Shown: in pieces, positions 1 through 64,000 of the stretch
How positions within the stretch are numbered: the stretch's first letter is position 1
Layout of the letters: every line of letters begins with the position of its first letter
NCBI GenBank assembly: GCA_045614865.1
Contig: JAZLDS010000002.1
Location: 4,252 to 68,251, forward strand
Direction of reading: 5' to 3'
From: Paludibacteraceae bacterium
Lineage (GTDB): Bacteria > Bacteroidota > Bacteroidia > Bacteroidales > Paludibacteraceae
Length of the DNA: 64,000 nt
Program-made: the position numbers and the translations under genes
Notes under the pieces: model-generated
Database searches by the model: none
What the model was told of the DNA's origin: nothing
What the model saw: the letters and a program-made list of their open reading frames with translations, nothing else

Positions 1-52
1 ACTCATCACTCATAGTTCATAACTAACATCTTCCCTCATAGTTCATAACTAA
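1..52. repeat. junction repeat, A-box copies (one full, one partial)
   Basis: ACTCATCACTCATAGTTCATAACTAA at 1-26 and CTCATAGTTCATAACTAA at 35-52, just downstream of the ATPase gene stop (70). Confidence 0.9.
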
Positions 53-69
53 ACAGTAGGGGCACCCGC

Positions 70-1404
70 CTACAATAGTCCCGTCATATACACCGGTAGG
101 CATTGCAAAGCATTTTCATGGGTAGAATCTTTTGTATGAAGAATGTAAGGAGTTCCTACTCTTTCACTAAATCGTTGTACAAACTGATCTATAGATGAAT
201 GGGTTCTATAATTACTTGATTTGACCTCTATTGGACAGATCTTCTTGCCACGAGATAGCAAAAAATCTACCTCATAGTAATGTTTTTCGTCCTTTTCAAA
301 TGTATAATAAAACAATCTATTTCCCGAGGCAACCAACATTTGTGCCACAAGATTCTCATATACATATCCCAAGTTGGCAGAAAACTTATTGGATAAGAGT
401 TGCGTATAAATAGTATTTTCCGTATAATCTTTATCCCAAAAAGCTAAAGTAACGAACAAACCTGTATCACACACAAACATCTTGTAGTAGTCATAATTGG
501 CGGATAATGACATCCCTACAGTTGGATCATTTGCGTGATATGCTAAGCGAACCACTTGACTATCCTCCATTTGTGCCAACATTTCCGCTAATCTATTTTC
601 CGTAACCTCACCTATTACACTTGAAGGTACATAACGCTTCGCATTTCTACTTAGTTGCGCAGGAATAGCAGTAAACAATCGAGAAATACGACCTGTAGAA
701 TCTATCTTGCGAAAATCTTCTGCATAGAGTGTAAGAATTTCACGCTTCATAGCATCAACTTGAGATAGATTATTAGTCTCCAAATATGTTCTCACTGCCT
801 GAGGCATACCTCCTACCAACATGTACAACCGCAAATCACGCATCAAACTACGATGTGCTTGACCGAATCCACGGCGAGCTTCAAATTGCTGACGAATAAG
901 TGACATAGTTGTATTGTCGCCTAAAGCCCAAAGAAACTCTTCGTAGTCAAGTGGATGTAAGGTTACATGATGTTCTTCACTTGGGATGGTGATATCTTTC
1001 GTATTCTTATGCAAACGAATCAAAGAACCCGTCTCAATGTAGTCATACCGCCCATCCTGAACGAGGTACTTAATTGCTTGGCGAGCGCGTGGACACTGTT
1101 GCACCTCGTCAAACACAATTACTGATTGGCGTTTATGCAGCGAAATATGGTAATGTGCCTGAAGATTAAGGAAGAGAGTATCCAAATCAGAATAATCGTC
1201 AAATAGTGAAATTATATGCTTAGGTGCCATATTGAAGTCTATCACTATTGCCGACTTATATTCTTTTTTAGCAAACTGATTTACTAAGGTGGATTTACCT
1301 ACACGACGTGCACCTTCCACCAACAAGGCAGTACTACCATTGCTTGATGATTTCCAATCAAGCATAGTATCATATAACTTTCGCTTAAAAATAGGTGTTG
1401 CCAT
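70..1404 (-). CDS. AAA+ ATPase of the AAA_14/DUF4143 type (ATP-binding protein)
   Basis: 444-aa ORF with ATG start. Walker A GARRVGKST and Walker B-like VIVFDEVQ. Layout resembles the multi-copy DUF4143 ATPases of Bacteroidales. Own TAATTTTG box lies upstream. Confidence 0.8.
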   Translation of the reverse strand: MATPIFKRKLYDTMLDWKSSSNGSTALLVEGARRVGKSTLVNQFAKKEYKSAIVIDFNMAPKHIISLFDDYSDLDTLFLNLQAHYHISLHKRQSVIVFDEVQQCPRARQAIKYLVQDGRYDYIETGSLIRLHKNTKDITIPSEEHHVTLHPLDYEEFLWALGDNTTMSLIRQQFEARRGFGQAHRSLMRDLRLYMLVGGMPQAVRTYLETNNLSQVDAMKREILTLYAEDFRKIDSTGRISRLFTAIPAQLSRNAKRYVPSSVIGEVTENRLAEMLAQMEDSQVVRLAYHANDPTVGMSLSANYDYYKMFVCDTGLFVTLAFWDKDYTENTIYTQLLSNKFSANLGYVYENLVAQMLVASGNRLFYYTFEKDEKHYYEVDFLLSRGKKICPIEVKSSNYRTHSSIDQFVQRFSERVGTPYILHTKDSTHENALQCLPVYMTGLL

Positions 1405-1429
1405 ACGCTCATTTATTAGAATTTCGCCA

Positions 1430-1437
1430 CAAAATTA
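1430..1437 (-). promoter_or_regulatory. Bacteroidota -7 box TAATTTTG (ATPase gene)
   Basis: The reverse complement of CAAAATTA matches TAnnTTTG, about 25 nt upstream of ATG 1404. Confidence 0.6.
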
Positions 1438-1510
1438 CTATTTTTTTTTGACACCACAAAACAAAAACACAAAAAAACGATTATTCTATTGATTTTCTGC
1501 ACTTTAACAA

Positions 1511-1594
1511 TTTCCCCCAAAACTTTTATATGCCAAATCACATATTTCCCCAAAACTTTTACACGCCAAATCACCCGTTTCCCCAAAACTTCAG
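1511..1594. repeat. 33-bp tandem repeat, about 2.5 copies
   Basis: TTTCCCC(C)AAAACTTTTAYAYGCCAAATCAC at 1511-1544 and 1545-1577, with a partial copy at 1578-1594. It lies about 75 nt upstream of the ATPase -7 box. Confidence 0.9.
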
Positions 1595-1661
1595 CCTTTA
1601 CACTCTACACCTAGCCAGAAACTTCAACTGGTTAGTGGCACTAACCACTTCATTTCTCATT

Positions 1662-1723
1662 ACTCATCACTCATAGTTTATAACTAATAAGTGCTATCAC
1701 ATTAATTTATGTATTTAAGGGGA
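1662..1723. repeat. junction repeat (A-box plus degenerate hairpin part)
   Basis: ACTCATCACTCATAGTTTATAACTAA at 1662-1687, then CTATCACATTAATTTATGTA. It ends at the stop codon of the 1724-2263 gene. Confidence 0.85.
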
Positions 1724-2263
1724 TTAGAAATAGGTATATAATATGTAATCTTTATTGGCAGTGCGTTTGAGGTGATCCCCAAAGCATAGCAGAGGGATAC
1801 TTATTGATACTAATGAACTGCCGACTCCTAAGAGGGCTACTCCTGCCGCTTGCTTAGTTGGTTCTGTGTTACATGCAAAGATCGTTCCAATTATACATAG
1901 AGGGAGTCCAATACTAATAATCGGTGCACCAGCCTTAGAGAGTTGTTTTCCTAAGATATATTCATCGTATATCACTTTAGGGATTTGTATGGTTTCAGTT
2001 GTGGAATGGTGTGTTATAAATTCTTTTTGAGTTCCATTTAGATCTAGTAGCCAATTGCCATGTTTAGTTTCCATCCACTCTCCATACTCAGTGGATCTAT
2101 TGATACTCACTTTCAGTTCGTCAAAGCAGATCGTATTGGCAATCCTACTGGTATCTGTTGCTATTACTTTATCGGAAATTATATTTCTTAGTTGGTCGTA
2201 AGATTGCGCCATCATAATTACAGCATTCATCATCAACGCTAGTACTAGTAAAATCTTTTTCAT
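1724..2263 (-). CDS. hypothetical secreted/membrane protein
   Basis: 179-aa ORF. Signal-peptide-like N-terminus MKKILLVLALMMNAVIMMAQS and two C-terminal hydrophobic helices. No family recognised. Confidence 0.5.
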   Translation of the reverse strand: MKKILLVLALMMNAVIMMAQSYDQLRNIISDKVIATDTSRIANTICFDELKVSINRSTEYGEWMETKHGNWLLDLNGTQKEFITHHSTTETIQIPKVIYDEYILGKQLSKAGAPIISIGLPLCIIGTIFACNTEPTKQAAGVALLGVGSSLVSISIPLLCFGDHLKRTANKDYILYTYF

Positions 2264-2300
2264 ATCGTATTATTTTTCGGTTAATATTCTATTGTTTATC

Positions 2301-2374
2301 ACTCATCACTCATAGTTCATTCATAACTAAACTCCACCTTATCACAATATCACATGGAAATATGTGTTGGAGGG
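2301..2374. repeat. junction repeat (A-box + B-box + CACAT/ATGTG hairpin)
   Basis: A-box 2301-2330; B-core CTCCACCTTATCACAATATCACA 2332-2354; CACAT-N6-ATGTG 2351-2366. It ends at the stop codon of the 2375-3052 gene. Confidence 0.95.
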
Positions 2375-3052
2375 TTATTTCTTTTTATACGATTTGAGTT
2401 GGAACTTCACTTTGTACTTGCGATCGGACTGAGAACTCATCACATCGCTTTTGTAATAGGCATAATGGTCTTTATATCCATATCCTTCCAATTCAAAACT
2501 TTTAACAAAACCAGGTTCAATTGTTACTGCTTTTGTGAAGTCTTTATAATCCAACATATTACCAGACATATCGTAATAAATAATACGTCCCGTTACAGAT
2601 GTGATGGTTTGCGCGGTATTATTTTTGAGAGCAACCGTTGCCCTTGATTGCACCCAATCATGCGAATAATTGGCCAATGTCACATCATTAGCACTAACGG
2701 TTGTAGTCTGAGGTGTAGCGGTCGTAGCAACAGGCTGGGTGGTAGCAGTTGCTGCTGGCTTCGTTGTAGTTTGGGTTGTTTTTGCAGGTGCAGCGTTAAT
2801 TTTCTTAGCTAGTTCGTCGCGTAACTGTGCCACTTCGTTTTGCAACTGTTTCAATTGATTATTTACATCATTCCATTGTGCTTCTGTTACAACGAACTTC
2901 TCTTCTTGGACTACAGTAACCGATTCTTCATCTGTTTGAGAATCCGCTTCAACCTGTGGTATAAACCAGATAATCAAGAGTCCAACAAGAACTACAAGTA
3001 CCAAAATTAATGTCAATCCTCTTCTTGGTTTTTCTGTGTATTCTTCTCTCAT
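2375..3052 (-). CDS. hypothetical membrane-anchored coiled-coil protein (possible FxLYD-like C-terminal domain)
   Basis: 225-aa ORF. N-terminal TM segment [19 protein letters not shown], coiled-coil [19 protein letters not shown], Thr/Ala/Pro-rich linker, and a beta-rich C-terminus with IIYYD. The domain call is tentative. Confidence 0.5.
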
Positions 3053-3137
3053 AATTGTATTTTATTTTTTGGTTAATATACTAAACACTCAACAGTAGCA
3101 GCTCCGCCGCGTCCTCTAAACAGGCGCTCCGCGCCCT

Positions 3138-3214
3138 ACTCATCACTCATAGTTTATAACTAAACTCCACCTTATCACACTATCACATGAAAAAATGTGT
3201 TGAGGGGGGATTAT
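3138..3214. repeat. junction repeat (A-box + B-box + hairpin)
   Basis: A-box 3138-3163; B-core CTCCACCTTATCACACTATCACA 3165-3187; CACAT-N6-ATGTG 3184-3199; then a G7 tract. It ends at the stop of the HNH gene. Confidence 0.95.
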
Positions 3215-4420
3215 TTAGCAATAATCATCTATACTATCTGGACCATCCCATTCTTTATCTTGTGCTCTTGTATATGCTGCACGTACACCATTCTCTTCAA
3301 AGAATGTACCTTTAGATGTATGCACAAATACTTCTCCGTTCCATTCAATCTTAGACAAAGCAAAATGCTTTACTCCGTTTGGTATCTTTGTTGAGACAAT
3401 GATGTTATCTTTGTATAAGGTAAACTCAAATACAGTAGATTCTCCATAATTAGCAGTTACAAAAACTTTCCCTTCTTTCAAATTTCTCAAGTAATCTTGT
3501 AACGGTTGATCTGAAATCTCTGTAGGACAACAGGGGAACTCTGGGTTTGTATGTGGAGACCATCCAGTTTGAACAGCAATATCATTAGATGTTTTATAGT
3601 AAGCAATCTCATTTTCATCAGCTTTTTCTTCAATCTTTTGATTTTCTTCTTTCTTACTATATTCTTTGAGAAACTCTTCACCCCAAAAAGTAGCATCCAT
3701 TTTCGTTGGATCAATTGGTTCTCCCCAACCATCTTCCATCTTGTTACCACCATCATACTCTAATGGCTTACCCCAGACATCGTATTTTACTCTGGAAGGA
3801 GCTTGTATATCCGTCTTTAATGGAGCTATAGCATTTGGAATCCATGTACTAATTTTTACATTATATATCCAATCACCTATGCCTCCTGTATGTGTATTGT
3901 TTTTTATCAAATGCAATTCATGTAAATGCTTAAGATTATTGAAACATATTCTTGCTTCTTCCGCTGTTACTGCACTCATCCATGATATATTGGTATCTTG
4001 AGCACGCTGTGCTAATATTTTAGGATTCTCTATAAATTCTTGCAATGTACAATAATAAAGAATCTTTTTAAGTGTTAGTGGATTATTAAGTGCATTCTCT
4101 AGTTTGGTTACCCACCTTAGATTTTCTGGTCGATTATTCTGTCGATTGGTATCAATATGATCTACAACCATCTGATCATTTTCTGGTTTTCCAAGAAATG
4201 CAAATGCTACGACACGATGAACAACCTCTCCACAAAAAGCACAATATCCTTTATCGTTAGGGTCGCCAAATGTCCAAATATTATCCTTCGGACGAACTCT
4301 TGTGGTCTTGGGATGGCGCATGATAGCACCATTATCCCTCACGGAATAATGTTCACCTTTGTAGTCACATTCTCGGACTTCGGTAAAGGTATTTAGAAGT
4401 TGTTCTAATCGGTCGGTCAT
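3215..4420 (-). CDS. HNH endonuclease (HNH_3, homing-endonuclease-like) with long C-terminal extension
   Basis: 401-aa ORF. Motif VVDHIDTNRQNNRPENLRWVTKLEN sits in the N-terminal third, as in I-HmuI-type phage HNH enzymes. The roughly 280-aa C-terminal part is unassigned. Confidence 0.75.
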   Translation of the reverse strand: MTDRLEQLLNTFTEVRECDYKGEHYSVRDNGAIMRHPKTTRVRPKDNIWTFGDPNDKGYCAFCGEVVHRVVAFAFLGKPENDQMVVDHIDTNRQNNRPENLRWVTKLENALNNPLTLKKILYYCTLQEFIENPKILAQRAQDTNISWMSAVTAEEARICFNNLKHLHELHLIKNNTHTGGIGDWIYNVKISTWIPNAIAPLKTDIQAPSRVKYDVWGKPLEYDGGNKMEDGWGEPIDPTKMDATFWGEEFLKEYSKKEENQKIEEKADENEIAYYKTSNDIAVQTGWSPHTNPEFPCCPTEISDQPLQDYLRNLKEGKVFVTANYGESTVFEFTLYKDNIIVSTKIPNGVKHFALSKIEWNGEVFVHTSKGTFFEENGVRAAYTRAQDKEWDGPDSIDDYC

Positions 4421-4433
4421 AGATTAATTTTCT

Positions 4434-4471
4434 TTCACCTTATCACACTATCACATTAAAATATGTGTTGA
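4434..4471. repeat. junction repeat (B-box + hairpin only)
   Basis: TCACCTTATCACACTATCACA 4435-4455; CACAT-N6-ATGTG 4452-4467. It ends at the stop of the GIY-YIG gene. Confidence 0.95.
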
Positions 4472-5299
4472 TTACAAAATCACTAACTTATCTAAAATTT
4501 CACTTTTATCTCCAGTATAATCCTTAGCAACACACCAATTATAACCATAAGCAGATTTTTGCAATCCCTTAATTACATTACGAACATTCTCTGGTCGCTT
4601 TACACCGAAATATTGTGCAATTTCATTGAATGAGGTAAAAGCATTGCAAATTTTGTTTTCGTTATCTAACTGAATAATAGCATTATCTGACCAATATTCG
4701 GTTAATAAGAAGTATTCATTCTCTTTAATATACTCATCTGTTTCATCTTCGGCATCTGTTATCATAATATGCCATGAAAACTCTTGGGCATGCTCTTCCA
4801 TCATTTCACCTTTTTTCCCGTAGAAAGGATTGTTATCCTTCCAATAATGATCGAAGATCTTTTGTTCTCCATATGTCAAAGTACTACCTGCTATTTGTTT
4901 CTGTAGTATTGGGACATACTCCTCAAATTTTCTATTATAAATATCGTGGAACACTCTGCGATAAATATCTTCAAGTATCTCTTTGTTTGAAGCAGCAACA
5001 GTACCTTGGCTTTTTCTATTATACCCATAATCTTTACAATCAGCCTTGTGCAATTGAATCCAATAAGTCTCTCTTTTATTCAGTTCTTCAATGAGAGCTT
5101 GTGTACTATCATTTTCTATTGTTTCAATAATTTCATATTTAGGTTCTCCTAAACGTTTATAAGCCTCCCAAAAACCGCCATTCATTGGGCCAATCGTTTC
5201 ACTAAGATGCTCCTTATGCCTAATTTCAGGATCACGTCTAGTCTGACCAATGTATACTTTATTGTCAGAGAATGTGTATTTATAGATATAGCCTTTCAT
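4472..5299 (-). CDS. GIY-YIG nuclease (I-TevI/Seg-like free-standing endonuclease)
   Basis: GIY-YIG core GYIYKYTF..VYIGQTRR..RHKEH..ETYWI at the N-terminus. C-terminal NUMOD1/HTH-like FNEIAQYFGVKRPENVRNVIKG. The ORF-track start 5323 is a GTG inside the junction repeat, so ATG 5299 (MKGYIYKY) is preferred. Confidence 0.75.
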   Translation of the reverse strand: MKGYIYKYTFSDNKVYIGQTRRDPEIRHKEHLSETIGPMNGGFWEAYKRLGEPKYEIIETIENDSTQALIEELNKRETYWIQLHKADCKDYGYNRKSQGTVAASNKEILEDIYRRVFHDIYNRKFEEYVPILQKQIAGSTLTYGEQKIFDHYWKDNNPFYGKKGEMMEEHAQEFSWHIMITDAEDETDEYIKENEYFLLTEYWSDNAIIQLDNENKICNAFTSFNEIAQYFGVKRPENVRNVIKGLQKSAYGYNWCVAKDYTGDKSEILDKLVIL

Positions 5300-5316
5300 G
5301 GTAATTATTCTGTTTG

Positions 5317-5359
5317 ACTCCACCTTATCACACTACCACATTAAAAAATGTGTTGATAT
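5317..5359. repeat. junction repeat (B-box + hairpin only)
   Basis: CTCCACCTTATCACACTACCACA 5318-5340; CACAT-N6-ATGTG 5337-5352. It ends at the stop of the DUF2075 gene. Confidence 0.95.
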
Positions 5360-7414
5360 CTATATCTCCTTCACCCCTAGTTGCTTCAAATACTCATATG
5401 TTCCATTATAGAACGCATGATTGCGGGTTGGATCTTCTTTAGAACCCTCCGGCACGCAAATCACCATACCTTGACGTGCTCGAGTCAACAATACACGATA
5501 GGCGTTGAGTAAGTATGCTTTGCGGTCGTCCTTGTTGATTCTATTCCATTTGGTTCCGCCACTAAATTCGTAGAAAGCCCAATCGTTATCCTGACGACGT
5601 AAATCACCATCCCATACAAGGCATGTCCAATCCAATTCAAGACCTTGCACATCAAACTCAGAAGCAGCATCCTCCAAGAACAAAGAAGAACGTACATCAT
5701 TAATATCATCCAAGAACCAATGGACTGTATCCGGCTTACAACGAACATCAATAGCCAATGGCTTCAATCGATATGCTTTAGATGATACAAGCAAACCATA
5801 ACGCTCATTTCCGCGTGCTCGCTCACGGAGCCAAGCTTTGGCTTTGTCTAAATCTCTAGTTAAAACGATAGGGTATCGGTCTGCTATCTGAGCATACGTA
5901 TCACGAGCACTATCAATATCTCCATCAAGAATATAATGTACAATATGAGATAAACTCTCAGCACGGAAGCTACGCATAGAAACAGCCAAGTGCAAGTCCT
6001 CGGAGAATGTGACACGAGGATTATCCGACAGCAACTCCTTCACCTTTCCTTCGGCATACTCTTTGGCGGTCAGCTGGCTAGAGATATACACATTCCAATT
6101 AGGGAATGTTTCATTGAGTGCGCGAATCCATTCGCCGATACCCGCTTCGCCTGTATTAATTTCTTGTCCACCACCTACTAGACAAACAATGACTGCCCAG
6201 TCTGGACGTTGATCAAGCGACCAAATAAGGAATTCGCTTTCGGACATCGGGAAATCAGCAAAGCCCTTTTTACGCTTCAACCAACCAGCAATATGCTCTT
6301 TGTCCCACGAGCGTTGCGCCTCATCAAAGATAGCTATATTCTCCACCTCGCCATAACCAGCTGTCTGGTCTTTGAGCTCTTTGGTAGGGTCGATAACCAG
6401 TTGTCCGTTTTCCAGCATTACTTTGCTGAGCATATTATCACGATAGCGGTGGATAATCTGAATAAAGCGTTTTACCTCTCGTTCTGCTTCTTTCTTAGTA
6501 ATCTTATTGCCCTTTGCTTTCTTTTGCGCTTGTTTATCACGCGTGAGTGCTTCGGTAAGAACTTCTACCAGCGGACCATTACCGGACAAATAGACAGCTA
6601 AATCTTGGTCTTCCTCTTGCTGTACAGCCACGTTGAGTCCAACGAGCGTTTTACCAGCACCTGGAACTCCTGTTACAAAGCAAATACTCTTGCCTCTTTG
6701 CGCTTTGGTCTGACGGATGACGTCTTGTACGTATCGAGTAGTATTATCCAATTGTGCGCCTTCAGATTCGTGTTTAGTAATATCCGCAACACTATGATTA
6801 AGATAAAGCGAACGTGCCGCTTCTATGATAGTGGGCGTAGGTGCATAGCGACTACGAGCCCAATCGGACATGGCAACGGCATAGGTTGTAGATATCGCGT
6901 TTTCAGACAACACAAGAGCTATTGCGTCTGACAAATACTCCGCATTAGTCATCATTGGCTCATAGATGCCGTCATCATAATGTGAAGGTTGGCACAACGT
7001 AGCATAAGAATTGCTGTCAGTCGCTACGAGAATAGGAACGATAGCACGATCCACGCTACCTTGATGGAAATTCTTAAGGTCGAGAGCATAGTCTAAGACT
7101 TGATCTACGTCATGACGAAGGAAATTCTCCTCGCCTGCCTTGAACTCAATAACGAATACGCGTTCACGAAGCAAAAGAACTACGTCTATGCGTTTACCTA
7201 AACGGGGAATAGTGTATTCGAAAATGATTTGCCCTACTTCGTTAGCGTAAGGTACAAGAACAGACTTCATGATGTCGATTTCTTGTGACCATGCAAACTT
7301 CTGGGTAGAGGCGGTATCCATCTCATCCGCACGAGCCATGACACCAAATATCTGGTCTGTATTCTCAGACAAGAAAGTAGCGATATCTGCTTGATAAAAG
7401 AATCTGTTAGTCAT
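5360..7414 (-). CDS. DUF2075-type nuclease-helicase (Schlafen-like P-loop NTPase with N-terminal PD-(D/E)xK-like module)
   Basis: 684-aa ORF. RIDVVLL..VFVIEFK (nuclease-like), Walker A GVPGAGKT, Walker B-like IAIFDEAQ, and UvrD_C-like YRVLLTRARQGMVICV. TAACTTTG box lies upstream. Confidence 0.8.
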   Translation of the reverse strand: MTNRFFYQADIATFLSENTDQIFGVMARADEMDTASTQKFAWSQEIDIMKSVLVPYANEVGQIIFEYTIPRLGKRIDVVLLLRERVFVIEFKAGEENFLRHDVDQVLDYALDLKNFHQGSVDRAIVPILVATDSNSYATLCQPSHYDDGIYEPMMTNAEYLSDAIALVLSENAISTTYAVAMSDWARSRYAPTPTIIEAARSLYLNHSVADITKHESEGAQLDNTTRYVQDVIRQTKAQRGKSICFVTGVPGAGKTLVGLNVAVQQEEDQDLAVYLSGNGPLVEVLTEALTRDKQAQKKAKGNKITKKEAEREVKRFIQIIHRYRDNMLSKVMLENGQLVIDPTKELKDQTAGYGEVENIAIFDEAQRSWDKEHIAGWLKRKKGFADFPMSESEFLIWSLDQRPDWAVIVCLVGGGQEINTGEAGIGEWIRALNETFPNWNVYISSQLTAKEYAEGKVKELLSDNPRVTFSEDLHLAVSMRSFRAESLSHIVHYILDGDIDSARDTYAQIADRYPIVLTRDLDKAKAWLRERARGNERYGLLVSSKAYRLKPLAIDVRCKPDTVHWFLDDINDVRSSLFLEDAASEFDVQGLELDWTCLVWDGDLRRQDNDWAFYEFSGGTKWNRINKDDRKAYLLNAYRVLLTRARQGMVICVPEGSKEDPTRNHAFYNGTYEYLKQLGVKEI

Positions 7415-7433
7415 GGCGTTTCTTGTTACCCCG

Positions 7434-7441
7434 CAAAGTTA
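7434..7441 (-). promoter_or_regulatory. -7 box TAACTTTG (DUF2075 gene / cassette array)
   Basis: TAnnTTTG match about 20 nt upstream of ATG 7414. No comparable box is seen upstream of the four downstream cassettes. Confidence 0.6.
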
Positions 7442-7502
7442 CTACTTTTTTCGCAATAATCCAAAAAAAAGGACTAAATTTCTAAATTTAGACCTTCTTT
7501 CG

Positions 7503-7525
7503 CTCCACCTTATCACAATATCACA
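7503..7525. repeat. junction repeat B-core (outermost copy, upstream of the DUF2075 promoter)
   Basis: CTCCACCTTATCACAATATCACA, followed directly by the 71-bp repeat/terminator at 7528. Confidence 0.9.
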
Positions 7526-7527
7526 AG

Positions 7528-7598
7528 AAAAAAAGAGCGAAATACTCTTTTTTTAGTTTAGTGGACGGACCAAAGGTCCTACGGTTTAGGGTTTAGAG
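7528..7598. repeat. 71-bp repeat, copy 1 (A/T-flanked hairpin + GGACC-AAA-GGTCC hairpin + GTTTAGGGTTTAGAG)
   Basis: 62 of 71 positions are identical to 12180-12250 by hand alignment. Confidence 0.9.
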
Positions 7599-7604
7599 AC
7601 GAAG

Positions 7605-7663
7605 GGACGGCTGCGCCTATTGGACGCTGCGCTAATGGATAATGTACGGCGTGCCGCCTAATG
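7605..7663. repeat. three degenerate GC-rich repeats GGAC(G)GCTGCGC(C)TAATG
   Basis: GGACGGCTGCGCCTATTG, GACGCTGCGCTAATG and TACGGCGTGCCGCCTAATG. Related single copies occur at 10491-10508 and, inverted, at about 3092-3108. Confidence 0.8.
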
Positions 7664-7738
7664 GGCGATGAGGCAAAAGGCGAGGGGTGAAAGGTGAGAA
7701 AAATGGAGAATCGGCTCAAAAAGGTCGATTTTTTTGCA

Positions 7739-7765
7739 ATTATCGGCTCAAATTGAGCCGATAAT
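7739..7765. repeat. perfect 27-bp palindrome ATTATCGGCTCAA-A-TTGAGCCGATAAT
   Basis: 13-bp arms around a single central A. An extra half-site ATCGGCTCAA lies at 7710-7719. Confidence 0.95.
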
Positions 7766-7943
7766 CCAAATATTTTTTGTGATTTTGCACCGATTTACAA
7801 AAAAGACTATGGAAACAGCTCGTGAAATACTGCAATTTTTGTACTTGTACTTTCGCGCAACAATTCTCCTGCGCTGTAAATATTACCTATATGCCTCGTA
7901 ATAACAGACTTGGGGTGCTTTCGTGGGAGATATACACCAGCGA

Positions 7944-7976
7944 GAAAAAGAAATCGCCCCACGTTGGAGGCGATCG
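7944..7976 (-). terminator. intrinsic terminator of the NTase-phosphoesterase gene
   Basis: Stem ATCGCC/GGCGAT (7953-58 / 7969-74), followed on the minus strand by TTTCTTTTT. Confidence 0.6.
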
Positions 7977-8004
7977 GTTATATTCATGGTGATATGTGTA
8001 ACAA

Positions 8005-9486
8005 TTAAATATCTATATGACGTGCTGGATCAAAGCCGTTATGATGGTGCTCGCCGTGAGATATATAACCGAGTTGGTTGGAGAGAATTCGAGTACCACC
8101 TATCTGCGCATCTATATTACGATGCGAGTGGCCATAAATCCAATAGTCGATTCCTGAATCAACTATATACTCGCCCAACTCCACCGTAAAGGCTCCGCTG
8201 ATCGTACTACCACAGAACTCCTGTGCAGTACACAGATGTGTTGGCACATGGTGAGTAAGAACAATCTTGGTCTTAGCTTTACTCTCTACTACTGCCTGCT
8301 GGATAAATTGAAAACAACGTGCATGTTCGCGATTGAAGTCTTCGGCAGTCAAACGATGACCATTGTACTTAATTCGGTAGAAATCACTCACATTACGCTC
8401 AGTAAGGAAAGCATCACAAGGTTCGATCTTTGACCAAAGAGTAGAAATAATGATATCTATATCGCCAATCGAAACCACACTATTGTAGTAAGCATGGACA
8501 TTGTGGCGAATCTGACGGCAATAACCATCAGGCATCGTAGAGAGATCATAATGCGCATAGAAATCGTGATTGCCGAGGCAAACGATGACTTGCTGATAAT
8601 GTCTCGATGCCCAATCCCAAAAACTATAACTACCATAAGTATCGAGGTCCGAATCTGGCAAATCAAGATATGCGCTATCACCAGCGATAAGTAGAATATC
8701 ACCCGTTACTTGCAGCGGATGATCTTGCAGGTATTGTCGGTTTTGCGGGAACTCCAAATGCAGGTCGCTTACAAACTGAATCTTGAGGATTGGTGCTTGG
8801 TAGGATGCGATAGACTGAAGAATATCCAAAATCAAATCGGTACGCTCTATCTCTTCAGGAGTAATAGCACATTCAATCTCCTCTGTTAGATTAGGACGCT
8901 TGAGCATAGTCGCAAACTGTTGAGCCAAATAAGACTTGACCTGTCCTGTTTCTGCATTGAACTTATCGACGAACTCCGTACAATAGTTCAGCACATAGAC
9001 AATATCCTCAAAATCGTTAGCTCCGCGCCAATCCGAACCTCCACGAGAGAGAAGTGCATCAATCTTAGTTGCTACGTAATAAGTCACAGGAAGGCGATAG
9101 ATCTCTTGACCAGAAGGCAGAGCATACAACTCGCGATGAGCAAAACCTAGTTCATACCAACGGTTGCCAAACGAAAGACTTTGTTCGTTCATAGACATAA
9201 CATCTACCATCTCGCCATTATACACCCAACGGCAAATCACAGGCGGTTCAGAATCGTGATCGTTCTGAAAATGTTTCTTGCGGAGCAATTGCTCAAAAGC
9301 TGCATGCTCGGCATAGGAGTTGGAATCTACCACACAATCCACATCAATAGTAGTACGTGGTTCGGTAGCCGCAGGATCGGTAGCATATGCTCCTGCCACA
9401 GCTCCACCCACATAGACCAATCGTTCATTGAGTTCTTGCATGGCTGAAGCTATATACTGCAAGCGTTCGTTATTGGTTCTCTGCAT
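8005..9486 (-). CDS. fusion protein: AbiEii/MNT-like nucleotidyltransferase + calcineurin-like metallophosphoesterase
   Basis: N-terminal half has the NTase signature YVGGAVAG...TIDVDCVV. C-terminal half has all five phosphoesterase motifs (SDLHLE, AGDSAY, GNHDFY, LTHHVP, GHSHRN). The ORF-track start 9591 lies inside the upstream gene. ATG 9486 overlaps the upstream stop by 17 nt; ATG 9441 is an alternative. Confidence 0.7.
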   Translation of the reverse strand: MQRTNNERLQYIASAMQELNERLVYVGGAVAGAYATDPAATEPRTTIDVDCVVDSNSYAEHAAFEQLLRKKHFQNDHDSEPPVICRWVYNGEMVDVMSMNEQSLSFGNRWYELGFAHRELYALPSGQEIYRLPVTYYVATKIDALLSRGGSDWRGANDFEDIVYVLNYCTEFVDKFNAETGQVKSYLAQQFATMLKRPNLTEEIECAITPEEIERTDLILDILQSIASYQAPILKIQFVSDLHLEFPQNRQYLQDHPLQVTGDILLIAGDSAYLDLPDSDLDTYGSYSFWDWASRHYQQVIVCLGNHDFYAHYDLSTMPDGYCRQIRHNVHAYYNSVVSIGDIDIIISTLWSKIEPCDAFLTERNVSDFYRIKYNGHRLTAEDFNREHARCFQFIQQAVVESKAKTKIVLTHHVPTHLCTAQEFCGSTISGAFTVELGEYIVDSGIDYWIYGHSHRNIDAQIGGTRILSNQLGYISHGEHHHNGFDPARHIDI

Positions 9487-9988
9487 AGTTTTGGATTCGT
9501 TTGTTGAGTTCTGCAATTGCAATGGCTTTTTCGCGGGCGCGACCCATACGGAGCGTATCCACAATAACAAGCCATTGGTATAGTTCTTCATCTCTTAAAG
9601 CAGCCTGCAAAGCGGTAGGATACAGCGGTTCGATCTGTTGACCACGCGCTGTGCCTTTAACATCGTGCCATACATAACTATCAGAAGTAGAGGTGAGTTG
9701 CTCTTTGATAGGCGATGCACTCACATAGGCAGGTACACCACGCCCAACTCTGCCAGCCTGCACAGGAAAAACATACTGCACACCATGAATAAGAAACTCC
9801 TGAAGCGCCAAAGTGTTGACACGTTTCTTGTTGCGGTCAACCAGTTGTGCATTTTTACTTCGCTCAAGGCTCTCACTAACACTGGAGGGGTTCATACCTA
9901 AAGACGCAGCTAATCCACGACAAGAAAGATCTTTGCCATCTTGCGTCATTTTTTTTAAAAGAACCAATAAATCTTGCGGTTTCATCAT
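9470..9988 (-). CDS. winged-helix (MarR/AbiEi-like) DNA-binding protein
   Basis: wHTH-like LSCRGLAASLGMNPSSVSESLERSKNAQLV in the N-terminal half. The ORF-track start 10000 is TTG, so ATG 9988 (MMKPQDLL) is preferred. TACCTTTG box lies upstream. Confidence 0.6.
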   Translation of the reverse strand: MMKPQDLLVLLKKMTQDGKDLSCRGLAASLGMNPSSVSESLERSKNAQLVDRNKKRVNTLALQEFLIHGVQYVFPVQAGRVGRGVPAYVSASPIKEQLTSTSDSYVWHDVKGTARGQQIEPLYPTALQAALRDEELYQWLVIVDTLRMGRAREKAIAIAELNKRIQNYAENQ

Positions 9989-10052
9989 TTTATATATCAA
10001 TGGTTTATAGAAAAGTGTTATCCGTTCGTGAACAGATTACACGAATCCGCTG

Positions 10053-10060
10053 CAAAGGTA
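10053..10060 (-). promoter_or_regulatory. -7 box TACCTTTG (wHTH / NTase-phosphoesterase operon)
   Basis: TAnnTTTG match about 65 nt upstream of ATG 9988. Confidence 0.55.
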
Positions 10061-10524
10061 CTACAAAAAATGCACATATGCAAGTAAAGTGAGAAAATTT
10101 ATAAGAAAATAATAGATTTAGAATCTATTTGTACGGATTTCATCGCACTATAGGAGCTCGATCATGATAGTGAGAATGAAAATCAGCACAAAAAGGCGAA
10201 GCCGATTTTCTTATAAATTTGCGCGCGAACTTGCATATGGGCTGCATCGCGCGAACGTAGCTACGAGGGAATTGGCATCAGCCAAGGCAGATGTTCGAAG
10301 GTACTGCTTTTTATTGATATATGCAAGAAAATAATGAAATTATTTGTATTTTAAAAGTGTTTTTCATGAAATCATGCTGAAAAAACTGCGCAAATTTAAA
10401 GTTGCACTTTAAGATTGCGAAGATTTTGCGTGTACCAAAGGCGCAGGGTAGAGTGTAGGGTGTAAAGGCAGGCGCAAGCGCAGTTTAGAGGACGGCTGCG
10501 CTACAATTTAGAGTTTAGAGGCAA

Positions 10525-10556
10525 TAAAAAACCACCGCCCACAAGAGGCGATGGTT
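10525..10556 (-). terminator. intrinsic terminator of the Bro-N gene
   Basis: 10-bp stem AACCACCGCC/GGCGATGGTT (one G-T pair), with a T-run on the minus strand. Confidence 0.7.
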
Positions 10557-10572
10557 GTCTATTGAGAAGTAT

Positions 10573-11415
10573 TTATTCTTCTATAGGTTTTATTTCCTGC
10601 TCAGGCAGATAGTCAGTTGCTTTCGCCGAAGATATAACACTATGACCTAAACGTGCCTCTATCTCCTTGCGGGTATTACCTGCAATAGCACCACCCTCTT
10701 TAGCTACCTTAGCACTCGCACGGAATCCCTGTGGATTGCTCTGTTTGTGCAACTCCGCCGTAGTAATCTCAGCCAATGTATTGAGTGTCAATTCCAAATT
10801 GGTCATATTATCACGGAGGCTCTCCTTATGCAAACCCTTATGGCGTTTATACTCGCCTACTGTCTTACCGCTCCATGCTTGGGTGATGATATTCGTGAGC
10901 GATGCATATTGTTGCCCCTCTTCTACACCTGCACGCTTCCATTCGTCTGTCAACTCCTTGCGCACCTCAATGGAACGAATACGCTGATTGATCCATTTAT
11001 CGGAATATCCTAAACGTGCATAATCAGCGATGGCTTGTTGAATGGAAAGTTCTGGGTCTTGCAACTGATCCAAACGGTCAGACGCCACCTTAGCCATCCA
11101 TTGTTTGAACGGCTCGGCTTTAGGCGATGGCACCGATTGGATAATACGGAACAATTGCTCTTGATCGGCAACATCAGAGAGATAACGCTTACCGTCTGCG
11201 GCAAGCAATTTCAGTTGGTTACAATTTGTAACCGACTCGTTTCCCTCTTTCTTTAGTCGGTTTTTCAAGACCTTCCAATAATTACGAGGCGTAGGGCTAT
11301 CCGTTAAAATAGCGATTACATCCACTACAGAGAAGTACCACTTCTCTTGCACATCGTCCCAAATAGTGCGTACATTGCGCTCTTCAAAGAGTTGTATAGA
11401 TTGTTTCTGAGTCAT
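10573..11415 (-). CDS. Bro-N domain protein (phage antirepressor/DinD-like)
   Basis: 280-aa ORF. VRTIWDDVQEKWYFSVVDVIAILTDS..RNYWKVLKNRL..SPKAEPFKQWMAKV resembles Bacteroidales Bro-N proteins. It has its own promoter box and hairpin terminator. Confidence 0.7.
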   Translation of the reverse strand: MTQKQSIQLFEERNVRTIWDDVQEKWYFSVVDVIAILTDSPTPRNYWKVLKNRLKKEGNESVTNCNQLKLLAADGKRYLSDVADQEQLFRIIQSVPSPKAEPFKQWMAKVASDRLDQLQDPELSIQQAIADYARLGYSDKWINQRIRSIEVRKELTDEWKRAGVEEGQQYASLTNIITQAWSGKTVGEYKRHKGLHKESLRDNMTNLELTLNTLAEITTAELHKQSNPQGFRASAKVAKEGGAIAGNTRKEIEARLGHSVISSAKATDYLPEQEIKPIEE

Positions 11416-11444
11416 ATATATTCATTTCTGTGACCTTTGCGCTG

Positions 11445-11452
11445 CAAAGGTA
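11445..11452 (-). promoter_or_regulatory. -7 box TACCTTTG (Bro-N gene)
   Basis: TAnnTTTG match about 30 nt upstream of ATG 11415. Confidence 0.6.
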
Positions 11453-11478
11453 CAACATTTTTTTTATATTTCCAAATT

Positions 11479-11673
11479 CTAGAAATCATTATCCTCATAC
11501 GAATCCCAACCAGACATGCCATCGTTGTCATAGTCGCCACAATCCCAGTCCTCGCGAGAGGTCCAGTTGCCCGAACCTTGGACGCGATGACGACGACTCT
11601 CGCTAATGCTGCGATAATCCTCCCCGTTGAATTGATTAGAGGAGTCATCAAATAAAAAATCAAATAGTCCCAT
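11479..11673 (-). CDS. hypothetical very acidic small protein (64 aa)
   Basis: ATG ORF 41 nt downstream of the HIRAN gene stop on the same strand. Asp/Trp/Ser/Gly-rich (DWDCGDYDNDGMSGWDSYEDNDF). No family recognised; it may not be translated. Confidence 0.4.
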   Translation of the reverse strand: MGLFDFLFDDSSNQFNGEDYRSISESRRHRVQGSGNWTSREDWDCGDYDNDGMSGWDSYEDNDF

Positions 11674-11714
11674 TCTTGTTTAATGTTTAGAGTGTAGTGT
11701 TTAGAGAGATGTGA

Positions 11715-12050
11715 TTATGCTTCCTTCGCTTTTACAAAAATGCCAATATGCACTTGCTGTTCGGGATAGGCAGTAGGGTCGAGACCCTGCACATACACCT
11801 CAAACAAATCGCCATGGCCCATATCTAGCATAGAAGCCAGTTGCTCATTTTTGCTAGCAGGTACGTATCCGATATGCGTATCCCCATAGAAAATAGCTAC
11901 TGCATCATGGTCATAAGCATTCTCATCCTCACGAACCAATCGCAAAAGAGTACCAATCTTCAAATCATTAAACACCATACAACCCTCATAATGAGCGAAA
12001 CCTGCTACGTTGCAACTAACTAAGAGTTCTTTCTGTTTTTTAATCTTCAT
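11715..12050 (-). CDS. HIRAN domain protein
   Basis: 111-aa ORF with VAGFAHYEG..LVREDENAYDHDAVAIFY..HIGYVP, typical of stand-alone HIRAN domains. TAATTTTG box lies upstream. Confidence 0.7.
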   Translation of the reverse strand: MKIKKQKELLVSCNVAGFAHYEGCMVFNDLKIGTLLRLVREDENAYDHDAVAIFYGDTHIGYVPASKNEQLASMLDMGHGDLFEVYVQGLDPTAYPEQQVHIGIFVKAKEA

Positions 12051-12127
12051 AATCGTAAAATTGAAAAGTTTAACATATAGACTCCACCAAAAAGACCCAA
12101 AAATAGCACTTTTTCTGAAATCCGCTG

Positions 12128-12135
12128 CAAAATTA
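12128..12135 (-). promoter_or_regulatory. -7 box TAATTTTG (HIRAN operon)
   Basis: TAnnTTTG match about 78 nt upstream of ATG 12050. Confidence 0.5.
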
Positions 12136-12179
12136 CTACATCAAACTGCTAAAACTTGTCATAAGCTCAAAAAAATGCA

Positions 12180-12250
12180 AAAAAAAGAGCGATTTGCTCT
12201 TTTTTTAGTTTAGTGGACGGCACAAAGTGCCTACTGTTTAGTGTTTAGAG
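12180..12250. repeat. 71-bp repeat, copy 2 (A/T-flanked hairpin + GGCAC-AAA-GTGCC hairpin + GTTTAGTGTTTAGAG)
   Basis: Same orientation as copy 1. It forms the 3' region of the NlpC/P60 transcript. Confidence 0.9.
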
Positions 12251-12287
12251 GAGAACCGTTATTAACCGCTTAACCGCCTAACCGATA

Positions 12288-13196
12288 TCAAAAATAACGC
12301 TTGATCTGAATAAGGTCATGGGTCTTGGTGCCATCTGAGAGATAAATACCATCGGCATCAATCCGGTCAATATGCACACGGCCTCCCGCACAATGGATAA
12401 TCTCCGTAGGACTCAACAACAATCCTACATGCGTGATCCTAATGGCCAGTGTTTCGCTGTCAGTATAACCAAAAAAGGCTAAATCACCTGGCAAAGCCTC
12501 CGACAACAACTTGACCTCCTCACCCTGCGTGATCTGCTCGCGCGCATTGCGCAAGATAGTCACCCCCACAGCCGCATACACCACCTGCGTGAAACCCGAA
12601 CAATCGAGACCCATCGCATTCTTACCACCCCAGAGATAAGGGGTGTTGAGCAATGTTTGCGCAATGGCGCAAACCGTTTCTCGCCTCATCGCCTCATTGC
12701 CTTTAGCTTCTGGCCTTACACAAGTGGAATCGATGAGGTATTGCTGACCAAGGACCTCGAAGGTGCCCTGGGAGTAGTTGGGCAAACGGGTTCCGAGGGT
12801 GAGTAGCAAAGGGGTTCCGCCGTTGATAGGTGTGGCAGTGGCTATAGGATGGGCAACGACAGCGTCTAGGCGATCAGGCGAAAGGCTAGAGGCGATAACG
12901 CTAGAGATAGGGGTGAGCATGGAGGAGGAGACCCAGCCCACTTGGCCGTCCATAGTGTTGCGGATCTTGGTCCAACCGCGGTGACGCTCAATGAACTCAC
13001 ATACTTCGCCAAAGAGCAGTTGAGTGGCTTGCTCAGCGGAATAAGATGGACTCTCACGCACAGGACACACGGTAGCATTAGCCACAAGGTATTGGACCGT
13101 ATCGGAGGTGACAGGCGCAGAATCTTCGGCCGTAGTATATGGACATGCTAAAAGCAGGCAAAGAGATAAAAGACAAAGTTTAATGGATGGTTTCAT
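12288..13196 (-). CDS. NlpC/P60 (C40) peptidase with SH3b-like domain
   Basis: Signal peptide, SH3b-like middle region, catalytic GLDCSGFTQVVY and downstream ITHVGLL. Confidence 0.85.
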   Translation of the reverse strand: MKPSIKLCLLSLCLLLACPYTTAEDSAPVTSDTVQYLVANATVCPVRESPSYSAEQATQLLFGEVCEFIERHRGWTKIRNTMDGQVGWVSSSMLTPISSVIASSLSPDRLDAVVAHPIATATPINGGTPLLLTLGTRLPNYSQGTFEVLGQQYLIDSTCVRPEAKGNEAMRRETVCAIAQTLLNTPYLWGGKNAMGLDCSGFTQVVYAAVGVTILRNAREQITQGEEVKLLSEALPGDLAFFGYTDSETLAIRITHVGLLLSPTEIIHCAGGRVHIDRIDADGIYLSDGTKTHDLIQIKRYF

Positions 13197-13311
13197 AAAC
13201 GACAGCTATTTTGACGACAATACCGACAATTTTATTTCAACAATAATGACAATTATTTTTGTTATAAAGAAATCTGTGAATAATCCGTGAGATCTGTGGG
13301 GAAAATTAGCA

Positions 13312-14403
13312 TCAACGAACACTGACACCTGTGCCAGGTTTGTCCACCAAGGTCAGTTTGCCCTCTACGATTTGTATGCCCTCGTATGGGTCATTGCCCA
13401 ACAACACATGTCCATCTAAATCGGCATAGTCCACCAGCGCACTCAGCGTGGTTGCTGCGGAGATACCTGCACTAGTTTCCGTCATACAGCCAATCATCAC
13501 TTGCATACCCAACTCACGTGCCAAAGTGATCATCTTGCGTCCCTGAGCTACGCCGCCACATTTCATGAGCTTGATATTGATGCCATCGTAGTATGGTTGC
13601 AATGCAGCCACATCGTCGTAGGTCTGGCATGCCTCATCTGCGATAATAGGCAGTTCCACCTGCTCGCAGAGCCAACGATGCTCCTCGTTCATATGCTTAG
13701 GCATAGGTTGCTCGATGAGCACCACGCCTTGCTCTGACAGCCATTGGCACATCTTCAACGCATGCTCTTGGGTTGGCCAGCCTTGGTTGGCATCTACATA
13801 GATAGGTTTATCGCTAATGCTGCGGATGAGGTTGATCATACGTTTGTCCTCAGCCTCCTCACGGCCAAGTTTCACCTTGAGGATCTTCGCCCATTCGGCT
13901 TCGCGCACCTTGAGTAGCACCACCGAATCGGAGGCATCGTAGCCGATCGTATAGCTGGTGCAAGGAGTAGCATTAGGGTCGATATCCCATAGTTGCCACA
14001 ATGGCTGACCCTCTAGTTTGCCATAAAGATCGTGCAAGGCGATATCGATACTAGCTTTCGCCGCATGATTGCCTGGTGCGAGGGCGTTGACGAGTTGCAT
14101 GATACTATCCACATTGAGTGGAAGGCTGCAGTTGTTGATGACAGGTTCGGCTAATTTGAGGAAAGCACAAACGGACTCTTGGGTCTCTACCAAATAAGGA
14201 GGAAGAGCCGCTTCGCCGTAGCCCGTCTGGCCGTCGAGGGTGATGCGGGTAAGCACGATAGGAGTGGTGGTGCGGGTGTTGGTGGAGATACCAAAAGCAT
14301 GGCGCAACACGCCAGTAAAAGGTTCGTAACTCAGCTGTGCTGTCTTCTCGCACGACTGGAAGATCAATGCCACTACAATGGCTAGGAATAGGATGCGTTT
14401 CAT
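13312..14403 (-). CDS. dipeptide epimerase (L-Ala-D/L-Glu epimerase, enolase superfamily)
   Basis: Motifs KVKLG, YVDANQGW, LIEQP, IIADEA and IKLMKCGG. It sits next to an NlpC/P60 gene, as in the ykfB/ykfC arrangement. Confidence 0.85.
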   Translation of the reverse strand: MKRILFLAIVVALIFQSCEKTAQLSYEPFTGVLRHAFGISTNTRTTTPIVLTRITLDGQTGYGEAALPPYLVETQESVCAFLKLAEPVINNCSLPLNVDSIMQLVNALAPGNHAAKASIDIALHDLYGKLEGQPLWQLWDIDPNATPCTSYTIGYDASDSVVLLKVREAEWAKILKVKLGREEAEDKRMINLIRSISDKPIYVDANQGWPTQEHALKMCQWLSEQGVVLIEQPMPKHMNEEHRWLCEQVELPIIADEACQTYDDVAALQPYYDGINIKLMKCGGVAQGRKMITLARELGMQVMIGCMTETSAGISAATTLSALVDYADLDGHVLLGNDPYEGIQIVEGKLTLVDKPGTGVSVR

Positions 14404-14416
14404 AATATTATTTGGG

Positions 14417-14437
14417 GTGTAGGGTGTAGAGTGTAGG
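14417..14437. repeat. 7-bp tandem GTGTAGG/GTGTAGA/GTGTAGG
   Basis: Three exact head-to-tail units directly upstream (minus sense) of the epimerase start. Confidence 0.95.
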
Positions 14438-14474
14438 CGACGTAGTCGCGGTGAAGGCTTCGCGGTGAAACGGA

Positions 14475-14500
14475 TAACCGAAATTAACCGATACTAACCG
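14475..14500. repeat. three TAACCG units at exact 10-bp spacing
   Basis: TAACCG at 14475, 14485 and 14495. A related array TAACCG x3 at 8-bp spacing lies at 12263-12284. Confidence 0.95.
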
Positions 14501-14506
14501 ATTTAC

Positions 14507-14541
14507 AAAAAGAGGATGACCGAGTGGAACATCCTCTTTTT
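14507..14541 (-). terminator. intrinsic terminator of malQ (A/T-flanked, potentially bidirectional)
   Basis: Stem AGAGGATG/CATCCTCT, flanked by A5 and T5 runs. Confidence 0.75.
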
Positions 14542-14557
14542 GTGTATAGACAGGAAA

Positions 14558-17173
14558 TTATCTTACCTTAGTCAAGTCGCGCAAGTGAGCGTTGAAAGCG
14601 TCCTTCTTCAAGAGCTCCTCGAGGGTGAGGTGCATGCGGTAGTTCCAGAAATGCTCTGGATTAGAAGGCAAGTTGATACGCTCTGCGTGTTGGTCAGCCA
14701 AACGGATCTCACCATCGATAGCAAACCAGTCTTGCAATGGCAAGATCACCCACATAGCAGGGCTATACATGTGCTGATTAACGATGAACTCAGCAATCTC
14801 TGGAGTCATCACTTGTGGAGCTTCACCCCACCAACCCATTTGCTCGTTGTAGAACTTCTGAGTCACAGCGCGGTCCTCTTCCCACCAAGCACGAACAGGG
14901 TTCATATCGTGGGTACCGATGGTACAAACGCTCATATATGGCGCATCAGCAGGATGTGCAAACGCTACGGTTGGGTCCTTAGGCATGCGTTGGATCTCCA
15001 ATGATAGGATCTGCAATTGGCTCATCACATCAGGCACACAAGAAGGCACCATACCCAAGTCCTCGCCGCAGCAGAGCATGTCGGTAGCAGCAATGAGGGT
15101 AGGGAGTTTCTTGAGCGCTGACTCGCGCCAGAAGGATGTATGACGGTGGTAGAAATAGTCGTTGTGGATATCAGCCAAGAGTTGACGTTGGTCAGCATAG
15201 AGCTCTTGGTAGTTGTGCGACTGATAGAGCGCGATGCGTGGATGGAGCATCGATGGGTTCTTTTGGTCGCGCACGAAGAGCACCTCGCAATGCAAGTACA
15301 AGAGACCATTCATCACATTGTCGATATTGCAATGGTTCTCGTGAGCCGCACGGTTCTCAGGGTTGAGGAAGAAGGCCTGTACCTTGCGTTGGGTATCCAA
15401 GTACTCTGGGAAGAAATAGATATATCCGTCGTTGGTGCAGAGGAAATTGTTCTTCACATACTCGGTATCATAACCGAAAGTATCACCCAAGAAGTTAGAG
15501 CAGATATATGGTTTGGTGAGGCGATCCTCATCGAGCTTCACGCCCATGTTCCAGAGGTCGTGCATAGAGTATGGCATAGCAGGAGAGAAGTGACCGCAGA
15601 GGCCCCAAACATCCGTTTTGCGCATTTGCCAGATACGGAAGAAACCGAGGATATGGTCCACGCGGTATGCATCGAAATAGTCCGCCATCTTGGTGAAGCG
15701 GAACTTCCACCATTGGTAGTCGTCCTCAGCCATCACATCCCAGTTGTAAGTAGGGAAGCCCCAGTTCTGACCGCGTGCATCGAAATCATCTGGTGGCGCA
15801 CCCGCAGATGCAGAGAGGTTGAAGAGGTGAGGATCGGTACTTGCGTCCACAGAGTCAGGAGAGATACCAATAGGTATATCGCCCTTAAACGCGATACCTA
15901 CAGAGTGTGCATAGTCCACCGCTTCGCGGAGTTGTTTGTCCGCATGGAACTGGAGATAGCAGTAGTAGTCCTTAGGTTGTTTGTCGCGCTTAGACATGAA
16001 CGCAGCGTATGGGAGCAACCATCCCTCGTTGGCAGCGAGGAAAGCTTTGTACTCCTCAGAAGCAAAGAGCTCAGCTTTATTAGCTTTGTAGAGCGCCTTG
16101 AAGTATTTGATTTTCTCGTCATATACACATTGGTAGTCGGCGATAGTCTTCGCATTGAACTCGGCTTGGGTAGCGCGGTACTTCTTGAGTTGCGCAGGAG
16201 TGAGCTCGCCCATCTTTTCGATATTGAGGTAGATTGGGTGGAGTGCGAAGACGCTCACAGCGTTGTATGGATATGAGTCGTGGTTGTTGTGACGGAGCGT
16301 AGTGTCGTTGATAGGGAGGGTCTGGATCATCTTTTGACCTGTGAGTTTCGCCCAATCAGCGAGGAGCTTGAGGTCTTGGTACTCACCAATACCGAAGCCG
16401 TTCTCTGAACGGAGAGAGAACACAGGTACGGCTACGCCGGCACCCTTCCAGTTGGCTTGTGTGTAGCGGAAAGGAGAGTCGGTGAGCACATAGTGCTTAG
16501 CGCGTTGGATATCCCAGATCTTGCGGTTCTCGCCCCACTCCATATCCACGATCTCGCCTGATTGGAGATCATAGATCACGTACTTGTACTCTACTACAGA
16601 ACCGAGCTTAGCGTGGAAAGTGGCGGTCCATTCTGGGTTGTAGTTAGGCGATGAGGCGATAAGGCTATCAGGCGATTGGCTATTGGTCATAGGGAGTTTC
16701 TTAGCGCGATCCCATTCGCCGAGAGATGCGATATTACCCATGATAGCTACCCCTTGGTTGCGCTCGAGACGAGGCACATTGACTTTCACGGTGATGTTGC
16801 CAGTAGCTTTCTTAGCCGCTACAGGAGCACGGTGCGCGAAGAGCACTTGGCTGAAGACCTTAGATGCGAAGAGCGATTGGTCTTTGTCTTGCCAAAGGTC
16901 GCGGAGCACCACGTTGCCTGGTTGGCACTCAACCACGTGAGCTTTAGCCTCGCGGCGGATGATGTTGCCTTGCTCGTCGAGTACTACGTAGCAGTAAGAA
17001 ACGAACTTATGAATGTCACTCAGGGTGACTTGTGCAGACCACTCAGCAGAACCGTGGCAATCCATAGCGAGTTGCAAAGGTGATGCGGTTTGGAGGTCAG
17101 CATCCATCGCATATAGGACAGCAAGTTGGTTGCCCCATTGCGCTTGGTAGTTGATTGAAAAATGAAGTGTCAT
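14558..17173 (-). CDS. malQ: 4-alpha-glucanotransferase (GH77) with N-terminal starch-binding-like modules
   Basis: 871-aa ORF. GH77 motifs YRVDHILGFFRIW, CGEDLG and GTHD. A hairpin terminator follows. Confidence 0.9.
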   Translation of the reverse strand: MTLHFSINYQAQWGNQLAVLYAMDADLQTASPLQLAMDCHGSAEWSAQVTLSDIHKFVSYCYVVLDEQGNIIRREAKAHVVECQPGNVVLRDLWQDKDQSLFASKVFSQVLFAHRAPVAAKKATGNITVKVNVPRLERNQGVAIMGNIASLGEWDRAKKLPMTNSQSPDSLIASSPNYNPEWTATFHAKLGSVVEYKYVIYDLQSGEIVDMEWGENRKIWDIQRAKHYVLTDSPFRYTQANWKGAGVAVPVFSLRSENGFGIGEYQDLKLLADWAKLTGQKMIQTLPINDTTLRHNNHDSYPYNAVSVFALHPIYLNIEKMGELTPAQLKKYRATQAEFNAKTIADYQCVYDEKIKYFKALYKANKAELFASEEYKAFLAANEGWLLPYAAFMSKRDKQPKDYYCYLQFHADKQLREAVDYAHSVGIAFKGDIPIGISPDSVDASTDPHLFNLSASAGAPPDDFDARGQNWGFPTYNWDVMAEDDYQWWKFRFTKMADYFDAYRVDHILGFFRIWQMRKTDVWGLCGHFSPAMPYSMHDLWNMGVKLDEDRLTKPYICSNFLGDTFGYDTEYVKNNFLCTNDGYIYFFPEYLDTQRKVQAFFLNPENRAAHENHCNIDNVMNGLLYLHCEVLFVRDQKNPSMLHPRIALYQSHNYQELYADQRQLLADIHNDYFYHRHTSFWRESALKKLPTLIAATDMLCCGEDLGMVPSCVPDVMSQLQILSLEIQRMPKDPTVAFAHPADAPYMSVCTIGTHDMNPVRAWWEEDRAVTQKFYNEQMGWWGEAPQVMTPEIAEFIVNQHMYSPAMWVILPLQDWFAIDGEIRLADQHAERINLPSNPEHFWNYRMHLTLEELLKKDAFNAHLRDLTKVR

Positions 17174-17211
17174 ATGCTTTTAATTTGTTTAGATGTTCAG
17201 GGGTTTAGAAG

Positions 17212-18147
17212 TTATTTGGTTTTGCCGTTGCGGTAGAGGATGGATCCTATCAGCATAGGTAGAACCGTATTGATGAGCCAGATGAGCAGGACGGCAAGGG
17301 CGATGCCGGCTGTGTTCTGACTGAAAACGCCAAAAATAATCAGCGACCAACTGCCACGGATGGCGATATTGAGCGCTGGAAGGGATGGGAAGACAGCCAC
17401 GACCATGTAATAAAATGGGATGGCAATCATGTATTGCACCGGAGTCATATCCACATCGCAGAAATGCAATGTAAGCGCGAACTGCAGTGCCCAGATAAGG
17501 TATCGTAGCATCGACCATGCGATGGTCTTCATGAAGAGCGGATAGGACATATGCGACAAGGCCGCTGAGAGCTGGCGCATTTGGGTGTTCTGCCACTCGC
17601 GTCGCGAGAGATAGCGCACGATATGAGGCAGGAAGCTCAGGAGCAGGACCAACACAATGAACGCTACTGCGAAATACTGCATTGGGATATTAGGGTTGTA
17701 GCTAATAAAGAGCCAGGTAGCCGGTATGCCAAAGATGATCTCTACCACAAGTAGGGCGATAGTACCTACGAGCCCTAATCCGATGGCTGCGGAGAAATTG
17801 CTCTTGTCCTTCAGGAGCATCGCCCGAGCGGGATAGTCGCCCGCATGGTATGGTGTGATGAAAGCGCCTACATAGCCGTAATAGACTTGCCGCTGTGCAC
17901 CCCAGATAGTCATAGGCTCGGTCTTGCGAAGAAGCAAACGCCATTTCCCAGCCTCTGCAGCCACATTGAGCGGCATGAGCAGAAGAATAGCGACCAACGT
18001 GAAGCAAAGCCCCATATCTGCTGTCTGGAAAGCTGTAAGGAAAGATGCATAATCGTCAAAAATAGTAAGACGATAAACCAAATAACCGTACGCCGCAAGA
18101 ATAAGCAGCGTATTGAAAATACGAAGGTATGGTTTGTTGGCTTTCAT
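17212..18147 (-). CDS. LPG-synthase-TM/UPF0104 family (flippase-like) membrane protein
   Basis: Polytopic membrane ORF. The ORF-track TTG start 18159 falls inside the -7 box (18157-18164), so ATG 18147 (MKANKPY) is preferred. Confidence 0.65.
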   Translation of the reverse strand: MKANKPYLRIFNTLLILAAYGYLVYRLTIFDDYASFLTAFQTADMGLCFTLVAILLLMPLNVAAEAGKWRLLLRKTEPMTIWGAQRQVYYGYVGAFITPYHAGDYPARAMLLKDKSNFSAAIGLGLVGTIALLVVEIIFGIPATWLFISYNPNIPMQYFAVAFIVLVLLLSFLPHIVRYLSRREWQNTQMRQLSAALSHMSYPLFMKTIAWSMLRYLIWALQFALTLHFCDVDMTPVQYMIAIPFYYMVVAVFPSLPALNIAIRGSWSLIIFGVFSQNTAGIALAVLLIWLINTVLPMLIGSILYRNGKTK

Positions 18148-18156
18148 TTTCGGCTG

Positions 18157-18164
18157 CAAAGATA
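18157..18164 (-). promoter_or_regulatory. -7 box TATCTTTG (UPF0104 gene)
   Basis: TAnnTTTG match 10 nt upstream of ATG 18147. Confidence 0.5.
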
Positions 18165-18194
18165 GTGAAAATTATGCAGAAAAAAAAATTTTAT

Positions 18195-18264
18195 CTCAAA
18201 AATACATTTTTTTTTGAAAAAATTTGCGTATTTGCATTTTTTGTAGTACCTTTGCAGCCGATTT
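18195..18264 (+). promoter_or_regulatory. conserved tRNA promoter module (TACCTTTG at 18247-18254)
   Basis: About 70 bp nearly identical to 42600-42669: CTCAAAAA..GAAAAAATTTGCGTATTTGCAwTTTTTGTmGTACCTTTGCAGCCGATTT. Confidence 0.75.
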
Positions 18265-18276
18265 CGCAAGAATCAT

Positions 18277-18350
18277 GGCGGGATAGCTCAGCTGGTTAGA
18301 GCGCATGATTCATAATCATGAGGTCCCCAGTTCAATCCTGGGTCCCGCTA
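18277..18350 (+). tRNA. tRNA with CAT anticodon (elongator Met, or Ile2 if lysidine-modified)
   Basis: Cloverleaf read by hand: acceptor GGCGGGA/TCCCGCT, D-arm GCTC-AGCTGGTTA-GAGC, anticodon arm CATGA-TTCATAA-TCATG, T-arm CCCAG-TTCAATC-CTGGG. Confidence 0.9.
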
Positions 18351-18355
18351 CAAAA
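18305..18355 (+). repeat. attL core (3' part of the functional tRNA)
   Basis: ATGATTCATAATCATGAGGTCCCCAGTTCAATCCTGGGTCCCGCTACAAAA, identical to 28353-28403. Confidence 0.95.
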
Positions 18356-18360
18356 AAAGA

Positions 18361-18400
18361 ATCAGACACTTAGGTAAAATCCTGAATGTCTGATTTTTTT
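18361..18400 (+). terminator. terminator following tRNA(CAT), supplied by the inserted element
   Basis: Stem ATCAGACA/TGTCTGAT followed by T7. Confidence 0.7.
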
Positions 18401-18403
18401 GTT

Positions 18404-18430
18404 AAACCTACAACAAAACCTACAACATTT
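18404..18430 (+). repeat. internal sub-terminal repeat (candidate integrase arm site), left copy
   Basis: AAACCTACAACAAAACCTACAACATTT, itself a tandem of AAACCYACAAC. It matches 28227-28253 with one mismatch. Confidence 0.85.
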
Positions 18431-19019
18431 ATTTCTTATTTCCCATTAACCACTTCTCTAATTCGGTTACATTGATTCTTAATGCACATCCTTTTCCCTC
18501 CTGTTTGCAAGGGTAAAAGTTGTGTTTTTTACGCCATTGTGCATCCTTGACAGATTTTACACCTTTGAAGGAGTATTGTTTGATTAATTCGTCATAGGTT
18601 ATCCATTCGGCATTATGGTTACTTTGAGTATCTGACATAACAATGACTTCTGGTGCACTTGGAAGCTCAGGGAATAATTCCTCTATCATCTTCATTATTT
18701 TGTCGTAATAGTAAAGTTTGATTCCCTTTATATTGTACAAAGTATAATACCATGCAGCATCCTTCTTTAGGTCTGTATTAGTATCTATATCGTGTGTTAT
18801 CATTTCTATATCGATATTATCAATAGAAAGATAAGCATCCATTCTTGGGATTAAATCTTCGACCTGAATTTTGGTTGCTTGGTTTAATTCAGAAAAATCC
18901 GCTGCGGCAAACAATTCAGACAAATGACTGGTGTATTCTTCTGAAGTCTTAAATCCGTTAAATGTGTAATTGGTATGATTAACCTCTAAGCGAAGCAACT
19001 CTTTAATAAATGCTTTCAT
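18429..19019 (-). CDS. hypothetical protein with C-terminal excisionase-like HTH (possible Xis)
   Basis: 196-aa ORF. The C-terminal roughly 50 aa (EWITYDELIKQY..CALRINVTELEKWL) resembles the excisionase/MerR-type HTH of Bacteroidales elements. It lies next to attL, 4 nt after the XRE gene. Confidence 0.45.
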   Translation of the reverse strand: MKAFIKELLRLEVNHTNYTFNGFKTSEEYTSHLSELFAAADFSELNQATKIQVEDLIPRMDAYLSIDNIDIEMITHDIDTNTDLKKDAAWYYTLYNIKGIKLYYYDKIMKMIEELFPELPSAPEVIVMSDTQSNHNAEWITYDELIKQYSFKGVKSVKDAQWRKKHNFYPCKQEGKGCALRINVTELEKWLMGNKK

Positions 19020-19023
19020 GGTA

Positions 19024-19377
19024 TTATTTCTCTAATATTACTCTACTATCGTCAAACATTCTTTGTAGCAAATTCTGCAAATCCACTTGAGAGTTTATTT
19101 CAAAAGGTTCTCCTTTATAAACAAGAATACCGTACAAATCTTTTTGGTTATCTTGCTCAGGTTTCTTGAATAGTTCAGGAACTGACACATCGAGTGCCTC
19201 TGCCACCGCTGCCAATGTTGAATATTGAGGATTTCCACCCGATAGAACTCTTGATAATGCTTCACGTGCCATTCCAATTCGCTCTGCAAGTTCTGCTATC
19301 GTCATTCCTTTTGCCTTTAACAATTGTTTTACGCACAAATCGTCATGCGTAAGATTTTTCTTATAATATTCCTTCAT
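19024..19377 (-). CDS. XRE-family HTH transcriptional regulator
   Basis: HTH segment MTIAELAERIGMAREALSRVLSG. The ORF-track GTG 19401 abuts the -7 box (19404-19411), upstream of the expected transcription start, so ATG 19377 is preferred. Confidence 0.75.
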   Translation of the reverse strand: MKEYYKKNLTHDDLCVKQLLKAKGMTIAELAERIGMAREALSRVLSGGNPQYSTLAAVAEALDVSVPELFKKPEQDNQKDLYGILVYKGEPFEINSQVDLQNLLQRMFDDSRVILEK

Positions 19378-19403
19378 ATTGTATGTGATGTTAAAAATCA
19401 CGG

Positions 19404-19411
19404 CAAAATTA
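19404..19411 (-). promoter_or_regulatory. -7 box TAATTTTG (XRE / Xis-like operon)
   Basis: TAnnTTTG match about 27 nt upstream of ATG 19377. Confidence 0.6.
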
Positions 19412-19505
19412 CTACTTTTTTTTCAAATATACAACAAAAATCACAAAAAGTGATTTATTTTTGCATTTTTTCGTAAAAATATTTGCACATGTCAGAAAAA
19501 ATGTG

Positions 19506-19513
19506 TACCTTTG
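19506..19513 (+). promoter_or_regulatory. -7 box TACCTTTG (WYL_2-like gene)
   Basis: TAnnTTTG match about 49 nt upstream of ATG 19562. It is divergent from the XRE promoter. Confidence 0.6.
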
Positions 19514-19561
19514 CATCACATTTAAAAAGAATATGTAACTTATAAATCACAAACAGCAATT

Positions 19562-19924
19562 ATGACAACAATCACTACTATCAACAATTACAATGGTATT
19601 AACTCGATGGTTATTAATAATACAACTGCCCGTCATGCAGCAGTTATCGCGCGCCGTACAGGGTCTATGGAGATGGGCATGATGAAATCATTAATGATAG
19701 ATAACCTTAAAATTAAACTTCAAACAGGAGTAGCACATTTTTGGTATAAGAAGGTGGATGGTTCGGTTCGTGAAGCATGGGGAACTACTTCTCATCAACT
19801 TATGCAGGATAAGATTATTGGAACTGGGTACACCGGGGAACAAGTGAATGTAGTTAAATATTGGGATGTTTTGAAGGGAGGTTTTCGTTCGTTGCGCTAC
19901 GAAAATTTGATAGCGATTGAATAA
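19562..19924 (+). CDS. WYL_2/DUF2693-like SH3 beta-barrel protein
   Basis: FWYKKVDGSVREAWGTT and VVKYWDVLKGGFRSLRYENL resemble the DUF2693 family found on Bacteroidales mobile elements and phages. TACCTTTG box lies upstream. Confidence 0.5.
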   Translation: MTTITTINNYNGINSMVINNTTARHAAVIARRTGSMEMGMMKSLMIDNLKIKLQTGVAHFWYKKVDGSVREAWGTTSHQLMQDKIIGTGYTGEQVNVVKYWDVLKGGFRSLRYENLIAIE

Positions 19925-19966
19925 TGTCTAATAATGGGTGGCGATAACATCAAAACCCATTCACAT

Positions 19967-19990
19967 GCGCGCACGTATGCGCGTTCTTTT
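19967..19990 (+). terminator. terminator of the WYL_2-like gene
   Basis: Stem CGCGCA/TGCGCG with loop CGTA, then TTCTTTT. It is preceded by a second hairpin AATGGGT/ACCCATT at 19933-19961. Confidence 0.6.
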
Positions 19991-20088
19991 ATTAGATAGT
20001 AGCACCAAAGTGTACCAGTGGTCAAATGTACCACGAAAAATCAGATAAAATATAATTGATACATACCACATTTAATCTTTGATATAAA

Positions 20089-20757
20089 ATGACACAATCT
20101 GCAATAATATATGCCCGAACCTCATCCTCTGGCTCTATGGTTAATCGCCAAAATACCGACCGACAAACATATTCTTTGACGAAACTTATTGAAGCAAACG
20201 GAGACCACCTACTTCGTTCTTTTGAAGAACACATTTCAGGCGCAACAAAAAATCATGAACGCACAATTCTCAACGAGTGTATAGAATTTGCTATTCAGAA
20301 CAAAGTTGATATAATATACTTTAGTTCGCTGGATCGATTAGGTCGTGCAATATGGGAGGTTCAAGAAAATATCAAGCGTTTGTTGGATAATAAAATCAAC
20401 GCTTATTTTCAAAAAGAACAAATGTCTTTGTTTATCGAAGGTAAAGAAAATCCCTTCTTAGCAATATTTATTGCGGTTATTGCTACGTGTTCACAGATAG
20501 AGCGAGAAAGCATCCAATTCCGCTTAAATGATGCAAGACAAAAGAAGAAGGAATTAGCTATTGCTGCGGGAAAGACATTAGCAGAAGCAGGATTTGGTCG
20601 TCCGAGGGGTTCTTTCAAAAGCAAAGAACAGGCGCAAGAAGAATATAAAGAAGCATTATCTTTGCTGCGGAAGGGATATTCAGTTAGGAATGTAGCGAAA
20701 ATTCTAAATAAAAGTAAGACCACAATTCAGAAGATAAAGAACATGTTCGACTTGTAA
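20089..20757 (+). CDS. serine recombinase (resolvase/invertase family)
   Basis: N-terminal catalytic region IIYARTSSSGSMVNRQNTDRQ and SSLDRLGR. C-terminal HTH VRNVAKILNKSKTTIQKI. Confidence 0.8.
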   Translation: MTQSAIIYARTSSSGSMVNRQNTDRQTYSLTKLIEANGDHLLRSFEEHISGATKNHERTILNECIEFAIQNKVDIIYFSSLDRLGRAIWEVQENIKRLLDNKINAYFQKEQMSLFIEGKENPFLAIFIAVIATCSQIERESIQFRLNDARQKKKELAIAAGKTLAEAGFGRPRGSFKSKEQAQEEYKEALSLLRKGYSVRNVAKILNKSKTTIQKIKNMFDL

Positions 20758-20776
20758 ATGAAGGGCGGATATATGT

Positions 20777-20822
20777 AAAATGATTGATATAAATACAATA
20801 ATGTAGATGTATCAATCATTTT
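20777..20822 (+). terminator. 13-bp-stem hairpin after the serine recombinase gene (terminator or recombinase site)
   Basis: AAAATGATTGATA (20777-89) pairs with TATCAATCATTTT (20810-22); 20-nt loop. Confidence 0.5.
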
Positions 20823-20879
20823 ATTTATGTATTCCTATTGAAATCTTAAAAAAGATTTGTTAGTATCAGCATTTTTTTG

Positions 20880-20887
20880 TAACTTTG
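20880..20887 (+). promoter_or_regulatory. -7 box TAACTTTG (Type IIG RM operon)
   Basis: TAnnTTTG match 19 nt upstream of ATG 20906. Confidence 0.65.
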
Positions 20888-20905
20888 CCACCAAATTTTA
20901 GTACT

Positions 20906-23881
20906 ATGGCACTCTTTCAAAAAAATGTATTAAAGAAGCACTTGTCACTACTGGACAAAAGTGTGGTAACAGAAGCATACAAACGTTACCAATCATATTT
21001 TCTAAATACAGAAATACAAAGTAACATACGCAGTAGTAAGGAGGAGCAATTCCAAGAGGGATTTCTTCGTGAGTTATTTGTCAGGGTGCTTGGCTATACT
21101 TTAAATCCAAGTCCTAATTACAATTTAATTACAGAGCAGAAGAATGAAACTAATGCAAAGAAGGCAGATGGAGCAATCCTTGTAAATGGAAATGTAGTAG
21201 GTGTCATAGAATTAAAGGATGGCAAGACAACTGACTTGTCAAAGGTTGAGCAACAAGCATTTGGCTATAAAAGTCAGAACAAGAATGCAACATATGTTAT
21301 TATATCCAATTTTGAAAAACTTCGTTTTTATATAGATAACGCAGTTGAATATTATGAGTTCGACTTATTTCATTTGACGGAGAATGAGTTTGCAATTTTA
21401 TACTTATTATTGGCATATCCTCAGATAGAGAGAAATATTCCTAAACATATCAAAGAAGAATCTTTGTCACGAGAAGATGCTGTAACCAAAGCACTTTACA
21501 AGGACTATTCGGAATTTAAGAGAGAGTTATTTGCGAATATTCTTGAGCAGAATAAGGTAGATACGATAGATGAAAAGGTTGTTTTATTTAAAAAGACCCA
21601 AAAACTTCTGGATCGATTACTCTTTATTTTCTTTGCCGAGGATTCACTACTCCTTACACCAAATACCATGATTCGCATTATTAGCGATTGGGAGAAACTA
21701 AAAGAACTTGATGAGTATAAACCTTTGTATGAAAGAATAAAAAAGTATTTTGATTGGCTGAATCATGGTTACAAAGGTAAAGATTTTGAGGTGTTTGCAT
21801 ATAATGGTGGTCTTTTCAAAAACGATGACGTGTTGGATAGTCTGACTATTAGCGATGATGTGCTGCTAAAACACACACGTAAATTGAGTGAGTATGATTA
21901 TGCGAGTGAAGTGGATGTAAACATATTAGGGCATATCTTTGAAAACTCTTTGACCGAAATAGAAGATATAACCAATCAACTAAAAGAAGGTGGCTCTCCA
22001 TCTATTAGTAAACGTAAAAAGGATGGTGTTTTCTATACTCCTCAATATATTACAAAATACATAGTTGAGAATACCATTGGGAAATTATGTTATGATAAAA
22101 AGGCAGAGTTTGGGATTGTCGAATCTGAGTACTTCAGCGATAAAAAGAGACAAATAGCAACTAAAAAATCACTTTTGGATAAGTTAGAGAATTATCGAGA
22201 TTGGTTAAAAAACATAACTATATGTGACCCCGCTTGTGGTAGCGGTGCTTTCCTTAGTGCAGCACTACAATTTCTAAAGAAGGAGCATCATCTCATTAAC
22301 GAAATGCAAGCCAAGGTAACAGGAGGAGGAATTGCGTTTGCTTATTTTGATAACGATATTTTAGAGAACAATCTATATGGTGTGGATATAAACGAAGAAA
22401 GCGTAGAGATTGCTAAATTGGCTCTATGGTTGCGAACAGCCCAACCAAATCGTAAGCTTAGTTCGTTAAATAACAATATAAAGTGTGGTAATTCACTTGT
22501 TTCTGATCCTACTATTGCAGGCGATAAAGCATTTGATTGGGAAACAGAATTTCCTGAAGTATTTGAACATGGAGGATTTGATGTGATAATTGGCAATCCG
22601 CCATATGTTGTATTGCCTCCAACTCAATTACAGAGTTATCGTTACACAAAGGGAAATAATAACACATATGTTGCATTTGTTGAGCAAATACTTAGAATAA
22701 CAAATGATAAAAAAAATATTGGTTTAATTATTCCTACCACATGGTATGCTGGTGACAATTATTTAGATTTTAGAAATTATTTACTTTCAGAGAAATTGAT
22801 TCGACAAATAATACAATTACCATATAATATATTTGAAGCATATATAGATACAACTATTGTAATACTGAATGGAGAGAGTCAGCAGAAAGAAGTATCTGTT
22901 TATAAATATGATATTCATAATAATACTCACGAAATTAATGTGGATGCTTTTGAATATATTGATTCTTCTATTTGGTTGAAATATGGAAAAGTATTTTTAA
23001 ACAAGCAATTAATAAGCATATTTGATAAAGTGTGGAATAATGCTATTAATGTAAAACTTGGTACTATTGCTTCTGTTAATAGAGGTTGTTTACCACCTAA
23101 AGAGCATGAGTTGTCAAAAATAAAAGATTCATATTATAATATTCCATGGTTCTCATCTCAGGTTTTTAGATATACTATTGATACGCAAAGCAGGGATTAT
23201 GTGTCTTATGAAAATTTAAGAGAAAATAAAGCAATAGAATTGTATAATTCTGTCCCAAAGATTATGGCGCGACAATTATTAAGTCGTCAGTTTCGTATTA
23301 ATATGACTTTAATAACAGAGCCAACAGCATTTAAGAAAAATCTCTATGCAATCTATAATGTTGATCCCAAAATAGATATTCGCTATTTACTTGCATATTT
23401 AAATAGTAAATTATTTAGTTATTGCGAAGTAAACTTTAATTCGTCCTTGCAAAGAGATGATTTTCCTGCATTTAGTCTAACAGATTTTAAAGAATTTCCA
23501 ATTCCAATTGTGTCTCCATCTGAGCAATATCATTTCGTCAATCTTGTCAACTCAATGCTTGCGTTAAATAAAAATTTACAGGCTAAACGCAATCGTTTTT
23601 ATCATCGTTTAAAAGATAATTTTTTGAATGTAAAGATTACTGGTGCACTTGAAACATTTGACTTGTTGGATTTTAAACAATTTCTTCTCGAACTGAATAA
23701 ACAGAAAATAAAACTATCGTTGGTTCAACAGGATGAGTGGGAGGAGTATTTTGGTCAGTATAAATTGGAGTGCAATACCATTTCAGAGCAAATTTCTGAC
23801 ACCGATAAACAAATCGATCGATTAGTATATCAACTCTACAACTTAACAGAAGATGAGATAGCAATGGTAGAACAAAGTTGA
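20906..23881 (+). CDS. Type IIG restriction-modification enzyme (MmeI/Eco57I-like fused endonuclease-N6-adenine methyltransferase-specificity protein)
   Basis: PD-(D/E)xK ADGAILVNGNVVGVIELK near the N-terminus. SAM motif DPACGSGAFL, catalytic IGNPPYV, and a long C-terminal TaqI_C-like specificity region. The ORF-track TTG 20885 lies in the -7 box (20880-20887), so ATG 20906 is preferred. Confidence 0.85.
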   Translation: MALFQKNVLKKHLSLLDKSVVTEAYKRYQSYFLNTEIQSNIRSSKEEQFQEGFLRELFVRVLGYTLNPSPNYNLITEQKNETNAKKADGAILVNGNVVGVIELKDGKTTDLSKVEQQAFGYKSQNKNATYVIISNFEKLRFYIDNAVEYYEFDLFHLTENEFAILYLLLAYPQIERNIPKHIKEESLSREDAVTKALYKDYSEFKRELFANILEQNKVDTIDEKVVLFKKTQKLLDRLLFIFFAEDSLLLTPNTMIRIISDWEKLKELDEYKPLYERIKKYFDWLNHGYKGKDFEVFAYNGGLFKNDDVLDSLTISDDVLLKHTRKLSEYDYASEVDVNILGHIFENSLTEIEDITNQLKEGGSPSISKRKKDGVFYTPQYITKYIVENTIGKLCYDKKAEFGIVESEYFSDKKRQIATKKSLLDKLENYRDWLKNITICDPACGSGAFLSAALQFLKKEHHLINEMQAKVTGGGIAFAYFDNDILENNLYGVDINEESVEIAKLALWLRTAQPNRKLSSLNNNIKCGNSLVSDPTIAGDKAFDWETEFPEVFEHGGFDVIIGNPPYVVLPPTQLQSYRYTKGNNNTYVAFVEQILRITNDKKNIGLIIPTTWYAGDNYLDFRNYLLSEKLIRQIIQLPYNIFEAYIDTTIVILNGESQQKEVSVYKYDIHNNTHEINVDAFEYIDSSIWLKYGKVFLNKQLISIFDKVWNNAINVKLGTIASVNRGCLPPKEHELSKIKDSYYNIPWFSSQVFRYTIDTQSRDYVSYENLRENKAIELYNSVPKIMARQLLSRQFRINMTLITEPTAFKKNLYAIYNVDPKIDIRYLLAYLNSKLFSYCEVNFNSSLQRDDFPAFSLTDFKEFPIPIVSPSEQYHFVNLVNSMLALNKNLQAKRNRFYHRLKDNFLNVKITGALETFDLLDFKQFLLELNKQKIKLSLVQQDEWEEYFGQYKLECNTISEQISDTDKQIDRLVYQLYNLTEDEIAMVEQS

Positions 23882-23888
23882 TAGGGAT

Positions 23889-25313
23889 ATGAAAACCAAT
23901 GAAGAGCAAATAAGACGCATTGAGGACTATATCCAACATGGTCAGACCTTAGATGTTAGCAAACTTCGCCATTTCCTACTGAATGGTGCTGACGTTCCTT
24001 TGTATTGCATAGGTAGTGGTGGATTTGGTTTATCTATGAAACTCTGTGCGTTGCTTTATTCTGCTAATAAAGGGATGGCGCAAGCATGTACACCATTATT
24101 AATGAATCACGTATCAGACGCTACCTTAAAGAAATGCAAAGTCCTATTTTATAGTAAAGGTGGCAGTCAAGTTGATACAGGTTGGTTGTTCAAGCGAATG
24201 GCAGCGTTGAATCCACAAGGTATATTTGGGCTCGGTGCATTTAATCCAACATCCAAACATGCTAATACTATGATTAATCAGATCAGAGAAATTAGTGAAA
24301 ATTGGTGTTTATTCAATCTAAAAAAGGATAAAGAAACATTTGTTTCTACTGCTTCACACCTCACGATGACCACAGCAATATATCGTGCGTTTACTAACGA
24401 CGACAATCCTTTGCAAAGATTAACGCTGAGTGTGGATCATAACTATACATACGTTAATCGTGATGGAAGTACTCATTCACTACCCGCATTGAAAGACATT
24501 AAAACATATATCGCACTATTTGGTGGTTGGGGAGAACCTGTAGCCGCATCCTTCGAGAGTATTATGACTGAAGCAGGTCTTGCAAATGTACAAATATGTG
24601 ATCTGCGTAATTGGTGTCATGGTCGTTTTATATTCTTAAGTAATCACATAGAAGATTCTGTTTTGCTTTTATACTTAACTCCACGAGAAAAAGAGTATGC
24701 TATGCGATTGCTAAATGAAACAGGTATCTACGATAAAAACAAGTCTATTTTCCCTAATAACGTTCATATAATAACCATAGAGACGGAATACGATGAACCA
24801 TTAGCAACATTAGATTTAGCAATCAAAAATATCATGCTATTAAACGATATTGCTAACTCTTATGGGGTTGATATCGAGAATCCGATTAATAAGAGTGGAA
24901 TAGACAAACGTTTCCCTCGACGATTTAAGATGAAAGAACAAAAAGAGTTTGGTTCCGTTAATCTTGATTTTGGAAGAGCAGGAACATTAAAGGGAGTCTC
25001 GCGAAAAAAAGTCATCAATTATAATCCCCGATTGTCAATTGAACAACTCGCCAAGAAAAATAATGTATCCGCAGCAACTATACGACTATATATAAAAAAG
25101 AACCATATAGACAGAGAAAGAGACTCTCAATTATTGATATATTTAAGCATACATAAAAATATCAAAAAATATCCAAACATTACCATTAAAGACTTAGCAA
25201 AAAAAGCAAAATGCTCTGTCGCTACTGCAAAGAAATATATGGAAATGAAGACGTTCGACATACCCGTAAGGGAAGGACATGTTTCGCTTGTACACGATGA
25301 TATAAATAATTAA
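23889..25313 (+). CDS. double SIS-like domain protein with two C-terminal HTH motifs (unknown function)
   Basis: 474-aa ORF starting 7 nt after the RM stop. First SIS-like unit: LYCIGSGGFGLSMKLCALLY and FYSKGGSQVDTGWL. Second unit: FGGWGEPVAASFESIMTEAGLANVQICDLRNWCHGRF, reminiscent of the GlmS/AgaS isomerase SIS. HTH-like segments: SIEQLAKKNNVSAATIRLYIKK and TIKDLAKKAKCSVATAKKYM. Confidence 0.55.
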   Translation: MKTNEEQIRRIEDYIQHGQTLDVSKLRHFLLNGADVPLYCIGSGGFGLSMKLCALLYSANKGMAQACTPLLMNHVSDATLKKCKVLFYSKGGSQVDTGWLFKRMAALNPQGIFGLGAFNPTSKHANTMINQIREISENWCLFNLKKDKETFVSTASHLTMTTAIYRAFTNDDNPLQRLTLSVDHNYTYVNRDGSTHSLPALKDIKTYIALFGGWGEPVAASFESIMTEAGLANVQICDLRNWCHGRFIFLSNHIEDSVLLLYLTPREKEYAMRLLNETGIYDKNKSIFPNNVHIITIETEYDEPLATLDLAIKNIMLLNDIANSYGVDIENPINKSGIDKRFPRRFKMKEQKEFGSVNLDFGRAGTLKGVSRKKVINYNPRLSIEQLAKKNNVSAATIRLYIKKNHIDRERDSQLLIYLSIHKNIKKYPNITIKDLAKKAKCSVATAKKYMEMKTFDIPVREGHVSLVHDDINN

Positions 25314-25334
25314 ATAAATTTCATACAAGCACCA

Positions 25335-25375
25335 ATAGGGTAAGACGTATATGCCACGTTTTACCCTATTTTTTG
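25335..25375 (+). terminator. terminator of the RM / double-SIS operon
   Basis: Stem ATAGGGTAA/TTACCCTAT followed by TTTTTTGTTTTT. Confidence 0.7.
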
Positions 25376-25483
25376 TTTTTAAATAGAACAATATACTTTG
25401 CTCTATTTCATAGAATGTCAAATGGTTAAAGTTTACTTATTCTGCAATTAATTCATTTCTTAAGCACGAGGTGCAGAAAAAGT

Positions 25484-25738
25484 TTAATTTTCTTGAGTTT
25501 TTCGTCCATTTAGATAGTCTTGCATGCTTAAGTTTCCCGGTTGTTTGTTTTTGTCATATTCTGCCTTTGAAGGAATACCTCGCCAATACCTTTTCATTGC
25601 TTCTGACTGCTTACGCGCACATGCTCGCGCTGCTTCGGTTCCTTTGCTTTGATGGTATGCTTTCATCGATTTTGAAATAAGTTCTTTTGTTTCTGGGGTG
25701 TGTTCCCGAAATTGTCTCTTGTTGTATGTATTTTCCAT
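25484..25738 (-). CDS. small NUMOD3-motif protein (hypothetical)
   Basis: 84-aa ORF. HTPETKELISKSMKAYH resembles the NUMOD3 DNA-binding motif of homing endonucleases. No nuclease domain is present. Confidence 0.35.
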   Translation of the reverse strand: MENTYNKRQFREHTPETKELISKSMKAYHQSKGTEAARACARKQSEAMKRYWRGIPSKAEYDKNKQPGNLSMQDYLNGRKTQEN

Positions 25739-25997
25739 AATTTATTTAGTTTTTTATATATAAATACTTTAATTACTTTAAAAAGTTTATTTATTTGTTG
25801 ATTTTTTTGAAAATAAATGTATTTATTAAATAGATAGACTAAGTAATATAAGTAAACTTGCTTTTAAGCAAGCAAAAAAATGGTGTCTATCTGTCACAGC
25901 CACTTGGTACCTAACTTATCTAATTAAGGGGTAGGGGGTAGGTGATTTTTGTGGCGTGACGTTAAAATAATTGTCCACAATAAAAAATTAAAAAACT

Positions 25998-26810
25998 ATG
26001 GATAAAAAATTAAAAGTAAATCTTGATAGGTTAGAGGTTACCTATACTTGCTCCACAGAATGGAGAGAAATATTAGCAGATTCTAATAGATTAGTCTGCG
26101 GAGAGAATGGCGAAATAATATTGGAACGAGCAGAATCCACAACTTCATTATACAAGCATAACTATCGGGTGCTTTGTGATAATATCTTTGTCGGAAACTT
26201 GTTTTTTGGAAGCTATAATCCTAATCGCCCTTATATATATCTTGCTGTCGATAATAAGATGTTGTACACCCATTTAGCAGGCATAACTTATATTGAACAA
26301 GCATTGAATTTGCAATATTATCGCATTAGCAAGTTAGATATATGTTTAGACACCAATAGGAATATTATCAATAAGTTTTATAGATTATTGAAGGATGATT
26401 CAAAAACTATAATTATCAATAATAAAAGTATTAGGGATAGACGAGCTATTGTAGAAAATTTGATACATTTTTCTTCTGGATCATTAAGGTCAATTCGTAA
26501 GATTAAATCATTTATTATAAAAGGTAATGAGATAGAACTTGCAGGGTATAACAAGGGATTGGAAATAGATAAAACTGAGAAATATTATATCAAAGACAAT
26601 TTAGGGTTAGGCAATAAAATATATCGTTTAGAAATAAGGATGACCAATTACAAACAAATTAGTAAAGCATTAGAAATGTGTGCCATTAAAATGGATGAAA
26701 TATATTATAATCCATTTGGAGAATGTTTAAACAGAGTGTTTTACTATACTTTAAATCGAATTATTAGAATAAAACCTAATATTAGTATATTAGATTATCT
26801 CTTCAACTAA
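25998..26810 (+). CDS. possible Rep_trans-like replication initiator (hypothetical)
   Basis: 270-aa ORF. LDRLEVTY, YRISKLDICLDT and IYRLEIRM loosely recall the conserved blocks of Rep_trans (PF02486) rolling-circle initiators. It is preceded by a 260-bp AT-rich repeat-containing region. Weak call. Confidence 0.35.
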   Translation: MDKKLKVNLDRLEVTYTCSTEWREILADSNRLVCGENGEIILERAESTTSLYKHNYRVLCDNIFVGNLFFGSYNPNRPYIYLAVDNKMLYTHLAGITYIEQALNLQYYRISKLDICLDTNRNIINKFYRLLKDDSKTIIINNKSIRDRRAIVENLIHFSSGSLRSIRKIKSFIIKGNEIELAGYNKGLEIDKTEKYYIKDNLGLGNKIYRLEIRMTNYKQISKALEMCAIKMDEIYYNPFGECLNRVFYYTLNRIIRIKPNISILDYLFN

Positions 26811-26913
26811 AATTATTTATTTTTTGATTTGTATCATTTGTATGATTTCCAATACATTACTATCAGATAACACTCTCTACCAACCCTATTTGTTAATAGG
26901 TTGGGAATGTATA

Positions 26914-26941
26914 AAACAACCACTGGCTTCAGTGGTTGTTT
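26914..26941. terminator. bidirectional terminator between the Rep-like and integrase genes
   Basis: Perfect 11-bp stem AAACAACCACT/AGTGGTTGTTT with loop GGCTTC. Confidence 0.7.
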
Positions 26942-26947
26942 ATCATT

Positions 26948-28192
26948 CTATTTGTTAAGCATTGATGATATGTAATCTTTTGTTTTAAGCATTAAATCAT
27001 TTGTGATAGACTTTAAATACGTCTGTGTGGTCTTTAAATTTTTATGTCCAAGCAGTAACATTAACTGCTCTGCAGAAATCTTATGTTCCGCAGCATTGGC
27101 AGCAAAAGTATGTCGAATGTTATATGTGGTAAATGGTTCTATGTCTATTTCCCTACAAATTATTCGAATTCCCTTATTTATTCTTTTAATGACATCGCTC
27201 CGTTTGCTTGCTTGTTGTGCCTCGGTCATATTCTCCCGATAAAAAGGTAAGATGTAGGCATCAGGTTTTTTACTATTTATTACGCCATATTTCTTTAGAA
27301 GTTCCTTTACGTCGTCGGTAAGAGGAACGCCAACATTTGTGTCCACTCGTTCTGTTTTTTTACGAGTGAAATGTATCTGCTCATTAATGATAGAACGATT
27401 TTTTAATGATAGAATATCAGCAATATTTGCGCCACACATTGCAAATGATAGCATCGTAAAATCGTAGGCAAAATGAGTTAGGTCAGTCTGTGGAGAATAT
27501 GACCAAAACTTTTGCCAATCGTTAAGTTCTACTGCACGTTTGCTTCGTTCCGTTTGGATTATTTTAATTTTGGATGTTGGATTAGTTGTGATAATACCCT
27601 TCTCAATCGCAAAGTTAAATAAAGCACGCAATCCCCTCATGTACATTCCTAACGTATTTGAGGATATATCTTTATCATACTTATTTCTATATTGATTCTT
27701 TAGGTAACTTTCAAAACTTCTCAAAATCTCGTTCGTGGTATCTTGAATAGTTAATTCAGGATTGTACTTTTTAATCCAATTTATTGCAGTTCGGTAACTT
27801 TCAATTGTATTTGGTTTACATTGCTTCTCACGATTATATTCTTCCAATAAGAGATCAAAAGAGACCTTGTTTGATACAATGTGTTTGCCATAAACTTTTT
27901 GGTCGTATAGAATCTTAAATTGAGGGAAAGTAAATGATGCTCCAAGTTGCTCACATATTGAACAAGCAACTTTATAATCCTCCTCAGCTATTGCAAACGC
28001 TTCTTTTGTCTTTTTTAGACGTGGATTTTCAAATTCTTCCTTAGATAGGAGTTGTTTGCTGCGGGTTGTATATATTCTATTTACGCGCTGAAAGGTAACT
28101 CTTATCTTTATAGAACTAAGAATTCGAGTTTGTTTTTTGTTTGGAAACCATACTAAATTAACTTGGGCAATAGAATACATAATCTTGAACAT
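26948..28192 (-). CDS. tyrosine site-specific integrase
   Basis: 414-aa ORF. C-terminal catalytic region with FTRKKT, NIRHTFA, LLGHKNLKTTQTYL (R..HxxR..H..Y). SAM-like N-terminal domain typical of Bacteroidales integrases. TACCTTTG box lies upstream. Confidence 0.9.
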   Translation of the reverse strand: MFKIMYSIAQVNLVWFPNKKQTRILSSIKIRVTFQRVNRIYTTRSKQLLSKEEFENPRLKKTKEAFAIAEEDYKVACSICEQLGASFTFPQFKILYDQKVYGKHIVSNKVSFDLLLEEYNREKQCKPNTIESYRTAINWIKKYNPELTIQDTTNEILRSFESYLKNQYRNKYDKDISSNTLGMYMRGLRALFNFAIEKGIITTNPTSKIKIIQTERSKRAVELNDWQKFWSYSPQTDLTHFAYDFTMLSFAMCGANIADILSLKNRSIINEQIHFTRKKTERVDTNVGVPLTDDVKELLKKYGVINSKKPDAYILPFYRENMTEAQQASKRSDVIKRINKGIRIICREIDIEPFTTYNIRHTFAANAAEHKISAEQLMLLLGHKNLKTTQTYLKSITNDLMLKTKDYISSMLNK

Positions 28193-28205
28193 TTAAAATT
28201 TTGTG

Positions 28206-28213
28206 CAAAGGTA
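28206..28213 (-). promoter_or_regulatory. -7 box TACCTTTG (integrase)
   Basis: TAnnTTTG match about 14 nt upstream of ATG 28192. Confidence 0.6.
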
Positions 28214-28226
28214 CAAAATAAAAGTG

Positions 28227-28253
28227 AAACCCACAACAAAACCTACAACATTT
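28227..28253 (+). repeat. internal sub-terminal repeat (candidate integrase arm site), right copy
   Basis: AAACCCACAACAAAACCTACAACATTT, in the same orientation as the left copy. Confidence 0.85.
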
Positions 28254-28352
28254 TTCAAGAAAGTTTTCGAACAGAATAAAATATGTATTTATAAATAGCT
28301 TGTATTCATCGGATTACAAGAACAAAATAGAATAGAACAAAATAGCATTTCT

Positions 28353-28403
28353 ATGATTCATAATCATGAGGTCCCCAGTTCAATCCTGGGTCCCGCTACA
28401 AAA
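28353..28403 (+). repeat. attR core (displaced partial tRNA 3' half)
   Basis: The same 51 nt as 18305-18355. No tRNA 5' half lies upstream of it. Confidence 0.95.
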
Positions 28404-28404
28404 G

Positions 28405-28436
28405 AAAAAGCAACCTAATTCAAGGTTGCTTTTTTT
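28405..28436. terminator. original tRNA terminator, shared with the convergent porW-like gene
   Basis: Stem AGCAACCT/AGGTTGCT, flanked by A-rich and T7 runs. Confidence 0.7.
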
Positions 28437-28446
28437 GTGGTGTTTA

Positions 28447-31161
28447 CTATCGTTTGAAGTGCAAATAATCCTCTATGGTTAGTTGCGTATTGAGCAGTTT
28501 CTCGTTGTCTGCCGTGATGGCTATGACTTGTACGTTGAGGTCTTGCATGAGCAGACTGAGCGTTGCGTTTTTCTGGAGTAGTTGGATATACCATTCAGCT
28601 TCGTCCAATTTCTCAAATCCAGCAATTTGCAAAGCCATTTTTTCATCCCCGTAAACAGGTAATTGTGTCAGGTCGAAGTCCTTGATCATGAATTGTGAGA
28701 AGTTGTAGAGTGCCACCTCGTAGAGGAGTTGGTTGAGTTTCTCTTCATTGGCAGGCATGACTAGCAATACCAGAGAAGGAGCGTTGTTCTCCCGGCTAAA
28801 TTGTGCGGTAGTTTGTTCGTTTTCCTGCACATTTGTATTGGTGTAATCTCTTTTCTGTTGCAGGTCGGATAGTTTACCCTTTTGTGTCTCTGCACCTTGT
28901 CCCATGAGTGCGAGCATGTCTTTTCCCATGGCAGCCAGTTCGCTTTCAGGGTATCTAGCGACCATATCTTGTAGCTGTGCGATGAAGGCATTTTGTCCTT
29001 CGGTTTTAGCCACAGCTATGGCGTTGAGGAACAAGAATCGTGGCATCAGCGGAGTGAGCGGATAGTGTTGCTCCGCATATAGTTTGCTTTGTTTGACCGT
29101 CTTGAAGTCGTTGTTGCAATACGCTTTGTATGTATTTTCGTAGAGCGAATCTTGCTCTTGCGCCATTTGTTGTAGTCGCAGGAAGTAGTTAGGTTGGCTC
29201 ACGATGTATGCTTCGTCGGATTCAGGGAAGCGCGTAATGATCTGTTGTCGATATTGCTCAGCAGCTTTCTGGTCGTTGTTCTTGAGCGCTGTGAGGTACT
29301 GCATGTAGTACAGTTCGATGAGCAGTTCGTGATTAGGGAATCGACGGCAGAAATCCTGGAAGGCTTCGTCGCTGAGCGCTTGGTCTCCCAGTTGGTCACG
29401 ATAGATGTAGATCAGGTTGAAGAGTGCCTGTGCCAGCAGTTGGTTGGATTGCTCGATATCTGCCTTTGTTTTAGGGATCTGCTGCAGGTAATATTCTGGT
29501 TTGTGGTTATCTGTTTCGATGGTTGTCGTCTTGGCGATGTGTGTAGAGTCGTTGAATGTAGAATCGTTATCCCATTCTTCGTCGGCCATATCATCGTCAA
29601 AGATGGAGCTACTAGCCGCTTTGCTGAGTCGTCTCCAGTTGTCTTCTAGTGTACGGTTGCCCCATTGTGTGCGGAAGGACTGTTGTCCTGATCGCATGAG
29701 TTGTGGGTTGTAGAAGTACCAGTTAGCGTTGTTGGCACCTCCACCAATCATGTTGGAGGTATTGACACTTCTGCTTCCCGTATTGTTCTCAGCCTCTCTG
29801 GCCGCTTGTGCAGCTTTCTCTTTCTCTTCCTCTTCTGCTCGTATGAGTCTAGCGATGATGGAGTCCACCACTACTCGTTGCTCCTCTTCGGACAAGGTGG
29901 CAAGATGTTGTAGTGAGTCTTGCAGCTGAACCATAGAGTACTCTACCACAAGTTCGTCCAGCGTCTCCGATCTTCGTTGTATTTGCTCGTATTGTTCGCT
30001 ATCGGCCGACAGTATTTGTGTGGCTTCTTTGTAGCATGGGCTGGCCTTGATGTAGTCGCGTTGGATAAAATAGATATCTCCAGCAGTAATGAGTACTCGT
30101 GCTTTAGCTAGTCCATTCTTGGTACTTTCAGCGATGGCTGTTTCGTAGTTTTTGAGCGCATTCGCGGTGTCTTTTTGTGCGAGATACACATCTCCGATGG
30201 CTCCGTAGATCTGGTCTAGCAGCTCTTTGTTTTTGTCCAGTTTAGCCATTTTCGACAGCAGTTTGATGGCCTCTTTAGGGGATTCATCCATCTGCGCAAG
30301 TCGTAATCGCGTATTGAAATCCATCTCGTTGGATGGTTGTAGTTTGAGCACTTTCTTGTATACGTTTCTTGCAGCAGCTCTTTCGTTTTGCAGCTGATAG
30401 ATTTGTCCTAGGACGAAAAGGAAACGTGGTCTGCTATGTTTCTTATGTTCCTCTGGCAATGCAATTTTGATGAACGGTATAGCATCTCTATATCGTTTGT
30501 TTTTGAGCAATATATCCGCACTGACGGCAGCATATAGTGGTGCATGCTTTTTGCTCAGGTTGTCGATTTGCACCTTGCTGAGCATGTCTTCTGCTTCGTA
30601 CACCCATTCCATTTCCGCGTATGCGCGAGCAATCCATAATTGGCATCTAGCGACCATATCCGCATCGTGTGCGTAATGGCGCATGATATAGTTGAACGTA
30701 CTCACGCTACCCAGGAAATCACCCTTGTGAAACTCGGCCTGTGCGAGTAACATCCATGCATTTCCCATCTGATTGTTGAATTCCTCTTGTTTCGTCCATG
30801 CTTTGTATTTAGGGTCTCGTCTGACTTTATCGTAGTTGATATCTTTAGGCCTGGTCTTGATGCTATGCATCTTGATGCATTTGCGGCATTTCTCGATGGT
30901 TTTGTCCATTTGGGAAGCAGCCGCTGATGCTGCTTCATGATTGGATACAGGGTAGAGGTTCAGGATGGTGGAGTAGTCATCTTGATTGGCTTCGAGAATG
31001 GCTTTCTGACCTTCGTTATATGCAATTTTGCCGTTATAGTAGATATTGTATTTGGTTTTCATCTGGTGAAAACTGCGAGTTGCCCATGTGTTTTTCTTGG
31101 TAGAGCAAGCCGTCAGTGTGCTTACCAGGATGAGCAATAGGAAGATATATTTTGTTTTCAT
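28447..31161 (-). CDS. porW: TPR-repeat lipoprotein, PorW/SprE-like T9SS component
   Basis: 904-aa ORF. Lipobox LTAC followed by STKKNTWATRSFHQMKTKYNIYYNG, which matches my memory of the SprE/PorW N-terminal signature. TPR-like repeats throughout. Confidence 0.6.
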   Translation of the reverse strand: MKTKYIFLLLILVSTLTACSTKKNTWATRSFHQMKTKYNIYYNGKIAYNEGQKAILEANQDDYSTILNLYPVSNHEAASAAASQMDKTIEKCRKCIKMHSIKTRPKDINYDKVRRDPKYKAWTKQEEFNNQMGNAWMLLAQAEFHKGDFLGSVSTFNYIMRHYAHDADMVARCQLWIARAYAEMEWVYEAEDMLSKVQIDNLSKKHAPLYAAVSADILLKNKRYRDAIPFIKIALPEEHKKHSRPRFLFVLGQIYQLQNERAAARNVYKKVLKLQPSNEMDFNTRLRLAQMDESPKEAIKLLSKMAKLDKNKELLDQIYGAIGDVYLAQKDTANALKNYETAIAESTKNGLAKARVLITAGDIYFIQRDYIKASPCYKEATQILSADSEQYEQIQRRSETLDELVVEYSMVQLQDSLQHLATLSEEEQRVVVDSIIARLIRAEEEEKEKAAQAAREAENNTGSRSVNTSNMIGGGANNANWYFYNPQLMRSGQQSFRTQWGNRTLEDNWRRLSKAASSSIFDDDMADEEWDNDSTFNDSTHIAKTTTIETDNHKPEYYLQQIPKTKADIEQSNQLLAQALFNLIYIYRDQLGDQALSDEAFQDFCRRFPNHELLIELYYMQYLTALKNNDQKAAEQYRQQIITRFPESDEAYIVSQPNYFLRLQQMAQEQDSLYENTYKAYCNNDFKTVKQSKLYAEQHYPLTPLMPRFLFLNAIAVAKTEGQNAFIAQLQDMVARYPESELAAMGKDMLALMGQGAETQKGKLSDLQQKRDYTNTNVQENEQTTAQFSRENNAPSLVLLVMPANEEKLNQLLYEVALYNFSQFMIKDFDLTQLPVYGDEKMALQIAGFEKLDEAEWYIQLLQKNATLSLLMQDLNVQVIAITADNEKLLNTQLTIEDYLHFKR

Positions 31162-31200
31162 TATCGTATGGATTTTCGAATGAAAGAATTATATTGGCTG

Positions 31201-31208
31201 CAAAGGTA
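31201..31208 (-). promoter_or_regulatory. -7 box TACCTTTG (porW-like gene)
   Basis: TAnnTTTG match about 40 nt upstream of ATG 31161. Confidence 0.6.
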
Positions 31209-31283
31209 CTGCTAATTTTTGAGATATGCAACAATTGGTTGTAGAAAAATCTACTAAAACTTGCACAAATGAAAATAAATCTA

Positions 31284-31291
31284 TATCTTTG
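31284..31291 (+). promoter_or_regulatory. -7 box TATCTTTG (phoH operon)
   Basis: TAnnTTTG match about 57 nt upstream of ATG 31348. Confidence 0.55.
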
Positions 31292-31347
31292 CACTCGCGT
31301 TTGCAAATAGATACGCAATAGGTAGTAAAAAAAATCAATAATATATC

Positions 31348-32286
31348 ATGGAAGTAATCATCGAACTCAACGAGGCATTGGATACGGCTACGTTTTATGG
31401 TGTGAATAACCTTAATATCCTTTGTTTGAAGAATCAGCATCCAGACGTGCGCGTAGTGGCTCGTGGGTATCAAGTGAAAGTGATAGGTTCTCAGCCGGCG
31501 ATCACTCGTTTTGAGCAAAATATGCGCAAATGTGAAGCGTTTTGCATCAAGCATAATACGCTGACGGAGCAGCAGATATTGCAGATTCTGCATGGAGAGC
31601 AACCCAATGCGTATTTGCAAGATAATTTGATCCTTCATGGTGTGAATGGCAAGTCGATCGTGGCTCGTAGTGCGAATCAGCAGTTACTGGTGGATTTATA
31701 TGATGATAACGATCTGCTATTTGCGATAGGCCCAGCAGGTAGTGGCAAGACATATACTGCTATAGCTCTGGCAGTTAGAGCGCTGAAGAACCGTGAGGTG
31801 AAGCGTATAATCTTGTCGCGTCCGGCCGTGGAGGCCGGTGAGAAATTGGGCTTTCTCCCGGGCGATATGAAGGAGAAGATTGATCCATATCTTCAGCCCT
31901 TATACGATGCGCTGCAAGACATGATTCCAGGTGCTAAGCTCAATGAATATATGGAGCGTGGAGTGATTCAGATAGCTCCATTGGCCTTTATGCGCGGTCG
32001 AACATTAGCGGATGCAATTGTGATATTGGATGAAGCTCAGAACACGACAACGGCGCAGTTGAAGATGTTCTTGACGCGTTTGGGTGTGCATGGCAAGATG
32101 ATTGTGACGGGTGACCTGACGCAGATCGACCTGCCAGCAAGTCAGAAGTCGGGTTTGAAGGATGCGATAGAGAGGCTGAAAGATATTCATGGAATAGCGA
32201 TGGTAGAGTTTACGCAGAAAGATATCGTTCGTCACCATCTGGTGCAACGTATAGTGGATGCGTATGCAACTCGTCAGGATTCGTAA
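31348..32286 (+). CDS. phoH: PhoH-family ATPase
   Basis: Walker A GPAGSGKTYTAIA, and LDEAQNTT..MFLTRLG typical of PhoH. Confidence 0.9.
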   Translation: MEVIIELNEALDTATFYGVNNLNILCLKNQHPDVRVVARGYQVKVIGSQPAITRFEQNMRKCEAFCIKHNTLTEQQILQILHGEQPNAYLQDNLILHGVNGKSIVARSANQQLLVDLYDDNDLLFAIGPAGSGKTYTAIALAVRALKNREVKRIILSRPAVEAGEKLGFLPGDMKEKIDPYLQPLYDALQDMIPGAKLNEYMERGVIQIAPLAFMRGRTLADAIVILDEAQNTTTAQLKMFLTRLGVHGKMIVTGDLTQIDLPASQKSGLKDAIERLKDIHGIAMVEFTQKDIVRHHLVQRIVDAYATRQDS

Positions 32287-32297
32287 ATCAGGAGCGT

Positions 32298-32576
32298 ATG
32301 GTGGTTAGTACGGATAAGATGCCTTCTATATGGCTTTGTGTGTTGCTGGATGCGGTAGGTATGATCTCGTATTTTGTTCCTGTATGGGGCGAATGGATAG
32401 ATGTGGTATGGGCTCCATTGGCAGCCGTACTATTCTACGTGCTCTTAGGGGGTAAGACAGGTGCGATAGGTTCGGCTATTACATTTGCAGAAGAGATCCT
32501 GCCTTTTGCAGATATAGTTCCGATGTTCACCATCGGATATTTTATCCGCAAGCGTGAATTGCGTATGAATAGGTGA
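32298..32576 (+). CDS. small membrane protein (hypothetical)
   Basis: 92-aa ORF with two or three hydrophobic segments, tightly packed between phoH and recO. Confidence 0.45.
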   Translation: MVVSTDKMPSIWLCVLLDAVGMISYFVPVWGEWIDVVWAPLAAVLFYVLLGGKTGAIGSAITFAEEILPFADIVPMFTIGYFIRKRELRMNR

Positions 32577-32591
32577 TAAAAGTGGTAGATT

Positions 32592-33173
32592 ATGTCATCA
32601 GCAATTGTATTATCCGTAACCAAGTATTCTGATCGAGGTAGTGTAGTACACCTATATACGGCGGAGCATGGGCGTATGCAGTATATGGTGTATGGCAATA
32701 AATACAAGGGCATGTTGGCTCCGTTGTCGATGGTAGAGATTACAGCTTCTCGCAGGAACAACGCTCCGATGCAGATGGGCACATTGTCTTCGGTAGATTG
32801 GCTGTATTTACCTCAACGTTTGGCGGTGGATGTACAGCGCCAATGCGTGGCGATGTTTATGGCAGAAGTGCTGCAGCAGACCCTCCGTCATCCGATGAGT
32901 GACCCCTCGCTATATGCATGGCTCTGCTGGATGATCAAGCGACTGGATCAATCGGACGATATTTGCAATCTTCATTTGGAGTTTCTGTTGGAGTATGCGA
33001 CGTATCTGGGTATAGGTATAGATGATTCGGAGCATTCTGAGTGGTTCTCGCATCCCACTAGTCGTAGCGAGCGTCAGCAACGTCTGCGTGCGCTGGTAGC
33101 TTACTACCGCGAGCATATAGAAGAATTCAACACACCCAAATCCTTGGATGTGTTGATAGAAGTGTTTGATTAA
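32592..33173 (+). CDS. recO: DNA repair protein RecO (short form)
   Basis: N-terminal OB-fold-like AIVLSVTKYSDRGSVVHLYTAEHGRMQY and later FLLEYATYLGIGID resemble RecO. At 193 aa it is shorter than typical. Confidence 0.6.
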   Translation: MSSAIVLSVTKYSDRGSVVHLYTAEHGRMQYMVYGNKYKGMLAPLSMVEITASRRNNAPMQMGTLSSVDWLYLPQRLAVDVQRQCVAMFMAEVLQQTLRHPMSDPSLYAWLCWMIKRLDQSDDICNLHLEFLLEYATYLGIGIDDSEHSEWFSHPTSRSERQQRLRALVAYYREHIEEFNTPKSLDVLIEVFD

Positions 33174-33202
33174 GATGTAAGCCTAGATCTAGGCGAGTAA
33201 AA

Positions 33203-33967
33203 TCAAAGGGTATATACGAATGTGACCATCCATCCCCATTCATGGACCGTTTGTTTGGGCAGTACGGCTGTTTTCAGGATGTTGTTTAATCCGAAATCAT
33301 AGCCCGCTTGGAGTCGGTATTTATCCCATTCAAATCCTCCTCCTACTCCCCATTGTATATTGGTTCGATAGAGTTCGTTGGCAGCATATCGTTCGTAATT
33401 AGAAGTGCGAATGCCTTGTGCTTCCAGCCATTGAGTGGTCAGCTCGGAGGTCTTGTTTTGGATAATGTCGTAGTTGGTTAATCCAATTTGGAGTTGAGGT
33501 CCTGTGTAGAAGAACATGCGTAGTTTTTTCCATAATGTAATATTATAGTACGCGCGCACAGGTATAGTGAGCTGCAGTTGCAATAGGTTATGCTGCAGGA
33601 GGTTAATTTGGGCACTCTCTGCGTTGGTGGTAGCCCAGTGCTGGTTGTTTCGTCCGTATGTGAATGTAGTTAGAGCACCCGTTTGGATGGAGAAATTCTT
33701 TGGTAGGTTGAAATCCACGGTAGCTCCTATTCGGATACCATGTAGGTACATGGATGATGTATCCTGCCTTTGGTTTAGCTGTACGTATCCAGCCTCCACT
33801 CTCCAAGGTGCAGAGAATTGGTACTGCTCTTTGTTAGCATTTTTGCGTGTAGGGTCAAAGAACTCGGTGCTGGCCATTTGTAGGTCTGGCATGTTGGTTC
33901 TAGTATCCTGTGCGTATGCAAAGGTAGTTGCCAACAGGATGATGAGTAGGATATGAATAGTGCGCAT
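33203..33967 (-). CDS. outer-membrane beta-barrel protein (porin/PorT-like family)
   Basis: Signal peptide MRTIHILLIILLATTFAYAQ, alternating beta-strand pattern, and C-terminal aromatic residues (VTFVYTL). Confidence 0.6.
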   Translation of the reverse strand: MRTIHILLIILLATTFAYAQDTRTNMPDLQMASTEFFDPTRKNANKEQYQFSAPWRVEAGYVQLNQRQDTSSMYLHGIRIGATVDFNLPKNFSIQTGALTTFTYGRNNQHWATTNAESAQINLLQHNLLQLQLTIPVRAYYNITLWKKLRMFFYTGPQLQIGLTNYDIIQNKTSELTTQWLEAQGIRTSNYERYAANELYRTNIQWGVGGGFEWDKYRLQAGYDFGLNNILKTAVLPKQTVHEWGWMVTFVYTL

Positions 33968-33996
33968 TTTTATTGTTTATTGTCAAATTTAGGGCA

Positions 33997-34004
33997 CAAA
34001 GGTA
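33997..34004 (-). promoter_or_regulatory. -7 box TACCTTTG (OM beta-barrel gene)
   Basis: TAnnTTTG match about 30 nt upstream of ATG 33967. Confidence 0.6.
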
Positions 34005-34087
34005 GTAATTTTAGGCGAAATATGCAATTTTTTTGTAAAAAATATGCTTTTTCTCTCAAAAAATTTGCACAATTAAAAAAAAGATAG

Positions 34088-34095
34088 TACCTTTG
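34088..34095 (+). promoter_or_regulatory. -7 box TACCTTTG (tRNA-Glu / rpsT)
   Basis: TAnnTTTG followed by CAGCCGATTT, as at the other tRNA promoters. About 30 nt upstream of the tRNA. Confidence 0.7.
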
Positions 34096-34125
34096 CAGCC
34101 GATTTTCGCCCATAGTGGAGAAAAA

Positions 34126-34198
34126 GGTGCCATCGTCTATCGGTTAGGACAAGAGATTTTCATTCTCTAAAGCGGGGTTCGATTCCCCGTGGCACTAC
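34126..34198 (+). tRNA. tRNA-Glu (TTC)
   Basis: Acceptor GGTGCCA/TGGCACT, anticodon arm AGAGA-TTTTCAT-TCTCT, T-arm GGGGT-TCGATTC-CCCGT region. Confidence 0.9.
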
Positions 34199-34243
34199 AA
34201 TTAACAAGAAAGTATAACAACAAAATTACATTAGATTAAAGAG

Positions 34244-34495
34244 ATGGCAAATCATAAATCATCTTTGAAGCGTATTCGCCAAACGGCTACTCGTAAGGCT
34301 CACAACCACTACTATGCAAAGACTACTCGCAACGCAGTTCGCGTATTGCGTGCTACTACTGACAAGGCAGCTGCTGAGGCTCTCTTGCCAAAGGTAAGTT
34401 CTATGTTGGATAAATTGGCAAAGAAGAATATTATCCATCGCAACAAAGCTGCAAACTTGAAATCAAGTTTGGCTTTGCACACCAACGCTCTCTAA
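34244..34495 (+). CDS. rpsT: 30S ribosomal protein S20
   Basis: [13 protein letters not shown]... is the canonical S20 N-terminus; 83 aa. Confidence 0.95.
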
Positions 34496-34571
34496 GAAAT
34501 TAAGCACAACCACAATATAGTGGGGCTACCGAATGGTAGCCCCTTTTGTGCATAAGTATGTTTGCTGTGAT

Positions 34572-35384
34572 TTATGATTGCAGGTATTCTGTGATGGCTG
34601 TCTGGTTGAACAGGTCTCTTTCTTTGTCGCAGAACCATCCCCATTTATTGAAGTATCGACACATGTTGATCGCATGTATCCAGAACATCTTGATTGATTT
34701 GTAAGATGCTTTCTCGTGATTATGTATGATCGTAGCATGTGGGAAATAGACAGTCAGATAATCTCGATGGATGCGTCGTGTGAGATCCATATCTTCTGGG
34801 TACATGAAAAATTGCTCGTCAAAGAGTCTAGCCTGTTGTACCGCTTTTGTTCGCAGCAGCATGAAGCATCCGCTAAGATATGGGATATTCATGATTTGGT
34901 TGTATCCAGAATCTCTCATTTCGTAGCGTCGGTTGCGTTTGTAGAACCACTGTTTAGGCAAGAACCTTCGGGTAATCACATCTAGGGGGGTAGGTAGTAG
35001 TTTGCAGAGGTATTGCTGTGTACCATCTGGATAAAGCACTCTCGGCATGAGGCATCCTACTCGGTGTTGTTGCTGAATAAATTGTAGCATTGTATCTAGC
35101 GCTTCCAAGGTGAGTGTGATATCAGGGTTGATAACCAGATGGAAGGGGATATCGTGGTAGATACTCTCTCGGATGGCGATATTGTGTGCTGCACCATATC
35201 CTAGATTGTGATTGTTGTAGTGATATTCTATACGTTCTGATAGTTGTGGTGGTTGGGTAGTAGGCGTAGGCGAGTTGTCAATCCAGTAGATTCGATTGAC
35301 GTCATTCGATTGGAGCAGCGTTTGGGTTAAAAGTGTGATTTGCTGCCAATCGGGTTGATATAGAACAATGGAAACGTTGAGCAT
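34572..35384 (-). CDS. glycosyltransferase family 2
   Basis: 270-aa ORF. The N-terminal VSIVLYQ..IDNSP and YGAAHN region is typical of GT2. It overlaps the upstream gene by 1 nt. Confidence 0.8.
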   Translation of the reverse strand: MLNVSIVLYQPDWQQITLLTQTLLQSNDVNRIYWIDNSPTPTTQPPQLSERIEYHYNNHNLGYGAAHNIAIRESIYHDIPFHLVINPDITLTLEALDTMLQFIQQQHRVGCLMPRVLYPDGTQQYLCKLLPTPLDVITRRFLPKQWFYKRNRRYEMRDSGYNQIMNIPYLSGCFMLLRTKAVQQARLFDEQFFMYPEDMDLTRRIHRDYLTVYFPHATIIHNHEKASYKSIKMFWIHAINMCRYFNKWGWFCDKERDLFNQTAITEYLQS

Positions 35385-36511
35385 TATTCTTTATTTTCTA
35401 TCAAAAAATGTTCTCGTAATGTATTTTTATAGATATCAATAGTCTTCTTCTCGTCAAAGTTCTTCAGCACATGCTCTCTACCTCTTTTTCCGAATTTATC
35501 TCTTTCTTCTTGTGGTAATGCAAGGATATGCATCATACACATGACGAGGCTCTTGGTATCTTGTACTTCGCAGAGGAATCCGTTGTGTCCATCAATAACG
35601 ATCTCTCGGCACCCTGGTACATCGGTGGCAATGATAGGTCGTTCCATGGATGCGGCTTCTAGAAGTACGCGTGAAACGCCTTCTCGGTATGAAGGGAGTA
35701 CGATGCAGTGAGCTTGTTCGATATATGGTAATACGTTGGATGTTTCGCCAATGTATTTGATAGCTCGTGTGCGTTCCCATTCTTCCATTTGTTGGATGCT
35801 GACACATGCAGGATTGTTGGCACCGAGCTGTCCAAGGATTTTGAACTGAACTTTAGGGTGTTGCTTCTTGATTACTCGTGCAGCCTCTACATATTCTCCT
35901 ACTCCTTTATCCCATAGAACACGTCCAACGAAGAGGAAAGTAAATGGGCATGATGAAGGTTTGATGGTTGTTTTATAGTGGCTGACATTTACGCCTTCTC
36001 CATAGATGAGTCGAGATTTGAAGTGTGCGACTAGGTTTTGCTCAATGAACAGTGTTTTGTCTTCCTGGTTGAGAAACCACACTTCGTTGGCAGATTTGAG
36101 CGCTAGTTTATACAGGAATCGAGCTATTCGGTTGACCCATCCTTTGCGGATAAAAGTGTATCCTAATCCAGTGATAACGGATATTTGTGGGATACGAACG
36201 CTTCGAGCTGCCCATGATCCGTAGATGACAGGTTTGATCGTGAAATGAAAGATGAAGTCAAAGCGCTCTTGCTGGTATATTTTTTTGAGTGTTTTAACCA
36301 CTTGCATATCCACAATAGGGTTCATTCCTTTGCAGTCCATTTCTATGGGAATGAGTCGTATTTGTGCTTGTTTGAGGGCTGTGATATCGCTATCTTTAGG
36401 AGCGATAACTACGACTTCATATCCCTCTCGCACGAGTTCAGACATTACTCCCATGCGGAAGTTGCACATGGTTTGTAAACTATTTCCTACGAATGCTATT
36501 TTTTTTGCCAT
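35384..36511 (-). CDS. glycosyltransferase family 4 (GT-B, group 1)
   Basis: 375-aa ORF. C-terminal LPSYREGVSRVLLEAASMERPIIATDVPGCRE (E-x7-E region). Confidence 0.85.
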   Translation of the reverse strand: MAKKIAFVGNSLQTMCNFRMGVMSELVREGYEVVVIAPKDSDITALKQAQIRLIPIEMDCKGMNPIVDMQVVKTLKKIYQQERFDFIFHFTIKPVIYGSWAARSVRIPQISVITGLGYTFIRKGWVNRIARFLYKLALKSANEVWFLNQEDKTLFIEQNLVAHFKSRLIYGEGVNVSHYKTTIKPSSCPFTFLFVGRVLWDKGVGEYVEAARVIKKQHPKVQFKILGQLGANNPACVSIQQMEEWERTRAIKYIGETSNVLPYIEQAHCIVLPSYREGVSRVLLEAASMERPIIATDVPGCREIVIDGHNGFLCEVQDTKSLVMCMMHILALPQEERDKFGKRGREHVLKNFDEKKTIDIYKNTLREHFLIENKE

Positions 36512-36516
36512 GGTAT

Positions 36517-37629
36517 TTAGATTGAATCAATAATTTCTTGTGTTTTTTTGCCAGTTATCTCCCAACTATAGTGTGTAAGTTGTTGTGTTTGCTTGGCGAT
36601 TAATGTGTCATGATTATCATTTTTCATGCATTGTACCAATTTGTCTGCGATATCATTCACATCATATGGATCAAAGTATATGGCTGCATCGCCTGCCACT
36701 TCTGGCAGTGATGCTTGGTTGCTGAGCAACAGCGGTATCTTATAGAAGAAAGCTTCTAGTACCGGTATTCCAAACCCCTCACTAAGTGATGGGAAAATAA
36801 ATGCTTTGGCGTTGCGGAAGTAGCTGTTGAGCTGTTGGTCGCTTACCCATCCCGTGAGATGTATTGTTTTTTTGTCGTGGTTGAGATCTTGGATCTCCTG
36901 TAATTGTTCAGGTCTGAACATCTTGGTGTTACCCACGATGACTACTCCCGTACCATCTGGTATCTGGTGTTGGCTCTGTTTGACAGCTGCCACCAGTCTT
37001 GATAGATTCTTATGGCCTCGTGAGCTACCCACGTATAGGATATATTGCTTGAACCCAGTTTCCACAGCGGGAGTATCTGCTACAGCATTTCTGAGTAGGT
37101 GTTCCCAGCCCTCGTGTATGACTTGGATCTTGTGTGCGAATTGCTGGCCATGGTATTTTAGGATCTCTTGTCGTGTATAATTGGAAACAGCCACCACCTT
37201 CTTCGCCATGCGTAATCCTATGCGAACGACACAACGGAGATAGTATTTTTTTAGCCATGCTAATCGTCCTAGTTGCTCAGGGAATTGTTCGTAGATTAAG
37301 TCATGAATAACGTATAATGAAGGTAGTCGCAATGCCAATGGAAACTGATTGCTAGGGATGTAGGCTGCATCAAATTGCTTGTGCTGGCTCAGGTAGCGCG
37401 CAAATTGCAGGTCTCTAATAGGTCCGATAGGGGAGATGTTAGCCTCTTCTATTTCAATGCCCTTAGCCAATAGCAGTTGTGCATACTCAGTTGGACACTC
37501 GTTCGGACGCATCAGTAAGGTATAGTGGGTAGTAGATGTGTCCAGACGTAGCACTACATTAAGAATGTATTGCGTCAGTCCGTCAATATGTCGAGAAACG
37601 GGCGTTCCGTCTATGAGTATATGTTTCAT
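36517..37629 (-). CDS. glycosyltransferase family 4 (GT-B, group 1)
   Basis: FPSLSEGFGIPVLEAFFYKIPLLLSN motif. ATG 37629 forms an ATGA overlap with the upstream stop; the ORF-track start 37647 is GTG. Confidence 0.85.
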   Translation of the reverse strand: MKHILIDGTPVSRHIDGLTQYILNVVLRLDTSTTHYTLLMRPNECPTEYAQLLLAKGIEIEEANISPIGPIRDLQFARYLSQHKQFDAAYIPSNQFPLALRLPSLYVIHDLIYEQFPEQLGRLAWLKKYYLRCVVRIGLRMAKKVVAVSNYTRQEILKYHGQQFAHKIQVIHEGWEHLLRNAVADTPAVETGFKQYILYVGSSRGHKNLSRLVAAVKQSQHQIPDGTGVVIVGNTKMFRPEQLQEIQDLNHDKKTIHLTGWVSDQQLNSYFRNAKAFIFPSLSEGFGIPVLEAFFYKIPLLLSNQASLPEVAGDAAIYFDPYDVNDIADKLVQCMKNDNHDTLIAKQTQQLTHYSWEITGKKTQEIIDSI

Positions 37630-38534
37630 ATATATCGTCTTAAGCACATCTTGATAAGTAGCAAGATGGTGGAGTCAAATAACTGAAATTGGTATTGTAT
37701 GATATGTATTGTGCGTGTAATGCAATTCTGCTTTGGCATATCTAGGAAGGCTTCTATGAGCATTTTATCCGTTGCGGAAATTCTGGAAGAGAAATGTTCG
37801 TAGAAAGCTTTAAGTCCATCGTAATGCTGTTTACTAACCAGTCGAACGTGTCGATTTTGCCACATGAGGGCAATTTTTTTAGCGATGCTGCCAGGTGCAT
37901 TTCCCGTTACATTATGTTCGTGCTGACGATAATACATCAGTGGTTCGTGTAGGTAGTGTACCTGTCCAAAGCATATTCCAGCCAACAATAATACATGATC
38001 GTGCATTGCGTAGAATGACAATGGTTGGTTGACTATTTCGCACATTGCTCGGTTGAATATTGCAGCAGCTCCTTGGATACCGGTGTTTAGGAATAATGTT
38101 TGACGGATTGTAGTAGGGTAGGTCAGGGTATTTTTATTGGATATGATTCCCACTTCAGGATTCCATAAAAATGCATTGGAATATAGTACCTGCGGTATCG
38201 TCTGATCGTATGACTCAATAGCGCGTAGCATTTTTTCCACTTTGTTAGGAAGCCATACATCATCTTGGTCGCAGAACATGCAATAGGGAGCTGTAGTGTC
38301 GCGGAGAAGATGGATGAAATTCCGCGCTACTCCCAGATGCTGCACGTTGTCCTCTATCAGCATGATTCGGCTATCTTCTTGCGCGAGGCGATGTAGGATA
38401 TCTATGGTGGAATCAGTAGAGCCGTCGTCGTGAATGAGCAAATGCCAATCTGTAAAAGACTGCTGGATGATGCTACGTATTTGTTCCTCTACAAATGCTT
38501 CACCATTATATGTTGCCATCAAGATATCAATCAT
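37626..38534 (-). CDS. glycosyltransferase family 2
   Basis: IDILMATYNGEAFVEEQIRSI..DDGSTD..CDQDDVW are classic GT2 motifs. Confidence 0.85.
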   Translation of the reverse strand: MIDILMATYNGEAFVEEQIRSIIQQSFTDWHLLIHDDGSTDSTIDILHRLAQEDSRIMLIEDNVQHLGVARNFIHLLRDTTAPYCMFCDQDDVWLPNKVEKMLRAIESYDQTIPQVLYSNAFLWNPEVGIISNKNTLTYPTTIRQTLFLNTGIQGAAAIFNRAMCEIVNQPLSFYAMHDHVLLLAGICFGQVHYLHEPLMYYRQHEHNVTGNAPGSIAKKIALMWQNRHVRLVSKQHYDGLKAFYEHFSSRISATDKMLIEAFLDMPKQNCITRTIHIIQYQFQLFDSTILLLIKMCLRRYI

Positions 38535-39717
38535 TGCGTTTTATGAGATTGGAAAAAAGATTGTACTTGCTGATAATAAAAGGGATGATTGCAGCTACAA
38601 GGTATTGGATGTTTTGGGATAAGACCGTGAAGAACGTGTCTCCAATAAATTGCATGACAATTGTTCCAGCCAAGATGGCATATAGCACCAGGGAGAAGTG
38701 GCTATTATCTTCTGCCGTCTTGAATAGATATCCGAAAATGAGACCTAAGATGACGGCAAAGATCATTACTCCGTTTTTGCCAAAATCCTTGTAGAAAGGA
38801 TATAAGGTGGTATAGGTGTTAGAACCAAAGACGAATTCTCCCACTTCTACGCGTTTGAAGTCCAAGATTGGATCAACAGGTTTGGTACGACCTCCATCGA
38901 GTGAAGATTTGACGGCGTAGAACAATCGGAACGTGTTCTCTCCAAAATGTTCTGCTGTTTCAGGCTGTAGGTTGGTGTTGAGATTTCCCATACTGCTGGT
39001 TAGATATAGAGCCGCAAATTTTTTAGGAGTAGTATATGATCCACGGATGGTTTGAATACCGATAAAAAGAAATAAGAGTAGTACGCCTCCGATAGCTAGG
39101 TGCCATAGCTTGATGATTTTTTGTTGCGTCAGTATGATAGCGGAAGCCAAGAAAAGAATCATAAAGTTCATCTTTCCCATGGATATAAAGGCGTAGAACA
39201 AATTGATGAAAAACAGCAGGATAACTCGACCGATATTGTTTTTGCTGATCACCTGTAGCTCGATAAGATAGCTAATCATCCAGAATATGACGAAGAACCC
39301 GGTAGTTCGAATGCCGTTTGTTTCTGATACATTGGCATCTCGTAGCGCACTAAACGGATTACCACCACTTCTTGCAATTACCCATACGACAGATAGAATC
39401 ATCAAAGGCAGCGTGGCTAGTGAGAAATAGTAGTAGATATCTCGTGCAGTAACGCTAGTGGTTACATCCTTAAAAATAGGCTTGATATATACAGACTGTA
39501 CGCACCATGCTGGTAGGCAGAAGCATGTGAGCCATGATGTGATGATCGTGCATGTATGGTTGGTCAATGGGTGTAATCCATGATCGATCCACGCATATGC
39601 AATCAGACTAACTAACCATACGCCTGTGGCCAATACCGTAGGAGCGTACCAACGACGTCGTGAAAAGACGAGGCTAAAGGTAAATAGTAGTGAACTTATG
39701 ATGATTAGTTTTGTCAT
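38527..39717 (-). CDS. Wzy/EpsG-like polysaccharide polymerase (polytopic membrane protein)
   Basis: 396-aa ORF with about 10 hydrophobic helices. It is the first gene of the glycosyltransferase operon, with a TACCTTTG box upstream. Confidence 0.6.
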   Translation of the reverse strand: MTKLIIISSLLFTFSLVFSRRRWYAPTVLATGVWLVSLIAYAWIDHGLHPLTNHTCTIITSWLTCFCLPAWCVQSVYIKPIFKDVTTSVTARDIYYYFSLATLPLMILSVVWVIARSGGNPFSALRDANVSETNGIRTTGFFVIFWMISYLIELQVISKNNIGRVILLFFINLFYAFISMGKMNFMILFLASAIILTQQKIIKLWHLAIGGVLLLFLFIGIQTIRGSYTTPKKFAALYLTSSMGNLNTNLQPETAEHFGENTFRLFYAVKSSLDGGRTKPVDPILDFKRVEVGEFVFGSNTYTTLYPFYKDFGKNGVMIFAVILGLIFGYLFKTAEDNSHFSLVLYAILAGTIVMQFIGDTFFTVLSQNIQYLVAAIIPFIISKYNLFSNLIKRND

Positions 39718-39746
39718 GATATTCTCGGTTCATCCCAAATAGCCTA

Positions 39747-39754
39747 CAAAGGTA
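39747..39754 (-). promoter_or_regulatory. -7 box TACCTTTG (Wzy/glycosyltransferase operon)
   Basis: TAnnTTTG match about 30 nt upstream of ATG 39717. Confidence 0.6.
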
Positions 39755-39773
39755 ATGCTTTTTTTTTACATAC

Positions 39774-39816
39774 ACAAAAAAAAGAGCTCAAAACATAGTT
39801 TTGAACTCTTTTTCCT
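39774..39816 (-). terminator. terminator of rpsP
   Basis: 12-bp stem AGAGCTCAAAAC/GTTTTGAACTCT (one mismatch), flanked by A and T runs. Confidence 0.7.
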
Positions 39817-39835
39817 TCGTAATTCTGTACAATAA

Positions 39836-40375
39836 TTACTCAGCTGTTGCCTCTGTCTCAGCAGCAGCTGCCTCTTGAGCAGCCTCTACTGCAGCAGCAG
39901 CGAGTGCATCAGCAGCTTCTTGGCGTTTTTTAGCTACCTCAGCAGCCTTAGCCTTGTTAGTCTCAACTTCTTGAGCGAGAAGAGCAGCAGCTACAGCAGC
40001 TTTCTTGTCTGCCTCAGCTTGGCTAATCTTACCTGCCTTAGCATCTTTTTGAGCCTTCCATGCATCAAAACGCTTTTGAGCCTCTTCTGCAGAGAAAGCA
40101 CCCTTAGCTACACCACCATTCAAGTGCTTCATCAGCATAACGCCCTCACCAGAGAGGATGTTGCGAACAGTGTCAGTAGGTTGAGCACCAACGTTTACCC
40201 AGTACAAAGCGCGATCAAACTTAAGATCTACTTTAGCAGGGTTGTTGTTTGGGTTGTAAGAACCAATACGCTCAATAATTTTGCCATCACGTGGCGAACG
40301 GCTGTCTGCTACTACGATGTGATAGTAAGCGTAGTCTTTGTGACCGTGACGAGCCAAACGAATTTTTGTTGCCAT
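39836..40375 (-). CDS. rpsP: 30S ribosomal protein S16 with Ala/Lys/Glu-rich C-terminal extension
   Basis: [32 protein letters not shown] is canonical S16. About 90 extra low-complexity residues sit at the C-terminus. ATG 40375 is preferred over 40387. Confidence 0.9.
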
Positions 40376-40465
40376 TTGTTTTGTCATTTGTGGACTACAA
40401 CTGCACGAGTTGCATGTCCGGGTTAATAATTATTTAATGGTATGCTTTTTTCACGAAAAAGCGTG

Positions 40466-40473
40466 CAAAGGTA
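40466..40473 (-). promoter_or_regulatory. -7 box TACCTTTG (rpsP)
   Basis: TAnnTTTG match about 90 nt upstream of ATG 40375. The leader contains two short hairpins. Confidence 0.6.
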
Positions 40474-40572
40474 CTGCTTTTATTTTATTTGTGCAAATTT
40501 TTATCTAAATTTATTACAACTATTTAGAAAAAAACACAGATTTATGCGTGTTTTATCTTGCGGAGAGAAGTA

Positions 40573-42531
40573 TTACTTCGCTTTCTTGCTTGCAAGAATG
40601 AAGTAAACAATCAAGGCAATATATGCCGCTACGCCCACGAGAGCAGCGCCCTTGCTAGTAGCCCAAACGCCCAGATAGCACTCTACGCCGCAGAACTTAA
40701 TCAAGGCACTTACTACACCCATCAACGCACCACCTGCGATGAAACCAGAGGCAATCAAAGTACCCTTCTCGTTGCGAGCCGCAGCCATTTCCTCTGCCTT
40801 CTCGCCATCCTTCTCGCGCTTGCGAGATACCAACCAAGAGATAGCACCACCTACGAGCAATGGAGTATTCAGGCTCAGTGGGATAAACATACCCAAAGCA
40901 AATGCCAATACTGGTACGCCTAAGATATTGAGAATCAACGCCAAAATAGCGCCTGCGAGATACAACATCCATGGTGCGCCTTGACCACTCATCAATGGCT
41001 CGATCACCGCAGCCATCGCGTTGGCTTGAGGAGCAACAAGCGCGTTGTCGCCTACGAAACCGTATGTCTTATTCAGAATAATCATCACACCACCTACGGT
41101 AGCTGCACTCACGAGGGTACCGAGGAACTTCCATGTCTCTTGTTTGCGAGGAGTAGTACCAATCCAGTAACCGATCTTGAGGTCGGTAATGAAACCACCA
41201 GCCATAGACAAGGCGGTACAAACCACACCACCAATAACCATGGCACCAACCATACCACTTGCCCCCTTCATGCCTACAGCTACGAAGATCACAGAAGCGA
41301 TAATGAGGGTCATCAAGGTCATACCACTAACAGGGTTGCTACCTACGATCGCAATCGCATTAGCTGCTACGGTAGTGAAGAGGAAAGCAATAATAGCCAC
41401 TACTAAGAAGGCCACTATGGCTTGCCATATATTGCCCAATACGCCAATCCAGAAGAATACCAAAGTTACGAGCAATGCTACTGCAATAGCCAAGACGATG
41501 AACTTCATGCTGAGATCTTTCTCTGTGCGGAGCGATGCAGTAATAACGGCTTTGCCTTTACCGCCAAGCTCTTTACCTGCCAAGCCAACAGCAGATTTGA
41601 TTACACCCCAACTCTTAACAATACCGATCAAACCAGCCATAGCAATAGCACCAATACCGATATTACGGCCATAATCCTTGAACATCAAGTCGGGATCCAT
41701 CGCTTCCATACCTGGCACGCTACCGAGCAATGGGAGCAACACCCACCACACAAAGAACGAACCCGCACAGATAACCGCAGCGTACTTGAGACCGATAATA
41801 TAACCCAAACCAAGTACCGCAGCAGAGGTGTTGATAGAGAACACGAGTTTGAACTTAGCTGCCAATGCCTCGCCCCAACCCGTCATACGGGTAGTGAGTT
41901 GCTCGGTCCAAAGGCCGAAAGTAGAAACAGCAAAATCGTACAAACCTCCGATTCCAGCGGCCCAAATAAGGGGTTTAGCTTGGTTGCCACCGCCCTCGCC
42001 AGACACAAGGACCTGGGTAGTAGCCGTAGCCTCAGGGAATGGATATTCGCCATGTTTTTCCTGCACGAAGTATTTACGGAAAGGAATGAGGAATAATATA
42101 CCCAAGCAGCCACCTAGTAAGGATGACAAGAACACTTGCATGAAGTTGACGGTAATCTCTGGATACTTAGCCTGCAAAATGTAGAGCGCAGGGAGGGTGA
42201 AGATAGCACCTGCTACGATCACACCAGAAGAAGCACCAATAGATTGGATGATGACATTCTCGCCAAGAGCGTTCTTGCGCTTCATAGCAGACGACAAACC
42301 TACGGCGATGATAGCGATCGGAATAGCAGCCTCGAATACTTGACCTACTTTGAGGCCCAGATAAGCAGCTGCGGCAGAGAAAATGACTGCCATCACTACA
42401 CCCATGATCACACTATAAGGGGTAATCTCAGGGTATGAATTTTGTGGTTTGAGAATAGGCTCGTACTTCTCTCCTGGCTTGAGAGGACGAGAGGCATTCT
42501 CGGGTAGTTGAATTTTGTTAGTTTCTTGCAT
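40573..42531 (-). CDS. OPT-family oligopeptide transporter
   Basis: 652-aa polytopic ORF. The N-terminus PLKPGEKYEPIL..ITPYSVIMGV and overall layout fit the OPT superfamily. Confidence 0.8.
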   Translation of the reverse strand: MQETNKIQLPENASRPLKPGEKYEPILKPQNSYPEITPYSVIMGVVMAVIFSAAAAYLGLKVGQVFEAAIPIAIIAVGLSSAMKRKNALGENVIIQSIGASSGVIVAGAIFTLPALYILQAKYPEITVNFMQVFLSSLLGGCLGILFLIPFRKYFVQEKHGEYPFPEATATTQVLVSGEGGGNQAKPLIWAAGIGGLYDFAVSTFGLWTEQLTTRMTGWGEALAAKFKLVFSINTSAAVLGLGYIIGLKYAAVICAGSFFVWWVLLPLLGSVPGMEAMDPDLMFKDYGRNIGIGAIAMAGLIGIVKSWGVIKSAVGLAGKELGGKGKAVITASLRTEKDLSMKFIVLAIAVALLVTLVFFWIGVLGNIWQAIVAFLVVAIIAFLFTTVAANAIAIVGSNPVSGMTLMTLIIASVIFVAVGMKGASGMVGAMVIGGVVCTALSMAGGFITDLKIGYWIGTTPRKQETWKFLGTLVSAATVGGVMIILNKTYGFVGDNALVAPQANAMAAVIEPLMSGQGAPWMLYLAGAILALILNILGVPVLAFALGMFIPLSLNTPLLVGGAISWLVSRKREKDGEKAEEMAAARNEKGTLIASGFIAGGALMGVVSALIKFCGVECYLGVWATSKGAALVGVAAYIALIVYFILASKKAK

Positions 42532-42559
42532 ATAAACCTTAATTTTATGATTTGACCGA

Positions 42560-42567
42560 CAAAGGTA
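42560..42567 (-). promoter_or_regulatory. -7 box TACCTTTG (OPT transporter)
   Basis: TAnnTTTG match about 29 nt upstream of ATG 42531. Confidence 0.6.
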
Positions 42568-42599
42568 CTACTTTTTTCTGAAAAATATTCTCTTTTTCA

Positions 42600-42669
42600 C
42601 TCAAAAAAACATTTTTTCTAGAAAAAATTTGCGTATTTGCAATTTTTGTCGTACCTTTGCAGCCGATTT
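42600..42669 (+). promoter_or_regulatory. conserved tRNA promoter module (TACCTTTG at 42652-42659)
   Basis: Near-identical to 18195-18264. About 20 nt upstream of tRNA-Cys. Confidence 0.75.
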
Positions 42670-42678
42670 GAAAATTAT

Positions 42679-42749
42679 GGTACCTTGCCCGAGCGGTTAG
42701 GGATCGGTCTGCAAAACCGGGGACGGCGGTTCGAATCCGCCAGGTACCT
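42679..42749 (+). tRNA. tRNA-Cys (GCA)
   Basis: Acceptor GGTACCT/AGGTACC, anticodon loop CTGCAAA, T-arm GGCGG-TTCGAAT-CCGCC. Confidence 0.9.
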
Positions 42750-42753
42750 CTCG

Positions 42754-42782
42754 AGAAGCCGCTTGAAAAAGCGGCTTCTTTT
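42754..42782 (+). terminator. terminator after tRNA-Cys
   Basis: Stem GAAGCCGC/GCGGCTTC with loop TTGAAAAA, then TTTT. Confidence 0.75.
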
Positions 42783-42835
42783 GATTTAATAACTCCGTTT
42801 TTTCGGAAGGTCCGGGTAGTCCGGAGATATATAAT

Positions 42836-44266
42836 ATGAAAGAAATAGAAGAAATTACCAAACAAGAATATAAGTACGGCTTTACCACAGATGTAGAGAC
42901 CGATATTATTCCTGTGGGATTGAGCGAAGATATTGTTCGACTGATTTCTGCGAAGAAGAATGAGCCGGATTGGCTATTGGAGTTTCGATTGAAAGCATAT
43001 CGAAAGTGGTTGACAATGGAGCATCCCAATTGGGCACATCTAGATATTCCTGAGATAGATTTTCAGGCGTTGTCGTATTATGCGGCACCTAAGACACACA
43101 CGGGCGAGGAGAAGAAAGAGATTGATCCTGAACTCTTGAAAACGTTTGATAAATTGGGTATTCCGTTGGAGGAACGGGCTGCATTGGCAGGTAATATGGC
43201 TGTGGATGCAGTGATGGATTCCGTGTCTGTTAAAACGACTTTCCGTGAAACACTTGCTGAGAAAGGAATAATCTTCTGCTCGATATCTGAGGCTGTACAT
43301 GAGTATCCTGAATTGGTAAAGCAGTATTTGGGTTCGGTAGTACCTGCAAGTGATAATTTCTACGCAGCCTTGAACTCGGCGGTATTCTCAGATGGATCAT
43401 TCGTGTATATCCCTAAGGGTATTCGTTGCCCGATGGAGTTGAGTACTTATTTCCGTATAAACGCCGGTAATACTGGTCAGTTTGAACGTACGTTGTTGGT
43501 AGCAGATGAGGGCGCGTATTTGAGTTATTTGGAGGGGTGCACTGCTCCGATGCGTGATGAGAACCAATTGCATGCAGCCATCGTAGAGATTGTAGTGCAC
43601 AAAGATGCTGAGGTGAAATATTCTACCGTGCAAAACTGGTATCCTGGTGATAAGGATGGTAAAGGTGGTATTTATAATTTCGTTACCAAACGTGGTATTA
43701 CGCATGAAAACGCTCGCTTGAGTTGGACACAAGTAGAGACAGGTTCTGCTATTACATGGAAGTACCCTAGTTGTATTTTGAAGGGTGATAACTCTAATGC
43801 CGAATTTTACTCGGTGGCAGTAACCAATAACTATCAACAGGCGGATACGGGAACGAAGATGATTCATATTGGCAAGAACACGCGCTCGCGTATAATAAGT
43901 AAAGGTATATCTGCAGGTAGAAGCCAGAATGCGTATCGTGGTTTGGTGCGCGTGATGCCAAATGCAGAGAATGTTCGCAACTATAGCCAATGCGATAGCC
44001 TATTGTTGGGTGACAAATGTGGTGCGCATACTTTCCCTACAATGCGCATACAAAATCCTACTGCAATCATTGAGCACGAGGCCACGACAAGTAAGATTAG
44101 CGAGGATCAATTATTCTATTGTCAGCAAAGAGGTATCGGTGTGGAAGATGCTGTTGGCTTGATCGTGAATGGCTATGCCAAGGAAGTAATGGACAAACTG
44201 CCAATGGAGTTTGCCGTAGAAGCACAAAAGTTGTTGCAAGTAAGCTTGGAAGGTAGTGTGGGTTAA
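42836..44266 (+). CDS. sufB: Fe-S cluster assembly protein SufB
   Basis: 476-aa [27 protein letters not shown] and GYAKEV.. are typical of SufB. Confidence 0.9.
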
Positions 44267-44287
44267 GATGATGGGGCAGCAAGGCGC

Positions 44288-44491
44288 TTAATCAAAGAGA
44301 GTAGGTGAATCGCTGTCAAATCGCTTAAGAATATTGCGCATGAGCGTCTCGCGAATCAAGCGAGAACGATTTTTTACGGTATATTGGTTACAATAGCGTT
44401 CCAAGGCACGCATTTCGCTATCGTTCAGCAAGATCGATATGCGATTTTTACGTGCGGCTGGTTTGCTATGTAATTTTTTAATTGTTTTCAT
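44288..44491 (-). CDS. ribbon-helix-helix (CopG-like) small protein
   Basis: RISILLNDSEMRALERYC..NRSRLIRETLMR fits a strand-helix-helix pattern. The TAACTTTG box at 44513-20 favours ATG 44491. Confidence 0.45.
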   Translation of the reverse strand: MKTIKKLHSKPAARKNRISILLNDSEMRALERYCNQYTVKNRSRLIRETLMRNILKRFDSDSPTLFD

Positions 44492-44512
44492 CAGAAAAAA
44501 CGATTTGCGCTG

Positions 44513-44520
44513 CAAAGTTA
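44513..44520 (-). promoter_or_regulatory. -7 box TAACTTTG (RHH small gene)
   Basis: TAnnTTTG match about 22 nt upstream of ATG 44491. Confidence 0.55.
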
Positions 44521-44561
44521 CAATTATTTTTGCATATACGCAAATCGTGACGTTCAGTTTG

Positions 44562-46199
44562 TCAAAATTCTTTATCCTCTATTATTGCAAAATCAATGAG
44601 TTTGCGTTCGATATCCACTTTGGTTACTCGTACTCGAACAGGATCTGAAAGCGTGTATGTCTTGCCACTACGGGCTGCGATCAAGCAGTAGTTTTCTTCG
44701 TCGAATTGCATATAATCATTAGGTGCAATCGTGCGAATAGGTACTAATCCTTCGGTCAGAGTATCAGTGAGTTGTACAAAGAGTCCAAATTCTGTAACAC
44801 CACTGATGACTGCATCAAATTCTTCTCCCAGATGACTACTAATCCATTTGGCGTGCATCTCTTTTACGGAATCTCGTTCTGCCGTTTGAGCTGCTAATTC
44901 GCATTCTGAGCAATGTACGCATGCTTGCTCCAGTTCTTCCTTATCGCTGCGGCATTTTTCCTTTGATTGCAAAAGATATTTAGATACGAGTCGGTGTACC
45001 ATCATATCGGGATAACGGCGAATCGGTGAGGTAAAATGGGTATAGTAAGGAAAAGATAGTCCATAGTGACCGATGTTATCGGTAGAATACAGCGCTTTTG
45101 CCATGGCGCGAATAGTGAGCGTCTCGATAAGCGTTTGTGATGGTTTACCTTGGCAATCGTCAAGCAAAGCATTGATATGCTTGTGGGTTGTTTTGTTGTT
45201 GCTGGATACTTTGAGATTAAAACCAAATCGTTTGATAAAGTTGCTGAGTTTGCTGATTTTCTCAGGATCAGGGTTATCATGTACGCGGTAAACAAAAGGT
45301 TTGGCTTCTTGCTTTGCACTTGCTTGATCGTTTTCCAGTTTTTTCTTCTTACCTATCTCAGTGGCTACTATACGATTGGCGAGAAGCATGAATTCTTCGA
45401 TTAAGTGATTGGTATCAAATGACTTGTGGAAGAATATCTCAATAGGATTATTATTATCGTCTAGTCGGAAATGTACCTCTGGTGATTCGAAGTTGATAGC
45501 TCCTTGTCTAAATCGGTTGGCACGTAATTGCTTGGCCAGTTGATTGATGGATTGAAGGGCTGTCACTAGGTGTAAGTCGGAAGGCACCTCGATACTATCA
45601 AGGATGTTTTGTGCTTGCCGATATGTGAGTCGATGGGTAGAACGGATGACTGTACGACAAATCTTATGGCGAACCACTTTAGCTTGCTGATCCATTTCTA
45701 GGATAACAGACATGCAAAGTTTATCTTCATTGGGGCGAAGGCTACACAACTCGTTGCTCAATCGCTCAGGGAGCATAGGTACTACTCTATCAACGAAATA
45801 GACGCTTGTTCCTCGTTGATAGGCTTCATCGTCGAGGGCTGTTTGCTCATGGACATAGTGTGTCACATCGGCAATATGAACCCCGACTTGGTAGTTGCCT
45901 GTGTCAAGGATTGTGAATGATATGGCATCGTCAAAATCTTTCGCTTCGTCAGGGTCAATAGTAAAAGTCAAAACGTCGCGCATGTCTCTACGACGGAGTA
46001 TCTCGTTGTGCGGAATGGTGGTAGGCAATTGCTTAGCTTCATCCAGAACTTCGTCGGTAAAAGAGTCTGAAATAATATACTCTTTCATCTCTTTGTCCGT
46101 ATGAGCAAGCTTTTGTTGCGCTTGGATATTATTGCGATTCCTACGTTCAAGGGCTTTCTCTCGACGAAGTTTTTTTGCTATGAGATCTTTTGTTCGCAT
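44562..46199 (-). CDS. RNase II/R-family 3'-5' exoribonuclease (RNB + S1 domains, no N-terminal cold-shock domains)
   Basis: RNB motifs TIDPDEAKDFDDAIS and HFTSPIRRYPD. C-terminal S1-like EFDAVISGVTEFGLFV. Only about 95 basic residues precede the RNB domain. ATG 46199 (MRTKDL) is preferred over 46289. Confidence 0.8.
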   Translation of the reverse strand: MRTKDLIAKKLRREKALERRNRNNIQAQQKLAHTDKEMKEYIISDSFTDEVLDEAKQLPTTIPHNEILRRRDMRDVLTFTIDPDEAKDFDDAISFTILDTGNYQVGVHIADVTHYVHEQTALDDEAYQRGTSVYFVDRVVPMLPERLSNELCSLRPNEDKLCMSVILEMDQQAKVVRHKICRTVIRSTHRLTYRQAQNILDSIEVPSDLHLVTALQSINQLAKQLRANRFRQGAINFESPEVHFRLDDNNNPIEIFFHKSFDTNHLIEEFMLLANRIVATEIGKKKKLENDQASAKQEAKPFVYRVHDNPDPEKISKLSNFIKRFGFNLKVSSNNKTTHKHINALLDDCQGKPSQTLIETLTIRAMAKALYSTDNIGHYGLSFPYYTHFTSPIRRYPDMMVHRLVSKYLLQSKEKCRSDKEELEQACVHCSECELAAQTAERDSVKEMHAKWISSHLGEEFDAVISGVTEFGLFVQLTDTLTEGLVPIRTIAPNDYMQFDEENYCLIAARSGKTYTLSDPVRVRVTKVDIERKLIDFAIIEDKEF

Positions 46200-46324
46200 G
46201 TAGTTGTCTGTAATAGTTTCAATATATCTGTACAAAAAGTATGCAAAAAAAGTATAAGGCTGACAAAATGGCAAAAAACAAGAGTGCACTTGGCACTCTT
46301 GTCTTTTATTTGATGTAGAAATGA

Positions 46325-49189
46325 TTATTTAATCTCTTGTCCCATCATGTTGAAGGTCTTGCCATCACGGATGATGAGCACTTGACCGTTGCGGATAACC
46401 TTATGTGTTTGAGAAGCAACGGTAGCGTTCTCGAGAGCAGTACCAGTACCTTGTGCTCTTTGAGTGAAAGCATGAACTTGTTTATCAGCAAGCAAGTAGA
46501 TGGTCAAGTAACCCTCGTTGTCAACAAATGCGGTAGCAGCTGCTGTGGTAGCATCTACTGCAGGTGAAATCTCGGTATAGGTAGTGATTTCCTTTGCATT
46601 GTTGAATCCATCTGTAATACCCAATATCTTCACACCAGCTAAGAAGCCCTCTGAATCAGCATAAGGAGCAATCATGAGATGGTGATCGTCGTGGTTCTTG
46701 AGATAGCTAGCACCGCTGTATTTCTTGCCGAGGAGATCTGCATCAAGCGCAGTGTAAGTGCTAATTGCTACTCCATTTTCCGCTACGAACTCAATAGGTG
46801 AACTCAAATCACCATCTACTACCCACTTACCTTTAGCGAGAGGTGATGCATTTAACTGATATGTTTCCGCACCGATAACATCATTGTTAAGTTGAGCTAT
46901 TTCTCGACTATATTTGTAGTTGGCATCTGTGTAGCTACCATCTACAACTTCAAGATGTGAGAAACGGGTTTTTGCATTTGATTTGTTGAATGCAGAAATA
47001 GTTACTTGTGCATTAGTAGAAGTACCATTCACAGCCATGGTGTATCCCATATATGCATCGTTGAAGTTACCAGACTTTTGAGATGTGAACCATACTGTAG
47101 GATCACTAGCTAGGTCATTCCAAATGTAGAAATAAGATGTATTAGAAGCTGTGAAAGTGCAATGTACATAGTTACATGCTACGAGTTTACCATCTTCTGT
47201 AACTGCAATGTCAGAGATAGAAATGAATCCTTCTGCTGCAGGTTCTACACCATCAGTTGAAATCTTGGTGATGGTGTTAGTCGCATGATCGATGCTATAG
47301 ATATAAGGAGTTTTCTCATCGTCGTGTGAGAGAACGATTATATTCGCACCCTTTTGAACTACACGTTTAATTTTACCAACAATGTCTCCGCTATAATCTT
47401 GAACATGTAGAGGATTCAAGTTGATAGATGCAGGAAGAGACATACGGAAGTTAGCAGTAATTTCTTCTTCTTTAGTTACAATAACGTTCAAAGGGTTCTC
47501 TGTACTGCCATTGCTCCAATTAACAAATTCGTATCCGTCGTTTTCAGTTGCAAATAATTCAATGGTAGTATTATAGTCATACAAACCGCTACCGGTTACA
47601 CTACCATACTCATCGTTGTTAGCAATCGCATTAACGGTATATTTGAGTGCCTCGAAGTTGGCAGTAACGAATACATCGCGATCAACATTAAGTGTCAATG
47701 GATTCTCGGTATATGTGTCACCATCAATAGTCCAACTAATGAACTCATATCCTGTATTAGGAGTAGCAGTGAGAGTTGCAGTTGTTCCCTCAAGATAGTT
47801 ACCTTTACCTTCTACCTTGCCCATATTTTCATCGTGGTTAACCTCTACAGCATAGAATGTACCTTCTACGCCACCTTCTTGCAAGGTAAATTGATATTTA
47901 GTAGCACATGGAGTAGAGACTGTACCTCCGTATGGCATAGCATAGAAAGTAAGGGTCTCAGCAGAGCGGTTTGTTACGTATAAGTTACCAGCATAGTCCC
48001 AGGAAAGTGCAGTATGGTTCTTTCCGGCGGTAGTTATCGTATATTGGGATGTCAAGGTGATTTTCCCACTTCCATTTCTAGAAACTGCGTAGATGGTGAG
48101 TTTTTGGGTTCCAGCACCAACAACAGCTAGTAAACTGCCATCAGGACTAATAGCTATACCACCATTGGTTGTTCCATTGTGTGAAAGTCCTTCGTTGAAA
48201 TTATTATAGTCTACGCCTGATGCAATGACGTGTGCAATAGTAGGCTCGGTGGTTGTAGCAGTTGCACGGTGTTGTGTAAGCCATATACCGTCATTTAGAT
48301 CATAAGATATGTATGCGTTGTCAGTTACAAGTGAGAGCGATTTTTCTGTAGTAAGATCTTTTTTTACATATGTACGGGAAGGTGTAGTCTCTGTCCATGT
48401 TGTAGCTGTGCCCAAATCATATTCTGTAATGATACGTTCGTCTGTAGATAGCATAACGAGTTGCAAGTCTTCACCTGCACCCTTTACGTCGATACCGATG
48501 GTTTTACCCTTAATAGTAGTAAATATATCTTTAAAATCCTCATTCAAATCAGCAGGATTCACTTCAACAACAGGAGATACTTCAGTAGGGGTAAAACGAG
48601 AAACAAATACGCGACCGTCTCCAGCTACAACAACGCGACTGATATCATCTGTTCCATATGTGATACCACCTGTAAACACATAGCCACCTGTAGCATTTTG
48701 AATAGGAGTTAATGTTGGATCAAAGGCGTAGAGTCCCTTACCTTCTTTTGAGTGGTATGCATTACCACCGGCAGTTGCTTCTGTTGCATAAATACGACCA
48801 AAGTATGGGCTTTCTGGACTGTTGTCAACATCTACACCGCGAGGTAGACAAAAACCGAATTGTGTGTCCTGCAGGGTAGGAGCAGATACAGAATTACCCT
48901 CTACAACTACTCTCCAAGATTGTGGAGAAGCAGTAGGGATACCTTCGGTAGAAATCTCTACAGAATGTGAACCTTTCTGGAGGTTAGATCCAGTACATTC
49001 AACTTCTTTAGCATCATTGCCAATAATGATTCTCACAGATGTAGCATCTGCGTTGAGCGAATAGTTAACGGTCAACGTCTTTTGATCTAGAGACAAGTGA
49101 GAAGAAAGAGCGTAAGCAAATGGGTTCAATGCAGCAAATGATACTGCGCTGAATAGCAATGCAATCGCAAAAAGAGATAGTTTCTTCAT
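46325..49189 (-). CDS. secreted T9SS cargo protein with InlB-B-repeat-like modules and C-terminal sorting domain
   Basis: Signal peptide. Two GYEF(I/V)(S/N)W..NPL..V..D..(I/V)TANF repeats. The C-terminal KVIRNGQVLIIRDGKTFNMMGQEIK resembles a Por_Secre_tail CTD. Confidence 0.7.
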   Translation of the reverse strand: MKKLSLFAIALLFSAVSFAALNPFAYALSSHLSLDQKTLTVNYSLNADATSVRIIIGNDAKEVECTGSNLQKGSHSVEISTEGIPTASPQSWRVVVEGNSVSAPTLQDTQFGFCLPRGVDVDNSPESPYFGRIYATEATAGGNAYHSKEGKGLYAFDPTLTPIQNATGGYVFTGGITYGTDDISRVVVAGDGRVFVSRFTPTEVSPVVEVNPADLNEDFKDIFTTIKGKTIGIDVKGAGEDLQLVMLSTDERIITEYDLGTATTWTETTPSRTYVKKDLTTEKSLSLVTDNAYISYDLNDGIWLTQHRATATTTEPTIAHVIASGVDYNNFNEGLSHNGTTNGGIAISPDGSLLAVVGAGTQKLTIYAVSRNGSGKITLTSQYTITTAGKNHTALSWDYAGNLYVTNRSAETLTFYAMPYGGTVSTPCATKYQFTLQEGGVEGTFYAVEVNHDENMGKVEGKGNYLEGTTATLTATPNTGYEFISWTIDGDTYTENPLTLNVDRDVFVTANFEALKYTVNAIANNDEYGSVTGSGLYDYNTTIELFATENDGYEFVNWSNGSTENPLNVIVTKEEEITANFRMSLPASINLNPLHVQDYSGDIVGKIKRVVQKGANIIVLSHDDEKTPYIYSIDHATNTITKISTDGVEPAAEGFISISDIAVTEDGKLVACNYVHCTFTASNTSYFYIWNDLASDPTVWFTSQKSGNFNDAYMGYTMAVNGTSTNAQVTISAFNKSNAKTRFSHLEVVDGSYTDANYKYSREIAQLNNDVIGAETYQLNASPLAKGKWVVDGDLSSPIEFVAENGVAISTYTALDADLLGKKYSGASYLKNHDDHHLMIAPYADSEGFLAGVKILGITDGFNNAKEITTYTEISPAVDATTAAATAFVDNEGYLTIYLLADKQVHAFTQRAQGTGTALENATVASQTHKVIRNGQVLIIRDGKTFNMMGQEIK

Positions 49190-49255
49190 GATTAAATTGA
49201 TTTAAAGTTAATAATATGGTTAATTATGGTGTTTTTATCGTAAAGATAACCGGCG

Positions 49256-49263
49256 CAAAGGTA
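49256..49263 (-). promoter_or_regulatory. -7 box TACCTTTG (T9SS cargo gene)
   Basis: TAnnTTTG match about 67 nt upstream of ATG 49189. Confidence 0.5.
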
Positions 49264-49346
49264 AGAAAATATTTTCGGATATGCAAATATAAAATCAAAA
49301 AAATGAAAATTTATGTTAATAGGTTGCGTATTTCAAAAAAAAGTAG

Positions 49347-49354
49347 TAACTTTG
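49347..49354 (+). promoter_or_regulatory. -7 box TAACTTTG (DUF5063 / exonuclease / rlmI operon)
   Basis: TAnnTTTG match about 33 nt upstream of ATG 49387, preceded by TTGCGTATTTC as in the tRNA modules. Confidence 0.6.
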
Positions 49355-49386
49355 CCACGAATTTTGTGCAGACAGAAACCGCGATT

Positions 49387-49911
49387 ATGACAAAGGCCAA
49401 TACGCATTATGTATATCAAGAGCCAGCTATAGAATTTGTGACTGTAGCGGTGCAGTTGTGCTTATACTTGGAGCAAGCAGATACACAAGAAAAATCCGAT
49501 TTCATCGATAAAATGTTGTGTCTCTTGCCCCTCTTATATTTGAAAGCGCGTCTCCTTCCAAAGGGTAGGGAGGAAATGGAAGGCTATGTAGAGCGCTTTG
49601 TAACGGAAGTGGAGTATGAGGATATGCGACAAATGGTAGCGGCAAAACTGGGTTCGGATGATGCGTATTTAGAGGTTTTTGTGGAGGATATGCGCTATTC
49701 AGATGAGCCGATTACCGCGTTTGTGTCGGAAAACATAGCGGATATATATCAAGAAGTCAAAGATTTAGCATGCAACTATCAAACAAGAGAAGAGGCCGTG
49801 ATGAATGATGCTTTGGTAAGTTGTATAGACGCTTTTGAACAGCATTGGGGACAGAAATTACTAAATGTATTGCGTGCGTTGCATGCATTGTCGTTATTAG
49901 AAGATGAGTAG
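49387..49911 (+). CDS. DUF5063-like protein
   Basis: The TAACTTTG box at 49347-54 excludes the ORF-track start 49216; ATG 49387 (MTKANTHYVYQEP) is preferred. The family call is from memory of the gene that commonly precedes the 3'-5' exonuclease in Bacteroidales. Confidence 0.55.
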   Translation: MTKANTHYVYQEPAIEFVTVAVQLCLYLEQADTQEKSDFIDKMLCLLPLLYLKARLLPKGREEMEGYVERFVTEVEYEDMRQMVAAKLGSDDAYLEVFVEDMRYSDEPITAFVSENIADIYQEVKDLACNYQTREEAVMNDALVSCIDAFEQHWGQKLLNVLRALHALSLLEDE

Positions 49912-50629
49912 TTTTTTGCCAAATACGTTTGCTGCACACATTGATAAGGTAGCTATTCAGGAGTTGCCAGTTGTGTGGTTTGAGGGAGATGTGATCGTGA
50001 TAGATCGTCCTGAGATGGTAGCAGAAGCTGCTGCGTATTTGCGTGAGCATACCGTTTTGGGTGTAGATACGGAGGCGCGTCCCTCTTTCAAACGTGGGGT
50101 GCATTATCCGACGGCTTTGGTGCAGATTGCGACGCTCGAGAGATGCTATCTATTTCGATTAACGCATGTGGGTTTACCCGTTGAAATCGCAGAAATCTTG
50201 GCAAATCCAGCGATCTGTAAGGTGGGATTGGCGTTCAAAGATGATATTAACGGACTGAGAAGAAGGCGCGATTTTAAGCCAGCGAATTGTGTGGATTTGC
50301 AGTCGATTGTGTGTAAATATGGTATAATGGAACTGGGTTTGCAGAAGATTTTTGCCATTATCTTCGGTAAAAAAATCAGTAAAGCTCAGCAATTAACCAA
50401 TTGGGAAAATTCGCATCTTACGCCCGAGCAAGCGCGCTATGCCTCGACAGACGCATGGGCGACACTAAGCATTTATTTGGCATTACAACAGGTCAAACCA
50501 TTGTCTAAAAGGGCGGTAGAAGCACTGAAACGTGCAGAAAGAGAGGCGCAGATACAACGTCAGATGGAGGCCATGGCGAAAAAGCAACAAGAAAACGAAA
50601 AACTGAAAGCTGAAAACGAAAAGGTATGA
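49904..50629 (+). CDS. 3'-5' exonuclease (DEDDy, RNase D-like domain)
   Basis: VLGVDTEARPSF (ExoI), ..FKDDINGL.. and YASTDAW (ExoIII). Confidence 0.8.
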   Translation: MSSFLPNTFAAHIDKVAIQELPVVWFEGDVIVIDRPEMVAEAAAYLREHTVLGVDTEARPSFKRGVHYPTALVQIATLERCYLFRLTHVGLPVEIAEILANPAICKVGLAFKDDINGLRRRRDFKPANCVDLQSIVCKYGIMELGLQKIFAIIFGKKISKAQQLTNWENSHLTPEQARYASTDAWATLSIYLALQQVKPLSKRAVEALKRAEREAQIQRQMEAMAKKQQENEKLKAENEKV

Positions 50630-51837
50630 CAACAATCATTTTAAAACCACATAAAGAAGAGTCGCTGTTGCGAATGCACCCTTGGGTATTTTCAGGGGCT
50701 ATCAAGAGTGTTCAGCTAGATGCCGATTATCCACATGCGGAGCCAAAAGAGGGCGAAATAGTGCAGGTGGTTGATTGCAAAGGGAATGTATTGGGTGTGG
50801 GCCATTATCAGATAGGCTCAATAGCTGTACGTATTTTGTGCTTTGGAGTGGCGAATCTACCCGAAGGATTTTGGCAGGAGCGAATAGCTGTGGCATACAA
50901 GGTACGTCAAGATTTGGGATTGATTACGGCAGAAAATAATACATTCCGTCTCATACATGGCGAGGGAGACTTTTTGCCGGGGTTGATTGTGGATATTTAT
51001 GCGGATACAGCGGTGATTCAAGCCCATTCCATCGGTATGCACTGCCATCGTGAAGAGATTGCAGAGGCTATTGTGAAGGTGGTGGATCAGGTAGATAAGG
51101 TGTATTATAAATCAGATGACACTTTGCCTCATAAGGCAGTAGTGGAAGGTGCACGTGTGGGATACCTGATTGGTGAAGAAAAAGCCGATTTCAACGGAGA
51201 TTTTTGGGCAAAAGAGAATGGATTGGACTTCAGAATTGATTGGTTGAAGGGACAAAAGACAGGCTTTTTTATTGATCAACGAGAGAATCGAGCATTATTG
51301 GAGAAGTACGCCAAAGGCAAAGAGGTGCTGAATATGTTCTGCTATACGGGTGGATTTTCGGTCTATGCTTTGCGTGGCGGAGCTAAATTGGTACACTCGG
51401 TAGATGTCAGTCAGAAAGCAATAGACCTCGTTAAGAGCAATGTGGCACATAACTTTGGAGATACGGCACCCCATGAAGCCTATGCGGAAGAAGCGTTTGA
51501 GTTCATGGCTAAGAATCAAAATAAATATGATTTGATCGTACTCGATCCCCCTGCTTTTGCAAAACATCGTGATGCAGTTAAGAATGCGTTGAGGGGGTAT
51601 CAGCGCTTGAATGCTAAGGGTATTCAGAGTATTCGTCCTGGAGGTATATTATTTACTTTCTCTTGCTCGCAAGCTATTGATAAAGATATGTTTAGGTTAG
51701 CTGTTTTCTCTGCTGCCGCACAAGTGGGGAGAAAAGTGAGAATATTGCACCAATTACATCAGCCTGCCGACCACCCAATCAATATCTACCACCCAGAAGG
51801 AGAGTATTTGAAGGGATTGGTATTGCAGATAGAATAA
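50626..51837 (+). CDS. rlmI: SAM-dependent 23S rRNA (cytosine-C5) methyltransferase RlmI-like
   Basis: PUA-like N-terminus HPWVFSGAI, and VLNMFCYTGGFSV..DLIVLDPPAF methyltransferase motifs. ATGA overlap with the upstream gene. Confidence 0.8.
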   Translation: MTTIILKPHKEESLLRMHPWVFSGAIKSVQLDADYPHAEPKEGEIVQVVDCKGNVLGVGHYQIGSIAVRILCFGVANLPEGFWQERIAVAYKVRQDLGLITAENNTFRLIHGEGDFLPGLIVDIYADTAVIQAHSIGMHCHREEIAEAIVKVVDQVDKVYYKSDDTLPHKAVVEGARVGYLIGEEKADFNGDFWAKENGLDFRIDWLKGQKTGFFIDQRENRALLEKYAKGKEVLNMFCYTGGFSVYALRGGAKLVHSVDVSQKAIDLVKSNVAHNFGDTAPHEAYAEEAFEFMAKNQNKYDLIVLDPPAFAKHRDAVKNALRGYQRLNAKGIQSIRPGGILFTFSCSQAIDKDMFRLAVFSAAAQVGRKVRILHQLHQPADHPINIYHPEGEYLKGLVLQIE

Positions 51838-51857
51838 TACTAAACCGCTTTAACATA

Positions 51858-54128
51858 ATGAGTTATCTAAATGAATTAAATGAAGCACAGCGTGCTGCCG
51901 TGGAGTATAATGACGGACCGCATCTGGTAATAGCAGGTGCAGGCTCGGGTAAGACGCGCGTTCTTACTTATAAGATAGCATATCTCTTGGAGCACGGTAT
52001 TCATGCTGGCAATATCTTGGCGCTGACCTTTACCAATAAAGCTGCTCGAGAGATGAAAAGTCGCATTGCTAATTTGGTAGGAGATCAAGTGGCGAGATAT
52101 CTTTGGATGGGTACTTTTCACTCTATTTGTACACGTATCTTGCGTCAAGAGGCAGAGTCAATAGGTTATACTAGAGATTTTACTATTTACGATACAACCG
52201 ACTCTAAATCAGTGATTAAGCATATTGTGAAGGATATGCAATTGGATGAGAAAGTGTACAAACCCAATGTGGTTTTATCACGTATATCGTTGGCTAAAAA
52301 TCAGCTGTTATCACCTACATCATATAGTGCGAATCGCGATTATACGATGCAGGATAGGTTTGCTCGAATCCCTGACGTGTCCCGCATATACTCAGAGTAC
52401 AATCGCAGATTGAAAGCTTGCAATGCGATGGATTTTGACGATCTGTTATTTTTGACCAACACATTATTCAAAAAGAATGAGGAGGCCTTGCGCAAATATC
52501 AAGAGTATTTTCGCTATATCCTGGTAGATGAGTATCAAGATACGAATTATTCGCAATACCTGATTGTCAAGCGTTTGGCAGAGCCGGAGAATCGGATTTG
52601 TGTCGTGGGAGATGATGCACAATCCATCTATTCTTTCCGTGGTGCGAACATTGAGAATATTTTGACTTTCCAAAAAGGATATGCAGATGCCAAATTATTT
52701 AAGCTAGAACGGAATTATCGTTCTACACAGACCATTGTTAATGCGGCAAATTCCTTGATTCGCCATAACCGTGGACAGATCCCCAAGGCGGTATATTCGG
52801 AGTTGGCTCTCGGCGAGCGACTGCAATTGAGCACCTACATGTCGGATCGCGATGAAGGTAAGGCGGTTGCACAACAGGTAAAACTGCTCTATCGTCAAGG
52901 GTTTGATTATGAGTCAATTGCGGTAATGTACCGCACGAATGCACAGTCGCGTGTAATAGAAGATGAGTTGCGCCATTTGGGTATCCCTTATCGCATTTAT
53001 GGAGGTATGAGCTTCTACCAACGCAAGGAGATCAAAGATGCGATTGCGTATTTCCGTTTGGCACTTAACCCACATGATAATGAGGCATTTGCACGTGTGA
53101 TTAATTATCCATTGCGAGGAATAGGCGATACAACCGTGATGAAGGTGCGCGAGGCAAGTCGTATGTCGGGCTGCTCGATGATGGAGGTAATTATGAATCC
53201 TGAAGCGGCCAAGTTGGAGGTTTCGGCTGCTACGATGAAGAAGCTAACTGCTTTTGCTGAAATGATGCACGGCTATACGGAGCGTGTCGCAACCACAGAT
53301 GCATATGAGTTTGCGACGATGATGATGCGTGATACGGGTGTCATGCGTGAAGCTAAAGCGGACACTTCGCAGGAGGGTATCGCGCGTCTAGAAAACTTGG
53401 AGGAGATGTTAGCGGGTATTCATGAGTTTGTCGATCAGCAACTGCGTGATGGAAAGACTTTTGCCCCGATGGCAGAATTCTTGTCCGAAGTGAGTCTGCT
53501 GACAGATCAGGATGAGAATCAAGAGGATAACCAAGCTCGTGTTACTCTCTTGACCGTACATGCAGCGAAGGGGTTGGAGTTTAAGGTGACGTTTATTGTG
53601 GGATTAGAAGAAAACTTGTTCCCATCGCAGTTCTGCCAAGCTCCTAGAGAGATTGAAGAGGAGCGTCGATTGCTGTATGTGGCGATTACTCGTTCGATGG
53701 AACGTTGCTATTTGACCAATGCACGTCAGCGCTTCCGAAATGGACAGACCGTCTTCTCTTCGCCATCAAGATTCTTGAAGGATATTGATACATGCTATGT
53801 GCAGCAGACACAAGCCATGTCTGTATTCACTACACCACCGGTTAAAATTCAAACGAGAACAACGAGCATGTCGTCTAGCACTTCGACGCTTACTTCCAAC
53901 TCGAAATTGAAGAGTGTGTCGAAGCAAGTGGGGTCCTCCACCTCTAAAACGCGCAAGGAAGTACGGTCTGAATGGAAGAAAAACGATCGCGTTGTACACA
54001 AGGTGTTTGGAGCAGGTGTGGTGTTGGATGTTTATCACGAAAACGAAAACGATAAGATTGATATTCAGTTTGATAACGTGGGTAAGAAAACCTTACTCTT
54101 GACGTATGCCAAACTGACACATGAATAA
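51858..54128 (+). CDS. UvrD/PcrA/Rep-family ATP-dependent DNA helicase
   Basis: AGAGSGKT, LVDEYQDTN, VGDDAQSIYSFRGA, YRS, TVHAAKGLEF, LLYVAITR. Confidence 0.9.
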   Translation: MSYLNELNEAQRAAVEYNDGPHLVIAGAGSGKTRVLTYKIAYLLEHGIHAGNILALTFTNKAAREMKSRIANLVGDQVARYLWMGTFHSICTRILRQEAESIGYTRDFTIYDTTDSKSVIKHIVKDMQLDEKVYKPNVVLSRISLAKNQLLSPTSYSANRDYTMQDRFARIPDVSRIYSEYNRRLKACNAMDFDDLLFLTNTLFKKNEEALRKYQEYFRYILVDEYQDTNYSQYLIVKRLAEPENRICVVGDDAQSIYSFRGANIENILTFQKGYADAKLFKLERNYRSTQTIVNAANSLIRHNRGQIPKAVYSELALGERLQLSTYMSDRDEGKAVAQQVKLLYRQGFDYESIAVMYRTNAQSRVIEDELRHLGIPYRIYGGMSFYQRKEIKDAIAYFRLALNPHDNEAFARVINYPLRGIGDTTVMKVREASRMSGCSMMEVIMNPEAAKLEVSAATMKKLTAFAEMMHGYTERVATTDAYEFATMMMRDTGVMREAKADTSQEGIARLENLEEMLAGIHEFVDQQLRDGKTFAPMAEFLSEVSLLTDQDENQEDNQARVTLLTVHAAKGLEFKVTFIVGLEENLFPSQFCQAPREIEEERRLLYVAITRSMERCYLTNARQRFRNGQTVFSSPSRFLKDIDTCYVQQTQAMSVFTTPPVKIQTRTTSMSSSTSTLTSNSKLKSVSKQVGSSTSKTRKEVRSEWKKNDRVVHKVFGAGVVLDVYHENENDKIDIQFDNVGKKTLLLTYAKLTHE

Positions 54129-54155
54129 AAAATAATCGTCTAAATAGCTTAGATT

Positions 54156-56447
54156 ATGAACAAGATTGTAAGCAAGCGTTTCTATTCGGAGAACGTAGCG
54201 GAAATAGTGGTGGAAGCTCCATTGATCGCTCGTAGTAGGAAAGCGGGGCACTTTGTGATTGTGCGTGTGGATAAGAATGGCGAACGAATGCCGCTAACTA
54301 TTTCTGATGCGGATCTTGAGAAAGGAACAATCACGTTGGTCGTTCAGCGTATTGGAGTGTCGTCCAGTAAGTTGTGCGCATTGAATGATGGTGATTATGT
54401 GGCGGATTTGGTGGGTCCTTTGGGAAAAGCAACAGATATTCGCAATTTCGGTACAGTAGTATGTGCTTGTGGTGGTGTGGGGGCTGCGCCTATGTTGCCT
54501 ATTGCCCAAGCCTTGAAGAAAGCGGGTAATAAAGTGGTTACCGTGTTGGCTGCTCGCAACAAAGATTTGATTATCTTGCATGATCAGTTAGCAGCGGTGT
54601 CAGACGAAGTAATTGTGATGACCGATGATGGATCAATGGGGCAAAAAGGTCTTGTGACAGAGGGAGTTGAGCAGGTTATCAAGCGCGAGCAGGTTGATAA
54701 ATGTGTGACCATTGGACCTGCGATCATGATGAAATTCGTGGCATTGACCACAAAAAAATACAACATACCAACTGAGGCAAGTTTGAATACAATCATGGTG
54801 GATGGCACAGGAATGTGTGGCGCCTGCCGTGTCACAGTAGGAGGGAAAACGAAGTTCGTTTGTGTGGATGGTCCCGAGTTTGATGCGCATCAAGTCGATT
54901 TTGATGAGATGTTGTCGCGTTTACGTCAGTATAAGGCAGAGGAAACTAGAAGTTCTGAGATCCTCGGTTCTATAGAAAATGCTTCTGAACAAGCGCAAAG
55001 CACGCCTGAACAGCAGAACAGAGGCCAAGCATCTTCTAAACCTCTGGCTCCATTTGAAGGAAAAGCGAAGGATAGAGTAGCTATTCCGCGAGTGAAAATG
55101 AATGAGTTAGAGCCACAAGATCGTATTCAGTCTTTGGATGCAGAGGTTAATCAGGGACTAACTTTTGAGCAAGCTATTACCGAAGCACACCGTTGCTTGA
55201 ATTGTAAGAATCCAACCTGTGTGGAGGGATGTCCTGTGAATATCAATATCCCTGGTTTTATCAAGCAGTTGGAGCTTGGAAACGTGTTGGGTGCCGCCCA
55301 AATAATAAGCGAAAGTAGCACATTACCAGCTGTTTGCGGCCGTGTCTGCCCTCAAGAGAAACAGTGCGAATCCAAATGTATTCACCTGAAAATGGGCAAG
55401 GAAGCTGTGGCGATTGGCTACTTAGAGCGTTTTGTGGCGGATAATAATACGGCAGAAAACAAGAGTCAGGTATCTACAAATGGCAAGAGGATTGCTGTTG
55501 TAGGTAGTGGTCCTGCGGGATTGGCTTTTGCGGGAGATATGGCAAAATATGGCTATGAAGTGACTGTCTTTGAGGCTCTGCATGAGATTGGTGGCGTGCT
55601 GAAATATGGTATTCCAGAGTTCCGTCTGCCTAACAGAATTGTGGATAAAGAGATAAACGGTTTGCGCGCATTGGGAGTAACTTTCCAAACGGATACAATC
55701 ATTGGCAAAACGCTGAGTATGAAAGACTTGCAGGATATGGGATTCGAAGGCGTTTTCGTTGGAAGTGGTGCTGGTCTGCCTCGTTTTATGGGTATTCCTG
55801 GAGAGAACTTGAACGGTGTCATGTCTTGCAACGAGTACCTTACCCGGGTCAACTTGATGAATGCTGCTTCTGACAACTCCGATACACCAATATTGAAAGC
55901 CAAGAATGTAGTAGTTATTGGTGGTGGAAATACTGCAATGGATGCAGTTCGGACTGCCAAACGACTAGGAGCTGAGCGTGCAATTGTCGTTTATCGTCGT
56001 AGCGAGGAGGAGATGCCTGCACGTGTAGAGGAAGTGCGCCATGCCAAGGAAGAGGGTGTAGAGTTCATGACCTTGCATAACCCTATTGAGTATCACGCCG
56101 ACGAGAATGGACGCGTGAACGAGGCTGTATTGCAAGTAATGGAACTGGGCGAACCAGACGAATCTGGCAGACGTAGTCCTCTGGCTGTAGAGGGAAAAAC
56201 CGTGACGATAGCTGTGGACGAAGTGATTGTGAGTGTAGGAGTTAGCCCTAATCCGTTAATCCCATCTTCGGTTGAAGGTTTGGATGTTTCGAAGCGTGGA
56301 ACAATCGTAGTTAACGAGCAAATGCAATCTTCTATCCCAACCTTATTTGCTGGTGGTGATATTGTTCGTGGTGGTGCAACAGTAATCCTTGCGATGGCTG
56401 ATGGACGTAAAGCTGCCAAGGAAATGCATAGATATTTATCGGAGTAG
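54156..56447 (+). CDS. fusion of PyrK-like ferredoxin-NADP reductase module and NADPH-dependent glutamate synthase small-subunit (GltD/SudA-like) module
   Basis: N-terminal FAD/NAD-binding and 2Fe-2S CGACRV region. C-terminal CxxCxxPxCxxxCP ferredoxin motifs plus two GxGxxG dinucleotide folds (VVGSGPAG, VIGGGNTA). Confidence 0.85.
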   Translation: MNKIVSKRFYSENVAEIVVEAPLIARSRKAGHFVIVRVDKNGERMPLTISDADLEKGTITLVVQRIGVSSSKLCALNDGDYVADLVGPLGKATDIRNFGTVVCACGGVGAAPMLPIAQALKKAGNKVVTVLAARNKDLIILHDQLAAVSDEVIVMTDDGSMGQKGLVTEGVEQVIKREQVDKCVTIGPAIMMKFVALTTKKYNIPTEASLNTIMVDGTGMCGACRVTVGGKTKFVCVDGPEFDAHQVDFDEMLSRLRQYKAEETRSSEILGSIENASEQAQSTPEQQNRGQASSKPLAPFEGKAKDRVAIPRVKMNELEPQDRIQSLDAEVNQGLTFEQAITEAHRCLNCKNPTCVEGCPVNINIPGFIKQLELGNVLGAAQIISESSTLPAVCGRVCPQEKQCESKCIHLKMGKEAVAIGYLERFVADNNTAENKSQVSTNGKRIAVVGSGPAGLAFAGDMAKYGYEVTVFEALHEIGGVLKYGIPEFRLPNRIVDKEINGLRALGVTFQTDTIIGKTLSMKDLQDMGFEGVFVGSGAGLPRFMGIPGENLNGVMSCNEYLTRVNLMNAASDNSDTPILKAKNVVVIGGGNTAMDAVRTAKRLGAERAIVVYRRSEEEMPARVEEVRHAKEEGVEFMTLHNPIEYHADENGRVNEAVLQVMELGEPDESGRRSPLAVEGKTVTIAVDEVIVSVGVSPNPLIPSSVEGLDVSKRGTIVVNEQMQSSIPTLFAGGDIVRGGATVILAMADGRKAAKEMHRYLSE

Positions 56448-56885
56448 ATTCTTACAGCCTGCGACTACATCTCGATATGTGGCTTCAAAATCACCTGTGT
56501 ACCAGGGGTCTGCCACATCGCGATCTAGCAACTTGCCTATCTTTGGCTGAGCCAGAGAAGAGTCAGATTGCATGATTGCTTCGCCTAATACGCGGCGAAG
56601 ATTGCGAAGATTATACTCTTCCATACAGAGTATGAGGTCAAAATGCTGATAGTCCGATTGTGTAATTTGGCGGGCTGAATGTCTGGTAAATGGTACCCCG
56701 TGAGCACTTAGACAACGCTTGGCTGGAGGATAAATATCATTGCCAATCTCCTCGCGAGATGTTGCACACGAATCTATTTCCCAATCTTGTTCTACACCAA
56801 GTTCTGCTACCATATGTCGCATTACCATCTCTGCCATCACGCTGCGGCAGATATTTCCATGACAAACAAATAATACTTTCTTCAT
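56436..56885 (-). CDS. low-molecular-weight protein-tyrosine phosphatase
   Basis: VLFVCHGNICRS P-loop and DPWY. ATG 56885 (MKKVLF) is preferred. Confidence 0.85.
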   Translation of the reverse strand: MKKVLFVCHGNICRSVMAEMVMRHMVAELGVEQDWEIDSCATSREEIGNDIYPPAKRCLSAHGVPFTRHSARQITQSDYQHFDLILCMEEYNLRNLRRVLGEAIMQSDSSLAQPKIGKLLDRDVADPWYTGDFEATYRDVVAGCKNLLR

Positions 56886-56923
56886 ACCTCTAAACAATAG
56901 CGAAGCATTCGCTAAACGATCTT

Positions 56924-57298
56924 TTACTTAAATCCAAAGACAAAATAAACTGCTGCTACCAAACACAATGCAGCTACAATGTGGTTCCATTTGACGTGCA
57001 TGTGAAAGGCCAATACAGAGAATACCACAAACACAACCAATGTGATCACTTCTTGCAAAATCTTGAGTTGCATCAGCGAAAATGGGCCACCATTCCCCTC
57101 AAAACCAATACGATTTGCTGGCACTTGCAGACAATACTCAAAAAAGGCAATACACCAGGAAATAGCTACCACTCCGATCAAAGGAAGAGCCTTAAACCAT
57201 GAAAACTCAGCCATCTTGAGATGACCATACCATGCGAGCGTCATAAAGACATTAGACGCCACCAACAACAATATTGTATAAAAACTAGTCATATTCAA
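56924..57298 (-). CDS. DMT-superfamily small membrane protein (DUF486-like)
   Basis: 124-aa ORF with four hydrophobic helices; WYGHLK motif near the N-terminus. Confidence 0.6.
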   Translation of the reverse strand: MNMTSFYTILLLVASNVFMTLAWYGHLKMAEFSWFKALPLIGVVAISWCIAFFEYCLQVPANRIGFEGNGGPFSLMQLKILQEVITLVVFVVFSVLAFHMHVKWNHIVAALCLVAAVYFVFGFK

Positions 57299-57313
57299 TT
57301 TACCTACTAATTC

Positions 57314-57344
57314 TTAGTGATTACTTAGTGATTAGTTAGTTATT
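57314..57344. repeat. three TTAGTGATTA-like units at 11-bp spacing
   Basis: TTAGTGATTA 57314-23, TTAGTGATTA 57325-34 and TTAGTTATT 57336-44, between ttcA and the DMT gene. Confidence 0.9.
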
Positions 57345-57371
57345 CATATACCAATCAGTATCTCGAAATAG

Positions 57372-58151
57372 TTATTTCTTTATTTTTTTAGGCAGATAAA
57401 CATCTTTTATGTTCTCTAATGCACCCATAATGGACTCTCTCACATTAGGATTGAGAGCCTCCAGCTGCTGAAGCAACCCCTTCACGACAGCGCGATTACT
57501 CACCTTTTCTAATGGACAAAGCTTCGTTTGTTTCTGATAATCACTTAGTTCCGCATAACGTTGTATGTCTTTTTCTTCAATCAAACACAACGGACGAATC
57601 ATCTGAATAGGCATCTTCTCCATCTCTAGTAGCGGAGGAATAGTGCCTATACTACCTTGAAAAATAAGATTCATTAGCAATGTTTCCACCACATCATCCA
57701 TATGATGCCCTAGGGCTATCTTGTTACATCCAAGTTCTTGTGCCACATCAAACAGCACTTTTCGTCGATACCATGAGCATAGAAAACATGGATTCTTTTC
57801 CTTCTTGCTTTCACCTTTATCCGCTTCTTGCTCGCCAATTTCTGTATCGCGTACTATCAAAGGTACGCGCGCACGCATGCAAAACTCCTCCAGATAACTC
57901 AAATCTGAATGATAATCACGCTCCTTCACGCGAACATGTACCGCTGTCACTTTAAAACGAGGAACATGAATCTGAGCACGTTTGCCCAATAATTCAACCA
58001 ATGCCAGAGAATCTTTACCGCCACTTAGACCAATTAAAATATGATCGCCATCAGCAATCAGCCCGTAATCTGCACAGGCTTTATGAAAGCGTTTCGTCAG
58101 GCGAGATCGCAAACGGATAAGCTCTATTTCTGCTGCTGGTTTTTCTTGCAT
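57372..58151 (-). CDS. ttcA: TtcA-family tRNA 2-thiocytidine PP-loop ATPase
   Basis: PP-loop SGGKDS, CFLCSWYRR and LGHHMDD. Confidence 0.8.
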   Translation of the reverse strand: MQEKPAAEIELIRLRSRLTKRFHKACADYGLIADGDHILIGLSGGKDSLALVELLGKRAQIHVPRFKVTAVHVRVKERDYHSDLSYLEEFCMRARVPLIVRDTEIGEQEADKGESKKEKNPCFLCSWYRRKVLFDVAQELGCNKIALGHHMDDVVETLLMNLIFQGSIGTIPPLLEMEKMPIQMIRPLCLIEEKDIQRYAELSDYQKQTKLCPLEKVSNRAVVKGLLQQLEALNPNVRESIMGALENIKDVYLPKKIKK

Positions 58152-58169
58152 AAACTACGAAAAATCGCA

Positions 58170-58177
58170 CAAAGGTA
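58170..58177 (-). promoter_or_regulatory. -7 box TACCTTTG (ttcA)
   Basis: TAnnTTTG match about 19 nt upstream of ATG 58151. Confidence 0.6.
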
Positions 58178-58271
58178 GTGAAAAAATCGCAATTCCCACA
58201 CAAAAACACAGAAAAATGCACTTTTTTTGCATTTTTTTGTCGAATTATTTGGTCAGTTCAAAAAAAAGCAG

Positions 58272-58279
58272 TACCTTTG
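58272..58279 (+). promoter_or_regulatory. -7 box TACCTTTG (tRNA Gly-Leu-Leu cluster)
   Basis: TAnnTTTG match about 40 nt upstream of tRNA-Gly. Confidence 0.65.
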
Positions 58280-58318
58280 CACTCGCTTTCGGTTGAGAGC
58301 GATGTTCTTTAACATTTT

Positions 58319-58391
58319 GCGGCAGTAGCTCAGTTGGTAGAGCACAACCTTGCCAAGGTTGGGGTCGCGAGTTCGAGTCTCGTCTGCCGCT
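58319..58391 (+). tRNA. tRNA-Gly (GCC)
   Basis: Acceptor GCGGCAG/CTGCCGC, anticodon loop CTTGCCAAG context, T-arm GCGAG-TTCGAGT-CTCGT. Confidence 0.9.
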
Positions 58392-58403
58392 CTATAGGAA
58401 TGA

Positions 58404-58430
58404 GCAGGACATAGTTCCTGCTTTATTTTT
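58404..58430 (+). terminator. hairpin after tRNA-Gly
   Basis: Stem GCAGGA/TCCTGC followed by TTTATTTTT. It lies within the tRNA cluster, so it may be only partial. Confidence 0.45.
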
Positions 58431-58465
58431 CTCAAAACGGTCTGTGCAACAGCGCATTCCGACGA

Positions 58466-58547
58466 GCCCAAATGGCGGAATTGGTAGACGCGCTCGTTTC
58501 AGGTGCGCGTGTTGAGAGACGTGCAGGTTCGAGTCCTGTTTTGGGCA
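58466..58547 (+). tRNA. tRNA-Leu (CAG), class II
   Basis: Same architecture as E. coli tRNA-Leu(CAG): GCCCAAA-TG-GCGG-AATTGGTAGA-CGCG, anticodon loop TTCAGGT and a long variable arm. One mismatch in the anticodon stem. Confidence 0.8.
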
Positions 58548-58612
58548 CAACCTAAAAAAGTGATCATAAATACATTAGATAAACTAACGAGGACTTTCTG
58601 AGCCCGAGTTAA

Positions 58613-58696
58613 GCGCAGGTGGTGAAATTGGTATACACGCTACTTTGAGGGGGTAGTGGTCGCAAGACCGTGTGAGTTCGAGTCTCATCCTGCGCA
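58613..58696 (+). tRNA. tRNA-Leu (GAG), class II
   Basis: Acceptor GCGCAGG/CCTGCGC, anticodon arm CTACT-TTGAGGG-GGTAG, long variable arm TGGTCGCAAGACCGT. Confidence 0.85.
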
Positions 58697-58702
58697 CACA
58701 GA

Positions 58703-58733
58703 AAGAGTAATTCTTTGAATTACTCTTTTTTTT
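58703..58733 (+). terminator. terminator of the tRNA Gly-Leu-Leu cluster
   Basis: 11-bp stem AAGAGTAATTC/GAATTACTCTT followed by a T-run. Confidence 0.75.
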
Positions 58734-58768
58734 GTTTTATAACTATTGCATATTTCCAAAAAAAGCAG

Positions 58769-58776
58769 TAATTTTG
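58769..58776 (+). promoter_or_regulatory. -7 box TAATTTTG (marC-family gene)
   Basis: TAnnTTTG match about 36 nt upstream of ATG 58812. Confidence 0.6.
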
Positions 58777-58811
58777 CAGCATAATTGTTAAACTTCTTAT
58801 TTTGTGGATGT

Positions 58812-59405
58812 ATGAAAGAATTTTTTGGATCTTTTGAAATCTGGCAGGTCTTGTCATCTTTTATCTTTCTATTTGCTATCGTTGACCCTCTGGGAAATAT
58901 TCCTGTGACCCTCAACATGGAGAGAAAGGGTGTGAAAATATCACCATGGCAAGTATCCTTGGCCACAATCGTAATATTGATCACCTTCCTTTTTGCTGGA
59001 GAATGGGTACTCAAGCTATTTGGCGTGAAAATTGAGTATTTCGCGATTGCCGGTGGATTTGTGATTTTCTTGATGGCAATGGAAATGGTATTAGATGTTT
59101 CCATCTTCAAAAACGAAGGATTAGAGGGATCAGGTAGTATTGTACCATTAGCTTTCCCAATGTACGCTGGACCTGGTGCTTTTACGGCAGTTCTATCAAT
59201 TACTGCTGAGTACGATATCATTAACCTTGTGATAGCCATCACGCTTAATACCGTAGTGCTTTTTGCGATTCTTTCTGGTACAAAATGGCTCACAAAATAC
59301 ATCGGACAAACGACTCTGTATATCTTACGGAAGTTCTTTGGTATCATTGTGTTAGCTATCGCATGTAAGTTGATGTTTGCAAATCTTGCAATGGTATTTA
59401 GTTAA
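58812..59405 (+). CDS. MarC-family (UPF0056) membrane protein
   Basis: FAIVDPLGNIP motif and six hydrophobic segments. The TAATTTTG box at 58769-76 favours ATG 58812. Confidence 0.8.
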   Translation: MKEFFGSFEIWQVLSSFIFLFAIVDPLGNIPVTLNMERKGVKISPWQVSLATIVILITFLFAGEWVLKLFGVKIEYFAIAGGFVIFLMAMEMVLDVSIFKNEGLEGSGSIVPLAFPMYAGPGAFTAVLSITAEYDIINLVIAITLNTVVLFAILSGTKWLTKYIGQTTLYILRKFFGIIVLAIACKLMFANLAMVFS

Positions 59406-59414
59406 TTAAAAGTC

Positions 59415-60485
59415 ATGAAATTGAATAGTAAAATTGTTGGATTATTGCTGTTGGTAGCCTCTTTGGTGGCATGCCAGCATGCTCCTTCTTTTCAGGTTAA
59501 TGGCGTTATAGCGAATGCCGAAGGAAAAACGCTCTATTTGGAGCATACGGCATTGGTTAAAACGACTATAGTGGATTCATGTGTGTTGGGTGAAAAAGGT
59601 GATTTCGCACTCAATGCTCCAGCTCCAGAGTACCCTGATTTCTATCGTCTGAGAGTAGCGAATCTTTCTTTGCCTCTGGCAGTTGACTCCAATGAAACAA
59701 TATCTGTGTTCGCAACTTGTGATAGTTTGCCACTCACGTCATCTATCAACGGTAGCGAGCAGTCGCTCACCATGGCGCAATTGCGTGCTACGGCTCGTAA
59801 CGCTTCCAGAGAGAACTTGCGTGAAGCGGCTAAGAACGTTATTGTGGCTAATCCCAAATCTTTAGCTGCCTATTATGCACTCTTCCTCAAACTACAAGGA
59901 GAGAGTATATGGAATATCCTTGATCCTGCGGATCGACGTATGTATCAAGCAGTTGCAACTTCATTTAATACTTGGATGCCCAATTATGAACGTTCGAAAG
60001 CTCTCTACAACCAGGTCAGAGATGTCTTATCCGCTGAGCGTGCTGTTAAACAACAAGTGATCGTCAACCAAATGATCAGCGAAGCTGAAAATGCATTCTT
60101 GGATATTACACTCACGGATGATAACGGCAAGAGCCAATCTCTAGAGAACCTTAAAGGAAAAGTCGTTGTGTTAGACTTTTCTGCAATTGAAATGGAGCAG
60201 AGCAAAGGCTATATTTTTGAGCTACGTGACCTTTATAACGCATATAACAAACGTGGCATGGAGATCTATTCCGTATCCTTTGATCGCAATAAATTGCTCT
60301 GGGAAGATGGTGTGCTAAACCTCCCATGGATCAATGTATATGCTGGCGAGAAAGCCGGAGAAGTGCTCGTACGCTATAATGTGCAAACATTACCTACGCT
60401 CTTCTTGCTGGATCGTAAGGGCAACGTACAAGGTCGTTATTCTGATTTCAAAGCACTTGAAGCCGACATCAATAAATATCTGTGA
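59415..60485 (+). CDS. thioredoxin-fold (TlpA/AhpC-like, DUF4369 N-domain) lipoprotein lacking the CxxC motif
   Basis: Lipobox LVAC. The C-terminal thioredoxin-like block KGKVVVLDFSAIEMEQS..LPTLFLLDRKGNV has no cysteines where WCxPC is expected. Confidence 0.65.
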   Translation: MKLNSKIVGLLLLVASLVACQHAPSFQVNGVIANAEGKTLYLEHTALVKTTIVDSCVLGEKGDFALNAPAPEYPDFYRLRVANLSLPLAVDSNETISVFATCDSLPLTSSINGSEQSLTMAQLRATARNASRENLREAAKNVIVANPKSLAAYYALFLKLQGESIWNILDPADRRMYQAVATSFNTWMPNYERSKALYNQVRDVLSAERAVKQQVIVNQMISEAENAFLDITLTDDNGKSQSLENLKGKVVVLDFSAIEMEQSKGYIFELRDLYNAYNKRGMEIYSVSFDRNKLLWEDGVLNLPWINVYAGEKAGEVLVRYNVQTLPTLFLLDRKGNVQGRYSDFKALEADINKYL

Positions 60486-61182
60486 TCTTGCTCTCAAAGT
60501 CGGCTTCGATGCTTGTGGCATAGCACCTGTGCGTCGATTAGATGACGATGCGCTATTCATGGATCGTTGGATTCAACAAGGATTACATGGCAACATGGAC
60601 TACTTGGAGCGCAACTGTGAGAAGAGATACGATCCATCCCTCTTAGTGTCTGGTGCACAGTCGGTACTAGTGTGTCTGCTGACCTTTGAGAAATCGGGTA
60701 GAGATTATCATAGGCGCGTAAAATCATTGCTTTATACACTTGAAGCAAAGCTAAAAGAGGCGTTTGGAGATGACATTGTTTCGCAAACGCACCAACATAT
60801 TTTTTGCGACTCAGCTCCTATGCTTGAACGGCGTTGGTGTGTTGAAGCTGGATTAGGGTTTATTGGAAAAAATCACCAATTCATCCATCCTAAATTCGGA
60901 AGTTTGGTACATCCTGGAGAAATACTCTTGAATGTACCTATCAACTCCGATACCACCTCGTTATCACCCAAAAGGGAATTCGAAGAGATACCCGAATTAT
61001 TATCGGGGATTGACGAGTCCATAGGCACACGCTGCGCTGATTGCCAATTATGTCTCGAAGCATGCCCTACTGGGGCTCTGCGAAACGAACTATGGAACGC
61101 AACACAATGTATAGCATATACTACGCATCATTGCTTGGAATGTCAGCTTGTCTGTCCATATAACCACCATGATATTAATTGA
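60457..61182 (+). CDS. queG: epoxyqueuosine reductase QueG (short form; start codon uncertain)
   Basis: LALKVGFDACGIAPV, GRDYH, DSAPMLERRWCVEAGLGFIGKN, CADCQLCLEACPTGAL and CLECQLVCPYN. The only in-frame ATGs lie more than 100 nt upstream, inside the preceding gene. TTG 60457 is my guess; the ORF-track start 60334 is unlikely. Confidence 0.65.
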   Translation: MKPTSINICDLALKVGFDACGIAPVRRLDDDALFMDRWIQQGLHGNMDYLERNCEKRYDPSLLVSGAQSVLVCLLTFEKSGRDYHRRVKSLLYTLEAKLKEAFGDDIVSQTHQHIFCDSAPMLERRWCVEAGLGFIGKNHQFIHPKFGSLVHPGEILLNVPINSDTTSLSPKREFEEIPELLSGIDESIGTRCADCQLCLEACPTGALRNELWNATQCIAYTTHHCLECQLVCPYNHHDIN

Positions 61183-61197
61183 TAAAAATAAACTATA

Positions 61198-61638
61198 ATG
61201 AAAAATCTCAAACTCGGAATTGCGTCTGACCATGCTGGTTTTGCGCTCAAACAAACTGTTATTGATTGGCTTACGGAGCAAGGTGTACAAGTAACCGACT
61301 ATGGTTGTCCTTCTACAGACAGCTGCGATTACCCTGATTTTGCTCACCCAATGGCAACATCCGTAGAGGATGGTACCAATGATTTCGGTATCGCCATTTG
61401 TTCTACGGGTAATGGCATTACGATGACTTGTAACCACCACCAAGCTATCCGTGCTGCACTCTGCTGGGATGAACCTTTAGCAGCTCTTGCACGTCAACAC
61501 AACAATGCCAACGTCCTTGGATTACCTGCTAACTATATTTCTGCAGAGAAAGCCCTTGAATTGGTAAAAATATTTCTCACCACCGAGTTTGAAGGTGGCC
61601 GACACGAGCGCCGTGTTAATAAGATTGCTTGCAAGTAG
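61198..61638 (+). CDS. rpiB: ribose-5-phosphate isomerase B
   Basis: LGIASDHAGF..CSTGNGI..NVLGLPA..FEGGRHERRV are typical of RpiB/LacAB. Confidence 0.9.
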   Translation: MKNLKLGIASDHAGFALKQTVIDWLTEQGVQVTDYGCPSTDSCDYPDFAHPMATSVEDGTNDFGIAICSTGNGITMTCNHHQAIRAALCWDEPLAALARQHNNANVLGLPANYISAEKALELVKIFLTTEFEGGRHERRVNKIACK

Positions 61639-61651
61639 GATTTTCAACCAA

Positions 61652-62656
61652 TTGCGTTGTTGGACTAGTTACGCACTATCTCATCTTGGGGTAGTGCGTG
61701 TCCGTCATCTACCTACCTTTGTCAGCGTTGAGCCTGCCAATTTTTGTCAACTTCGATGCCCCGAATGTCCTGTGGGAAGATGGAATAAGGAACTGCGAGA
61801 TAAGACAAAAGACTCATCAGCTTCAATCGAACTAGCAAAAGCAAAAAATACGATGAGTATGGAGATGTTTGCTAGAATACTGCAGCAAGTGCAGGCGACT
61901 GCTCATACGATCCAGTTTTATTTCCAGGGAGAACCTTTGCTCAATCGACTGCTACCAGAGATGATTGCTGCCGCACATAAACTTGGGCTTTATACAATTG
62001 TTTCTACCAATGCACAGGCGCTAAACCAACTTATGGCACAAGCGCTCATTAAAAGTGGGCTCAACCGTATTATTGTTTCAATCGACGGATTCTCCGAGGA
62101 GTCATATGCAGCCTACAGAACAGGAGGAAGTCTTGAAAAAGCATTGGAGGGATTGCATTTCTTGTACGAGACCAAAACGCAATATCGAAGCCATATTCGT
62201 ATTGAATTGCAAGTTCTTCGACTCAAAACCAACGAGCACGAATGGCAATGGATCAAGAAGAACTACAAGAAACTCGGGGCTACACATCTGGTGTTCAAGA
62301 CTGCTCAACTCTATGATTTTGAGCATGGTCATCCTCTTATACCTACTGATGAGCGATATTCTCGCTACAAGAAAATTGCGGATAATACCTATGTGCACAA
62401 AAAAAATAGAATTCAAAATTCAAAATTCTTAATTCCACATACCCCTTGCCTTCGCCTTTTCTCTGGCTGTGTGATCACTACCAACGGTGATGTACTTCCT
62501 TGCTGTTATGATAAAGAGCATCGTTATTCGTATGGCAACATCGCGGAACAATCGTTGTTAGACTTATTTCACTCTACTAAGGCGAATGCGTTGCGTCAGT
62601 GCGTATTGTTGCAAAACAATGCTGTACCCGAAATGTGTAAAAATTGTGATCGTTGA
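61652..62656 (+). CDS. radical SAM protein with SPASM-like C-terminal domain (start codon uncertain)
   Basis: CQLRCPEC (CxxxCxxC) and the C-terminal Cys cluster CLRLFSGC..LPCCYD..MCKNC. No ATG precedes the Cys motif; candidates are TTG 61589, TTG 61652 and GTG 61694. Confidence 0.7.
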   Translation: MRCWTSYALSHLGVVRVRHLPTFVSVEPANFCQLRCPECPVGRWNKELRDKTKDSSASIELAKAKNTMSMEMFARILQQVQATAHTIQFYFQGEPLLNRLLPEMIAAAHKLGLYTIVSTNAQALNQLMAQALIKSGLNRIIVSIDGFSEESYAAYRTGGSLEKALEGLHFLYETKTQYRSHIRIELQVLRLKTNEHEWQWIKKNYKKLGATHLVFKTAQLYDFEHGHPLIPTDERYSRYKKIADNTYVHKKNRIQNSKFLIPHTPCLRLFSGCVITTNGDVLPCCYDKEHRYSYGNIAEQSLLDLFHSTKANALRQCVLLQNNAVPEMCKNCDR

Positions 62657-62661
62657 AAAAT

Positions 62662-63345
62662 ATGAAAGAAATACTCAACTTTTTAACGGAATTAGCGTGC
62701 AATAACAACCGCGAATGGTTTAATGAGCACAAAGATTGGTATATACGTTGCAACCAGCAGTTTGAGCTCTTTACGGCTCAATGGCTGGAGCGATTGGTGG
62801 AGATGGATCCCGAGATGAAGGCGCTTACACCTAAGGATTGTATTTGGCGCATTTATCGTGATGTGCGTTTCTCGCATGACAAACGTCCGTTCAAAGAGTG
62901 GTTTGGGGCTTTCCCTGCAGTAAAAGGTGGCAAGAAAAGCGATAGAGGTGGATTTTACGTGCATTTGCAACCAGGAAAGTGTCTATTTGCAGGAGGTATA
63001 TGGTGCCCAAATAAGGATCTACTTCATGCCTTGCGTCGCGAAGTGTTGGCGAACTATGATGAGGTTGAAGAACTATTTGCTAATCCGCAAGTAAGCAAGT
63101 ATTTTCAAGATTTCGATACCGATCAAATGCTTAAGAAAGTGCCTCAGGGTTTTCCGTCTGACTTCCTGCATGCTGACTGGTTAAAGCGCAAGGCCTATAC
63201 GTTCTCTACTCCGCTGACCGATGAGCAAGTCTGTGCGCCTGATTTTTTGGATCTTGTGACTGATATCTCCCGTGCCGCTAAACCTATCAATGATTTTCTC
63301 AATTATACCTTTGAGGAATACGGCGAGTTCCCAGATAGGAGGTAG
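62662..63345 (+). CDS. DUF2461 (TIGR02453) family protein
   Basis: NNNREWFNEHKDWY and IYRDVRFSHDKRPFK are typical of DUF2461. ATG 62662 is preferred over TTG 62653. Confidence 0.75.
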   Translation: MKEILNFLTELACNNNREWFNEHKDWYIRCNQQFELFTAQWLERLVEMDPEMKALTPKDCIWRIYRDVRFSHDKRPFKEWFGAFPAVKGGKKSDRGGFYVHLQPGKCLFAGGIWCPNKDLLHALRREVLANYDEVEELFANPQVSKYFQDFDTDQMLKKVPQGFPSDFLHADWLKRKAYTFSTPLTDEQVCAPDFLDLVTDISRAAKPINDFLNYTFEEYGEFPDRR

Positions 63346-63457
63346 TTGATAGGTTAATAAAGTGGTAAAATGCTTCACGTTTCACTTTCGTGTTTCATTT
63401 CCAGGTCATGTTCCGCGAGCGAACCGATTACATGAGTAATTATAGTACATTCTGCAC

Positions 63458-63487
63458 AAAAAAAAACAGCCCGAAAGCTGTTTTTTT
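63458..63487. terminator. bidirectional terminator between the DUF2461 gene and htpG
   Basis: A9-ACAGC-CCGAAA-GCTGT-T7. Confidence 0.7.
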
Positions 63488-63530
63488 ATTCTTCAGATAT
63501 CTTCCGACCCATTTGAATGTCTTGATATCC

Positions 63531-64000
63531 TTAGAGCAATTCTACGGAGCGGTTGACGAATTTCGCGAGCGCTTCGCCTTTAAGTTGACCAGCCGCTAAC
63601 ATGGCAATGTCAATGAGCTGATGAATCTTCTCAGAAGATGTTGCATAGGCCGCATATTGCTCTTTTAACTGCATCTTCAATGCGGCTAGTTCCTTTGTAA
63701 CGTTGGTTACTGCATCTTTCTCCTCTTGGGTGAGATCGGCTTCTTTTTTACCCTTCTGTGCTTCTTGCAAAGTAGTTTCCTCTACTTTCTTAATGGCAAT
63801 CTGCTCCAAAAGTGGTTTAACACCTGCCTCACAAGCATTATTGATATCTGCCAAAAGGCTCATTACTTTCTCATTGGCAGTATTAATCACCAAATTATAT
63901 TGGTCTGGCATATTGCCATAGAATGCCATGCCTTGTTGGTGGGCGGACATCTCCTTCATGCGGCGCATAAACTCGTTTTGCGTAAGGAAAACAGGGAGTG
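63531..64000 (-). CDS. htpG: molecular chaperone HtpG (Hsp90), C-terminal part; gene continues past the window end
   Basis: The reading frame is open to position 64000. The C-terminal LKGEALAKFVNRSVELL and YNLVINTANEKV resemble the HtpG C-terminal domain. Confidence 0.6.
   Translation of the reverse strand, partial: LPVFLTQNEFMRRMKEMSAHQQGMAFYGNMPDQYNLVINTANEKVMSLLADINNACEAGVKPLLEQIAIKKVEETTLQEAQKGKKEADLTQEEKDAVTNVTKELAALKMQLKEQYAAYATSSEKIHQLIDIAMLAAGQLKGEALAKFVNRSVELL

Follow-up and report, generated by a model that had tools for sequence, protein, structure and literature searches.

Introduction

Host systems centred on ARG have been predicted in which ADP-ribose-sensing HTH regulators of the Nudix and WYL types, phosphatases and NADAR proteins accompany nuclease effectors (PMC9503650). 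ADP-ribosylation of guanine on DNA is reversed by NADAR enzymes (PMC11543638, PMC11125620).

The locus described here lies in a 64-kb stretch of DNA (the window), in which a gene for a Type IIG restriction-modification (RM) enzyme is followed by one for a 474-aa protein with a double-SIS module and two HTH units. The two probably do not constitute a dedicated two-protein restriction system, and the SIS family to which the second protein belongs appears to be uncatalogued and undescribed.

Results

The RM reading frame starts at 20885 (TTG) or 20906 (ATG) and ends 7 nt before that of the 474-aa protein (Table 1). Neither is a chance reading frame, because close full-length homologues of the 474-aa protein (82-87% identity) and homologues of the RM enzyme (82% and 98%) exist; in one database, the RM enzyme has at least 8000 homologues against 76 for its partner. 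The Type IIG assignment made in the earlier note is backed by Pfam (Eco57I 7.6e-41, N6_Mtase 2.5e-23, MmeI_Mtase 1.4e-18, TaqI_C 2e-10), by PADLOC (REase_MTase_IIG 8e-235) and by the motifs in the translation, namely ADG at residue 87, IELK at 101, DPACGSGAFL at 441 and NPPY at 564. Judged from its sequence, the enzyme is complete, self-sufficient and ordinary for its type.

Target recognition falls to a TaqI_C-type domain of the enzyme itself. Among its homologues the C-terminal region is swapped, with 72-77% identity confined to the N-terminal 63-67% of the chain, and such swaps are a known route of specificity change in the Type IIG class. The same RM cassette, together with its promoter and 5'UTR, is kept in the related elements L177 and L179, which have no SIS gene. 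These points make it highly improbable that the 474-aa protein is a specificity or targeting subunit of the enzyme, a suggestion in whose favour only adjacency and the DNA-binding HTH units speak.

Table 1. Features of the tRNA-Met island and of the RM/SIS-HTH gene pair, in window positions
Feature	Position	Strand	Basis
tRNA-Met, integration target	18277-18351	+	ARAGORN; Rfam tRNA, 68 bits
attL, left copy of 60-nt direct repeat, 3' part of tRNA-Met	18305-18364		95% identical to 28353-28412
Island gene without assigned function, 196 aa	18429-19019	-	Kept in sister elements L010, L175, L176
XRE-type HTH repressor-like gene	19024-19401	-	Pfam HTH_3 1.6e-13; PHROG transcriptional repressors
WYL_2 (Sm-like SH3) small protein, element-family marker	19562-19924	+	Pfam WYL_2 2.4e-18
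Serine recombinase (resolvase/invertase), left flank of cargo slot	20089-20757	+	Pfam Resolvase 1.7e-21 and HTH_7; PHROG DNA invertase 8e-29
Inverted repeat, 27-nt arms, just past resolvase stop	20771-20828		Repeat search; RNA fold
-7 promoter box, Bacteroidetes-type, of RM cassette, TAACTTTG	20880-20887	+	Pattern TAnnTTTG
Type IIG (MmeI/Eco57I-like) single-chain RM enzyme, 991 aa, cargo gene	20906-23881	+	Pfam, PADLOC, motifs
Double-SIS and twin-HTH protein, 474 aa	23889-25313	+	AlphaFold2, Foldseek, family alignments
First SIS unit, residues about 35-170, GSGG and YSKGGSQVD loops	23991-24398	+	Model secondary structure, motif positions
Second SIS unit, residues about 200-330	24486-24878	+	Invariant columns of family alignments
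HTH 1, residues 377-404	25017-25100	+	Pfam HTH_11 5.8e-7, HTH_24 5.9e-6, MerR 6.2e-6; PHROG DNA-binding protein 3e-9
HTH 2, residues about 425-454	25161-25250	+	Weak Pfam: MarR 3e-3, LacI 0.016
Intrinsic terminator after RM/SIS-HTH pair	25334-25370	+	15-bp stem and T run
NUMOD3-like small protein, 84 aa	25484-25738	-	Weak NUMOD3 match
Island gene without assigned function, 270 aa	25998-26810	+	Kept in L010, L175, L176
Tyrosine integrase of island	26948-28192	-	Pfam Phage_int_SAM_5 7.6e-16, Phage_integrase 6.1e-13; PHROG integrase 4e-41
attR, right copy of direct repeat	28353-28412		Repeat search

A promoter box and a terminator are both found around the pair, in agreement with the operon framing proposed earlier. 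The 474-aa gene shares the RM promoter and has none of its own nearby; the next plus-strand TAnnTTTG match upstream of it, at 22828, is within the RM gene. This arrangement, the two HTH units beside a ligand-binding-type module, and the conserved inverted repeat upstream would suit a metabolite-sensing, C-protein-like controller that binds the promoter region (20758-20905) and tunes RM expression, as the earlier note had envisaged. The inverted repeat (RNA fold -28.3 kcal/mol, z = -6.5), a probable terminator or protein-binding site, is kept in L010, L011 and L175. However, it abuts the resolvase stop in a terminator-like manner and is missing from the RM loci of L177 and L179, and the RM promoter and 5'UTR accompany the RM gene into these elements without any SIS gene, so that the enzyme is expressed there without the 474-aa protein. 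C proteins have only about 80-100 aa and are encoded upstream of the R gene, whereas the 474-aa protein is larger and encoded downstream. In addition, its relatives bear enzymatic NADAR, ARH or HAD domains, and a single-chain IIG enzyme has no R gene whose expression would need timing against an M gene. A controller role is improbable on these grounds.

Searches of the 474-aa protein against Pfam, NCBIfam and PDB sequences did not detect a SIS domain, and Pfam and NCBIfam found only the HTHs. The double-SIS fold to which these libraries are blind is seen in the AlphaFold2 model (pLDDT 86.6), for which all of the top 50 Foldseek matches in the PDB are double-SIS phosphosugar isomerases/deaminases, with E about 1e-8 and target-normalised TM-scores of at most 0.68. 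The protein thus models as SIS and not as another fold, as had been proposed from motifs. A profile of the SIS-HAD sister subfamily matches NagB-II by sequence (E 6.7e-5) and places Glu and His in the GlmS-like register of the earlier proposal, and one family member, P0142, has a Pfam SIS match (3.5e-4). These results show that the core is a very divergent double-SIS module of the GlmS/NagB-II type.

Three motifs mark this core: CIGSGG (residues 40-45), YSKGGSQVDT (88-97) and GGWGEP...HGRF (212-247). The first SIS unit is in register with 'VGRGSS' and 'ISQSGRSPDIL' of NagB-II. In the second, E223, E228, R240, H244, G245 and R246 are invariant in the family; of these, E228 falls opposite KLKE of NagB-II and H244 opposite HG, and the two are 16 residues apart, the same spacing as between the catalytic Glu488 (E488) and His504 (H504) of GlmS. 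Both predicted C-terminal HTH segments also hold up, the first clearly and the second, weak in Pfam, as family-conserved helices at 433-440 and 444-452 of the model. The twin-HTH module is found again at L091:7151-8035 (E 2e-9).

The pair sits in an island of about 10 kb in tRNA-Met, bounded by att repeats spaced 10048 nt apart, with a GC content of 0.32-0.35 against 0.43-0.51 outside. Two of the island genes (196 and 270 aa) had no match in Pfam, NCBIfam or PHROG family searches, and homologues of the NUMOD3-like protein occupy the equivalent position, right of the SIS gene, in L010, L147 and L150. Related elements, whose genes were called by a simple longest-ORF method, have the order XRE, WYL_2, resolvase, cargo, SIS, with the WYL_2 gene preceding the SIS-HTH gene. 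The slot between resolvase and SIS-HTH gene is variously empty or filled by the gene of an LRR protein or by an RM system (Type III, Type ISP with GmrSD, or Type IIG); in L007 and L113 the resolvase is directly upstream of the SIS-HTH gene. In a sister element, an 82%-identical RM is followed by a SIS-HTH-NADAR protein (56% identical to the 474-aa protein over 463 aa), and a 72%-identical homologue elsewhere is followed by a HAD-HTH-NADAR protein. Because the slot content varies and the RM cassette also occurs in elements without SIS, neither gene needs the other. The RM gene is thus exchangeable cargo with its own promoter in a Bacteroidales island, and the 474-aa gene is resident in this family of islands; the idea of a dedicated partner is not supported.

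A broader link to restriction would be that the SIS-HTH protein, which relatives combine with NADAR or ARH, is an accessory independent of RM type, favoured by selection at the 3' end of RM operons. The protein might sustain restriction in the face of phages that ADP-ribosylate host defence proteins, or mask or unmask DNA with ribosyl-type modifications; either way, its role would be one of anti-counter-defence, tied to whichever nuclease effector is present. HTH-tailed homologues do lie directly 3', on the same strand, of Type IIG RM (the window, L010, L011, L175), Type I RM (L001), Type III RM (L147, L149, L150) and Type ISP plus GmrSD (L028, L170), and an RM is directly upstream in about 6 of the 25 non-redundant HTH-tailed contexts that show at least two upstream genes. 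The RM-adjacent cases fall on different family branches (34-72% identity) and are therefore independent events, with tight junctions such as the 7-nt gap in the window and a TAATG overlap with the Type III res gene in L147. Coupling of ADP-ribose-removing systems with REase effectors has been predicted in print (PMC9503650), and the defence genes DruE, Hhe, DRT and IetA-like are near non-HTH family members. Co-occurrence with RM, which the earlier note had asked about, therefore recurs across RM types but is not obligatory: the SIS-HTH gene is also present in the same element type without RM or with the LRR surface-protein gene as cargo, and sibling elements have the RM without a SIS gene. Defence islands carry RM systems more often than any other cargo, so their recurrence is expected from co-location alone. 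We consider the accessory reading, with its putative physical or regulatory link, unlikely. The tight RM junctions and the four RM types recurring upstream do leave room for true functional coupling.

More consistent partners than RM emerge from the SIS module family, which has 1350 representatives, mainly in Bacteroidales, and whose members are solo or fused to HTH, NADAR, ADP-ribosylglycohydrolase (ADP_ribosyl_GH) or HAD phosphatase domains. These partners are NADAR, ADP-ribosylglycohydrolase, HAD, ART-like and PfkB. Neighbour clusters comprise NADAR (21 loci), ART-like (18), PfkB (13) and SIR2 (6), in addition to 13 ARH fusions. An ADP-ribose-related domain is fused or at most four genes away in 40 of 94 non-redundant loci, and in 14 of 28 for HTH-tailed members; about half of the family's loci have no such neighbour by the detection used. 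NADAR genes are concentrated within four genes (27/678, versus 7/721 farther off; p = 3.5e-4), as are ART-like genes (17 versus 1; p = 4.6e-5), although the ART-like assignment of this commonest neighbour is weak, being sub-threshold in Pfam, and its best PDB sequence match, an unrelated enzyme at E 0.007, is not convincing. Genes for NADAR, ART-like or PfkB proteins are absent from the 64-kb window, which makes the copy here an orphan.

Alternatively, the 474-aa protein could work in ordinary carbohydrate metabolism, as a regulator or as a phosphosugar enzyme such as the deaminase-isomerases of amino sugars or ketosamines (NagB-II, AgaS, FrlB), and be carried on mobile DNA as a hitch-hiker with no conflict role. 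Its nearest structures are metabolic double-SIS enzymes, the Glu/His positions are conserved, Cof-type sugar-phosphate phosphatases are the fusion partners in a large subfamily, and PfkB sugar kinases adjoin family members. However, sugar transporters, PTS components and catabolic operons are absent among the recurrent neighbours, where the prevailing genes are NADAR, ARH, ART-like, SIR2, SLOG and defence genes. The family has repeatedly been joined to DNA-binding HTH domains and to NADAR or ARH, and the gene is within integrative elements, adjoining RM cargo. A purely metabolic role has little probability.

Discussion

Taken together, these observations favour a reading, to which we give a probability of roughly 0.55, in which the RM enzyme is swappable cargo and the 474-aa protein is an island resident that binds DNA and an ADP-ribose-type phosphosugar. 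The latter is probably not a dedicated partner of the RM enzyme, because ADP-ribose-removing enzymes recur as fusion partners or neighbours of its relatives. Its co-transcription with the RM gene is put down to the point at which cargo is inserted.

We propose that the double-SIS module binds free ADP-ribose by the ribose-5-phosphate end, or else a closely related phosphosugar, and that Glu228 and His244 may also open or isomerise the bound sugar, while the twin HTH would anchor the protein to DNA. The sugar-type ligand sensing suggested earlier thus survives in modified form, with a ligand class that, judging solely from fusions and neighbours, is likely an ADP-ribose-derived phosphosugar. 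NADAR enzymes also cleave other ribosyl-5-phosphate N-glycosides, as does YbiA, and the ligand could therefore be another phosphosugar.

Relatives carry the SIS-HTH unit together with NADAR and/or ADP-ribosylglycohydrolase domains, either in one chain or in adjacent genes, and these domains strip ADP-ribose from nucleic acids or proteins. Since the 474-aa protein is the NADAR-less form of this arrangement, it would most likely be a one-component ADP-ribose-responsive DNA-binding protein, one that may serve the island or a defence locus generally rather than the RM enzyme specifically. In function it would resemble the regulators with Nudix-HTH (NrtR) or WYL-HTH architecture that belong to ADP-ribose conflict systems.

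A divergent double-SIS module joined to twin HTHs

Our AlphaFold2 model of the 474-aa protein, computed on 29 homologues (pLDDT 86.6, pTM 0.73), predicts two tandem SIS alpha/beta domains, as the earlier note had proposed by eye. The best 50 Foldseek matches in the PDB are all double-SIS phosphosugar isomerases or deaminases, including the GlmS isomerase domain, NagB-II, Lmo0035, AgaS, PH0510 and PGI, with E-values down to ~1e-8, target-normalised TM-scores of 0.33-0.68 and identities of ~14%. Pfam, NCBIfam and PADLOC detect no SIS domain in the protein, and curated sequence libraries recognize only its C-terminal HTH region. Neither Pfam SIS model (PF01380, PF13580) is among the matches listed for it at E <= 10, nor is SIS among the 25 families most matched at that threshold by the 29 members of the family alignment. 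A PDB sequence profile search with this alignment gave no match, and hhalign comparisons of the family with individual E. coli sequences (GlmS isomerase, AgaS) stayed below 1% probability. The link to SIS is made only by the structure search and by the profile of a sister subfamily carrying a HAD phosphatase (SIS-HAD), which matches NagB-II (8eol, 3hba) at E 6.7e-5. One distant member found with the family profile, P0142, matches Pfam SIS at 3.5e-4 (20.8 bits vs a cutoff of 25). Its predicted fold thus places the protein in the double-SIS superfamily, although it matches no curated SIS sequence model.

The alignment of the SIS-HAD profile with NagB-II pairs 'vGSGGS' with 'VGRGSS' and 'SAsGrNkDIL' with 'SQSGRSPDIL' and, in the second SIS unit, 'ESKlsEAa' with 'ALKLKEVC' and 'HG' with 'HG', which is exactly the GlmS-like register suggested earlier. 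This register was obtained on the sister subfamily and transferred to the 474-aa protein via the family alignment; it indicates that the phosphate-binding Ser/Gly loops and the Glu/His of the second SIS unit are present. In E. coli GlmS, the catalytic base is Glu488, and the ring-opening residue, His504, follows 16 residues later. E228 and H244 of the 474-aa protein have the same spacing, and both are invariant across the family together with E223, R240, G245 and R246. Because register, spacing and residues are all conserved, the module looks like a site competent for binding or catalysis rather than a decayed fold.

The twin HTH was also found where it had been anticipated: the first is clear (residues 377-404, HTH_11 5.8e-7) and the second is a weaker match (~425-454). 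This twin-HTH module (LSIE..A.KN.V....IR.YIK...IDR..D) is a mobile unit, recurring at the N-terminus of a 294-aa protein of another element (L091:7151-8035; 39% identity over 77 aa, E 2e-9) and at the N-terminus of SIS-NADAR proteins, P0071 included, that overlap Type III res genes.

Features of the locus and its surroundings, in window coordinates
Feature	Position	Strand	Remark
AAA_14/DUF4143 ATPase	70-1404	-	
HNH_3 protein	3215-4420	-	401 aa
GIY-YIG protein	4472-5323	-	283 aa
Schlafen-group-3 helicase	5360-7414	-	684 aa
GH77+CBM20 4-alpha-glucanotransferase	14558-17173		flanks the island
tRNA-Met	18277-18351		
Direct repeat, tRNA-Met copy	18305-18364		60 nt
Inverted repeat	20771-20828		27-nt arms, directly after resolvase stop
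Bacteroidetes-type -7 box, TAACTTTG	20880-20887	+	pattern match, upstream of RM gene
RM gene	20906-23881	+	991 aa
SIS-HTH gene	23889-25313	+	474 aa
Twin-HTH module	25017-25250		
Terminator	25334-25370		15-bp stem, after RM and SIS-HTH genes
Direct repeat, downstream copy	28353-28412		60 nt

A routine Type IIG enzyme on a promoter-bearing cassette

Both open reading frames are real, with 7 nt between the stop of the restriction-modification (RM) gene and the start of the SIS-HTH gene. The RM gene starts at an ATG, and an in-frame TTG is present further upstream at 20885. In Pfam, the RM enzyme matches Eco57I (7.6e-41), N6_Mtase (2.5e-23), MmeI_Mtase (1.4e-18), TaqI_C (2e-10) and MmeI_hel (1.4e-5), with HSDR_N (1.4e-5) and MmeI_N (1.2e-3) in the N-terminal nuclease region; in PADLOC, it matches REase_MTase_IIG (8e-235, residues 1-727). 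These matches bear out the Type IIG call, and the motifs quoted for it were all located (ADG at 87, IELK at 101, DPACGSGAFL at 441, NPPY at 564), so that the catalytic PD-(D/E)xK, SAM motif I and motif IV NPPY are each present. The enzyme is a routine member of a known family, with at least 8000 homologues at E <= 1e-50 vs 76 for the 474-aa protein in the same database. Pfam and PADLOC place nuclease, methyltransferase and target-recognition domains in the one polypeptide, and the suggestion that the partner is a specificity subunit of the enzyme is very improbable.

Dozens of RM homologues (P0249, P0262-P0307) are 72-77% identical to the enzyme across the N-terminal 61-69% only. Their C-terminal recognition domain has been swapped, the usual target-recognition exchange for the class, which implies many specificities on one scaffold.

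The promoter and terminator expected to frame the two genes were found. The -7 motif occurs more often in the window than in shuffles of it (89 matches vs 58.7 +/- 8.6), and the sole other plus-strand match of this type upstream of the SIS-HTH gene, at 22828, lies ~1 kb inside the RM gene. The RM and SIS-HTH genes are therefore most likely transcribed together.

The -7 box and 5'UTR of the RM gene (TTTTnTGTAAnTTTGC...ATGGCA) are shared between the window (20860-20915) and the loci L177 and L179 (5960-6010 in each), elements that differ in backbone and in having a SIS gene. Since promoter and 5'UTR are kept where the SIS gene is missing, the RM gene moves as a self-contained, promoter-bearing cassette.

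This bears on the proposal that the 474-aa protein controls the RM gene. Controller (C) proteins are small Xre-type HTH proteins whose genes precede the R gene, which depends on them to be expressed. The SIS-HTH protein resembles them as an HTH product of an RM operon, but C proteins have ~80-100 aa and lie upstream, whereas it has 474 aa and lies downstream. The RM cassette with the same promoter also occurs in elements that lack SIS-HTH (L177-L179). With the C-protein pattern missing on these counts, a controller role is improbable.

The inverted repeat ahead of the RM promoter has a folding energy of -28.3 kcal/mol (z = -6.5). The sister elements L010, L011 and L175 keep it, and L177 and L179, RM loci with no SIS gene, do not have it. 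The repeat is probably a resolvase terminator, or else a site for a recombinase or regulator; an RM operator is unlikely, since the repeat abuts the resolvase stop and is missing from SIS-less RM loci with the same promoter. A repeat search found no long inverted repeats around the resolvase-RM-SIS block, which leaves an invertible segment driven by the resolvase unsupported.

An integrated island with an exchangeable cargo slot

GC content falls from 0.43-0.51 to 0.32-0.35 between ~18 and 28 kb of the window. The 3' part of tRNA-Met is repeated 10,048 nt downstream at 95% identity, and the two copies are the att sites of an integrated element. Its genes encode, in order, a 196-aa protein (-), an XRE repressor-like HTH protein (-), WYL_2 (+), a serine resolvase (+), the RM enzyme (+), SIS-HTH (+), an 84-aa NUMOD3-like protein (-), a 270-aa protein (+) and a tyrosine integrase (-). 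Sister elements from metagenomes (L010, L175, L176) occupy the same tRNA-Met, and remoter relatives integrate at tRNA-His, tRNA-Asn or tRNA-Pro. We recognized related elements by their XRE, WYL_2 and resolvase markers, and defined the cargo slot as the stretch between the resolvase or WYL_2 and the SIS gene.

Content of the cargo slot in related elements
Content	Loci
Nil	L007, L113
127-aa ORF and BspA-type LRR protein	L091, L093
Small unknown ORFs	L015, L102, L171
Type III RM (HTH, N6_N4_Mtase, ResIII)	L147, L149, L150
Type ISP RM, GmrSD and 143-aa ORF	L028, L170
Type IIG RM	window, L010, L011, L175

Genome and metagenome scans together with exact-protein look-ups gave 177 matches to the family profile. 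Clustering assigned 172 of them to the family, in 108 groups at 90% identity, and the window-type HTH tail is present in 54 of the 177, four non-family element proteins among them. Directly upstream of HTH-tailed SIS genes, four RM types recur (Type I, Type III, Type ISP and Type IIG), and an RM gene holds this position in about 6 of the 25 non-redundant contexts showing at least two upstream genes. The Type I case is L001, where an hsdMSR operon precedes a 72%-identical SIS-HTH homologue that is followed by a HAD-HTH-NADAR protein. Junctions can be tight, with a TAATG stop/start overlap in L147 and 7 nt in the window. The expected co-occurrence of SIS-HTH with RM genes thus stands in that four types recur, and fails in that SIS-HTH genes occur in the same element type with no RM gene (L007, L113, L091).

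The converse also holds. RM homologues 62-73% identical to that of the window sit after the resolvase in sibling elements (integrase, XRE, WYL_2, resolvase, NUMOD1), followed only by ORFs of 75-129 aa unrelated to SIS. The association is obligatory in neither direction. A dedicated two-gene system, as the earlier note envisaged, does not survive this independence and the disparity in homologue numbers; the partial linkage is explained by the architecture of the island, into which the finding of an RM enzyme with a SIS partner mostly dissolves.

The main rival to this explanation is that SIS-HTH is a genuine accessory independent of RM type, for example one keeping nuclease effectors working against ADP-ribosylating phages. 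In favor of this reading, four RM types recur upstream and junctions can be tight; against it, SIS-HTH genes also follow an empty slot. We consider it unlikely, and the controller, metabolic and specificity readings weaker still.

Several observations concern the island and its surroundings. L028:2805-11437 (also L170) encodes a 1637-aa Type ISP RM enzyme, a GmrSD Type IV enzyme, the 143-aa ORF and a 480-aa SIS-HTH protein with gaps of 2-18 nt, a compact multi-restriction operon with the SIS gene last. The glucanotransferase that flanks the window's island has a 39%-identical orthologue (L003:10008-12704; L004:9946-12648) flanking a different island, with WYL ... DprA/SLOG-like and then SIS-only genes, in a second Bacteroidales genome; the two islands may share an insertion hotspot, or the resemblance may be coincidental. 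A second low-GC stretch of the window (70-7414, GC ~0.37), with the ATPase, HNH_3, GIY-YIG and Schlafen-group genes, looks like a further defense or mobile island. The compact tRNA-integrating family described here, with its fixed slot for exchanging restriction systems, should be useful for finding new defense cargo in Bacteroidales.

The family is linked to ADP-ribose-handling genes

A SIS-only profile reaches at least 1350 representative clusters at E <= 1e-3 among 1.84 billion representatives, 868 of the 1350 at E <= 1e-10. Genome matches are nearly all from Bacteroidales, chiefly Prevotella, rumen/gut MAGs, Alistipes and Muribaculaceae.

Domain architectures of the family
Architecture	Length
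SISx2 alone	~350 aa
SISx2 + ADP-ribosylglycohydrolase (ARH)	~785 aa
SISx2 + HTHx2	474-560 aa
SISx2 + HTHx2 + NADAR	686-830 aa
SISx2 + HTH + NADAR + ARH	1031-1272 aa
HTH_3 + SISx2 + ARH	
Sel1-LRR-NADAR-kinase-SIS	
SISx2 + Cof-type HAD phosphatase (large subfamily)	~630 aa

Recurrent neighbors of these genes are a 194-aa NADAR protein (21 loci), a 201-aa ART-like protein (18 loci), a PfkB sugar kinase (13 loci), stand-alone ARH, SIR2, a DprA/SLOG protein and HTH-NADAR-ARH proteins. NADAR, ARH, ART-like or PfkB is fused or within four genes in 40 of the 94 non-redundant loci with enough context and in 14 of 28 HTH-tailed members, counts that are lower bounds because the detection HMMs were built from the same data. 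Within the same loci, NADAR accounts for 27 of 678 genes within four positions vs 7 of 721 farther away (p = 3.5e-4), and the ART-like protein for 17 vs 1 (p = 4.6e-5). Genes in related loci were called by a simple longest-ORF procedure and clustered with BLAST, and the metagenomic contigs are often short. Fusion and proximity together tie the SIS family, statistically and architecturally, to NADAR, ARH, HAD and ART-like genes. The ART-like neighbor is a tentative ADP-ribosyltransferase: its Pfam matches (DUF3990, ART-PolyVal, PARP) are weak and sub-threshold, its conservation follows an H...Y...E-like pattern, and a PDB profile search gave nothing meaningful.

The clearest single case is the sister island of L175 and L176. 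It shares the tRNA-Met and backbone of the window's island and has an RM enzyme 82% identical to that of the window, and the gene after it encodes 686 aa, 56% identical to the 474-aa protein over 463 residues and then continuing into NADAR. The 474-aa protein is therefore the NADAR-less form of a SIS-HTH-NADAR protein. In L092, a NADAR protein follows a 56%-identical homologue. The 64-kb window itself holds no NADAR, ART-like or PfkB gene and no ADP-ribose hydrolase (ARG/ARH, NADAR, Macro) of the sort fused or adjacent in relatives.

Large neighbors of members without the HTH tail include DruE (1e-197), Hhe, DRT reverse transcriptases, IetA-like ATPases and Type II REases, which implies that the whole family resides in defense islands. 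It is essentially missing from phage collections (one weak relative in 2.9 million viral contigs), and BFVD holds no relatives beyond giant-virus GlmS-type folds. With viral searches near-empty and PHROGs matching the HTH only, a phage origin or a role as a phage counter-defense gene is unlikely.

Two further contexts are worth recording. A Prevotella-like chromosomal string (L027:8625-10891; L033:8639-19282; and similar) runs from the 201-aa ART-like protein through a 192-aa NADAR protein and SIS or SIS-ARH to a PfkB kinase, an AddB-like PD-(D/E)xK nuclease, a UvrD/AddA-like helicase and sometimes SIR2, and is a candidate reversible ADP-ribosylation module beside end-resection machinery. In L003:7277-9015, and likewise in L004-L006, a 208-aa DprA/SLOG-like protein (PF02481, LDcluster4) is encoded immediately ahead of the SIS-only protein P0063, with a WYL protein and three small unknown proteins upstream of the pair; to judge from these domain matches, this is another nucleotide-sensor-type context for the family.

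A proposed model for the SIS-HTH protein

SIS modules bind sugar phosphates with a free anomeric carbon. We propose, with a probability of about 0.55, that the window protein is a one-component, ADP-ribose-responsive DNA-binding protein serving the island. Its double-SIS module would recognize free ADP-ribose (a ribose-5-phosphate ester) or a near relative, and may isomerize it, while the HTH pair would place the protein on DNA. In full-length relatives, the SIS-HTH unit would accompany hydrolases that release ADP-ribose. Co-transcription with the RM gene would then reflect only that the RM cassette landed directly upstream.

A broader and more tentative reading is that the divergent double-SIS module is an unrecognized ADP-ribose-handling domain, and that its combinations with HTH, NADAR, ARH, HAD, PfkB and ART-like partners make up a new Bacteroidales class of ADP-ribose defense or counter-defense, coupled on islands to RM systems in the adjacent slot. 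The module would then be a sensor, or an isomerase acting on the free ribose-5-phosphate end of ADP-ribose via Glu228 and His244.

Research on phage-bacterium conflict is actively concerned with how DNA, RNA and proteins are ADP-ribosylated and how this is reversed (DarT/DarG, NADAR, ARH, NAD+ depletion and reconstitution), and to our knowledge gut and rumen Bacteroidales are poorly covered by this research. Starting from this locus we reach a family, unrecognized by curated libraries, that comprises at least 1350 sequence clusters. Its members combine a phosphosugar isomerase fold, plausibly catalytic, with domains that bind DNA or remove ADP-ribose, and they do so in defense islands. If the module does bind or convert ADP-ribose, it would be a new domain of the ADP-ribose toolkit and a new type of sensor beside Nudix and WYL. 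The family brought to light here is large, lacks annotation, lends itself to experiment and is tied to ADP-ribose conflict biology in Bacteroidales of the gut.

Comparison with known systems

The RM enzyme matches the full single-chain layout of MmeI/Eco57I-family Type IIG enzymes, with an N-terminal PD-(D/E)xK nuclease (D88...E102-x-K104), a helical spacer, a gamma-class N6-adenine methyltransferase and a TaqI_C-type recognition domain, and no notable difference. The island recalls the defense-cargo hotspots of integrative elements and satellites, of which P4-like hotspots are an example. Here too, conserved flanks (resolvase and SIS-HTH) bracket interchangeable defense systems; however, the element family is another one (tRNA-integrating, Bacteroidales, ~10 kb), and one flank gene, SIS-HTH, is itself a candidate conflict gene.

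In its predicted structure, residues ~1-345 of the 474-aa protein share the two-SIS fold of the GlmS isomerase domain, NagB-II, AgaS and FrlB-like proteins, along with the loop motifs and the Glu...(15 residues)...His-Gly arrangement of the GlmS/NagB-II type. The family differs in its ~14% identity, which leaves it unseen by the Pfam SIS model and PDB sequence search, and in the extra invariant arginines R240 and R246. It is fused to HTH, NADAR, ARH or HAD, whereas GlmS carries a glutaminase domain, and it resides in mobile or defense islands, whereas double-SIS metabolic enzymes are found in sugar operons. That the window protein is a plain metabolic enzyme, as its catalytic-type residues might suggest, is improbable in this setting.

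RpiR/MurR regulators (HTH_6 plus SIS) likewise combine a DNA-binding HTH with a phosphosugar-binding SIS in one chain, and offer the nearest established sensor-plus-HTH logic. They have an N-terminal HTH_6 and one SIS, whereas the 474-aa protein has the reversed order SIS-SIS-HTH-HTH, another HTH type and retained catalytic-type residues; its HTH_6 match (E = 0.016, 15.7 bits vs a cutoff of 28.3) places it outside RpiR/MurR.

Iyer et al. (2022, PMC9503650) predicted ARG-centred host systems in which HTH regulators with Nudix or WYL ADP-ribose sensors occur with NADAR, phosphatases and effectors of the nuclease type. Like the Nudix-HTH NrtR and WYL-HTH proteins of that survey, SIS-HTH would join an HTH to a domain that senses or acts on an ADP-ribose-type ligand, and by analogy its architecture fits this one-component logic; a WYL_2 gene is also present in the island. 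SIS family loci share with these systems the adjoining ARH/ARG, NADAR and HAD phosphatases, nearby nuclease effectors and a variable modular architecture. In contrast, the sensor is a double-SIS module ('SIS' occurs nowhere in the text of the survey), the taxa are Bacteroidales rather than the actinobacteria, planctomycetes and proteobacteria named there, and the window locus has neither ARH nor NADAR.

NADAR enzymes are reported to free guanine in DNA of its ADP-ribose and to serve as antitoxins of DarT (Schuller et al. 2023, PMC11543638; PMC11125620). Many family members lie in ART-like, NADAR, SIS strings that resemble DarT-NADAR modules, and NADAR is also the domain fused to the window protein's closest differently built relatives. 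Yet the ART-like neighbors have no DarT (PF14487) match, and the window holds neither a DarT-type toxin nor a NADAR gene. As for MADS, the PADLOC mad1 match covers the HTH only (28 residues, 6e-7), the mad2 match (1e-19) is far below that of the IIG model, and NCBIfam MAD2 scores 28 bits vs a cutoff of 720. The 474-aa protein is neither a C protein, nor MADS, nor DarT-NADAR. In the open-access literature, we found no description of SIS modules with NADAR, ARH, ADP-ribose or anti-phage defense. What is new here is the architecture and its context, whereas the fold and the one-component logic are already known.
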